From contig SBFT01000290.1 in the NCBI GenBank assembly GCA_006227805.1, forward strand, positions 1 to 27,511: 27,511 bases of DNA. The letters are read 5' to 3'. This stretch comes from Paracoccaceae bacterium (GTDB lineage Bacteria > Pseudomonadota > Alphaproteobacteria > Rhodobacterales > Rhodobacteraceae). Shown here one piece after another: positions 1 to 27,511 of this stretch (its first letter is position 1; the number at the start of each line of letters is the position of its first letter). Both the position numbers and the translations under genes were made by a program. The notes under the pieces were generated by a model, which saw only the letters and a list, made by a program, of their open reading frames with translations, did not search any database and was not told where the DNA came from.

Positions 1-2011
1 AGGACCCCAGGGAAAACTCGGAAATGGCGTGATCGAAGGCGCCGCGGTGCAGACGGCCCCAGGCCCAGGTCCCGGGCGCACCGAAGCGGGCTTCGGCCTC
101 GTCCCAGGCGCGGCCCAGCGTCTCGGCCAGGAAGGCGGCGCGCGCCTCGGGCGTCTCCAGCCCGGCGCGGGCGGCGAGGCGTGGATGCGCGCCCTCCATC
201 ACCGCCGTGACGACGGGGATGTTGCCCGGCACAAGGAAGCGGCGGAGCGCTTCATCCGGCGCGATGCGCGCCAGAAGCGCGGGCCGCAGGTGCGAGGACA
301 ACCAGAGTTCATAGAGAAGCGCCGCGCCGGACCCGGCGTCGGACCGTCCGTCCCAGGCGCGCAGCATCCCGGCCCCGCGCGCCTCGTCGGGCAAGAGCGC
401 GATCAGGCGGGCGGCAAAGGGCGAGGCCGTGTCGGTCTGCAAGGCGCAGGCGCTGGCGATGTCATGGTCGTCTCGCGCGCCCAAGGCCTCGGCGATGCGG
501 GCGGCGCGCAGGTCCTCGAACCATTCATGGCCCACGGGCGTATCGGCGGGCCAATCGGGGGGCAGGTTCATCTCGTTGGCCGAGTGGACAAATCCCCGCC
601 CCGGCGCGTCGAGATGGGGCAGATCGGCGGCGGTCATGAAGCCCTGCCAGTCGAGGTCCCCATCGCCCGCCACGGGCACCAGCCCGCGCCAGCCGTTGCG
701 GCGGGGCACGAACCCCGCCGCCTGCCAGCCGAAATCGCCATCGGTATCGGCATAGACCAGGTTCACCGTCGGCGCGCCCCAGTGGGTGGCCTCGTCCCGG
801 AAGGCGGCGAAGCCCTTCGCGCGCATGGTCCGCAGGCTGGCCATGTAGGGCGCCGACCCTGCTTCGGTGAAGACGGTGCGCACCGCCAGGGCGCGCCCCG
901 CCTCCTCCCACACGACGGGGCCGTGGCGGGAAAAGCGCAAGGTAAGCGTCTGGTCCGGGTGGCCGCGCACGGCGAAAACCTCGGCCTCCTCGCGCATTTC
1001 GGCCCAGCCCGCGCCGTGGCGATAGCGCGTCGGCGCATCCGGATCGGTCGTCAGCACGAAGACATCCTCCTGGTCGGCGCAGAAGATCGTCAGGCTGAAG
1101 GCCGCGTGGCCATTGTGCCCGGCCATGACCCCGGGCGAGGACGCCTCGCCCGCGCCGATGATGTCGAGACCCGGCGCCGTCATGTGCACCATGTAGCGCA
1201 GCGACGGCGCGGCATGGGCGCGATGCGGATCGCTGGCCATGATCGGCCGCCCGCTGGCGGTGCGGCTGCCCGCGACGACCCAGTTGTTCGATCCCTCCAT
1301 CGGGACCGTGACCACCGTCTTGGCGGCGTTCACCCGCGCCCAGCGCGGCGCGTCTTCCAGCGACGCGGCCAGCCGTTCCGGCGGGAAGGTGACCGGCGCC
1401 ATGGCAAGCTCCAGAACCGAGAGCGCATGGGCGGGCAGGCCCTCTCCTGCGTTCAGCGCCCATTCGGCCGCATCGACGGGCGGGTTCAGGGGGGCGCGCA
1501 GCAGGTCGGTCTCGGGGTCGGCCAGCGCCAGGACCTGCGCCCGCGCCAGTTCCGAGGCGGCATTGCGCACCAGGCAATGGGTGCGGATGCGCACCACGTC
1601 TTCCGCCGCCCAGCGTTCGGGGCGCGTGCCCATGCGGATGAATTCCGGCGGCAGCGGCAGGCCGCCCGTCTCGACCTGGTCGATCGCGGCGTTGATGCCC
1701 TCGGCGAAGGCGGTGCAGATCGCTTCGGCGTCCTCACCATAGGCGGCCCATTCCGGGCCCATCGGCCCGCGATAGAGGAACAGTCGCGCGGCCCGGTCCT
1801 GCATCAGGTAGCCCGGCCCGAAATCCGCCGCCAGCCGCCCCAGGCCCCGCTTGCGCCAGAGGTCGATCTGCCAGAGGCGGTCGCGGGCCGCATTGAAGCC
1901 CTGGACGAAGAAGGCGTCCCGGACCGAGGCCGCGCGGATATGGGGCAGGCCCCAGCGGTCGACGCGGATGCTGGCGGGCGCGCGCAGTCCCTTCAGGTCG
2001 AAGCTGGTCAT
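1..2011 (-). CDS. Penicillin acylase family protein (peptidase S45, Ntn hydrolase), 3'-truncated by the window edge
   Basis: Manual minus-strand translation from ATG at 2011 (upstream GGGGGA SD-like) gives MTSFDLKGLRAPASIRVDRWGLPHIRAASVRDAFFVQGFNAARDRLWQIDLWRKRGLGRL, a typical alpha-subunit start. The same frame has EG/SNNWVVAGSRTASGRPIMASDPHR, with the beta-subunit nucleophile Ser at 1289-1291 (residue 241). No signal peptide. Absent from the ORF track, consistent with no stop codon inside the window. Confidence 0.93.
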   Translation of the reverse strand, partial: MTSFDLKGLRAPASIRVDRWGLPHIRAASVRDAFFVQGFNAARDRLWQIDLWRKRGLGRLAADFGPGYLMQDRAARLFLYRGPMGPEWAAYGEDAEAICTAFAEGINAAIDQVETGGLPLPPEFIRMGTRPERWAAEDVVRIRTHCLVRNAASELARAQVLALADPETDLLRAPLNPPVDAAEWALNAGEGLPAHALSVLELAMAPVTFPPERLAASLEDAPRWARVNAAKTVVTVPMEGSNNWVVAGSRTASGRPIMASDPHRAHAAPSLRYMVHMTAPGLDIIGAGEASSPGVMAGHNGHAAFSLTIFCADQEDVFVLTTDPDAPTRYRHGAGWAEMREEAEVFAVRGHPDQTLTLRFSRHGPVVWEEAGRALAVRTVFTEAGSAPYMASLRTMRAKGFAAFRDEATHWGAPTVNLVYADTDGDFGWQAAGFVPRRNGWRGLVPVAGDGDLDWQGFMTAADLPHLDAPGRGFVHSANEMNLPPDWPADTPVGHEWFEDLRAARIAEALGARDDHDIASACALQTDTASPFAARLIALLPDEARGAGMLRAWDGRSDAGSGAALLYELWLSSHLRPALLARIAPDEALRRFLVPGNIPVVTAVMEGAHPRLAARAGLETPEARAAFLAETLGRAWDEAEARFGAPGTWAWGRLHRGAFDHAISEFSLGS

Positions 2012-2099
2012 GGCGTCCCCCGTTTCGCTTAACACCTTCACCAGATTGCAGCAGTCCCGCCCCCCGGCACAAGGGCCATGCGCGGCCTCTCCGAAACCT

Positions 2100-2129
2100 T
2101 GGACAAGACGCGCGGGCCCCGCCTAGGGT
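2100..2129 (+). promoter_or_regulatory. Candidate sigma70-type promoter for the M81 peptidase gene
   Basis: TGGACA (2100-2105), 18-nt spacer, TAGGGT (2124-2129, TAnnnT), 40 nt upstream of ATG 2170. Motif match only. Confidence 0.35.
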
Positions 2130-2169
2130 GGCGAAAGCCGACTCGCATTCACTTCGAAGGACAAGGGCA

Positions 2170-3618
2170 ATGAAACTCCTGATCGCCGGACTCGCCACCG
2201 AGACCAACAGCTTTTCGCCGATCCCGACCGGGCGTCTGGCCTTCGAGGACAGTTTCGTCAGCCGCCAGGCGACGCGCGAACCCGCGAACCTGTTCTCGAC
2301 CCCCCAGCATGAATGGCGCAGGATGGCCGAGGAGCGCGGCTGGGAGGTGGTCGAAAGCCTCTCCGCCTTCGCCCAGCCCGCGGGCCCCACGATCCGCAGC
2401 ACCTACGAGGGTTATCGCGACGAGATCCTGGCCGATGTCGCCAAGGAAATGCCCGATATCCTGCTTCTGTCGATGCACGGGGCGATGATCGCCGAAGGCT
2501 ATGACGATTGCGAGGGCGACATGCTGACCCGGGCCCGCGCGATCCTGGGACCCGACCGCGTGATCGGGCTGGAGATCGACCCCCACAACCACCTGACGCA
2601 GGAGATGCTGGACGCCGCCAACCTGATCGTGTCCTACAAGGAATATCCGCATGTGGACGGGCACCTGCGCGCGCGCGAACTCTTCAACCTGGCCGCCGAC
2701 ACGGCGGCGGGCAAGATCCGGCCGGTCATGCGCGATTACGATTGCCGGATGATCGCGATGTATCACACGACCCGCGCGCCCATGCGCGGTTTCGTGGACG
2801 AGATGCAGGCCCGCGAAGGCAAGGACGGCATTCTGTCGCTGTCGCTGAGCCACGGCTTTCCCTGGGGCGATTGCGCACGCGTGGGCACAAGGATGCTGGC
2901 CATCACCGATGGCGACGCGGACAAGGCCTCTGCCGTGGCGCGCGAATTCGGGGAAAGGCTCTGGTCCCTGCGCGAGCAGATCCGCGCCGACTGGCCCGAT
3001 ATCGGGGGCGCGATCGACCGCGCCGTGGCCGCGAACGCGACGCCCGTGGTCCTGGCCGATTTCGCCGACAACGCAGGCGGTGGGGCGCCGGCGGATTCGA
3101 CCTTCGTGCTGCGGGACGTGCTGTCGCGCGGATTGAAGGACGTGGCCCTGGGCATCTTCTGGGACCCGGTGGTGGTGCGCATGTGCCAGGACGCGGGCGT
3201 GGGCGCGGTGATGCAGGTGCGCCTGGGCGGCAAGGTGGGCGAGATGTCGGGCGATCCCATCGACCTGACCGTCACCGTGCGCGGCGTGCGCGAGAACATG
3301 ACCCAGAAGATGGGCGAGGGCTCCATGCCCATGGGCACCGGCGTCTGGCTGGAGGCGGATGGCGTTCACATGGTCCTCAGCGACCGGCGCACCCAGGCCT
3401 TCCACCCGATGTGCTTTACCGATCTCGGCCTCGACCTGTCGAAGATGCGCATCGTGGTGGTCAAGTCCTCGCAGCATTTCCACGCGGGATTCGCGCCCAT
3501 CGCCTCGGAGGTCATCTACATTGCGGGGCCCGGGGCGATCACGCCGGATTATGCAAATATTCCCTATACCAAGCGCGATCCGAACTATTGGCCCAAGGTC
3601 GAGAACCCCTTTGCCTGA
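2170..3618 (+). CDS. M81 family metallopeptidase (MlrC-like)
   Basis: N-terminus MKLLIAGLATETNSFSP, plus SMHGAM, EIDPHNH, YKEYPHVD, DNAGGG and C-terminal IVVVKSSQHFHAGF, all typical of MlrC/M81. ATG 2170 is preceded by AAGGACAAGGG and is preferred over the ORF-track start at 2128. Confidence 0.92.
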   Translation: MKLLIAGLATETNSFSPIPTGRLAFEDSFVSRQATREPANLFSTPQHEWRRMAEERGWEVVESLSAFAQPAGPTIRSTYEGYRDEILADVAKEMPDILLLSMHGAMIAEGYDDCEGDMLTRARAILGPDRVIGLEIDPHNHLTQEMLDAANLIVSYKEYPHVDGHLRARELFNLAADTAAGKIRPVMRDYDCRMIAMYHTTRAPMRGFVDEMQAREGKDGILSLSLSHGFPWGDCARVGTRMLAITDGDADKASAVAREFGERLWSLREQIRADWPDIGGAIDRAVAANATPVVLADFADNAGGGAPADSTFVLRDVLSRGLKDVALGIFWDPVVVRMCQDAGVGAVMQVRLGGKVGEMSGDPIDLTVTVRGVRENMTQKMGEGSMPMGTGVWLEADGVHMVLSDRRTQAFHPMCFTDLGLDLSKMRIVVVKSSQHFHAGFAPIASEVIYIAGPGAITPDYANIPYTKRDPNYWPKVENPFA

Positions 3619-3692
3619 AGGCGATTTGGGGGCAGTAGATGCGCAAAGTTGCCCCTGGGTAAGACAATCCGGTTTCGTGAACATATGAAGAT

Positions 3693-3721
3693 TTGACACA
3701 AGACGGCTTCTTCCGAATAGT
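3693..3721 (+). promoter_or_regulatory. Candidate sigma70 promoter for the ABC transporter operon
   Basis: Perfect TTGACA (3693-3698), 17-nt spacer, AATAGT (3716-3721; 4/6 match to TATAAT), in an AT-richer intergenic region. Confidence 0.5.
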
Positions 3722-3768
3722 TGGTCCAGCGCACGCAAGCTGCGCCAAGAACAGACAGGGAGACTGAA

Positions 3769-5364
3769 ATGTTCACAACATCACGACGCAGCCTTGTGCG
3801 CGGCGCCGTGGCCGCGATGGTCATGAGCCTCGGCCTGACCTTTTCGGGCTCGGCGGCACAGGCTGAAACCGTGCTGCGGGCCGTTCCCCACTCGGACCTG
3901 AAGATCCTCGATCCGATCTGGACCACGGCCTACATCACGCGCAACCACGGTTACATGGTCTATGACACGCTTTTCGCGCTGGACGCGGATGGCAACATCC
4001 AGCCCCAGATGGTCGACACCGTCACCACGTCGGATGATGGCCTGACCATCACCATGACGCTGCGCGACGGTCTGACCTGGCACGATGGCGCGCCCGTGAC
4101 GGCCGCCGACTGCGTGGCGTCGATCCAGCGCTGGGGGTCGAAGGACGCGATGGGCCAGAAGATGATGAGCTTCGTCGACAGCCTCGAGGCGACCGACGAC
4201 AAGACCATCACCTTCAAGCTGAACGCGCCCACGGGCCTGGTCACGCTGGCGCTCGCCAAGCCCAGCTCGAACGTGCCCTTCATGATGCCCGCCCGCATCG
4301 CCGCAACCCCGTCCTCGGAACAGATCAGCGACTATACCGGATCCGGCCCCTTCGTCTTCCGTGCGGATCTGTGGGAACCGGGCACCAAGATCGTCTATGA
4401 AAAGTTCGCGGGTTATGTTCCGCGCTCGGAACCCGCATCGGGCCTCGCCGGCGGCAAGGTCGTCAAGGTCGACCGTGTGGAATGGATGCCGATCCGCGAC
4501 CAGCAACAGGCGGTCAACGCGCTGAAAGCGGGCGAGATCGACTTCATCGAAGCCCCGCCGCATGACCTTCTGCCGCTCCTGAAGGAAGACGCGAACATCA
4601 AGCTCGAGGATTTCAACCCCGCGGGCAACCAGTTCACCTTCCGCTTCAACGTGCTGCACCCGCCCTTCGACAATCCGAAGATGCGGCAGGCGCTGCTTTA
4701 CGCCTTCAACCAGGAAGACTTCGTGCAGGCCGTGGTCGGCGACGCCGAATACTACGAGATCTGCCTTGCGCTGTTCGGCTGCGGCATGCCGTTCGAATCG
4801 ACCGCGGCCATGGACGGCCTGCTGGAATCGAACTTCGAGAAGGCGCGCGAGCTGATCGCCGAGTCGGGCTACAACGGCGAGCCGATCCTGCTGATGCATT
4901 CGACCGACCTCGCGGTCCTGACGAACCTGGCGCCCGTCGCCAAGGACCTGATGGAAGCCGTGGGCCTGAACGTCGACATGCAGTCGATGGACTGGCAGAC
5001 GCTGGTGGCGCGCCGTGCGAAGAAGGAAAGCCCGGCCGAGGGCGGCTGGAACGCCTTCATCACGTCCTGGACGACGGGCGACCTCTTCAACCCGGTCGCC
5101 GCGGCCTTCCTGAACTCGAGCTGCGACACCGCGCTGTTCGGCTGGCCCTGCGATGCCCGGATCGAGGAACTGCGCGACGCCTTCGCGCGGGCGACCACGG
5201 TCGAGGCGCAGAAGCAGATCGTCGACGAAATCCAGGCCGCCTGGTTCGACTATCCGACCCATATCCACCTGGGTCAGTGGACGGGCCGTGCCGCGATGAA
5301 GCAGAACGTGTCGGGTCTGCTGCAGACCGGCGCGCCGGTGTTCTGGAACATCTCGATGAACTGA
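3769..5364 (+). CDS. Peptide/dipeptide ABC transporter substrate-binding protein (family 5, DppA/OppA-like), Tat-type signal peptide
   Basis: ATG 3769 after GGGAGA. SRRSLV twin-arginine signal ending AQA/E. Motifs LDPIWTTAYITRNHGYMVYDTLF, LRDGLTWHDGAPVTAADCVAS and GSGPF. Followed by permeases and an ATPase. Confidence 0.93.
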   Translation: MFTTSRRSLVRGAVAAMVMSLGLTFSGSAAQAETVLRAVPHSDLKILDPIWTTAYITRNHGYMVYDTLFALDADGNIQPQMVDTVTTSDDGLTITMTLRDGLTWHDGAPVTAADCVASIQRWGSKDAMGQKMMSFVDSLEATDDKTITFKLNAPTGLVTLALAKPSSNVPFMMPARIAATPSSEQISDYTGSGPFVFRADLWEPGTKIVYEKFAGYVPRSEPASGLAGGKVVKVDRVEWMPIRDQQQAVNALKAGEIDFIEAPPHDLLPLLKEDANIKLEDFNPAGNQFTFRFNVLHPPFDNPKMRQALLYAFNQEDFVQAVVGDAEYYEICLALFGCGMPFESTAAMDGLLESNFEKARELIAESGYNGEPILLMHSTDLAVLTNLAPVAKDLMEAVGLNVDMQSMDWQTLVARRAKKESPAEGGWNAFITSWTTGDLFNPVAAAFLNSSCDTALFGWPCDARIEELRDAFARATTVEAQKQIVDEIQAAWFDYPTHIHLGQWTGRAAMKQNVSGLLQTGAPVFWNISMN

Positions 5365-5382
5365 ACCTGACCGGTTCGGACG

Positions 5383-5407
5383 GCGGCGCGGGCACGACCC
5401 GCGCCGC
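5383..5407 (+). terminator. GC-rich intercistronic hairpin after the SBP gene (mRNA stabiliser or partial terminator)
   Basis: Perfect 10-bp stem GCGGCGCGGG/CCCGCGCCGC with a 5-nt loop (CACGA), followed only by ATTTCCC (weak U tract). Confidence 0.6.
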
Positions 5408-5439
5408 ATTTCCCTCCCTTCAAATCGGGTTGATCTCGC

Positions 5440-6381
5440 ATGGCCTCCTACCTTCTGCGTCGTGTACTCGCGACGATTCCGGTGATGCTGCTGGTCGCCC
5501 TGTTCATTTTTCTTCTGCTGCGCCTGACCCCGGGCGATCCCGCCACGATCATCGCGGGCGATTTCGCGAACGAACGGCAAATCGCGGAGATCCGCGAGAA
5601 CCTCGGGCTCGACAAACCCATCTTCTCCCAGTTCTTCGTCTGGTTGGGCAACATCCTCCAGGGCGATTTCGGGGAAAGCTTCTTCTACAAGAAGGAGGTC
5701 AGCGAACTGATCGCGGCGCGGCTGGAACCCACCTTGTCGCTGTCGCTGCTGACGATCGTGCTGACCGTGGCCATCGCGGTGCCGCTGGGCACGCTGGCGG
5801 CCTACAAGCAGGGCAGCTGGATCGACCGCGGCATCATGGGCTTTTCGGTCCTGGGCTTTTCGCTGCCGGTCTTCGTGATCGGCTATGCCCTGATCTATGT
5901 CTTTTCGGTCCAGCTGGGCTGGCTGCCGGTGCAGGGATACCAGCGCATCGCTGACGGTGTCGGGGGCTGGCTCTATCGCCTGATCCTGCCCGCGACCGCG
6001 CTGTCGGTCATCTTCGTCGCCTTCATCGCCCGCATGACGCGGACCAGCGTCCTGGAAGTCCTGGGCGAGGATTACGTGCGCACGGCCCGCGCCAAGGGCC
6101 AGACCGAAACGCGCGTGCTGATGCGGCACGCCCTGCGCAATGCGGCCGTGCCCATCGTCACCGTGATCGGGTTGTCCTTCGCCGTGCTGATCGGCGGCGT
6201 GGTGGTGACGGAATCGGTCTTCACCATTCCCGGTCTCGGCCTTCTGACGGTCGAGGCGGTTCTGGCCCGCGACTATCCCACGATACAGGCGGTGATCCTG
6301 CTGTTTTCCTTCATCTACGTCCTGATCAACCTGATCATCGACGTCAGTTACACCCTTCTTGACCCGAGGATCCGTTACTGA
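5440..6381 (+). CDS. Peptide ABC transporter permease (DppB/OppB-like)
   Basis: LRLTPGDPA, GLDKP, ARMTRTS...LGEDYVRTARAKG (EAA loop), ARDYPTIQA, LDPRIRY. Confidence 0.95.
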   Translation: MASYLLRRVLATIPVMLLVALFIFLLLRLTPGDPATIIAGDFANERQIAEIRENLGLDKPIFSQFFVWLGNILQGDFGESFFYKKEVSELIAARLEPTLSLSLLTIVLTVAIAVPLGTLAAYKQGSWIDRGIMGFSVLGFSLPVFVIGYALIYVFSVQLGWLPVQGYQRIADGVGGWLYRLILPATALSVIFVAFIARMTRTSVLEVLGEDYVRTARAKGQTETRVLMRHALRNAAVPIVTVIGLSFAVLIGGVVVTESVFTIPGLGLLTVEAVLARDYPTIQAVILLFSFIYVLINLIIDVSYTLLDPRIRY

Positions 6382-7283
6382 TGTCCACCGCAGCGATCTC
6401 ACCCGCCAGGCAGACGATGCGCCGCATGGCCCAGAACACATCCGTCCTGTTCGGCGGTGTTCTTGTGCTGCTGGTCGTGCTGATGGCGCTGCTGGCGCCC
6501 TATCTCGGCACGCGCGATCCGGCGGGCATCTCGCCCAAGGACCGCAACCAGCCCCCGGGATACGAGACGACGGTGCGCGACCGCGACACCGGGCAGCGCG
6601 TCAGCGTGGAATACCGGCTGGGAACCGACACGCTGGGCCGCGACGTCTACAGCCGCGTGGTCTACGGCGCCCGCATCTCGCTGATCGTGGGGGTGTCGGT
6701 CGCCGCCATCGCCATCGTCATCGGCATGGCGATCGGGGTGCTGGCGGGCTATGTGCGCTGGCTCGACGGCATCATCATGCGGGTGATGGATGGGTTGATG
6801 GCCATCCCCGCGATCCTGCTGGCCATCGCGGTCGTGTCGCTGTTCAGCGCCGGGCTTCTCAGCGTGATCATCGCGATCGTCGTGCCCGAGGTGCCACGGG
6901 TCGTGCGCCTTGTGCGCTCGATCGTGCTGTCGATCCGCGAGGAGCCTTACGTCGAGGCCGCGATCACCGCGGGCACGCGAACCCCCACCCTTCTGGTCCG
7001 CCACGTCCTGCCCAACACCATCGCGCCCCTGATCGTGCAGGGAACCTTCATCGTGGCCTCCGCCATCATCGTCGAGGCGATCCTCAGCTTCCTCGGGATC
7101 GGCATCCCGCCCGAAATTCCCACCTGGGGCAACATCATGGCCGAGGGCCGGTCGGTGTTCCAGCTGCACCCCCACAACATCCTCTATCCCGGGATCATCC
7201 TGGCCATCACGGTGCTGGCGGTGAACATGCTGGGCGACGGCCTGCGCGACACGCTCGACCCGCGCTTTGCAAAGCGCGTGTGA
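6381..7283 (+). CDS. Peptide ABC transporter permease (DppC/OppC-like)
   Basis: LGTDTLGRDVYSRVVYGARISL, EEPYVEAA, HVLPN, LSFLGIG, WGNIMAEGR, GDGLRDTLDPR. TGATG overlap with the preceding gene. Confidence 0.95.
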   Translation: MSTAAISPARQTMRRMAQNTSVLFGGVLVLLVVLMALLAPYLGTRDPAGISPKDRNQPPGYETTVRDRDTGQRVSVEYRLGTDTLGRDVYSRVVYGARISLIVGVSVAAIAIVIGMAIGVLAGYVRWLDGIIMRVMDGLMAIPAILLAIAVVSLFSAGLLSVIIAIVVPEVPRVVRLVRSIVLSIREEPYVEAAITAGTRTPTLLVRHVLPNTIAPLIVQGTFIVASAIIVEAILSFLGIGIPPEIPTWGNIMAEGRSVFQLHPHNILYPGIILAITVLAVNMLGDGLRDTLDPRFAKRV

Positions 7284-7293
7284 GGTCAGGGGC

Positions 7294-8934
7294 ATGGATC
7301 AGAAATACGTCCTCGAAGTCAGCGGCCTGACCGTCAGCCTGCCGAAGAACGCCGACCGCCCCAACGCGGTGGAAGACATCAGCTTCACCGTCGCCCCCGG
7401 CGAGATCGTCTGCGTGGTGGGCGAAAGCGGATCGGGCAAGTCGGTCACGGCATCCGCCGTGATGGGCCTTCTGCCCGACGCGCTGCGCCCCACGGGGGGC
7501 CGGACGCTGCTGGAAGGCGAAGACACGCTGAAGGCCGAGAAGAGCCGCCTGCGCGACCTGCGCGGCACCCGCATGGCGATGATCTTCCAGGAACCGATGA
7601 CGGCGCTGAACCCGGTCACGCGGGTGGGCGAACAGATCGCCGAGATGCTGGAGATTCACACCAGCATGACCGCGGCGGAACGCCGGAGCCGCGCCATCGA
7701 GACCATGGACGCCGTGCACCTGCCCGATCCCGAGAAGATGGTGGACGCCTTCCCGCATCAGCTGTCCGGCGGTCAGCGCCAGCGCATCATGATCGCGATG
7801 GCCCTCGTGCTGGACCCCGCGCTGCTGATCGCGGACGAACCGACGACGGCGCTCGATGTGACGACGCAGGCGCAGATCCTCAAGCTGATCAAGGAAATGC
7901 AGGAGCGCCGCGGCACGGGTGTGCTGTTCATCACCCATGACTTCGGCGTGGTGGCGGAAATCGCGGACCGCATCGTGGTCATGCAGCATGGCCGCATCGT
8001 CGAATACGGCGACCGCGACGACGTCCTGCGCCGGCCCAAGGCGCCCTATACCCAGATGCTGATGGCCTCGGTCCCCTCGATGACGCCGCCCGAGCGCAGC
8101 GCGAAGACCGGCGAGACCGCGGTCGAGGTCAAGGCGCTGAACAAGGTCTACGGCAAGACCGGGTGGCTGTCGAAACAGCGGATCGTCCACGCCGTCAAGG
8201 ACGTGGACCTGATGCTGCGCAAGGGAGAGACGCTGGGCATCGTGGGCGAAAGCGGATCGGGCAAGTCGACCGTCGCGCGCTGCATCGCGCGGCTGATCGA
8301 CCCGACCTCGGGCTCGATCAGCCTGCACGGCACGGAAATCGCGACGATCAGCCAGGCCCAGCTGCGCCCGCACCGCCGCAAGGTGCAGATCGTGTTCCAG
8401 GACCCCTACCGCTCGCTCAACCCGCGGCGCACCATCGGCCAGTCGCTGATCGAGGCGCCCGTGAATTTCGGGATGCCCGAAGCGCAGGCCCTGCAGATGG
8501 CGCGCGACCTGATGGAGCTGGTGGGCCTGTCCGGCGACGCGCTGGAACGCTATCCGCACCAGTTTTCCGGCGGACAGCGCCAGCGCATCTGCATCGCCCG
8601 CGCGCTGGCGGTGGAACCCGAGGTCCTGATCGCGGACGAGGCGGTCTCGGCGCTGGATGTCAGCGTGCAGGCGCAGGTCTTGAAGCTGCTCGACGACATC
8701 CGGGTGAAATACAACCTCGCGATGCTGTTCATCACCCATGACCTGCGCGTTGCCGCCCAGATCTGCGACCGGCTGATCGTCATGCAGAAGGGCGTGATCG
8801 TGGAACACGGACCCACGCGCAAGGTCTACCAGGAGCCCCAGCACCCCTATACGCGCCTGCTCCTGGATGCGGCCCCCGGGCAGGGCATGACCTTCGGAGC
8901 CGAGATCGCACCCGCCGCAGCCCAAGGAAACTGA
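7294..8934 (+). CDS. Peptide ABC transporter ATP-binding protein with two fused NBDs (DppD/F-like)
   Basis: Two Walker A motifs (GESGSGKS), two signatures (LSGGQRQR, FSGGQRQR), two Walker B motifs (IADE) and two H-loops (ITHD). ATG 7294 preferred over 7267. Confidence 0.95.
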   Translation: MDQKYVLEVSGLTVSLPKNADRPNAVEDISFTVAPGEIVCVVGESGSGKSVTASAVMGLLPDALRPTGGRTLLEGEDTLKAEKSRLRDLRGTRMAMIFQEPMTALNPVTRVGEQIAEMLEIHTSMTAAERRSRAIETMDAVHLPDPEKMVDAFPHQLSGGQRQRIMIAMALVLDPALLIADEPTTALDVTTQAQILKLIKEMQERRGTGVLFITHDFGVVAEIADRIVVMQHGRIVEYGDRDDVLRRPKAPYTQMLMASVPSMTPPERSAKTGETAVEVKALNKVYGKTGWLSKQRIVHAVKDVDLMLRKGETLGIVGESGSGKSTVARCIARLIDPTSGSISLHGTEIATISQAQLRPHRRKVQIVFQDPYRSLNPRRTIGQSLIEAPVNFGMPEAQALQMARDLMELVGLSGDALERYPHQFSGGQRQRICIARALAVEPEVLIADEAVSALDVSVQAQVLKLLDDIRVKYNLAMLFITHDLRVAAQICDRLIVMQKGVIVEHGPTRKVYQEPQHPYTRLLLDAAPGQGMTFGAEIAPAAAQGN

Positions 8935-8937
8935 GCC

Positions 8938-10107
8938 ATGAACATCCTGCCCGCCATCGAGAATGCCAGGCCCGAACTCGAGGCCATCTTCAAGGACCTG
9001 CACGCCAACCCGGAAATCGGCTTCACCGAGACGCGCACCGCCGCCGTCGTGGCCGAAAAGCTGCGCGCCTATGGCGTCGACGAAGTGCACGAGGGGATCG
9101 GCAAGACCGGCGTCGTGGCCCTGATCCGGGGCAAGGGCGACGGCAACCGCCGCGTGGGCCTGCGCGCCGACATGGACGCCCTGCCCATCCACGAGGAAAC
9201 GGGCCTGCCCTATGCCTCGACCCGGCCCGGCGTCATGCATGCCTGCGGCCATGACGGGCATACCACGATGCTTCTGGGCGCGGCCAAGCACCTGGCCGAG
9301 ACGCGCGATTTCTCGGGCACCGCGGTCCTGATCTTCCAGCCCGCGGAGGAAGGCCTGGGCGGCGCGCGCGGAATGCTGGCGGACGGCCTTTTCGAGCGGT
9401 TTCCCTGCGACGAGGTCTACGGGATGCACAACTGGCCCAACGGCGCCCCCGGCAAGTTCGGGATCGTGAAGGGCGCGGCGATGGCGGGGGCCAGCTTTTT
9501 CGACATCCACATCAAGGGCAAGGGCAGCCACGGGGCGATGCCGCAGGACAGCCGCGACCCCCTGATCGTGGCCAGCGCCCTGGTGGGACAGATCCAGACC
9601 ATCGTGTCGCGCAACATCGCGCCGCTCGACGCCTGCGTGGTGTCGGTGACGCAGATCCACTCGGGATCGGCCTACAACGTCGTGCCCGACACCGCTTCGC
9701 TGGCGGGCACGATCCGCTATTTCAAGGACGAGGTCTGCGCACTGGCCGAGCGGCGGATGCAGGAGCTCTGCGACGGGGTGGCCATGGCCTACGGCGTCCA
9801 GATCACCCTGCACCTGCGCAACATCTTCAACGTGCTGCAGAACGACGCCGACCTGTCGGACGCCTACATGGAAGCCGCGGGCGACATCGTGGGCGAGGAG
9901 AACGTGACCCTGCGCACTGAACCCGTCACCGGATCCGAGGACTTCGCCGACATGCTGCGCGTGGTGCCGGGGGCCTATTGCACGCTGGGCCATCTGGGCA
10001 CGGTGCCGGTGCACAATCCGGGCTATGTCCTCGACCCCGGCATCTTGCCGGTCGGGGCCTCGATCCTGGCGCGGATCGTGGAACGGCGGCTGGCACCGGT
10101 GGCGTGA
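8938..10107 (+). CDS. M20 family amidohydrolase (M20D, hippurate hydrolase/aminoacylase-like)
   Basis: LHANPEIGF, LRADMDALPI, MHACGHDGHT, FQPAEEG, GMHNWP, GSEDF, HNPGY. Confidence 0.93.
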   Translation: MNILPAIENARPELEAIFKDLHANPEIGFTETRTAAVVAEKLRAYGVDEVHEGIGKTGVVALIRGKGDGNRRVGLRADMDALPIHEETGLPYASTRPGVMHACGHDGHTTMLLGAAKHLAETRDFSGTAVLIFQPAEEGLGGARGMLADGLFERFPCDEVYGMHNWPNGAPGKFGIVKGAAMAGASFFDIHIKGKGSHGAMPQDSRDPLIVASALVGQIQTIVSRNIAPLDACVVSVTQIHSGSAYNVVPDTASLAGTIRYFKDEVCALAERRMQELCDGVAMAYGVQITLHLRNIFNVLQNDADLSDAYMEAAGDIVGEENVTLRTEPVTGSEDFADMLRVVPGAYCTLGHLGTVPVHNPGYVLDPGILPVGASILARIVERRLAPVA

Positions 10108-11240
10108 TGACATCCTATCTCGATCTCCCGTTCGACATCGACACCATGCTGGCGGGCCTGCGCCCCTGGATCGAATGCGAAAGCCCCACCTTCGACGCCG
10201 CCGCCGTCAACCGCATGATGAGCCTCGCGTCCTATGATCTGTCCCAACTGGGCACGGTCGAACGCATCCCTGGCCGCATGGGCTTCGGCGACAGCCTGCG
10301 CGTGCGCCTGCCCCATCCCCATGCGGGCCAGCCCGGCATCCTGATCGCGGGGCACATGGACACGGTCCATCCCGTGGGCACGCTGGCCAGGCTGCCCTTC
10401 CGGCGCGACGGCGACGTCTGCTATGGCCCCGGCATCCAGGACATGAAGGGCGGCAATTTCTGCGCGGTCGAGGCCCTGCGCCAGCTGGCCCGCGCGGGGA
10501 TGCAGACCCCCCTGCCCGTCACGATCCTGTTCACGCCGGACGAGGAGGTGGGCACGCCCTCGACCCGCGAACTGATCGAGGCCGAGGCCGCGCGCAACCG
10601 CTACGTGCTGATCCCCGAACCCGCCATGCCGGACGGAGGCGTGGTGATCGGGCGCTATGCGATCGCGCGCTTCAACCTGCGCACCATCGGACGGCCCAGC
10701 CATGCCGGCGCGCGGCCGGGCGACGGCCGCTCGGCGATCGCCGCGATGGCCAGGCGCATCCTTCAGATCGAGGCGATGACCGGCCCCGACTGCACCTTCA
10801 GCGTGGGCGTGATCCATGCCGGGCAATGGGTGAACTGCGTCTCCTCCAGCTGCGAGGCCGAGGCGCTCAGCATGGCCAAGCGGCAGGAGGACCTGGACGA
10901 CGGCGTGGCGCGGATGCTGGCCCTGTCGGGCGAGGCGGACGAGGTCGTCTTCGAGGTGACGCGCGGCGTGACGCGGCCTGTCTGGCAACCCGACCAGCCC
11001 GGCACGATGCAGATGTATGCGCTTGCGCGCGAGATCGCGGGCGAGATCGGCTTCGATCTGTCCTGCGGCAGCGCGGGCGGCGGCTCGGACGGGAACTTCA
11101 CCGGGGCGATGGGGATTCCGACGCTCGATTCGCTGGGCGTGCGCGGGCGCGGCCTGCACACCCTGACCGAGAACATCGACGTCGCCAGCCTGCCGGAACG
11201 GGCCCGCCTGATGGCCGGGCTGATGATGCGGCTGGGCTGA
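10107..11240 (+). CDS. M20 family peptidase, glutamate carboxypeptidase (CPG2)-like
   Basis: GHMDTV, GPGIQDMKGG, PDEEVG, PEP, GRPSHAG, GGGSDGNF, GRGLH. ATG 10107 overlaps the upstream TGA (TGATG). No signal peptide. Confidence 0.88.
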   Translation: MTSYLDLPFDIDTMLAGLRPWIECESPTFDAAAVNRMMSLASYDLSQLGTVERIPGRMGFGDSLRVRLPHPHAGQPGILIAGHMDTVHPVGTLARLPFRRDGDVCYGPGIQDMKGGNFCAVEALRQLARAGMQTPLPVTILFTPDEEVGTPSTRELIEAEAARNRYVLIPEPAMPDGGVVIGRYAIARFNLRTIGRPSHAGARPGDGRSAIAAMARRILQIEAMTGPDCTFSVGVIHAGQWVNCVSSSCEAEALSMAKRQEDLDDGVARMLALSGEADEVVFEVTRGVTRPVWQPDQPGTMQMYALAREIAGEIGFDLSCGSAGGGSDGNFTGAMGIPTLDSLGVRGRGLHTLTENIDVASLPERARLMAGLMMRLG

Positions 11241-11371
11241 AACGGCGCGGGCCGCGCCCCCGAAGCCGCCTTGAACTCCGGGGCCGGAAAGCGTTTCATC
11301 CGCGCGACCTCGGCCCATGGCGCATGCCTTCGCCCCGGGGGACCCAGACCCTTTCCTAGAAGGATGTCCCC

Positions 11372-13663
11372 ATGAAATTCCGCTTTCCCATCATCATCAT
11401 CGACGAGGACTTCCGCTCGGAGAACTCCTCCGGCCTGGGCATCCGCGCCATGGCCAAGGCCATCGAGGACGAGGGCTTCGAAGTGGTGGGCGTCACCAGC
11501 TATGGCGACCTGTCGCAATTCGCCCAGCAGCAATCGCGCGCCAGCGCCTTCGTCCTGTCGATCGACGACGAGGAATTCACCCCCGGCCCCGATCTCGATC
11601 CGGCGGTGGTCAACCTGCGCAACTTCATCGAGGAAGTGCGCTGGAAGAACGCCGAGGTACCGATCTATGTCTATGGCGAGACCAAGACCAGCCGCCATCT
11701 GCCCAACGACATCCTGCGCGAGCTGCACGGCTTCATCCACATGTTCGAGGACACGCCGGAATTCGTCGCGCGCCACATCCTGCGCGAGGCGAAAAGCTAT
11801 ATCGAGAGCATCCAGCCCCCCTTCTTCAAGGCACTGGTCGATTATGCCGGGGACGGGTCCTATTCCTGGCATTGCCCGGGCCATTCCGGCGGCGTCGCCT
11901 TCCTGAAAAGCCCCGTGGGGCAGATGTATCACCAGTTCTACGGCGAGAACATGCTGCGCGCGGATGTCTGCAACTCGGTCGAGGAGCTGGGCCAGCTGCT
12001 CGACCACAACGGCGCCATCGGCGCCTCCGAACGCAACGCCGCGCGGATCTTCAACGCCGATCACTGCTTTTTCGTGACGAACGGGACCTCGACCTCGAAC
12101 AAGATGGTCTGGCACCACACGGTGGTCCCCGGCGACGTGGTGGTGGTGGACCGCAACTGCCACAAGTCGATCCTGCACTCGATCATCATGACCGGCGCGA
12201 TCCCGGTCTTCCTGAAGCCCACGCGCAACCATTACGGCATCATCGGCCCGATCCAGCAGCGTGAATTCGAGATCGAGACCATCCGCGAGAAGATCCGCCA
12301 GAACCCGCTTCTGGCCCATGTGGACGCCGACACGGTCAGGCCGCGCATCCTGGCGCTGACGCAATCGACCTATGACGGGGTGCTCTACAACACCGAGACG
12401 ATCAAGACCCTGCTCGACGGCCATGTCGAGAACCTGCATTTCGACGAGGCCTGGCTGCCGCACGCCGCCTTCCACCCCTTCTATGGCACCTATCACGCGA
12501 TGGGCCGCAAGCGCGCGCGCCCGCGCCAGTCGGTGACCTATGCCACCCAGTCGATCCACAAGCTGCTGGCCGGGATCAGCCAGGCCAGCCATATCCTGGT
12601 GCAGGACAGCCAGGAGACGAAACTGGACCGGCATCTCTTCAACGAAGCCTACCTGATGCACATCTCGACCAGTCCGCAATATTCGATCATCGCCAGCTGC
12701 GACGTGGCCGCCGCGATGATGGAGCCACCGGGCGGAACCGCGCTGGTCGAGGAAAGCCTGCTCGAGGCGATGGATTTCCGCCGCGCCATGCGCAAGGTCG
12801 AGGCTGAATACGGGGCCGAGGACTGGTGGTTCCGGGTCTGGGGCCCGGACGCGCCCGAGGAGGAAGGCATCGGCGAACAGCGCCCCTGGGTCCTGCGCCG
12901 CACCGATACCGACGGCATCCAGAAGGCCGACGGCAAGGAAAGCTGGCACGCCTTCGGCGACATGTCCCCGGGCTTCAACATGCTGGACCCGATCAAGGCG
13001 ACGCTGATCACGCCGGGCCTGCGCATCGACGGTCATTTCGAGGACACCGGCATCCCTGCCTCGATCGTGACCAAATACCTGGCCGAACATGGCGTGGTGG
13101 TCGAGAAGACCGGCCTCTACAGCTTCTTCATCATGTTCACGATCGGGATCACCAAGGGGCGCTGGAACACGCTTCTGGCGGACCTGCAGCAGTTCAAGGA
13201 CGATTACGCCAGGAACCAGCCGCTCTGGCGCTGCATGCCGGAATTCTGCGCCAGGCATCCCAGATACGAGAAGATGGGCCTGCGCGACCTGTGCCAGCAT
13301 GTGCACCGGCTTTACGCCAAATACGACGTCGCGATCCTGTCGACCGAGATGTATCTCAGCGACCTCACCCCGATGATGACGCCCAGCGAGGCCTATGCCC
13401 ACATCGCGCGGCGCAGCACGGAACGGGTGCCGATCGACGATCTGGAAGGCCGCGTCACGACCAGCCTGGTGACACCCTATCCCCCCGGCATTCCGCTTCT
13501 GGTTCCGGGCGAGGTCTTCAACCGCAGGATCGTGGACTACCTGAAGTTCAACCGCGAATTCGCGCGCGAATGCCCGGGCTTCGAGACCGACATTCACGGA
13601 TTGGTCCAGGAAACCGGCGCGGACGGCGTGGTGCGCTACTACGCCGATTGCGTCGCGGCCTGA
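11372..13663 (+). CDS. Fold-type I PLP-dependent lysine/ornithine/arginine decarboxylase with N-terminal wing (receiver-like) domain
   Basis: WHCPGHSGG, FVTNGTSTSNK, VDRNCHKS, TQSTYDG, HFDEAW, TQSIHKL (PLP lysine), STSPQY, PYPPGIPLLVPGE. SD-like AGAAGGA upstream. Substrate cannot be assigned from the sequence alone. Confidence 0.93.
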   Translation: MKFRFPIIIIDEDFRSENSSGLGIRAMAKAIEDEGFEVVGVTSYGDLSQFAQQQSRASAFVLSIDDEEFTPGPDLDPAVVNLRNFIEEVRWKNAEVPIYVYGETKTSRHLPNDILRELHGFIHMFEDTPEFVARHILREAKSYIESIQPPFFKALVDYAGDGSYSWHCPGHSGGVAFLKSPVGQMYHQFYGENMLRADVCNSVEELGQLLDHNGAIGASERNAARIFNADHCFFVTNGTSTSNKMVWHHTVVPGDVVVVDRNCHKSILHSIIMTGAIPVFLKPTRNHYGIIGPIQQREFEIETIREKIRQNPLLAHVDADTVRPRILALTQSTYDGVLYNTETIKTLLDGHVENLHFDEAWLPHAAFHPFYGTYHAMGRKRARPRQSVTYATQSIHKLLAGISQASHILVQDSQETKLDRHLFNEAYLMHISTSPQYSIIASCDVAAAMMEPPGGTALVEESLLEAMDFRRAMRKVEAEYGAEDWWFRVWGPDAPEEEGIGEQRPWVLRRTDTDGIQKADGKESWHAFGDMSPGFNMLDPIKATLITPGLRIDGHFEDTGIPASIVTKYLAEHGVVVEKTGLYSFFIMFTIGITKGRWNTLLADLQQFKDDYARNQPLWRCMPEFCARHPRYEKMGLRDLCQHVHRLYAKYDVAILSTEMYLSDLTPMMTPSEAYAHIARRSTERVPIDDLEGRVTTSLVTPYPPGIPLLVPGEVFNRRIVDYLKFNREFARECPGFETDIHGLVQETGADGVVRYYADCVAA

Positions 13664-13697
13664 GCCGCGCAAGCCGGGATCGCGGCGTGAGCCGCGC
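13653..13697. repeat. Tandem 18-bp near-identical repeat, each copy a hairpin, between converging genes
   Basis: TCGCGGCCTGAGCCGCGC (13653-13670) and TCGCGGCGTGAGCCGCGC (13680-13697), 17/18 identical. Each folds as CGCGGC-loop-GCCGCG. Confidence 0.7.
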
Positions 13698-13706
13698 GGC
13701 GCGCGA

Positions 13707-14042
13707 TCAGTCGCGCGGGTCCTGCGTGTCGAGCTGGGCATCCGCCTCGGCGATGCCCCAGGGCTTGATCCCCATGCGCAAGGCCGCGCGCCCGATCATG
13801 TGCGCCCCGATGGGTGCCGTCAGCAGCAGGAAGATCACGATCAGCACGCAACGCAGCACCACGCCCGCGTCGGCGAAATGCAGCGCCACGCCCGCCAGCA
13901 CCAGGCCCGATCCCAGCGTGCCGACCTTGGTGGCCGCGTGCATCCGGATGTAGACATCCGGCAGGCGAAAGACGCCGATCCCCGCCACGACGATGAAGAT
14001 CGCGCCCGAGAAGATCAGGAAAGCGGTCAGGGCCTCGATCAT
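13707..14042 (-). CDS. mrpG: Mrp/Pha/Mnh cation:H+ antiporter subunit G
   Basis: From ATG 14042: MIEALTAFLIFSG...GIGVFRLPDVYIRMHAATKVGTLG...FLLLTAPIGAHMIGRAA. ATGA overlap with mrpF. Confidence 0.93.
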   Translation of the reverse strand: MIEALTAFLIFSGAIFIVVAGIGVFRLPDVYIRMHAATKVGTLGSGLVLAGVALHFADAGVVLRCVLIVIFLLLTAPIGAHMIGRAALRMGIKPWGIAEADAQLDTQDPRD

Positions 14043-14338
14043 GGCTGGTTCTCCGCATCCTCGCGCCGCAGGACCTGGCGCTCGGCGAAGCGGGCCAGCG
14101 CGACGGTCGCCAGAAAGCCCACCAGGGCCAGCACCAACGCCACGTCGAGGAAGGTGGAATCCCCCGACCGGATCGCGGCCAGTCCGCAGAAGGCGACGAT
14201 GGCCACCGTCATCATGTCCAGCGCCACGATGCGGTCCGCCAGGCTGGGTCCGACGGCCAGGCGCCAGCCCGCGAAGGCGACCGAGGCGAAGACCGCGACG
14301 AAACCCAGCGTCACTGCCCAATACAGAAGCTCGGTCAT
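14039..14338 (-). CDS. mrpF: Mrp antiporter subunit F
   Basis: From ATG 14338: MTELLYWAV...RLAVGPSLADRIVALD...LDVALVLALVGFLATVALARF. ATGA overlap with mrpE. Confidence 0.93.
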   Translation of the reverse strand: MTELLYWAVTLGFVAVFASVAFAGWRLAVGPSLADRIVALDMMTVAIVAFCGLAAIRSGDSTFLDVALVLALVGFLATVALARFAERQVLRREDAENQP

Positions 14339-14820
14339 GTCCTGTCCTCCACGGCGTCGATCACCCATTTCTCCATCCCCGATTTCAGGGCGCGGGTCAC
14401 GGCCTCGGGGTCGTCCGCGAACATCGCGTGCACCTTCAGGGTCTTGCGGTCGGGGCTGACATCGATGCTCAGCGTGCCGGGCGTCAGCGAGATCAGGTTC
14501 GTCACCAGAAGGATGCCGGTATCGGTCTTCACGTCCAGCGGAACGTCGATGATCGCGGGCCGCGCGCGGTGGCGCGGCGTGACCACGTCCCAGAACACCT
14601 GGAAGCTCGACACGATCAGTTCGTAATGGAACAGCACGATCAGCTTCAGCCAGTACCAGACCCGCAGGAAATAGCTCGAGCGCGTGCCCGTCAGCGGCTG
14701 AAGCAGCCACAGCGTCACGTAGCCCACGACCAGTCCCGAGAGGACTGTCAGCCAGGTGAAGCCCCCGAAGAGCAGCGCCCAGGCGGCGGCCATGACCAGG
14801 TTTGCCGCGAAATGGCTCAT
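14335..14820 (-). CDS. mrpE: Mrp antiporter subunit E
   Basis: RPAIIDVPLD, NLISLTPGTLSIDVS, LKVHAM. ATGA overlap with mrpD. Confidence 0.94.
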   Translation of the reverse strand: MSHFAANLVMAAAWALLFGGFTWLTVLSGLVVGYVTLWLLQPLTGTRSSYFLRVWYWLKLIVLFHYELIVSSFQVFWDVVTPRHRARPAIIDVPLDVKTDTGILLVTNLISLTPGTLSIDVSPDRKTLKVHAMFADDPEAVTRALKSGMEKWVIDAVEDRT

Positions 14821-16316
14821 GCGTCACCTCCCAGAACGGCGGCCAGATAGGCGCTGGGATCCAGAAGCTGGGCCGCCGCGCGTTCGGCGAAGACGACGAA
14901 GGGTTCCGGGAAGAAGCCGATCACCAGCGTCAGGGCCGCCAGCGCCGCGATGGGCAGGAGAAGCGGCCGCATCTGCGCGCGCGGCACGCGCGACATCACG
15001 GGATCGATCCCCTCGGGATGGGCCTTCCAGAACGCCTCGGCCCAGATCTTGGTCATCGAGTAGATCGTCAGAAGGCCCACGACCAGCGCGACGCCCGCAA
15101 GGACCCAGGCCTCGACCTCGAGCGAGGCCGCGACCAGCACGTATTTCGCCCAGAAGCCCGACAGCGGCGGAAAGCCCGCCAGCGAAAAGGCCGGGATCAG
15201 GAACAGGACGGCCAGCAGGGGCGCGGACTTGTAGAGGCCCCCGATCTTCGGCAACTCGGTCGATCCGGTCAGGCGTTCGACCACGCCGCCGACCAGGAAC
15301 AGGTTCGCCTTCACGATGATGTGGTGGACCAGGTAGAAGACCGCGCCCGCCACCGCCAGAGGCGTCAGCAGCGCCAGGCCCAGGATCATGTAGCCGATCT
15401 GGCTGACGATGTGGAAGGACAGGATCTTGCGGATGTCGTTCTGCGCCGCCGCCCCAAGGACGCCCGTGATCATCGTCAGCGCCGCCACCCAGAGAAGGAT
15501 GTCATGGGTGAAGCCCACGTCGCCGTTGAAGACCAGCGTGAACATCCGGATCAGCGCATAGACGCCCACCTTGGTCAGCAGGCCGGCGAAGACCGCCGAG
15601 ACCGAGAAGGCCGGCGTGTGATAGGCGGCGGGCAGCCAGAAGAACAGCGGAAAGACCGCCGCCTTCACCCCGAAGGCGATCATGAACATCACCGCGACGA
15701 CCGTGACCAGCCCCTGGTTTTCCAGCTGCGGCACCGTGCGCGCCAGGTCCGCCATGTTCAGCGTGCCCGTCATGCCATAGAGCAGGCCCACCCCGGCCAG
15801 GAACAGGATGGTCGAGATCAGGTTCAGCGTGACGTATTTCACCCCCCCGTCGATCTGTTCGCGCCGCCCGCCCAGGACCAGAAGCCCGAAGGACGAGATC
15901 AGCATGACCTCGAACCAGACATAGAGGTTGAAGAGGTCGCCCGTCAGGAACGCGCCGACGACGCCGCCGATCAGCACGTTGAACAGCGCGTGATAGCCCA
16001 GATACTCGGCCCGCTCGCCGATGTCGGACAAGGCATAGACCGACACCGCCAGCGCCGTGATCGCGGTGATCACGACCATGACCGCGCCCAGCAGATCGGC
16101 CACCAGCGTGATCCCGAAGGGCGCGGCCCATTGGCCCATCTGCCCCGCGATCACGCCCTCGCGCAGCACCTGCTGCATCAGCGCGGCTGCGGCCAGCAAC
16201 AGAAGGACATTGCCGCCCACGCTGATCCAGCGCCCGGCCGGTCCCATGCGCAACAGGAAGGACAGCACCGCCGTCAGGAAGGGCAGCACCAGCGGTGTAG
16301 CAAGATACCAGCTCAC
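14817..16316 (-). CDS. mrpD: Mrp antiporter subunit D
   Basis: GTG start. LTGDLFNLYVWFEVML, FGVKAAVFPLFFWLPAAY, LLTKVGVYA, KILSFHIVSQIG, GFPPLSGFWAK. Confidence 0.95.
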   Translation of the reverse strand: MSWYLATPLVLPFLTAVLSFLLRMGPAGRWISVGGNVLLLLAAAALMQQVLREGVIAGQMGQWAAPFGITLVADLLGAVMVVITAITALAVSVYALSDIGERAEYLGYHALFNVLIGGVVGAFLTGDLFNLYVWFEVMLISSFGLLVLGGRREQIDGGVKYVTLNLISTILFLAGVGLLYGMTGTLNMADLARTVPQLENQGLVTVVAVMFMIAFGVKAAVFPLFFWLPAAYHTPAFSVSAVFAGLLTKVGVYALIRMFTLVFNGDVGFTHDILLWVAALTMITGVLGAAAQNDIRKILSFHIVSQIGYMILGLALLTPLAVAGAVFYLVHHIIVKANLFLVGGVVERLTGSTELPKIGGLYKSAPLLAVLFLIPAFSLAGFPPLSGFWAKYVLVAASLEVEAWVLAGVALVVGLLTIYSMTKIWAEAFWKAHPEGIDPVMSRVPRAQMRPLLLPIAALAALTLVIGFFPEPFVVFAERAAAQLLDPSAYLAAVLGGDA

Positions 16317-16678
16317 GTCCGGGCATCCTCGCGCGGTTCGGCGACGCGCATCTCGTCGCTGTTGAGGGTCCCGAGCGAGGTATAGGCGCGGAACACCAGC
16401 ACCAGGGCGAAGGCGAAGAGACCGAAGCCGATCACGATGGCCGTCAGCACCAGCGCCTGCGGCAGCGCGTTCGCGACGGTCCCGACCGGCGCGTCGAGGC
16501 CTTCCGGGACCAGGGGCGGCTTGCCTTCGGTCAGGCGTCCGGCGGTGAAGATCGTCAGGTTGGCGGCGTTCGAGATCAGCACCAGCCCGAAGATGAAGCG
16601 CAGCACGTTGCGCGCCAGCATCAGGTAGACCGAGGCCGCGACCAGCACGCCGATGGTGATGGCGAGAAGGGCTTCCAT
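16313..16678 (-). CDS. mrpC: Mrp antiporter subunit C
   Basis: From ATG 16678: MEALLAITIG...YLMLARN...LISNAANL...ANALPQALVLTAIVIGFG. Confidence 0.94.
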   Translation of the reverse strand: MEALLAITIGVLVAASVYLMLARNVLRFIFGLVLISNAANLTIFTAGRLTEGKPPLVPEGLDAPVGTVANALPQALVLTAIVIGFGLFAFALVLVFRAYTSLGTLNSDEMRVAEPREDART

Positions 16679-17097
16679 CAGATCTCCTCCTCCATCGCGA
16701 AGACCAGTGTCAGAACCGATCCGAACACGACGAGGTAGACCCCGATGTCGAAGACGAGGACCGTGGACAGCGGCAGGCCCTTGTCCGTCTCGGTGGCCCC
16801 CAGGAACAGCCATTGCCCGGTGAACAGCGCGTCCCCGAAGAGCGCGGCCGCGATCCCCGCCAGAAGCGCGATGCCAAGGCCCGCGACGGCGATGTTCTGC
16901 GGCAGGACACGCAAGGCGCGGCGCGCGTCCCCGGTGCCGCAGGCGATGGCATAGAGGACAAAGCCGGTCGACCCGATCAGGCCGCCGATGAAACCGCCGC
17001 CCGGCTCGTTGTGGCCGCGCAGCAGCATGTAGACCGAGAACAGCAGCAACAGCCCCGACAAGGCCCGCGTGCCGGCCTGCAGGATCACGGAATTCAC
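16678..17097 (-). CDS. mrpB: Mrp antiporter subunit B
   Basis: From GTG 17097 (GTGA overlap with the mrpA stop): NSVILQAGTR...LRGHNEPGGGFIGGL...FDIGVYLVVFG. Confidence 0.92.
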   Translation of the reverse strand: MNSVILQAGTRALSGLLLLFSVYMLLRGHNEPGGGFIGGLIGSTGFVLYAIACGTGDARRALRVLPQNIAVAGLGIALLAGIAAALFGDALFTGQWLFLGATETDKGLPLSTVLVFDIGVYLVVFGSVLTLVFAMEEEI

Positions 17098-19397
17098 GAT
17101 GCATCCTCCCCTTTGCGGGTCCGGCTCGAACGGCCCGTCGGCCCCTGGTCGGTGGTGCGCAAGAGCGCATAGGCCGCCAGCGCCGCGATCACGACAACCG
17201 CGATCTCGCCGAAGGTGTCGAGCGCCCTGAAATCGACCAGGATCACGTTGACGATGTTGCGTCCGAAAGCCTCGGGCCAGGAGGTGACCTCGAAGTAATC
17301 GGTCAGGCGGCGATCCATCGGCACTTCCAGGACGGCCAGCAGGGTCAATGTGACCACCGCGCCCACCGCCAGGCCCAGAAGCGCGTCGCGCGGACGCCAG
17401 TCGCGCGTTCCCGCAGGGTCGAGCGCGGGCAGGCGCAGAAGCGCAACCGCGACCAGCACGACGACCAGCGTCTCGACCAGAAGCTGGGTGATCGCGACGT
17501 CGGGCGCACCGAAGACGATGAAGATCATCGCGACGCCGATGCCCACGACGCCGAGGCTGGCCATCGCGGTGATCCGCGACCCCGTCAGCGCCGCCATCAC
17601 CGCGCCGGCCATGATCAGCACCGCCAGCGCCAGGTTCTTCCAGGTCACCGAGGACATGTCCGGCAGTCCCGGCAGCGCATCGCGCGCCAGCATCGTGCCG
17701 CCAAGGCCGACAAGGACCGTCAGGAACGTCACCAGGATGTAGATGCGCAATTCGCCCGATTGCAGGACGCGCGTCTGCCAGGCGGCCAGCCCCTTCAGAC
17801 CCTCGAGGAAGCGGTCCCAGCCATTGTCGAAGTTCGGCGCGGCTAGTTCTGCCCGGGCGAGCGCGGCACGCAGGCGCACATGGCCAAGGTAGATCGCCAG
17901 GCCCAGCGCCACGGTGGCGATGGACAGGATCAGCGGCATGTTCACGCCGGCCCAGAGCTTGAGGTCCTTCGCGTCCTCGGCCGACCCCAGCAGCGACGCC
18001 ACCGTCGGCGCGATCAGCGTGTCCTGAAGAAGGGCGGGAAAGACGCCGAAGACAACGCCCAGCACCGCCAGGATGACCGGACCCGCCAGCATCTGCCAGG
18101 GCGCCTCGTGCGGGGTGTGGGGCATCGCGCCGCCCGCGGGACGCCAGAAGGGCCGGAACGCGACCACGCCCGCCACCGCCAGCATCAGCGCATTGGCGAT
18201 CACCAGCGCGCCCACGACCAGCGCGGGCCCGGACCCCGCCTCGAGCGCGCCCGCGTAGAGAAGCTCCTTCCCGATGAAGCCCAGGAAGGGCGGGAAACCC
18301 GCCATCGACAGGGACGCCAGCGCCGCGGCCAGCGCGGTGAAGGGCATCGCGCGGGCCAGCCCGCCCAGGATGTCCGCCTCGCGCGTGCCGGTGCCGTGGT
18401 CGATGCAGCCCACCACCAGGAACAGCCCCGCCTTGTAGAGCGAATGGACGATCAGGAAGGTCGCGAAGGCGGTCATCGCGTAGCCGGACTCCTGGCCCAG
18501 GAACAGCGTCAGCGTGCCCAGCGCCATCAGCGTCGTATAGGCCAGCGCCTGTTTCAGATCGCTCTGGCGCAGGGCAAGGACGCTGGCGAAGACGGCGGTG
18601 AAGCCCCCGGCGATGGTCAGCGTCCACATCCAGACATCGGTGCCCGCGAACCCCGGATGCAGCCGTGCCATCAGGTAGACGCCCGCCTTCACCATGGTGG
18701 CGGAATGGAGGAAGGCCGACACGGGCGTGGGCGCGGCCATCGCGTTGGGCAGCCAGAAATGGAACGGGAACTGCGCGGATTTCGTGAAGGTGCCCGCCAG
18801 AATCAGGATCAGGATCGGCAGGTAGAGCGCATGGGCCTTCAGCGCGTCACCCTGTGCCAGGATCACCGACAATTCGAAACTGCCCGCGACCATGCCCAGA
18901 AGGATGAACCCCGCCAGCAGCGCCAGCGCCCCGGCGCCGGTGACGAAGAGCGCCTGCAAGGCGGAACGGCGGCCCTTGTAGGTCTCGTGCCCGAAACCGA
19001 TCAGCAGGTAGGAGGTGATCGTCGTCAGTTCCCAGAACACGAACAGCGCGATCAGGTTGTCGGCCAGCACCAGCCCCAGCATCGACAGCATGAAGCCGGC
19101 CAGGAACAGGGCAAAGCGCGCGAATTGCGGATGCCCCGCCAGGTAGGTGTTGGAATAGAGAAACACCAGCGCGCCGATCCCGCTGATCAGCAGTGCGAAG
19201 GTCAGGCTGAGACCGTCGACCAGGAACGACAGCGAGATGCCCAGCGACGGCACCCAGTCCCATTGCAGGCGCAGCACCTCGCCCGCCGAGACGGCGGGCA
19301 GAAAGCCCAGGAACCAGACGAAAAGCCCGGCGGCCAGACCCACCGGAGCCAGGCCCACCAGCCCGTTCCCCTTCGCCTGCGCTGCGGTCTCACTCAT
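17094..19397 (-). CDS. mrpA: Mrp antiporter subunit A (separate from MrpB; group 1 arrangement)
   Basis: From ATG 19397 (ATGA overlap with usp). VFWELTTITSYLLIG, TKSAQFPFHFWLPNAMAAPTPVSAFLHSATMVKAG, GAPDVAITQLLVE, GRNIVNVILVDFRALDTFGE. Confidence 0.95.
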   Translation of the reverse strand: MSETAAQAKGNGLVGLAPVGLAAGLFVWFLGFLPAVSAGEVLRLQWDWVPSLGISLSFLVDGLSLTFALLISGIGALVFLYSNTYLAGHPQFARFALFLAGFMLSMLGLVLADNLIALFVFWELTTITSYLLIGFGHETYKGRRSALQALFVTGAGALALLAGFILLGMVAGSFELSVILAQGDALKAHALYLPILILILAGTFTKSAQFPFHFWLPNAMAAPTPVSAFLHSATMVKAGVYLMARLHPGFAGTDVWMWTLTIAGGFTAVFASVLALRQSDLKQALAYTTLMALGTLTLFLGQESGYAMTAFATFLIVHSLYKAGLFLVVGCIDHGTGTREADILGGLARAMPFTALAAALASLSMAGFPPFLGFIGKELLYAGALEAGSGPALVVGALVIANALMLAVAGVVAFRPFWRPAGGAMPHTPHEAPWQMLAGPVILAVLGVVFGVFPALLQDTLIAPTVASLLGSAEDAKDLKLWAGVNMPLILSIATVALGLAIYLGHVRLRAALARAELAAPNFDNGWDRFLEGLKGLAAWQTRVLQSGELRIYILVTFLTVLVGLGGTMLARDALPGLPDMSSVTWKNLALAVLIMAGAVMAALTGSRITAMASLGVVGIGVAMIFIVFGAPDVAITQLLVETLVVVLVAVALLRLPALDPAGTRDWRPRDALLGLAVGAVVTLTLLAVLEVPMDRRLTDYFEVTSWPEAFGRNIVNVILVDFRALDTFGEIAVVVIAALAAYALLRTTDQGPTGRSSRTRKGEDAS

Positions 19398-20359
19398 GCC
19401 TTCGTGCCCTCGGCCAGCTGGACCGGGCTGACGAAGCCCCTGGGCTTGACCGTCAGCACCGAACAATCAAGACGGTTCAACACGGTTTCGGCCGTATTGC
19501 CGATGAAGAGACCGGCAATTCCCGTCCGTGCCAGCGTGCCCATGACAAGCGTGTCGATCCTTTCGCGATCCGCATGTTCGATCAGAACATCGGCCGGAAC
19601 GCCCTTGACGTGAAGCACGCGCGTGTTCTGGGCGAAAGCGGTGAAATCGTCCATCAGCTTTTTCAGGCCCGAGGCACTGTCCCGCTCGCATTTGTCGAGG
19701 ATTGCCTGAATTTCGGGCTCGGGCATGTTCACGAAGGAATGCCGCAGGGTCTGTTCCTCTTCCAGCTGCCAGGCATTGACCACGTCCAGACGGGCGCCAT
19801 CGTGCACGCAAAGCGAGGTGGCCAGTTCCATCACCATGTGATTGAGGCCATCGCGGACAGGGTCCGAGGGGTCGGGATCGACCGCGGCCATGATGCGCCT
19901 GGCGTTCGGTTCGGTCGTGCTGTTGAGCAGCCAGACAGGGCATGGGCACTTGCGCAGAAGATGCAGGTCGGGGCCGCGCAGGGTCCGGCTTTCGGGCGTG
20001 CGCTGTGCTCCCTTCAGGACAAGATCGTGACCGTTGGCCAGAACCGCGCGGATCGTCTCGATGAACCCCACGCCCTGAAACACTTGCGTGCGGACGTTCA
20101 GACCCTCGCTGCGCAGGGGCTCGGCCAGGGTGTCCAGGCGATCGGCGTGAAACCCGATCACGCGATCCTCGACCTCGCGCGCACGCATCCCGGGCAGCGC
20201 CGAGAAGAGCCGGGCGAAATCACCCGGGGCGGTGTCGATGATGTCGACCAGCGTCAGCGTCGCGCCATTGGCCTCGGCCAGCCAGCGGGCGCGCGCGAAC
20301 AGCGCGTCGGTGGCGCTGGCCGCATCCGCCACCACCAGGATGTTCCTGAACCTGTTCAT
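19394..20359 (-). CDS. Tandem-domain universal stress protein (UspE-like)
   Basis: From ATG 20359: MNRFRNILVV; HDLVLKG...DLHLLRKCPCPVWL; IMAAVD; IDTLVMGTLARTGIAGLFIGNTAETVLNRLDCSVLTVKP. Confidence 0.92.
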   Translation of the reverse strand: MNRFRNILVVADAASATDALFARARWLAEANGATLTLVDIIDTAPGDFARLFSALPGMRAREVEDRVIGFHADRLDTLAEPLRSEGLNVRTQVFQGVGFIETIRAVLANGHDLVLKGAQRTPESRTLRGPDLHLLRKCPCPVWLLNSTTEPNARRIMAAVDPDPSDPVRDGLNHMVMELATSLCVHDGARLDVVNAWQLEEEQTLRHSFVNMPEPEIQAILDKCERDSASGLKKLMDDFTAFAQNTRVLHVKGVPADVLIEHADRERIDTLVMGTLARTGIAGLFIGNTAETVLNRLDCSVLTVKPRGFVSPVQLAEGTKA

Positions 20360-20387
20360 CAGCCGCCCCCCGTTTTCGTTCCAGATC

Positions 20388-20416
20388 AGATAGGGTCGCA
20401 TCCCTTATTGATCCAA
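20388..20416 (-). promoter_or_regulatory. Candidate promoter for the usp-mrpABCDEFG operon
   Basis: Minus strand TTGGAT, 17 nt, CTATCT, resembling alphaproteobacterial TTG...CTATAT/CTATCT promoters. Predicted +1 near 20381, about 22 nt before the usp ATG. Confidence 0.45.
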
Positions 20417-20432
20417 TCGAAAAAGGAAGTAT

Positions 20433-20457
20433 TTTCGATAGAAATCCTCTATCGAAA
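20433..20457. promoter_or_regulatory. LysR/OxyR-type operator (ATAG-N7-CTAT core)
   Basis: Perfect 9-bp inverted repeat TTTCGATAG-aaatcct-CTATCGAAA. It contains the T-N11-A LysR box and the OxyR ATAG-N7-CTAT unit, and lies between the divergent usp and lysR starts. Confidence 0.8.
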
Positions 20458-20471
20458 CCCCCAGAGCCCCC

Positions 20472-21392
20472 ATGCCGACGCTCCAGCAACTCCGATATCT
20501 CGTCGCTGTGGACGATACCCTGCATTTCCGCCGCGCCGCCGAGGCCTGCCATGTCACGCAACCCACGCTCAGCGCCCAGATCAAGGACCTGGAAAGCAAG
20601 CTGGGTGCGGTGCTTGTCGAACGAAGCCGCGCGCGGGTGGTGATGACGCCCCTGGGCGCGGCGGTCGCCGATCATGCCAGACGCGCCCTGCGCGAGGTGG
20701 ACGAGATCCGCAACCTCTCGGTCCTGAACGGCGGCACGCTGCAAAGCACGATCAAGGTGGGCATCGTGCAATCGCTCGGGTCCTACCTTCTGCCGCTGAT
20801 CGTGCCCGACCTGCACCAGAGCCACCCCAAGCTGAAGCTTTATGTCCGCGAAGGCCTGCCGCATCACCTGACCGAGGCGCTGGCGACCGGCGCGGTCGAT
20901 CTTCTGCTGTTCCCGCTGCCGGTGCGGGGCGCGGAATACGACCAGCTGTCGCTGTTCCGCGAGCCGCTTCTTCTGGTGATCCCCCATGACCACCCCTTCG
21001 CCGCGCGCGACAACATCACGCCGGACCTGCTGAAGGGCGAGACGATCCTGGCGCTGGAACCGGGGCACAAGCTCTACGAGCAGGTGCGCGTGATCTGCGA
21101 CCAGTATGGCGCGCATCTGTCTCACGACTACGAAGGCACGTCGCTCGATACCCTGCGGCAGATGGTGGCGATGGGGATGGGCGTGTCGCTTCTGCCCGCG
21201 CTCTACGTCAAGTCCGAGGTCGCTCACCAGGACATCGTCGTCGCCCGCCGCTTCGAGGGGACGCCGCCCTCGCGCACGATCGGCATGGTCTGGCGGCAGG
21301 GCACGGTGCGCGAACAGGAATACCGCGATCTGGGGCGCGAGATCTGCGCGATCCTGAAGGCCGGCGCGCCGGAACTGACGATCCTGGGCTAG
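20472..21392 (+). CDS. LysR family regulator, OxyR-like but lacking the peroxidatic cysteine
   Basis: HTH LHFRRAAEACHVTQPTLSAQI, close to E. coli OxyR HFRRAADSCHVSQPTLSGQI. The sensing region reads LEPGHKLYEQVRVIC versus OxyR LEDGHCLRDQAMGFC. Also TSLDTLRQMV and RTIGMVWR. Confidence 0.92.
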   Translation: MPTLQQLRYLVAVDDTLHFRRAAEACHVTQPTLSAQIKDLESKLGAVLVERSRARVVMTPLGAAVADHARRALREVDEIRNLSVLNGGTLQSTIKVGIVQSLGSYLLPLIVPDLHQSHPKLKLYVREGLPHHLTEALATGAVDLLLFPLPVRGAEYDQLSLFREPLLLVIPHDHPFAARDNITPDLLKGETILALEPGHKLYEQVRVICDQYGAHLSHDYEGTSLDTLRQMVAMGMGVSLLPALYVKSEVAHQDIVVARRFEGTPPSRTIGMVWRQGTVREQEYRDLGREICAILKAGAPELTILG

Positions 21393-21399
21393 CGCGCGT

Positions 21400-24300
21400 T
21401 CAGTAGTCGCGTTCGAAGAAGACGCCCAAGGACGTGTCGCCGTCCGAATTGACGCTGCCGCGCAGGGTGACCTGCGGCGTCACATCCAGGTTCAGCGACA
21501 CCTCGTCCGCGTTCGAGCCGCCCACCGTGACATCGGTGTAGATGTTCTCCGAGATATACTTGCCCGCCCGCACCGCGGTGCCTCCGTCTTCGTCGGTGAC
21601 CACGTCGAAATCGTCCAGGTTGAAGCCGCGGCGCAGTCGTCCGATCACGTCGGCGCCGCTGTTGCCCGCCAGCGTGGCCACGGCCGAGGCCAGTTGCAGG
21701 GTCTGGAAGGTGGAAAGTTTCGACAAGTCGCGCCCGAAGAACAGAAGCGCCAGCACCTCGTCCTCGGGCCGTTCGGGCGAGGCGACGAAGCTGACCTCGG
21801 GGGCCGAGGCCGGGCCCTCGATGATGATGCTGGCGGTGCCGTCGCGGGTGGTGCTGGTGGCGACGAAGCGCAGAAAGGGATCGAGACTGCCCTGAAGATC
21901 GACCCGCCCCTCGTTCAGGTCGAACCGCTTGCCCAGAACCTCGACGCGGCCGCGCACCAGGTCCAGCGCCCCTTCCGAGCGCATCTGCGCGGTGGTGCCG
22001 GCCAGTCGCAGGTCGCCCGACAATTCGGCGTTGATCCCCCTCCCGCGGACGAAGAGGCGGCGCGGCGCGCTGATCGCGATGTCGAGGACATGCACCGGCC
22101 CCGTGGCGCCGGCATCCGCGGCCGCGGTCGCCTCTCCGGTCAGCCCGGCATAGGCCAGGGTGCGCAGGACGGCGGCGGGCGGGCTCAGGTGATTGATCCT
22201 GGGGATCGGGCCTGCGGCCGTGGCACCCGAGGGTTCGACGAGAAGCGTGCTTTCGCCCAGCGTCACCGCACCGGCGATGCGCGCGCCCGAGGCCAGCGGC
22301 CCGGTCACGGTAATGTTGGCATCGGCCTGCACCCGGTAGAGGCTGGGATCGACGAAGGTGCCGCCCGCCAGCGTCAGGCGCAGATCGGCGGGCAGACCCC
22401 CGCTCAGCCCCAGAAGCCCCTCGGCGCTCAGCCGACCCCCGGTGGAATTGTCGGCCCGCAGCGCGATGCTCGCCCGGCTGCGGGTCAGGTCGATCGTGGC
22501 GGCGATGTCCTGAAGGACGATCCCCAGGTTCGGCGCCACCAGGCGCGCGTCCTGGGTCTCGATCCGTCCGCTGAGCGCCGCCAGCGAGGGCCGCCCACGG
22601 ACGGACAGGTCGTATCGCGCGGTGCCCGACAGGCTGCGCGGACGCAGGAAGGGTTCGCTCAGGGCGAGCGGGGCCTGGCCCTCGACCTTCAGGTCGACAT
22701 CGCCCGACAGGCGCACGCCCCCCTTGACCGAGGCGGTCAACCCGCCCGCGCCCTGCGCCTGCGCGTCGATCCGCCAGGCCTCGGCGCCGTCGGGGCTTGC
22801 CGTGGCGCGGATCGTCATGGGGCCGGCAAGGTCGGGCACGATGGGTCGGATATCGGGAATCTTCGCGTCGAGGCGCAGTTCGGCCCCGGGCCCGGTCGCC
22901 TGGCCCGCCAGCGTCAGGTCCAGCCCGTAGGGTCCCGCGATCCGGCTCTCGGTGCGCCAGTTGCCGTCGCCCGGATGGGACAGCGTGCCCTGCGCCTCGG
23001 TCGCGCCCTGGAACTGCGGGGCGAGAAGGCCCACGTCGGCCAGCCGCGCGCGATAGGACAGGCGGCTCGCGGCGCGCGCGAGGTTGCCTTCGGCGCCGGC
23101 GCTTGCGTTCGGCGTCTCGACCGACAGCCTGCGCAGGGTGATCCCGTCCGCCCCGCGCGCGGCGTCGAGGACAAAGGCGCTCTGCCCCGCCAGCAGCCGG
23201 TCCGCCTGGTCCTGCCCCAGGCGCAGGTCCCCGCCCTGCCCCGAGGCTTCGATGTCGAAACTGCCCTCGAGCGGCGACACGCGGCCCCTGGCGCGGGCCT
23301 CGATCCGGCCGCCCAGGTCACGGCCCGCAAGCCCGGAAAAGCGCGCCAGGTCCGCGGCCTCGGCCGAGAGGTCGAAGGCGATGTCCAGCGCGTCCGAAAG
23401 GCCCGAGACCGCGACATCCCCCGCCAGCCGGTAATCGGGGCCCTGAAGGGTCAGGTCGTCCAGCCGCAGCCTGTCGCCCTCGGCGAAGGCCACACGGGCG
23501 CGCAGATCGGTCCGCCCGCCCAGGGCGTCGTTCATGCCGGGGCGGCCCAGGTCCAGCCCCGCCGCCGCAAGGGTCACATCGGCCGCGATCCGCGCGGGCG
23601 CGCCCTGCGGCAGCGAGATGACGCCGTCGAGGCCAAGGTCGATGCGCTCGGCCGCGACCCCTTCGCGCGCGAACCCGTCGATCCCGATGCGCCCGGCCAG
23701 CCGGTCGCCCGCCGCAGCGTCGTAATCGAGATCGAGCGTCGCCCCTCGCAGGCGCGTCTGCGGGCCCGCCAGCGGCAAGACCACATCCGCGCCGTCCGCC
23801 TGCGCGATACGGCCCTCGATATCCAGAAGCAGCGGCCAGCCCTGCGCGTTCAGCGCGACGCGGCCCGACAGGGACAGCGCCTGCGACCGCAGGTCCATCC
23901 GCTCGAGCGTCAGCGCGCCGTCGCCCGCGCGCAGGCCCGCGGCGGCCAGTTGCACATTCGGCCCGAAGAAGCCCCGATACTCCGGCGCGAAGAGCGGCGT
24001 CACATCCCCGCCCAGGTCGGCGGCAAAGCGCGTCGCACCCGCTTCCGCGCCCTGCAGCGTCACCGTGCCGCCCAGCCTTTCCACCTTCTCGGTCGCAAGC
24101 CGGATGCGCGCGGTGAAATCGTCCAGCGGCCCCGTGCCCACAACGCTCAGCGCGGTTTCCGGCGCGCCGGGGATGTTCAGAAGGCCCGCGGCGATCCCGC
24201 CCGGGGGCTCGCTCAGGGCGATGTCCAGCTCCAGCACGCGCGACTGGGGTTCGAAGCCCAGAACGATCAGGAACTGCCCGCCCTCCTGGTCCAGACGCCG

Positions 24301-24843
24301 CAGATCGAACCGCAGGTTGCCCGCACCGCCCGCCAGTTGCGCCTGCCCGTCGACGGCCAGTTCGGCCGCCTGCCCGATCACATCGGCCGCAACGACCAGC
24401 CGGTCGATGCGCACCTCGCCGATCGAGACGCTGACCGGCAGATCCGGCAGGGCGAATTCGGTCGTCTCGGCGGGCGGCAGACTGTCATCCACAACGGGGA
24501 CCGGGCGGCGCAGGATCTCGATCCGCTCGGCCGAGAGCGTGTCGACCTCGAGCCTGCGGCGCAGAAGCGCGCTGCGCGTCCAGTCCAGTTGCGCCTTCTC
24601 CAGCCTCAGCCAGACGCCGGTCTCGTCGGCAATGGTCAGCGTGTCGAGCGTCGCCTGCGACGACAATGCGCCGCGAAAGCCGGTGATCCGGACGTCCCGG
24701 CCCACGCCCGAGAGGCTGTCCTCCAGCAGACGCTCCAGAAAGCCGCCACCGTCGCTGTCGTCGTCGCTGTCGTCCTGCGCGGCGGCGGGCGCGGCCCAGA
24801 CCAGCCAGGGCGCAAGGAGAAGGACCAGAAGCCTGCGCATCAT
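21400..24843 (-). CDS. tamB: Translocation and assembly module subunit TamB (DUF490 C-terminus)
   Basis: About 1147 aa, Gly/Ala/Leu-rich beta-repeat-like. C-terminal LFVRGRGINAELSG, FGRDLSKLS..Q..QLA, GKYISENIYTDV, SLGVFFERDY. Directly downstream of tamA. ATG at 24843 or 24840. Confidence 0.9.
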   Translation of the reverse strand: MMRRLLVLLLAPWLVWAAPAAAQDDSDDDSDGGGFLERLLEDSLSGVGRDVRITGFRGALSSQATLDTLTIADETGVWLRLEKAQLDWTRSALLRRRLEVDTLSAERIEILRRPVPVVDDSLPPAETTEFALPDLPVSVSIGEVRIDRLVVAADVIGQAAELAVDGQAQLAGGAGNLRFDLRRLDQEGGQFLIVLGFEPQSRVLELDIALSEPPGGIAAGLLNIPGAPETALSVVGTGPLDDFTARIRLATEKVERLGGTVTLQGAEAGATRFAADLGGDVTPLFAPEYRGFFGPNVQLAAAGLRAGDGALTLERMDLRSQALSLSGRVALNAQGWPLLLDIEGRIAQADGADVVLPLAGPQTRLRGATLDLDYDAAAGDRLAGRIGIDGFAREGVAAERIDLGLDGVISLPQGAPARIAADVTLAAAGLDLGRPGMNDALGGRTDLRARVAFAEGDRLRLDDLTLQGPDYRLAGDVAVSGLSDALDIAFDLSAEAADLARFSGLAGRDLGGRIEARARGRVSPLEGSFDIEASGQGGDLRLGQDQADRLLAGQSAFVLDAARGADGITLRRLSVETPNASAGAEGNLARAASRLSYRARLADVGLLAPQFQGATEAQGTLSHPGDGNWRTESRIAGPYGLDLTLAGQATGPGAELRLDAKIPDIRPIVPDLAGPMTIRATASPDGAEAWRIDAQAQGAGGLTASVKGGVRLSGDVDLKVEGQAPLALSEPFLRPRSLSGTARYDLSVRGRPSLAALSGRIETQDARLVAPNLGIVLQDIAATIDLTRSRASIALRADNSTGGRLSAEGLLGLSGGLPADLRLTLAGGTFVDPSLYRVQADANITVTGPLASGARIAGAVTLGESTLLVEPSGATAAGPIPRINHLSPPAAVLRTLAYAGLTGEATAAADAGATGPVHVLDIAISAPRRLFVRGRGINAELSGDLRLAGTTAQMRSEGALDLVRGRVEVLGKRFDLNEGRVDLQGSLDPFLRFVATSTTRDGTASIIIEGPASAPEVSFVASPERPEDEVLALLFFGRDLSKLSTFQTLQLASAVATLAGNSGADVIGRLRRGFNLDDFDVVTDEDGGTAVRAGKYISENIYTDVTVGGSNADEVSLNLDVTPQVTLRGSVNSDGDTSLGVFFERDY

Positions 24844-24845
24844 CC

Positions 24846-26642
24846 TCAAAACGCCTGTCCTATCCCGATATAGATCTGCACCCCGTCATCGCCGGGTCCC
24901 GACACCGGGAAGGCCACGTCGAAGCGGATCGGCCCGATGCCGGTATCGTAGCGCAGCCCCAGGCCCGCACCGGAATGCCAGGTGCCGCTGCCATCGGGGA
25001 AGGATTCCGCGCCGATATAGCCCGCGTCGACGAAGCCCACCGCGCCGATCGTGTCGGTCACGTCGAAGCGCACCTCGCCGGACAGGCCCAGGAAGCTCCG
25101 CCCGCCGCTGCGCAATCCGCCGGGCAGGTCGATGCCGTTCGACTGGAAGGGCTGGCCGCGCACGGTTCCCCCACCCCCGGAATAATAGAGCGCATCCGCG
25201 GGCGCCTGCGCCAGCGGCAGCCCCGACAGCGATCCCAGCTGGAACCGACCCGCCAGCGTCAGGCGGTCGCCCGTCCCGAAACTGCGATAACCGCGCAGAT
25301 CGGCGTTGGCGATCAGGCCGCTGGGAATCCCGGAAAGCGCGTAGAAGGGGATCAGTTCCAGGTCCAGGAACCAGCCCCGATGGGCGTTCAGCCGGTCGTC
25401 GCGGTGGTCGAATTCGACACCCAGGGGCAGCGTGACGAGGCTGTAGTCGCGCCGCCCGAAGGCATCCTCGCTGCGGCCCCAGACCAGACCCAGGCCGAAT
25501 TCGTAGGTGCGCTGCGCCGTGGCATAGCGCACCACCCCGGCCTCGATCGCCACCCGCGTGGTGGTGAAATCGACGTCGTCGCGGCGCAGCGCCTCGGCCT
25601 CGACGTAGAAGTCGTTGTCCTGGCTGAAGGTGGCGGGCCGGTCGAAACGGGCCGAGAGGCGCCCGTCCGCACCGCCGCTGTCGCCGCCGATCCCCGAGAT
25701 TTCGGCCTCGAAGCGCAGCCTTTCGGCCCCTCCCAGGAGATTGCGGTGCTGCCAGTAGCCCGAGACGGAGAGACCCTCGAACGAGGCGATCTCGGCGCCG
25801 AACCCGAACGAGCGCTTGGGCCGGTCCGAGATGTCCAGAACGATGTCGAGAGTATCGTCCGGCCCGTCGGTCTCGGCATCCGAGAGGGTGGCGGCGCTGA
25901 AGGTCCCGGTGCGCCGCAGGCGCCTGGTCGCGAGGTCCAGCGCTTCGGGGTCATAACGCGCGCCCGTGGGCAGGCCCGCGATCTCGCGGATGCGCTCGGG
26001 GCGGACATCCGAGGCGCCGCGGATCACCAGATCGCCGAACCTGTAGACGCGCCCGGGATCGAGACGGATCGACACGTCGAGCTGATCCGCCCGGTGGCGC
26101 GCGGTGATCTGCTGATCGCTCAGCCGCGCCCGCGCATGGCCCTGCGCGCGCCATCCCTCGATGCCTGTGCGGACCGTGTCGCGGACCACGCCCAGTTGCG
26201 CGGGCTGGCCCGGCGCGAAACCCGCAGGCAGTTCCGAACCCGGTGCGACCGGCGCGATGCTGGCGGCGCCAAGGCGGAAGGCCGGGCCCGTCTCGACCGA
26301 AACCGTGACGCGCGCGACGCTCCCGGGCAGATCGAGCTGCGAGATCCGGGCCGCCTCGCGCCCGTCCACCAGGATGCGGATGACGCCGCCGAAATGGCCC
26401 GCGTCATAGAGCGCGGCGGTCAGGTTCGCGTAATCGGCCTGCGCGGCGGCGATGATCTCCTGGGCCTCGGCGCCATCCTGTCCGGCAAGGCCCGACAGGC
26501 GCGAGGCCGCCTGAAGCCGGTCGCGCAGGTCGGCGCCGCGCACCTCGAGCGTCAAGTCGAATGCCGCGGCAAGGCCCGGACAGGCCAGCAGGGCCGCGAG
26601 GATCCCGGCCCTGACAAGTCGCCCTGTAAACTCCTGTCTCAC
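24846..26642 (-). CDS. tamA: Autotransporter assembly Omp85-family protein TamA
   Basis: Signal peptide, POTRA-like region (LRRTGTFS), HRNLLGGAE, YYSGGGGTVRGQ (Omp85 VRG motif), GLGLRYDTGIGPIRFDVAFP, terminal YIGIGQAF. Confidence 0.93.
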   Translation of the reverse strand: MRQEFTGRLVRAGILAALLACPGLAAAFDLTLEVRGADLRDRLQAASRLSGLAGQDGAEAQEIIAAAQADYANLTAALYDAGHFGGVIRILVDGREAARISQLDLPGSVARVTVSVETGPAFRLGAASIAPVAPGSELPAGFAPGQPAQLGVVRDTVRTGIEGWRAQGHARARLSDQQITARHRADQLDVSIRLDPGRVYRFGDLVIRGASDVRPERIREIAGLPTGARYDPEALDLATRRLRRTGTFSAATLSDAETDGPDDTLDIVLDISDRPKRSFGFGAEIASFEGLSVSGYWQHRNLLGGAERLRFEAEISGIGGDSGGADGRLSARFDRPATFSQDNDFYVEAEALRRDDVDFTTTRVAIEAGVVRYATAQRTYEFGLGLVWGRSEDAFGRRDYSLVTLPLGVEFDHRDDRLNAHRGWFLDLELIPFYALSGIPSGLIANADLRGYRSFGTGDRLTLAGRFQLGSLSGLPLAQAPADALYYSGGGGTVRGQPFQSNGIDLPGGLRSGGRSFLGLSGEVRFDVTDTIGAVGFVDAGYIGAESFPDGSGTWHSGAGLGLRYDTGIGPIRFDVAFPVSGPGDDGVQIYIGIGQAF

Positions 26643-26797
26643 CGATACCGCCTGACGGAAAAGACATGCCGTTCTTGCTTCGGCCGCGGGGGTGCAGAGA
26701 CCCCGCAGGCAGCTCTTTGAACCTGAGTAGCATTCTTCCGGGCGGAATTGAAAGCGCTCCGCACCCCGGACCGGGTCGATCGGCGGCAGATGCGCGG

Positions 26798-26831
26798 AAA
26801 AACGGAACCGCCGGGGAATGCCCCCGGCGGT
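26798..26831 (-). terminator. Rho-independent terminator of the SRPBCC-like gene
   Basis: Perfect 10-bp stem ACCGCCGGGG/CCCCGGCGGT (26807-26831) with a 5-nt loop. The minus strand continues TCCGTTTTT. Located about 28 nt after the stop at 26859. Confidence 0.75.
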
Positions 26832-26858
26832 GTGCCTGTGCCCGCGCCCCGGACCGCG

Positions 26859-27377
26859 TCAGGAGCGGTGATCGACCGGGTGGAAGATCGGCAGATCGGA
26901 GTTGGCCGGGCGGCAGGCGGGACGCAGGCTGGCCGAAATCTCCAGCGCGCGGCGATGCGTGTGACGGTGGCGATACATGAAGCGCGCATAGCGCGCGATC
27001 ACGGGCGTCATCGCTCCGGCGTCGATCGTCACCCGGTCGATCCAGACCGAACCCGAGCCATCGGGATGCACTTCCAGAACGTGGCGCCAGGACCGGACAC
27101 CCTTGCCGCCCTCCGAGGTCTCGATCCGGCGGGTCTCGTCGCAGAGGGCATCGACACGGATCTGGTAATCGGGCGACCGGAACATCCCGAAGATGCGGAT
27201 GTCGGTTTCATAGGTGCGGCCCGGTTCCATGTCCTCGGCCGGAAGCCGGTCATAGCGCGAGATGCGCCGCGTGGCCTCGATCAGGTCGGCGAAGGACCGG
27301 GCGCGGTCGAACATGGCATCGGCGTCGTCGGAATAGCGCGCCTTGACCGTCAAATCGACAGGTGCAGCTGAAATCAT
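26859..27377 (-). CDS. SRPBCC/START-like (polyketide cyclase/dehydrase-fold) hypothetical protein
   Basis: ATG 27377 after GGGAGAG. Pattern ...IETSEGGKGVRSWRHVLEVHPDGSGSVWIDRVTIDAG followed by a C-terminal helix (ARYARFMYRHRH) fits the helix-grip fold. Family recognised by eye only. Confidence 0.6.
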   Translation of the reverse strand: MISAAPVDLTVKARYSDDADAMFDRARSFADLIEATRRISRYDRLPAEDMEPGRTYETDIRIFGMFRSPDYQIRVDALCDETRRIETSEGGKGVRSWRHVLEVHPDGSGSVWIDRVTIDAGAMTPVIARYARFMYRHRHTHRRALEISASLRPACRPANSDLPIFHPVDHRS

Positions 27378-27511
27378 GCTGAAATACTCTCCCCTGCGCG
27401 GCTGCATGACCGCGCCTGTGTCAACTGGTTTCGGTTAACGGCCCGTTCAGCAGCCGAACGGACAGACCCAGCCTGCGGGGGAAATTCGTCTCAAATTTGA
27501 AGTATTTGGCA

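Follow-up and report, generated by a model that had tools for sequence, protein, structure and literature searches.

A UspE-family gene heads a group-1 Mrp operon and belongs to a subfamily encoded beside monovalent-cation transporters

A gene for a universal stress protein (USP) at the head of an Mrp antiporter operon raises the question of whether its product is a part of the antiporter, a helper of it, or only a neighbour. We addressed this question in a 27,511-nt window, the whole stretch of DNA analysed here, from a Paracoccaceae bacterium. The genes usp-mrpABCDEFG form a contiguous eight-gene unit on the minus strand, running from 20359 to 13707, with every open reading frame (ORF) in frame and free of internal stops. 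The first cistron, usp (19394–20359), encodes a UspE-family tandem USP of 321 aa, in which Pfam PF00582 matches two stretches (108.6 bits). It is followed, on the same strand, by mrpA (17094–19397; 767 aa; NF009287, 967 bits against a cut-off of 937), mrpB (16678–17097; 139 aa; NF009163, 154 bits against 148; PF04039), mrpC (16313–16678; 121 aa; NF009301, 187.6 bits against 156; PF00420), mrpD (14817–16316; 499 aa; NF009306, 582 bits against 542; PF00361), mrpE (14335–14820; 161 aa; PF01899, 139.8 bits), mrpF (14039–14338; 99 aa; PF04066, 68.3 bits) and, as the last cistron, mrpG (13707–14042; 111 aa; NF009314, 127.5 bits against 102; PF03334). All seven Mrp subunits are identified by Pfam, MrpA through the domains Proton_antipo_M, Proton_antipo_N, MbhD and MbhE, and MrpA, B, C, D and G also exceed NCBIfam equivalog or subfamily cut-offs. 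The seven genes stand in the order mrpA–G with mrpA and mrpB separate, making this an ordinary complete group-1 Mrp (CPA3) operon like the canonical ones of Bacillus, Anoxybacillus and Dietzia. A 992-aa ORF just past mrpG (10763–13741, minus strand) was rejected as a shadow frame of a plus-strand Orn/Lys/Arg decarboxylase gene.

The original prediction held that all seven gene junctions are 4-nt overlaps. This is correct for six of them (ATGA at usp/mrpA, mrpD/mrpE, mrpE/mrpF and mrpF/mrpG; GTGA at mrpA/mrpB and mrpC/mrpD), whereas the mrpB/mrpC junction is TGATG, in which the mrpC start and the mrpB stop share 1 nt. In particular, the usp/mrpA overlap, ATGA at 19394–19397 on the minus strand, is present as predicted and is as tight as those between core subunits; because the stop codon of usp shares nucleotides with the start codon of mrpA, translational coupling between them is possible. 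A purine-rich, Shine-Dalgarno-like run precedes each of the eight starts, and the usp start at 20359 is supported by the conservation of Met1, Phe4 and Leu8 (at least 90% across 59 homologues). By a crude ORF caller, a 4-nt overlap is possible in 45 of 935 same-strand neighbour pairs of the same genome and TGATG in 11 of 935. Six 4-nt overlaps and one TGATG lie far above this background, as is typical of a tightly coupled multi-subunit operon. The usp gene is the genuine first cistron of an eight-gene operon.

Upstream of usp, a 112-bp control region (20360–20471), which contains the inverted repeat TCGATAGA-N5-TCTATCGA, separates it from a divergent gene for an OxyR/CbbR-like LysR-type regulator (20472–21392, plus strand; PF00126 and PF03466). 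The regulator scores 245 bits against the OxyR model, under the 329-bit cut-off. Its gene is syntenic with usp-mrp and also with mrp alone at loci that have no usp. A scan of 13300–20700 returned no promoter-like site, and the terminator-like sites in that interval are at chance level (6 against 4.2 expected).

The NCBIfam UspE model (NF008380, an equivalog model) aligns to the USP end to end, over residues 1–316 of 321, with 146.6 bits against an equivalog cut-off of 227, and the UspE structure 5cb0 matches it with E=1.7e-27, so that the USP is classed by these matches as a UspE-family relative and not as the enterobacterial equivalog. Its AF2 model (pLDDT 91) consists of two Rossmann-like halves and matches tandem USPs over the full length, with TM values of 0.81/0.84 against the solved UspE 4r2k; together with the two PF00582 stretches, this places two USP alpha/beta domains on one chain. 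The C-terminal domain carries the motif G274-T-L-A277-x9-G287-N288, with the residues that the original prediction gave. Its description there as degenerate goes too far, as G-x2-G-x9-G-N is the ATP-binding motif described for the UspE family, where E. coli UspE is reported to have ATPase activity in vitro (PMC4750201). The USP departs from it at the second Gly alone, which is Ala here, at a position that is A, G or S across homologues. Conservation among the 59 homologues reaches at least 90% at each of the nucleotide-loop residues G274, G280, G283, G287, N288, T289, A290 and E291. The N-terminal domain has no G-x2-G-x9-G-N motif, and the solved UspE structures hold a lipid A precursor-like ligand, not ATP (4wy2; PMC4750201). 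The subfamily hallmarks are LLRKCPCPVW and MGTxxRTGIxGxxIGNTAE. A redox switch built on the conserved C138, C140 and C299 was considered and dropped as a special feature, since many USP domains have CP(V/L) at their last strand.

UspE/YdaA of E. coli, Salmonella and Proteus (5cb0, 4r2j, 4r2k, 3olq, 4wy2) likewise has a tandem two-domain, fan-shaped fold (TM 0.73–0.84), and shares with the USP the end of the N-terminal domain (LLRKCP.PVW), the C-terminal motif GT.(G/A)RTG...GNTAE and the VKP..(F/Y)..PV tail; the nucleotide loop is flexible in the UspE crystal and in the USP model alike. The two differ in that they are only 24–26% identical, in that Gln and Thr are aligned with His117/His119, the metal (Zn/Cd) site in the UspE of E. 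coli and Salmonella, which is thus not conserved, and in that canonical UspE genes are not neighbours of cation transporters, whereas members of the USP subfamily almost always are.

We then asked how constant the association with mrp is. Across 151 genera of the bacterium's own family, sampled without bias, there are 26 group-1 mrp operons; 11 have usp directly upstream of mrpA and 15 lack it. USP matches of at least 42% identity, the close orthologues, are always at mrpA (11/11). Where usp directly precedes mrpA (28 loci), the genes overlap by 4 nt at 13, are separated by 30–93 nt at 8, and show TGATG or tiny gaps at the rest. The Mrp-linked alphaproteobacterial USPs form one clade (SH-aLRT 99), while the MrpA+D tree requires at least eight changes of usp presence or absence; the trees indicate one gain followed by at least eight losses. 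Operons with no usp are nested among those that carry it, as with L005 next to L059 and L018 next to L016. These repeated losses argue that usp is no obligate subunit, and, together with the 15 operons that lack it, that Mrp works without it.

In a wider sample, the 80 closest relatives of the USP found in a collection of 185,579 species genomes, a monovalent-cation transporter gene lies within 2.5 kb of usp in 61, against an own-genome baseline of 1.4%; of the other 19, 6 have full flanks and no transporter, and the flanks of the remaining 13 do not reach far enough for a verdict. The partners of the 61 include group-1 Mrp, group-3 Mrp, CPA1/CPA2 antiporters, NhaA and P-type ATPases. Specifically, group-3 operons of Gamma- and Zetaproteobacteria, Nitrospinaceae and Campylobacterales have the order mrpE-usp-mrpF, with spacers of 1–10 nt around the inserted usp. 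Their E-F-G-B-C-D-D layout matches the published definition of group 3 Mrp (PMC8415708), for comparison with mrpEFGBB'CD in Pyrococcus. There are further, independent arrangements: usp follows mrpG at L089 and diverges from mrpA at L118, a member of the Chloroflexota has usp-CPA-mrpA-G (L069), and in a gammaproteobacterium with two chromosomes 660 nt separate usp from a downstream mrpA-G (L131). Phylum-wide, a UspE-like gene stands beside mrp in just 6 of 104 MrpG-bearing genomes. Canonical UspE genes (at most 30% identity to the USP) show no cation-transporter linkage, indicating that the linkage is a property of this USP subfamily. P-type ATPases (24–30% identity) about 2 kb from canonical UspE were not counted, being of a different ATPase class and beside a different USP subfamily.

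With MrpG as the query, two clusters of natural MrpG-USP fusion proteins were found (P0127 and P0128), the latter in an mrpE-mrpF-mrpG::usp operon with a USP part that aligns to residues 108–308 of the USP. Such fusions are rare, and their USP part is just 23% identical to the USP. With the USP as the query, longer fusions were limited to APC-permease + EIIA + USP proteins, none with Mrp. Taken together, the orthologues upstream of mrpA, the mrpE-usp-mrpF insertions and the MrpG-USP fusions support a specific functional, and probably also physical, link between USP and Mrp.

By analogy, the closest functional counterpart is TeaD, a USP of the ATP-binding type in the TeaABC TRAP operon of Halomonas elongata, which is reported to modulate the transporter of its own operon and is dispensable for transport. 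As for an accessory of that kind, usp lies within the mrp operon, is kept there at 28 loci and is embedded in group-3 operons. TeaD differs in being single-domain (3hgm matches one domain of the USP, TMq 0.38), in serving an osmolyte importer instead of a cation/proton antiporter, and in being encoded last in its operon, whereas usp is first. USP domains fused to CPA antiporters also occur. A tandem USP-type fold, which the USP model matches, serves as the cytoplasmic regulatory part of KCC1-4 and of a prokaryotic cation-chloride cotransporter (CCC; 3g40); those domains are covalently attached and 10–12% identical, whereas the USP is a separate gene product except in the MrpG fusions. Rv2623 of Mycobacterium tuberculosis (3cis) is a tandem ATP-binding USP of the same fold and a different subfamily (18–20% identity). 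It physically binds the cytoplasmic domain of the ABC transporter Rv1747 and regulates the transporter (PMC5549992); this binding is via an FHA domain, which Mrp lacks.

The preferred reading, which we judge to have even chances of being right, is that the USP subfamily is a portable cytoplasmic accessory of monovalent-cation exporters, an optional modulator that probably docks near MrpG/MrpE. Relatives that lie in or next to Na+ or K+ exporter genes, and are occasionally fused to them, suggest that usp is probably a detachable, non-essential helper. The operon would be transcribed from the control region that it has in common with the divergent OxyR-derived LysR regulator. In the likeliest mechanism, the C-terminal USP domain would bind an adenine nucleotide in the conserved G-x2-(G/A/S)-x9-G-N-T loop. 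[quoted passage not shown] Once docked, it might tune antiport to the state of the cell, as TeaD does on TeaABC or USP-like domains do in cation-chloride cotransporters. Gating of Mrp by energy or nucleotide status, as originally proposed, is purely conjectural. A multimer prediction of the USP with MrpE, MrpF and MrpG, with an own alignment for each chain, gave a null score, which amounts to no answer and counts neither way. The points weighed against an accessory role include A277 in the motif, the absence of an N-terminal motif, the non-conserved His site, the lipid ligand, the rarity of fusions, the 15 of 26 operons that have no usp and the 6 of 104 genomes.

A rather unlikely alternative, although the strongest of them, is that the USP is an independent stress protein which has a promoter, and often a transcript, in common with exporters needed under salt or alkaline stress, and which acts elsewhere, in UspE-like stress tolerance or in lipid or nucleotide metabolism, never touching the transporter. 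The partners (Mrp, CPA, NhaA, P-type ATPase) are structurally unrelated, which speaks against a single docking surface conserved among them and fits co-regulation equally well; the losses of usp from intact mrp operons, the spacers of 30–93 nt at 8 of 28 loci and the pleiotropic stress phenotypes of E. coli UspE (PMC4750201, PMC8955013) point the same way, as do alphaproteobacterial LysR-usp pairs with no downstream transporter in the same operon, such as L032 and L034, at both of which a monocistronic usp runs convergently towards sbtA-sbtB. However, co-regulation leaves unexplained the close-spaced insertions between mrpE and mrpF in many phyla and the covalent MrpG-USP fusions, and it does not sit well with a linkage confined to this subfamily and absent from canonical UspE.

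Alternatively, the USP might sense a metabolite or nucleotide and feed back on the divergent regulator, or on transcription, and not on the antiporter. The divergent LysR-usp pair is indeed kept across alphaproteobacterial orders, including at L030 (with NhaA downstream), beside SbtA/SbtB (L032, L034) or DabAB (L035), and on contigs that end before any transporter gene (L029, L057, L061). Outside Alphaproteobacteria, however, the USP retains its transporter neighbours with no adjacent LysR gene, and the LysR gene lies directly against mrpA in 7 of the 15 usp-less operons of the family sample, so that the regulator does not need the USP; we regard this alternative as quite improbable.

Hardly credible is a role as an eighth structural subunit that this Mrp complex cannot do without, or as a factor dedicated to its assembly, for which the first-cistron position and the core-like 4-nt overlap could speak, since 15 of 26 orthologous operons, some nested among usp-bearing ones, lack a gene that a stoichiometric subunit would require, solved Mrp complexes have seven subunits and no USP (PMC7419157), and the subfamily accompanies single-subunit transporters too.

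The original prediction of a soluble eighth regulatory partner is supported in part, as regards the comparative link to Mrp. Yet judged by its relatives, the USP is not an Mrp-specific eighth subunit, because CPA antiporters, NhaA and P-type ATPases have members of the subfamily beside them too, and mrp operons that are otherwise intact have lost usp several times over. The premise that canonical Mrp has six to seven membrane subunits and no USP agrees with published operon descriptions and structures (PMC7419157 and PMC8415708, where 'universal stress' does not occur). Literature searches and text searches of these two papers turned up no description of usp as a member of an mrp operon; in a Geobacter genome paper, the 'seven' Mrp subunits are given eight locus tags. 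No regulator of Mrp activity is named in the structural and physiological papers on Mrp examined, whose structures show membrane subunits alone.

A conserved soluble partner gene offers a concrete hypothesis that is cheap to test, backed by the rare MrpG fusions and the mrpE/mrpF insertion, and cultured carriers of the usp-mrp arrangement (Tateyamaria, Marivita, Roseicyclus, Aestuariibius) make genetics feasible. A bolder proposal, possible though doubtful, is that the subfamily is a general detachable cytoplasmic gate for the exporters of monovalent cations in prokaryotes (groups 1 and 3 of Mrp, CPA antiporters, NhaA and Na+/K+-type P-type ATPases). On Mrp, such a gate would dock where cations enter at MrpG/MrpE and make Na+ extrusion depend on nucleotide status. 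If true, no post-translational regulator of Mrp antiporters would have been known before it, and bacteria would have, as a free-standing protein, a counterpart to the regulatory USP-like domains in cation-chloride cotransporters. The finding also places a large branch of the USP superfamily, which is poorly understood, in the specific context of monovalent-cation export across many phyla, and links it conceptually to the USP-like regulatory domains of the eukaryotic cotransporters.

The usp gene belongs, as first cistron, to a complete group-1 Mrp operon, with mrpA and mrpB separate, whose eight genes run on the minus strand from 20359 to 13707 and, on reading the sequence, leave zero intergenic space between neighbours. 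The genes code for a universal stress protein, USP (19394..20359; 321 aa), MrpA (767 aa), MrpB (139 aa), MrpC (121 aa), MrpD (499 aa), MrpE (161 aa), MrpF (99 aa) and MrpG (111 aa). Pfam and NCBIfam recognise two Usp domains in the first and all seven subunits in the others, of which MrpA, MrpB, MrpC, MrpD and MrpG score above the curated NCBIfam cut-off. The original prediction described all seven junctions as 4-nt overlaps; this holds for six (ATGA or GTGA), but the mrpB/mrpC junction is a TGATG with a 1-nt overlap. In addition, a purine-rich ribosome-binding run precedes each start within the upstream gene. Of 935 same-strand neighbouring pairs that a crude ORF caller delimited in the window's own genome, just 45 permit a 4-nt overlap, so this series of overlaps genuinely marks the operon as tightly coupled. 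The host genome is metagenome-assembled (2.75 Mb, 74% complete), with relatives among Rhodobacteraceae/roseobacters.

A divergent gene for an OxyR/CbbR-like LysR regulator (20472-21392) lies 112 bp upstream of usp, and the spacer between the two contains an inverted repeat, TCGATAGA-N5-TCTATCGA. At the other end, an Orn/Lys/Arg decarboxylase gene (11372-13663, plus strand) is convergent with mrpG; a 992-aa minus-strand ORF (10763-13741) is a shadow frame of this gene and was rejected.

The USP is a UspE-type protein: the NCBIfam UspE model matches it end to end at 146.6 bits, below the equivalog cut-off of 227 bits, and its sequence matches solved UspE/YdaA structures (5cb0, E=1.7e-27). An AlphaFold2 model built from 59 homologues (pLDDT 91, pTM 0.89) fits UspE of Salmonella, E. 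coli and Proteus with TM 0.73-0.84, followed by PA1789, Rv2623 and TTHA0350 as next-best fold matches. The C-terminal motif, G274-T-L-A277-x9-G287-N288, is present as predicted; it is, however, not degenerate but the UspE family motif with the second Gly alone changed, a position occupied by A, G or S among homologues. In the homologue alignment, conservation is 90% or higher at G274, G280, G283, G287, N288, T289, A290 and E291. The corresponding motif of E. coli UspE is G269-T-V-G272-x9-G282-N, with ATPase activity reported in vitro and the loop disordered in the crystal (PMC4750201); residues 279-284 of the same loop have pLDDT below 50 in our model. The N-terminal domain lacks such a motif. 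Unlike E. coli UspE, the protein does not conserve the His117/His119 metal site in the alignment, and the ligand bound in the solved Proteus UspE (4wy2) is a lipid A precursor, not ATP.

The usp-mrpA pairing recurs within the family. In an unbiased sample of 151 genera, each represented by one genome and including the window's own, an orthologous group-1 operon (MrpA identity of 49% or more) is present in 26 genomes; most others have only a fused-AB group-2 operon. USP is encoded directly upstream of mrpA in 11 of the 26, each with a divergent LysR gene, and all 11 USP matches of at least 42% identity in the family sample lie at mrpA, with six weaker paralogues elsewhere. Where usp is missing, the LysR gene stands directly against mrpA in 7 of 15 operons. 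Across 28 loci with usp directly before mrpA, the junction is a 4-nt overlap in 13, TGATG in 2, a tiny gap in 3 and a 30-93-nt spacer in the rest, so that co-transcription appears conserved and strict overlap is seen among closer relatives only. Tateyamaria omphalii and Marivita sp. (L050, L054) are carriers that have been cultured. Seen from the Mrp side, the pairing is a minority feature phylum-wide: among 401 Pseudomonadota genomes, 104 encode MrpG and 59 a UspE-like protein, and the two genes are adjacent in just 6.

On the USP tree, Mrp-linked alphaproteobacterial USPs, from Rhodobacteraceae, Denitrobaculum, Pelagibius, Methyloligellaceae and one Rhodospirillales genome, form one clade (SH-aLRT 99). 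On the MrpA+MrpD tree, usp-less operons are nested among usp-bearing ones, and well-supported branches force at least 8 changes in usp presence or absence. The simplest history suggested by these trees is a single gain followed by repeated loss, and Mrp would therefore not need the USP.

The association extends to other cation transporters. Scanning one genome from each of 185,579 species gave 589 relatives with the signature RKCPCP[VL]W, and we examined the best 80 of the 589, chosen by sequence and not by context. A monovalent-cation transporter gene lies within 2.5 kb of usp in 61 of the 80; it is absent in 6 with full flanks, and the flanks are too short to judge in 13. By comparison, 1.4% of positions in the window's own genome are equally near such a gene. 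Among these best 80, group-1 Mrp is the neighbour at 25 loci and group-3 Mrp at 16; the other neighbours are CPA antiporters, some of them KefC-like proteins with Pfam Na_H_Exchanger and TrkA domains, NhaA and P-type cation ATPases. In an unbiased phylum sample, USPs that share 36% identity or more with the window USP adjoin Mrp or CPA2 in 4 of 4 cases, whereas canonical UspE genes (at most 30% identity) stand beside neither; the linkage is therefore a trait of the subfamily, not of all UspE. In six gammaproteobacterial genomes (L137, L139, L141, L143, L144, L145), a distant P-type ATPase match, 24-30% identical to the panel ATPase, lies some 2-3 kb from the canonical UspE-like gene; these matches probably represent a different ATPase class and were not counted.

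The placement of usp varies among loci from other genomes (L-numbers). It follows mrpG in L089, is divergent to mrpA in L118, precedes mrpA-G by 660 nt in L131, from a two-chromosome gammaproteobacterium, and opens a usp-CPA-mrpA-G array in L069, a Caldilineaceae genome, where a bacterial eRF1-like (baeRF family) gene lies directly upstream (7816-8961). In group-3 operons, matching the published definition (PMC8415708), the order is mrpE-usp-mrpF-mrpG-(MbhD/MbhE/MnhB)-mrpC-mrpD-mrpD-mrpD with spacers of a few nucleotides, and the mrpE-usp-mrpF embedding occurs in Gamma- and Zetaproteobacteria, Nitrospinaceae and Campylobacterales. Two tandem usp copies lie between mrpE and mrpF at L071:7784-9777, L111:7984-9975, L125:7914-9975 and L096:2736-4722. 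For L071, L096 and L111, the USP tree places upstream and downstream copies in two distinct clades, so the duplication is old in these loci; the two copies of L125 are most closely related to each other.

In other Alphaproteobacteria, the LysR-usp pair accompanies NhaA (L030) or NhaA plus SbtA and PII-like SbtB (L032:6506-7810, L034:6666-7973), while usp is divergent to a P-type ATPase in L031 and, with a LysR-family gene adjacent, stands beside DabB-DabA in L035 (10059-14323). SbtA and DabAB are inorganic-carbon transporters, and their proximity hints at a tie of the module to Na+-coupled bicarbonate uptake. Between usp and mrpA, several alphaproteobacterial loci encode a conserved 240-297-aa protein with no Pfam match (L026:6619-7512, minus strand; L059:9926-10711; L063:10138-10938; L058:9974-10693); at L005:3238-3963, where usp is absent, its gene separates the LysR gene from mrpA. 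Five loci (L026, L060, L062, L063 and L065) have a second, small ORF of about 70-90 aa in common. The LysR-mrpA interval seems a slot for variable accessory genes. One family genome (G035; L018:7300-9000) has a group-1 mrp operon with neither usp nor the LysR gene. The roughly 1.7 kb in front of this operon is AT-rich, poor in ORFs and has an apparent tRNA gene, suggestive of an island or an insertion.

Searching for longer MrpG relatives revealed two clusters of MrpG-USP fusions, P0127 (421 aa) and P0128 (412 aa), with MrpG domains 53-54% identical to the window MrpG. The P0128 gene is the last in an mrpE-mrpF-mrpG::usp operon, and the USP portion of P0128 matches the window USP over residues 108-308 (E=4e-6, 23% identity), including the PVW and MGT..R landmarks. 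Together with the mrpE-usp-mrpF order, the fusions point to the cytoplasmic tip of MrpG and MrpE's ferredoxin-like domain. The cytoplasmic tip of Mrp is exposed, is its most negatively charged area and is the likely cation entry point (PMC7419157). Taking TeaD, Rv2623 and the USP-like domains in cation-chloride cotransporters as analogues, we propose that the USP would be a cytoplasmic, nucleotide-binding accessory that docks near MrpG/MrpE and may modulate antiport; USP as accessory of a transporter is a known kind.

The main rival is plain co-regulation of usp with exporters, with no contact between USP and transporter. The diversity of transporter partners and the repeated losses fit co-regulation, but it leaves both the MrpG-USP fusions and the insertion of usp inside operons unexplained. 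An obligate eighth Mrp subunit is effectively excluded by the nesting of usp-less operons.

A usp gene in mrp operons is not described in the literature searched; the Geobacter anodireducens genome paper lists eight consecutive locus tags for 'seven' Mrp subunits (PMC9070056), and an additional gene may lie in that cluster. The USP-Mrp pairing is real and conserved, is probably functional, and is one case of a broader, apparently undescribed rule by which members of this USP subfamily go together with cation exporters. The pairing renders the regulation of Mrp directly testable.

Follow-up and report, generated by a model that had tools for sequence, protein, structure and literature searches.

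A two-part OxyR-type operator predicted between an OxyR-derived LysR-type regulator and a divergent usp-mrp antiporter operon in Rhodobacteraceae

The short spacer between a LysR-type regulator gene and a divergent operon encoding a universal stress protein (usp) and an Mrp antiporter appears to hold a real, canonical LysR-type operator, that of an OxyR-derived regulator of Mrp. We examined a 27,511-nt stretch of DNA from a Paracoccaceae bacterium (hereafter, the window; contig SBFT01000290.1 of assembly GCA_006227805.1), for which a first-pass annotation made from the letters alone had proposed that the regulator controls usp-mrp. Conservation of the motif and of the gene layout among relatives, together with the lack of the site at mrp loci without the regulator, lends that reading support. 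We consider it probable that two elements of the spacer, box 1 and box 2, form the operator of the neighboring regulator, which would activate usp-mrp and repress itself. The spacer and its flanking genes were placed as follows.

20360-20471: regulator/usp spacer, 112 bp, with divergent genes on either side
20472-21392, plus strand: OxyR-like LysR-type regulator, 306 aa (Pfam HTH_1 and LysR_substrate)
19394-20359, minus strand: tandem universal stress protein (UspE-like) gene, first in the divergent operon (Pfam Usp, E 6e-31)
13707-19466, minus strand: mrpA-G antiporter genes, after usp (Pfam)
17094-19466, minus strand: mrpA (longest ORF)
16313-17170, minus strand: mrpB/C
14817-16316, minus strand: mrpD
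14335-14820, minus strand: mrpE
13707-14321, minus strand: mrpF/G

The mrp genes matched the Pfam families Proton_antipo_M, MbhD, MbhE, Oxidored_q2, MNHE and PhaG_MnhG_YufB. The usp gene likely starts at the ATG at 20359, and its product scored 146.6 bits against the NCBIfam UspE family, under the cut-off. For the regulator, the best NCBIfam family was OxyR, at 245.5 bits and hence below the 329-bit cut-off, and the best solved relative was P. aeruginosa OxyR (4x6g, E 5e-59), whose recognition helix (SQPTLSVGVKKLE) is nearly identical to that of the regulator (TQPTLSAQIKDLE). NhaR was not among its 25 best NCBIfam matches, and NhaR orthology was not indicated by this measure. The first-pass annotation had called the protein a Cys-less OxyR, which is incorrect: it has three cysteines (C26, C209 and C292), and only the C199 position is replaced, with K200 aligning with the peroxidatic C199 of OxyR and C209 kept as the equivalent of C208. 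The peroxide-sensing C199/C208 pair is therefore incomplete. A true OxyR is encoded elsewhere in the same genome (contig C291, locus L032), divergent from katG, with both C199 and C208 present in the motif GHCFRDQ...C; it shares 38% identity with the mrp regulator. A third OxyR-like paralogue (contig C90, locus L024; 46% identity) sits behind a TRAP DctM gene and is read the same way.

Two elements of the spacer are central to the argument.

20433-20457, centre 20445: box 1, perfect palindrome TTTCGATAG-N7-CTATCGAAA, arms at 20433-20441 and 20449-20457
20438-20452: box 1 core, ATAG-N7-CTAT, proposed high-affinity recognition site of the neighboring LysR-type regulator
20405-20422: box 2, TTATTGATCCAATCGAAA, with ATTG-N7-CGAA at 20407-20421 and ATCG at 20416-20419, proposed activation site(s)

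Box 1 is indeed the perfect palindrome centred at 20445 that the first-pass annotation had read, and it has the highly symmetric T-N11-A dyad of a LysR recognition site, lying within ATAG-N7-CTAT and flanked by perfect 9+9 arms. With up to three mismatches allowed, the pattern occurred once in the window and never in 100 shuffles. A genome-wide search of the 2.75-Mb, 74%-complete draft, a scan that had been suggested at the outset, returned a sole other match with 3 mismatches, leaving box 1 unique in both window and genome. Scanning the window with a box 1 matrix likewise found no second site, the best secondary match being the ATTG-N7-CGAA block of box 2.

On its own, the palindrome is weak evidence, because this genome is rich in perfect 9+9/N7 inverted repeats (95 observed vs ~31 expected from composition, three of them in the window). 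We therefore dropped the argument that box 1 is a rare palindrome. Most such repeats in this GC-rich genome are GC-rich hairpins, whereas the box 1 dyad is AT-rich. The other two perfect repeats in the window, at 5383-5407 and 26807-26831, are GC-rich (GCGGCGCGG... and ACCGCCGGG...) and are probably terminator or structural hairpins. The genome also contains dispersed paired palindromes, CCGGAAAC-N7-GTTTCCGG and CCGTTTTC/CCGATTTC-N7-GAAA(A/T)CGG, with 8-9-nt arms and usually arranged as two hairpins 24 nt apart (C24 5097/5121/5172, C119 7404/7428, C212 1998/2022, C320 8494/8518, C321 4480/4504, C349 3977/4001, C258 5171-5220 and C353 11423/11448); these look like a REP/BIME-type repeat element.

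Scanning GTDB species genomes identified 80 orthologous regulator loci (48-81% protein identity), mostly from Rhodobacterales (Aestuariivita, Rhodophyticola, Tateyamaria, Rhodovulum, Salipiger, Thalassovita, Roseicyclus and others), with a few from Kiloniellales, Rhodospirillales and Hyphomicrobiales. Their layouts were distributed as follows.

47 loci: regulator divergent from usp-mrpA
20 loci: regulator divergent from mrpA directly
3 loci: mrp genes present in another orientation
4 loci: flank too short for judgement
6 loci: no mrp gene within 4 kb

The regulator was thus divergent from (usp-)mrpA in 67 of the 80 loci and a perfect ATAG-N7-CTAT was found in 62, counts that overstate independent support to the extent that related loci share ancestry. 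Both the motif and the divergent layout, whose conservation had been proposed as a check, are therefore widely retained. In 58 of the 62, the dyad lay no more than 40 nt from the regulator start; the distance to the start codon was usually 11-14 nt in orthologues and is 19 nt in the window. On the other side, 39 of 43 loci had 75-84 nt between the dyad and the usp start codon; the mode, 79 nt, is also the window value.

An ungapped alignment of 70 loci anchored on the ATAG-N7-CTAT dyad gave an extended box 1 consensus of TTGATAGA-nnTTn-TCTATcA. Columns outside the anchor were strongly conserved at the box 1 flanks (-2, -1, +4, +10 and +16), across box 2 (-31 to -16) and in a -10-like block (-50 to -43), while the columns between these blocks carried ~0.1 bit. 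In box 1, the flanks TTG...cA as well as inner positions 4 and 10 were conserved despite playing no part in the anchoring. A separate MAFFT alignment, made from 22 complete spacers (A2), repeated this result, with AAT.G of box 2, AT.G and CTAT invariant. Conservation in orthologous loci puts box 1 far beyond chance. Because the same two-part site recurs at the same spot in ~60 related marine bacteria, box 1 is very probably the DNA docking site of the neighboring regulator.

The geometry from box to mrp is not universal, because two relatives depart from it. In the nearest relative (Aestuariivita sp. M30B59, same genus; genome G001, locus L033), the box is degenerate, GATTG-N7-CTATAA (ATTG...CTAT), and all that is left of usp between the regulator and mrpA (11907-12505) is the final 76 codons. 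Transcription of the mrp operon would have to cross ~370 nt of usp debris; box-2-like and -10-like blocks are still present despite the degenerate box. The second (genome G012, locus L034, 7979-8330) has a 48%-identical orthologue and no usp, with the dyad CGATTG-N7-CTATGA 9-21 nt from the regulator start. The ~330 nt between dyad and mrpA hold a 32-codon ORF and, at ~8165-8215, a strong terminator-like hairpin with a T-run; this stretch may be a leader, an attenuator or a small RNA.

The second conserved block, ATTGnTCCAATCGAAA, keeps a constant distance to box 1 and includes ATTG-N7-CGAA. The first-pass annotation had placed this element at 20407-20421 and described it as degenerate; the position stands, the description does not, for the block is among the best conserved. 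Its consensus, tgATTGnTCcAATCGAAA at -33 to -16, carries 1.1-1.9 bits per column over the 70 loci, and the window site scores 33.2 of a possible 35.4 on the box 2 matrix, compared with 17.9 for the next match in the genome. Within box 2, an ATCG element and the ATAG of box 1 are exactly 22 nt apart; this ATCG is present at -22 to -19 in 58-69 of the 70 loci, the phase of the first OxyR element. The canonical OxyR site is ATAG-N7-CTAT-N7-ATAG-N7-CTAT (PMC5720770). Read against these four elements, the third and fourth are perfect here and the second, at -11 to -8, is not conserved, which leaves a reading as a full four-element site incomplete. We read the operator as OxyR-type in sequence and phase, though the regulator itself falls outside OxyR membership. 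ATTG-N7-CGAA and ATCG, at fixed spacing, are also the lower-symmetry companion sites near the predicted -35 that are looked for in a LysR-type operator.

Two divergent promoters are predicted in the spacer.

20411-20416, minus strand: predicted usp-mrp -35 element, TTGGAT, in columns conserved as TT(G/T)GAn
20388-20393, minus strand: predicted usp-mrp -10 element, CTATCT, after TTGGAT and a 17-nt spacer; predicted start ~20381
20408-20413 and 20430-20435, plus strand: predicted regulator promoter, TTGATC and TATTTT with a 16-nt spacer

The arrangement TTGGAT-N17-CTATCT, as first proposed, is present in the reverse complement of 20388-20416. Its -10 element is conserved at a fixed distance, with C1, A3 and T6 (window positions 20388, 20391 and 20393) at least 90% conserved in the 22 spacers of alignment A2. 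The third conserved block of the 70 loci, A..T.GGG at -50 to -43, corresponds to CCCTATCT on the minus strand and is also held at a fixed distance. Compared with the alphaproteobacterial (rhizobial) sigma-70 consensus, CTTGAC-N17-CTATAT (PMC2873474), the -10 element matches at 5/6 positions (CTATCT vs CTATAT) and the -35 element TTGGAT at only 3/6; the weak -35 match would fit an activator-dependent usp-mrp promoter. A scan of 20250-20600 for E. coli-type promoters and terminators found none, and the promoter hexamers assigned here rest on conservation and the rhizobial consensus. The centre of box 1 (20445) is ~64 nt from the usp-mrp start so predicted, at a place where the E. coli-type scan had no promoter. 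Relative to that start, the predicted geometry would put box 1 at ~-64, ATTG-N7-CGAA at ~-33 and the ATCG-led dyad at ~-42.

For the regulator promoter, the 70 loci gave the consensus TTGnTC at -30 to -25 and TATTTT at -7 to -2, so that box 2 would carry two overlapping, divergent -35 hexamers. The regulator transcript would start near 20442, inside box 1; a start in or before box 1 is expected because the gap from dyad to start codon is usually 11-14 nt. With divergent genes only 112 bp apart, the spacer has the form of a bidirectional LysR-type promoter region in which box 1 overlaps the regulator's predicted promoter. The consensus for general-stress sigma-EcfG promoters is GGAAC-N16/17-CGTT. 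Inspection by eye found a GGAAC on the minus strand at 20382-20378 with no CGTT at the required spacing and no room for one ahead of the usp ATG, and this candidate was rejected. Public sequencing runs containing the locus matched as DNA metagenome contigs only, with no RNA run among them.

As a control, 80 further genomes of the family supplied 29 mrp loci, which we compared according to whether the regulator was present. Box 1 matrix scores were 9.4-41.9 in the nine loci with an adjoining regulator, and in six of these the best box 2 match was exactly 30 nt upstream of the best box 1 match. The 20 loci without a regulator (5 of the same Mrp type and 15 of the fused-MrpAB Pha type) scored 14.6 or less, and 19 of them 4.1 or less. 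The operator site is thus missing from mrp loci that have no regulator, being absent or weak there. The composite AATCGAAA-N14-16-ATAG-N7-CTAT was similarly restricted, with 12 matches in 201 family genomes (one for the reversed control) and one match per genome, this genome excepted. Scanning 61 family genomes for TGATAG-N7-CTATCA with one mismatch gave 0-13 matches per genome, vs 0-5 for the control, which was too noisy to define a regulon.

The only other two-part site in this genome is on contig C220 (locus L115, 2089-2140), where CCGATAGAAAATAGCTATCGG is followed 12 nt later by CTTTCGATTTG, in the order and orientation of usp-mrp and with one additional base of spacing. A distant LysR gene (24% identical to the mrp regulator) ends here, its stop codon overlapping the site, and ~70 nt further downstream is a D-glutamate cyclase-DctPQM TRAP transporter operon. 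The site may mark a second member of the regulon or serve as the operator of that other LysR regulator; it had no match in a search of two same-genus genomes. Separately, in another genome (G065, locus L132), a Pha-type operon (fused MrpAB) has an AGATAG-N7-CTATCA dyad ~240 nt ahead of it and no OxyR-like regulator in the 1.5-kb flank.

From the observed sequence elements, their conservation and fixed spacing, and their co-occurrence with the regulator, we infer both binding and its sign. The spacer would be a compact region of divergent promoters built around a two-part LysR-type operator, in which box 1 serves as the high-affinity recognition site for the regulator encoded at 20472-21392 and box 2 provides weaker activation sites beside and over the usp-mrp -35 element. 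Given a signal, a regulator tetramer on box 1 (~-64) and box 2 (~-33 or -42) would activate the intrinsically weak usp-mrpA-G promoter. Because the regulator transcript is predicted to begin in or before box 1, the same bound complex would cover the -10/+1 region of the regulator's own promoter, leading to autorepression.

Part of this evidence could be read differently. Box 1 lies just 11-19 nt from the regulator start codon, which suits autorepression, and it might do nothing but autoregulate the regulator gene, with usp-mrp driven independently and the gene neighborhood kept for other reasons. The distance of 330-500 nt between box and mrpA in G012 and G001 is compatible with such a role, as are the 6 of 80 loci without an mrp gene within 4 kb, some of which still have a box-like dyad. 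However, box 2 and the -10-like block are held at fixed spacing toward usp/mrp, as is the usp start at 75-84 nt, and this is hard to explain without coupling of both promoters; the synteny in 67 of 80 loci points the same way. We therefore regard a purely autoregulatory box as rather unlikely.

It is distinctly improbable that another LysR-type protein binds the site, for example the true katG-linked OxyR on contig C291, an arrangement that would connect mrp with oxidative stress. In its favor, the canonical OxyR half-operator is ATAG-N7-CTAT (PMC5720770), and the genome does encode a true OxyR with C199 and C208, a third paralogue, and the distant LysR gene on contig C220 with a similar two-part site at its 3' end. 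Yet the site is present in 9/9 mrp loci with the regulator and absent or weak in the 20 without it, whose genomes should have OxyR too, and the katG spacer of the true OxyR is not among the top box 1 matrix matches in the genome. That the inverted repeat arose by chance, or acts as an RNA hairpin within the regulator leader rather than as a protein site, is hardly credible. The 95 perfect 9+9/N7 repeats of the genome (3 in the window) favor chance, and the arms could pair as RNA if the regulator transcript starts upstream, but ATAG and CTAT are invariant over 70 loci, the spacer is always 7 nt with variable sequence, and the dyad is AT-rich, unlike the GC-rich hairpins of this genome. As invariant rather than covarying arms are the signature of a protein site, the RNA-hairpin reading was rejected.

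The closest known counterparts are the OxyR operators of E. coli and P. aeruginosa (katG, ahpC and oxyR-oxyS), with which the site shares the ATAG-N7-CTAT dyad, an ATAG-like ATCG in the same 22-nt phase, and a position that abuts the predicted -35 element of the activated promoter while overlapping the regulator's predicted own promoter. Unlike those operators, it has three of four elements conserved and a far more perfect palindrome in box 1. The regulator differs from OxyR in having Lys at the C199 position and scoring below the OxyR equivalog cut-off, and its apparent target is an Mrp antiporter operon rather than peroxide defence.

The textbook LysR model has a recognition site at ~-65, activation sites near -35, negative autoregulation and a bidirectional promoter (PMC11495319). 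Like classical divergent LysR promoters (BenM, CbnR and OccR, described by the sliding-dimer model), the site has a symmetric T-N11-A dyad at a predicted -64, sites of lower symmetry at distances of 22 and 31 bp beside the predicted -35 element, and predicted autorepression. It differs from them in that its positions are relative to a predicted start, and in that the activation block is conserved as strongly as the recognition site, probably because this block carries both -35 hexamers.

The nhaR gene of E. coli lies downstream of nhaA, not divergent from it. NhaR is a Na+-responsive LysR activator of this Na+/H+ antiporter gene (PMC11495319), and here, too, a LysR-type regulator is paired with a Na+/H+ antiporter; however, the regulator is not an NhaR orthologue (its best NCBIfam family being OxyR), and the antiporter is of the multisubunit Mrp type. 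LysR-type control of Mrp-like genes also has a precedent in NdhR/CcmR of Synechocystis, a repressor of the carbon-concentrating regulon that senses 2-oxoglutarate and 2-phosphoglycolate and whose regulon includes the Mrp-like mnh operon (PMC4390856). Unlike the regulator described here, NdhR/CcmR is not of the OxyR type and is not a dedicated divergent neighbor of mrp.

No LysR regulator of a proteobacterial Mrp operon emerged from the literature searched, nor did OxyR-type control of Mrp; the words promoter, regulator and transcription are absent from a major Mrp review. The operator itself is canonical and of a known type, and the novelty lies in an OxyR-derived, non-peroxidatic regulator being paired with Mrp. 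We tentatively suggest, as a possibility that falls short of being probable, that an OxyR-lineage regulator that lost peroxide sensing has become the dedicated sensor-activator of the Mrp operon, responding to salt, alkaline pH or another ionic cue. Such a protein would play an NhaR-like role while keeping the ancestral OxyR DNA code and four-groove spacing, and, if this holds, proteobacterial Mrp systems would gain their first described dedicated transcription factor.

Mrp antiporters play a central part in tolerance of salt and alkaline conditions, yet almost nothing has been described of how their transcription is controlled. The operator offers the first testable handle on how these antiporters are switched on: its precise, conserved geometry defines a testable circuit by naming the bases to change, where transcription should start and the autoregulatory loop to expect, and cultured carriers exist in Tateyamaria, Salipiger marinus, Rhodovulum iodosum and Thalassovita mediterranea. 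More broadly, the locus may be a clean example of a redox sensor lineage re-used for a different stress with its DNA code intact.

Follow-up and report, generated by a model that had tools for sequence, protein, structure and literature searches.

The 27,511-nucleotide stretch of DNA analyzed here (hereafter, the window; contig SBFT01000290.1 of a Paracoccaceae bacterium) encodes a LysR-type regulator that is an OxyR-derived paralogue without the sensing cysteine. The Cys-less family to which it belongs is large, alphaproteobacterial and uncharacterized; full-text literature searches found no characterized member. Given that members of this family are nearly always located head to head with sodium/proton antiporter genes, the regulator probably controls sodium export, not peroxide defense. 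The best reading of the genomic data is that of a local regulator that serves Na+-extrusion genes without sensing redox state, an analogue of NhaR but not its orthologue, and we consider it likely that this OxyR derivative, having lost peroxide sensing, locally regulates the divergent usp-mrpABCDEFG operon.

The former peroxide site and its variation

The regulator gene, its domains and the codons of the former peroxide pocket, with the equivalent residues of E. coli OxyR, are as follows.

20472..21392, + strand: CDS of the 306-aa Cys-less OxyR-like LysR-type regulator (P0001; open reading frame and translation; Pfam HTH_1 and LysR_substrate)
20481..20657, + strand: winged-HTH DNA-binding domain, residues 4-62 (PF00126, 71.6 bits; alignment)
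20736..21323, + strand: regulatory (effector) domain, residues 89-284 (PF03466, 157 bits)
20772..20774, + strand: Ser101 codon, equivalent of OxyR Thr100 (alignment)
20859..20861, + strand: Pro130 codon, equivalent of OxyR Thr129 (alignment)
21066..21071, + strand: His199-Lys200 codons, CAC AAG, equivalents of OxyR His198 and of the peroxidatic Cys199 (alignment)
21096..21098, + strand: Cys209 codon, TGC, equivalent of the OxyR resolving Cys208 (alignment)
21273..21275, + strand: Arg268 codon, equivalent of OxyR Arg266 (alignment)

The N-terminus, MPTLQQLRYL, is common to the orthologues, and the locus displays the features of LysR-type regulators, namely, an N-terminal HTH_1 domain, a C-terminal LysR_substrate domain, a divergent putative target gene and a spacer dyad of the T-N11-A type. 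OxyR, which has the same fold and domain order, is the best match in both sequence and structure. The best NCBIfam model is that of OxyR (NF008361), with 245.5 bits (244.9 bits in the genome-wide search with the same model), under its 329-bit cut-off, which is a weak test for alphaproteobacteria because the katG-linked OxyR of the host falls below it too (241.7 bits); the best solved structure match is OxyR 4x6g (203 bits). In the AF2 model (mean pLDDT 92.9), the regulatory domain is slightly closer to the reduced form of E. coli OxyR (1i69; TM 0.92-0.93, rmsd 2.0-2.1) than to the oxidized form (1i6a; TM 0.89, rmsd 2.7).

An earlier note on this DNA, made from the sequence alone, had described an OxyR-like HTH domain and a lysine (AAG) in place of the peroxidatic Cys199, together with Cys209, Ser101 and Pro130. 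All these readings are borne out by the translation and by the alignment to E. coli OxyR: the codons run GAA CCG GGG CAC AAG CTC ... TGC, with Lys200 at 21069-21071, and the recognition helix is QPTLSAQI, compared to QPTLSGQI in E. coli. The regulator also keeps the equivalents of His198 and Arg266. Phylogenetic analysis agrees with the note in identifying an OxyR paralogue. The OxyR-like proteins split from CynR, HcaR, NhaR and other LTTRs with 100/99 support, and the 64 Cys-less sequences form a single clade, supported at 100/100, that is nested among the canonical OxyRs. The note had left room for a separate canonical oxyR in the host; such a gene (GHCF...C) is indeed present, divergent from katG, and the canonical oxyR-katG pair is found as well in 9 of the 9 other genomes that carry a Cys-less paralogue.

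Given that the assembly behind the window is an incomplete metagenome-assembled genome (2.75 Mb, 74% complete, 423 contigs), the lysine might stem from an error in sequencing or assembly, or the gene might be a decaying, functionless paralogue, but this explanation is already refuted, with a negligible probability left to it. The lysine is not private to this genome, and the substitution is conserved in the clade: the 120 closest homologues include 57 with GHKL and 57 with GHRL, that is, K or R in 114. The AAG at codon 200 is unchanged in metagenome contigs from three separate studies, in one strain with synonymous changes on either side (21065 GGG>GGA, 21074 CTC>CTT). The reading frame is intact, and the orthologues, with 53-81% identity over many genera, retain both synteny and the operator.

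The residues at the former Cys site nevertheless vary. In the 80 loci from named genomes, the position of Lys200 is occupied by R (45), K (25) or Q (6); R, K, Q or H are found within the Cys-less clade, Ala or Thr in a sister subclade, and R, H, Q, P, A, L and G across the family, with Lys in 2 of the 150 global cluster representatives. The proposal of the note that the lysine acts as a protonatable switch is unsupported, since the same position also takes Arg, Gln or His, and Ala or Thr in the sister subclade; we reject a pH-titratable lysine at this site. Arg should not titrate within the physiological pH range. Elsewhere in the pocket, the Thr129 position is Pro in the Cys-less clade, and Pro covaries with the loss of Cys199 across the family. 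The Thr100 position is Ser in 31 and Thr in 10 of the 41 members of the mrp-linked clade, compared to Thr in all canonical OxyRs aligned and to a published frequency of 3% for Ser at this position in OxyRs (PMC6294878). The Arg266 equivalent is invariant in canonical and Cys-less proteins alike.

A protein that still senses peroxide or redox state as a one-Cys OxyR, via Cys209 or another thiol, would be compatible with the descent of the family from OxyR, with the presence of Cys209 and with the name 'hydrogen peroxide-inducible genes activator' given to relatives in several databases. We consider this highly improbable. The peroxidatic Cys that is conserved in all 67 canonical OxyRs is missing, an OxyR C206S mutant is catalytically dead, and Thr129, which helps H2O2 reduction in OxyR, is replaced by Pro (PMC6294878). 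The conservation of the resolving Cys claimed in the note holds for the regulator itself but not for the clade, where the Cys208 position is C in 22, S in 13, A in 5 and T in 1 of the 41 members (non-Cys in 19), and C in 66 of the 80 loci of named genomes, with other residues in 14. There is no invariant Cys in the Cys-less clade, and 6 of the 80 orthologues contain none at all. The score under the OxyR equivalog cut-off, a weak test in alphaproteobacteria, points in the same direction. Furthermore, a Pfam search of the window found no peroxide-defense gene (katG, ahpC, oxyS), as the note had stated, the Cys-less family was never seen beside katG or ahpC, and the same genomes carry the canonical oxyR-katG pair.

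Genes divergent from the regulator

Upstream of the regulator, on the opposite strand, the window contains the following genes.

19394..20359, - strand: usp, tandem universal stress protein, first gene of the divergent operon (PF00582, two stretches)
13707..19397, - strand: mrpA(B)CDE(F)G, operon for a multisubunit cation/proton antiporter and proposed target of the regulator (Pfam Proton_antipo_N/M, MbhD/E, Oxidored_q2, MNHE, PhaG_MnhG)

The usp open reading frame as listed reaches 20401; its homologues begin with MNRFRNIL, which places the start at the ATG at 20359. The usp stop codon overlaps the mrpA start codon (ATGA at 19394-19397), which indicates that the two genes belong to a single operon. 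The regulator is divergent from (usp-)mrpA-G in 16 of 16 and in 65 of 80 Rhodobacterales orthologues (the latter from named genomes), counts that include related genomes and are not independent samples, and in 49 of the 80 loci usp separates the regulator from mrpA. By inspection, the regulator adjoins the operon in 32 of the 41 genomes with this Mrp type, about a fifth being without an adjacent copy, and was never seen beside the other, commoner Mrp type.

Outside Rhodobacterales, more distant members of the Cys-less family, from other families of Alphaproteobacteria, face nhaA (n=5), usp-nhaA (n=3), usp-mrp (one), Sbt_1, an Sbt-type Na+-dependent transporter (one), and Na_Ca_ex, a Na+/Ca2+ exchanger (one). 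Other members face genes without an evident ion link, namely, icd (5 loci), an aldehyde dehydrogenase and an MFS transporter. The suggestion of the note that the protein responds to a different stimulus, for example pH or Na+, would fit the conserved Na+/H+ antiporter neighbors; the gene neighborhood itself tells neither the effector nor the sign of regulation. Two further candidates for functional partners were dropped: the downstream tamB/tamA genes, which are not conserved neighbors across the 16 orthologous and 80 named-genome loci, and an Orn/Lys/Arg decarboxylase (11372-13663), with no match in the 16 orthologous loci.

A conserved dyad in the spacer

The spacer between the regulator and usp contains three elements.

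20437..20453, no strand assigned: perfect dyad GATAG-N7-CTATC (extended, TTCGATAG-N7-CTATCGAA), proposed primary recognition site (conservation)
20407..20422, no strand assigned: second box, ATTGATCCAATCGAAA, also conserved and 31 bp away from the dyad (footprint in a dyad-anchored alignment of 63 unique loci)
20388..20416, - strand: candidate usp-mrp promoter TTGGAT-N17-CTATCT (conserved TAGGG and ATCCAA blocks)

The GATAG-N7-CTATC dyad has no other match in the window, and the 2.75-Mb assembly contains just one more, on contig C220. Its core, ATAG-N7-CTAT, is present at the same place in 16 of 17 and 61 of 80 orthologous loci and, with 0-1 mismatch, upstream of 18 of 19 distant family members. 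This dyad is of the type reported for the E. coli OxyR half-site, and to that extent the claim of the note that the regulator kept its DNA specificity stands. It does not extend to the resident canonical OxyR, which appears to use a different operator: the resident oxyR-katG spacers contain no ATAG-N7-CTAT with fewer than two mismatches.

The candidate usp-mrp promoter, for which the assignment draws on conservation given that a scan of the spacer with the E. coli consensus found no promoter, would place the dyad center near -64, and the ATTGATCCAATCGAAA box is a putative activation site overlapping its -35 element. Under the standard LysR arrangement, a tetramer would bind the GATAG-N7-CTATC dyad, located ~64 bp ahead of where usp-mrp transcription putatively starts, as well as the weaker box over the -35 region, and, in response to a signal linked with Na+ or alkali stress, would activate usp-mrp. 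The regulator would also repress its own gene, the ATG of which is located 18 bp beyond the dyad. The signal itself would be read in the remodeled peroxide pocket (Ser101, Pro130, His199, Lys200 and Arg268), without a redox-active Cys. The locus was sought among RNA runs, and no run carries it.

Candidate signals and relation to known regulators

It is possible, although on balance somewhat unlikely, that the antiporter operon is indeed regulated, with a small anion or an anionic metabolite as the effector and no direct sensing of Na+ or pH. Bicarbonate, sulfate/phosphate, 2-oxoglutarate and NADP+ would be candidate ligands of a more cationic pocket, with the charge coming from Lys/Arg200, His199 and Arg268. 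The Cys199 position, beside invariant His/Tyr198 and Arg266 equivalents, carries K, R, H or Q, which is consistent with this possibility, and in crystals of OxyR Cys-to-Ser mutants and of OxyR2, sulfate occupies the same pocket, hydrogen-bonded to the equivalents of Thr100, Cys199 and His198 (PMC6294878). A parallel is provided by cyanobacterial NdhR/CcmR, a LysR-type regulator of Na+-cycle genes in Synechocystis (sbtA, ndh-I3 and the Mrp-like mnh operon, that is, targets including a Na+-dependent bicarbonate transporter and a Mrp-like complex) that reads 2-oxoglutarate and NADP+ (PMC4390856). CcmR (5y2v) is the next full-length fold match after the OxyRs and the best non-OxyR one, and among the family members, five face isocitrate dehydrogenase and one an Sbt-type transporter. 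However, the Tyr198-Ala199 subclade is without a basic residue at the former Cys site and is still mrp-linked. NdhR itself is a repressor, and with about 22-23% identity over the fold alignment, it represents a different LysR lineage.

Rather improbable, in our estimate, is an effector-independent regulator, in which the long side chain at position 200 would fill the pocket and lock the protein in one conformation, with control exerted via protein level, autoregulation or partners such as Usp. The tolerance of R, H, Q, P, A, L and G at the Cys199 position, unusual for a ligand-contacting residue, would fit such a mechanism, as would the predicted reduced-OxyR-like fold, in which Lys200 is the first residue of, and would cap, helix 200-212. 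The tandem Usp gene, again in first place in mrp and nhaA operons alike, could be taken in the same sense. Against this stands the strong conservation within the clade of the pocket-lining residues (equivalents of Ser/Thr100, Pro129, His/Tyr198 and Arg266) and of the 98-104 loop, which argues for a site that still functions; inducible expression would also be expected of an antiporter operon.

The closest functional analogy to the proposed regulator of Na+ extrusion is NhaR, the Na+-responsive LysR activator of nhaA in E. coli, which has been called the sole protein factor validated as Na+-selective (PMC9337991). In both cases, a LysR gene adjoins a Na+/H+ antiporter gene, and some family members face nhaA itself. 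Orthology is nevertheless rejected by the trees, which place E. coli NhaR among the outgroup LTTRs, at the end of a very long branch; the 25 best NCBIfam matches listed for the regulator include no NhaR model. The gene arrangement differs as well: in E. coli, nhaR follows nhaA in the same orientation, whereas the Cys-less family is divergent from the antiporter genes. HhmR of Halomonas was considered as a known counterpart and set aside; it was modeled on the DarR structure and has no mrp link in its paper.

We tentatively suggest, as a possibility that we rate below an even chance, that the Cys-less clade represents a second family of Na+- (or Na+/alkali-stress-) responsive transcription factors, with an independent origin, in which the H2O2 pocket would have become an ion or small-anion site and which would control Mrp, NhaA, Sbt-type transporters and Na+/Ca2+ exchangers across Alphaproteobacteria.

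The regulator would be a clear example of a sensor with a changed job, from a thiol-based peroxide sensor to a non-redox regulator; the ancestral type and the derived paralogue are present together in the same genomes, where they would use separate operators and targets. The database name 'hydrogen peroxide-inducible genes activator' is probably wrong for many proteins of this family, and such naming would inflate the counts of OxyR regulons in marine alphaproteobacteria. Little is known about how bacterial transcription responds to sodium, and a large family tied to four unrelated types of Na+ transporters, with cultivable members in Tateyamaria, Litoreibacter, Thalassovita, Salipiger and Rhodovulum, makes the question of sodium sensing directly testable.

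An OxyR-like regulator without the peroxidatic Cys

The open reading frame at 20472-21392 (+) encodes a LysR-type regulator of 306 residues, for which the top curated family is OxyR (NF008361; 245.5 bits, below the 329-bit cut-off) and the top solved relative is the OxyR of P. aeruginosa (4x6g; 203 bits). As reported in the earlier note, the peroxide-sensing Cys is replaced by Lys; the codons (GAA CCG GGG CAC AAG CTC ... TGC) and an alignment to E. coli OxyR (from NC_000913) bear out every element of that observation, namely, Lys200, Cys209, Ser101 and Pro130.

Domains and residues of the regulator, with the aligned residues of E. coli OxyR
Residues 4-62: HTH_1 domain
Residues 89-284: LysR_substrate domain
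Ser101: Thr100 in OxyR
Pro130: Thr129 in OxyR
His199: His198 in OxyR
21069-21071 (+), codon AAG, Lys200: Cys199 in OxyR
21096-21098 (+), codon TGC, Cys209: Cys208 in OxyR
Arg268: Arg266 in OxyR

We built a careful maximum-likelihood tree from 84 sequences, and a quick tree agrees with it. All OxyR-like proteins split from other LysR regulators, including NhaR, CynR and HcaR of E. coli (100/99). All 64 sequences that lack Cys199 form one clade (100/100) with a long stem. This clade is nested within the canonical OxyRs, those linked to katG in Rhodobacterales being more distant from it than E. coli OxyR and three other alphaproteobacterial GHC[FL] proteins (96/90 and 95/91). The regulator thus belongs to a clade inside the OxyR lineage, in line with the paralogy proposed from its sequence, the absence of Cys199 is common to the whole clade, and the tree implies a single loss of the sensing Cys. 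Of the best 150 matches in a search of 1.84 billion cluster representatives, 80 carry T-T-H-C-C-R at OxyR positions 100, 129, 198, 199, 208 and 266. Among the 70 non-canonical representatives, Cys199 is missing in 69, the remaining one being gapped at this position; the usual pattern of those lacking it is [T/S]-P-[H/Y]-[R/H/Q/...]-[C/A/S]-R, Pro at 129 accompanies the loss, and just 2 of the 150 have Lys at position 199.

According to Pedre et al. 2018 (PMC6294878), all of 67 OxyRs have the peroxidatic Cys and Arg278, and a C206S mutant shows no catalytic activity. Given this, and because the mrp-linked clade has no invariant Cys and 6 of its 80 orthologues contain no Cys at all, we consider, from these comparisons, that a thiol-based peroxide switch can be excluded for the Cys-less family.

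The possibility that the Lys is private to this genome, or a sequencing error, is ruled out: GHKL and GHRL are found in 57 each of the 120 closest database homologues (63-79% identity), the equivalent position in 80 named-genome loci is Arg in 45, Lys in 25 and Gln in 6, and the Lys200 codon is unchanged in contigs from three independent studies. In one strain, this codon is flanked by synonymous changes (21065 GGG>GGA and 21074 CTC>CTT), a pattern that would be expected under purifying selection. The further suggestion that Lys200 serves as a protonatable switch finds no support, since Arg, Gln and His substitute for it freely, and Ala or Thr stands in its place in an mrp-linked sister subclade.

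The source is an incomplete metagenome-assembled genome (74% complete) of a member of Rhodobacterales, and the nearest named relative of the protein comes from an Aestuariivita sp. MAG (81% identity). The genome carries three OxyR-like genes, the regulator included. One, on contig C291, is a separate canonical oxyR (GHCF...C) divergent from katG, a gene whose presence the earlier note had left to be checked; a canonical GHCF oxyR divergent from katG is likewise found elsewhere in 9 of 9 checked genomes that carry the mrp-linked paralogue. The third, on contig C90 (L003:3-752, minus strand), is truncated where the contig ends; its Cys199 site has GPSYAL, as in the Tyr198-Ala199 subclade, and its Cys208 equivalent is kept. 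The gene immediately upstream of it encodes a TRAP DctM-type permease, and it does not adjoin mrp.

Linkage to usp-mrp and other cation transport genes

Divergent from the regulator are a tandem universal-stress-protein gene (usp) and mrpA(B)CDE(F)G, which encodes a multisubunit cation/proton antiporter. The listed usp frame starts at 20401, but the homologues begin MNRFRNIL, which makes the ATG at 20359 the probable true start and gives a spacer of 112 bp instead of 70 bp.

Other features of the window
2-11240: peptide-utilisation cluster (a penicillin-amidase family gene, an MlrC-like M81 peptidase, two M20 peptidases, and a peptide ABC transporter with a binding protein, two permeases and a fused double ATPase)
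11372-13663: Orn/Lys/Arg decarboxylase, after the peptide cluster and converging on the mrp operon end
13707-19397 (-): mrpA(B)CDE(F)G
19394-20401 (-): usp as listed
19394-19397: ATGA overlap of the usp stop with the mrpA ATG
26859-27407 (-): 182-aa frame without a Pfam match but of coding-like GC3, located downstream of tamA

All 16 orthologous loci of the order-level genome sample have the regulator divergent from mrp, whether or not usp is present; among the 80 named-genome loci, 70 of which have sufficient upstream sequence to judge, mrpA is upstream and divergent in 65, with usp in between in 49. Neither the downstream tamB/tamA nor the decarboxylase beyond the mrp operon is kept as a neighbour in orthologous loci. 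Rhodobacterales have two Mrp types. By inspection, the type in the window is present in 41 of 200 other sampled genomes, with a Cys-less OxyR-like gene alongside in 32; alongside the commoner type, with a longer MrpA (~40% identity), such a gene was never seen in the order sample. Matches to the window's MrpA type from five genomes (G086, G101, G074, G081 and G111) contain one in-frame stop, which may mean that the search ran across gene boundaries or that the operons are decaying; no high-scoring regulator copy was found in G101 and G074, and that of G086 is on another contig.

In several genomes, genes of the sister subclade, with Tyr198 and Ala/Thr199, likewise diverge from mrp. In Roseicyclus, Rhodophyticola and relatives, the subclade's SPAY-A/T-L-type gene stands in tandem with a GH[K/R]L-type gene, the pair adjoining one usp-mrp operon (L044, L045 and L047 and, among named genomes, L121, L125-L134, L136, L138, L140, L144, L146 and L147).

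Distant members (42-60% identity) come from other alphaproteobacterial families, in a class-level sample and named MAGs.

Neighbours of distant family members, by locus
Divergent nhaA: L141, L155, L160, L161, L166
Divergent usp, then nhaA: L167, L168, L169
Divergent usp-mrp: L159
Directly downstream of the mrp operon, same strand: L142
Divergent Sbt_1 Na+-dependent transporter: L162
Divergent small ORF, then Na+/Ca2+ exchanger: L174
Divergent TerC: L173
Divergent isocitrate dehydrogenase (icd): L149, L165, L170, L171
F0 ATP-synthase operon, then divergent icd, DUF465 and an mrpA-like gene: L148
Divergent aldehyde dehydrogenase: L164
Divergent MFS transporter: L152

Because Mrp and NhaA are unrelated protein families, their recurrent pairing with the regulator points to a common role in Na+/H+ handling. 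The icd link, which such a role does not explain, recurs in five alphaproteobacterial genomes outside Rhodobacterales and may hint at a metabolite effector.

Candidate operator and promoter

The 112-bp spacer contains a perfect dyad, GATAG-N7-CTATC (20437-20453), the sole match in the window and one of two in the 2.75-Mb assembly. The other (contig C220:2091-2107; L157:1501-1517) may be a second target site or may match by chance; it has the 3' end of another LysR gene on one side and, on the other, an ORF resembling a DUF1445-type hydro-lyase, after which comes a gene for a solute-binding protein. The core ATAG-N7-CTAT is present in 16 of 17 order-level and 61 of 80 named loci, mostly 21-43 bp upstream of the regulator ATG, and, with 0-1 mismatch, upstream of 18 of 19 distant family members regardless of the neighbour gene. 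It does not occur with <2 mismatches in the oxyR-katG spacers of the same genomes, and for this reason the Cys-less regulator and canonical OxyR appear to use separate operators. The recognition helix of the regulator (QPTLSAQI) is nearer to that of E. coli OxyR (QPTLSGQI) than to that of the host's own OxyR (QPALSLQI), which agrees with the tree.

Alignment of 63 unique spacers on the dyad revealed a second conserved box, ATTGATCCAATCGAAA (20407-20422), at a constant offset of 31 bp, and a conserved TAGGG block past it. On the minus strand, these blocks spell TTGGAT-N17-CTATCT, which resembles an alphaproteobacterial promoter. With such a promoter, the dyad would be centred near -64 and the -35 element covered by the second box, the textbook layout of LysR recognition and activation sites. 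A scan of the spacer with the E. coli consensus found nothing, and we infer the promoter from the conserved blocks.

Regulatory pocket, possible effectors and function

A confident AlphaFold2 model (mean pLDDT 92.9, pTM 0.79), based on an alignment of 62 sequences, places residue 200 at the start of a helix (200-212). The modelled regulatory domain fits reduced E. coli OxyR (1i69; TM 0.92-0.93, rmsd 2.0-2.1) slightly better than the oxidised form (1i6a; TM 0.89, rmsd 2.7), and, after OxyRs, the best full-length fold match is CcmR/NdhR. The positions at which the clade is conserved but unlike canonical OxyR group in loop 98-104 (IPT..P to VQS..S) and at 129, 147, 228 and 244; the pocket loop is thus altered yet conserved.

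What this pocket might bind can be read in several ways. By analogy with NhaR, described as the only validated Na+-selective protein regulator (PMC9337991), the regulator might sense Na+ or Li+ directly. Alternatively, the effector could be a small anion or anionic metabolite, the pocket being more cationic through Lys/Arg200, His199 and Arg268: sulfate is bound at the same site in Cys-to-Ser mutants of OxyR (PMC6294878), and 2-oxoglutarate and NADP+ are the signals sensed by NdhR, a regulator of sbtA and an Mrp-like operon (PMC4390856). Finally, the regulator might act without any small-molecule effector.

The best-supported reading, and in our estimate a likely one, is that the regulator is a non-redox, OxyR-derived local regulator of usp-mrp within a broader family regulating Na+-extrusion genes. 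A full-text literature search found no characterised member of this family, the proteins of which have generic database labels or the label 'hydrogen peroxide-inducible genes activator'. The Cys-less family is best described as an OxyR lineage of LysR regulators in which both the sensor and the regulon have changed.
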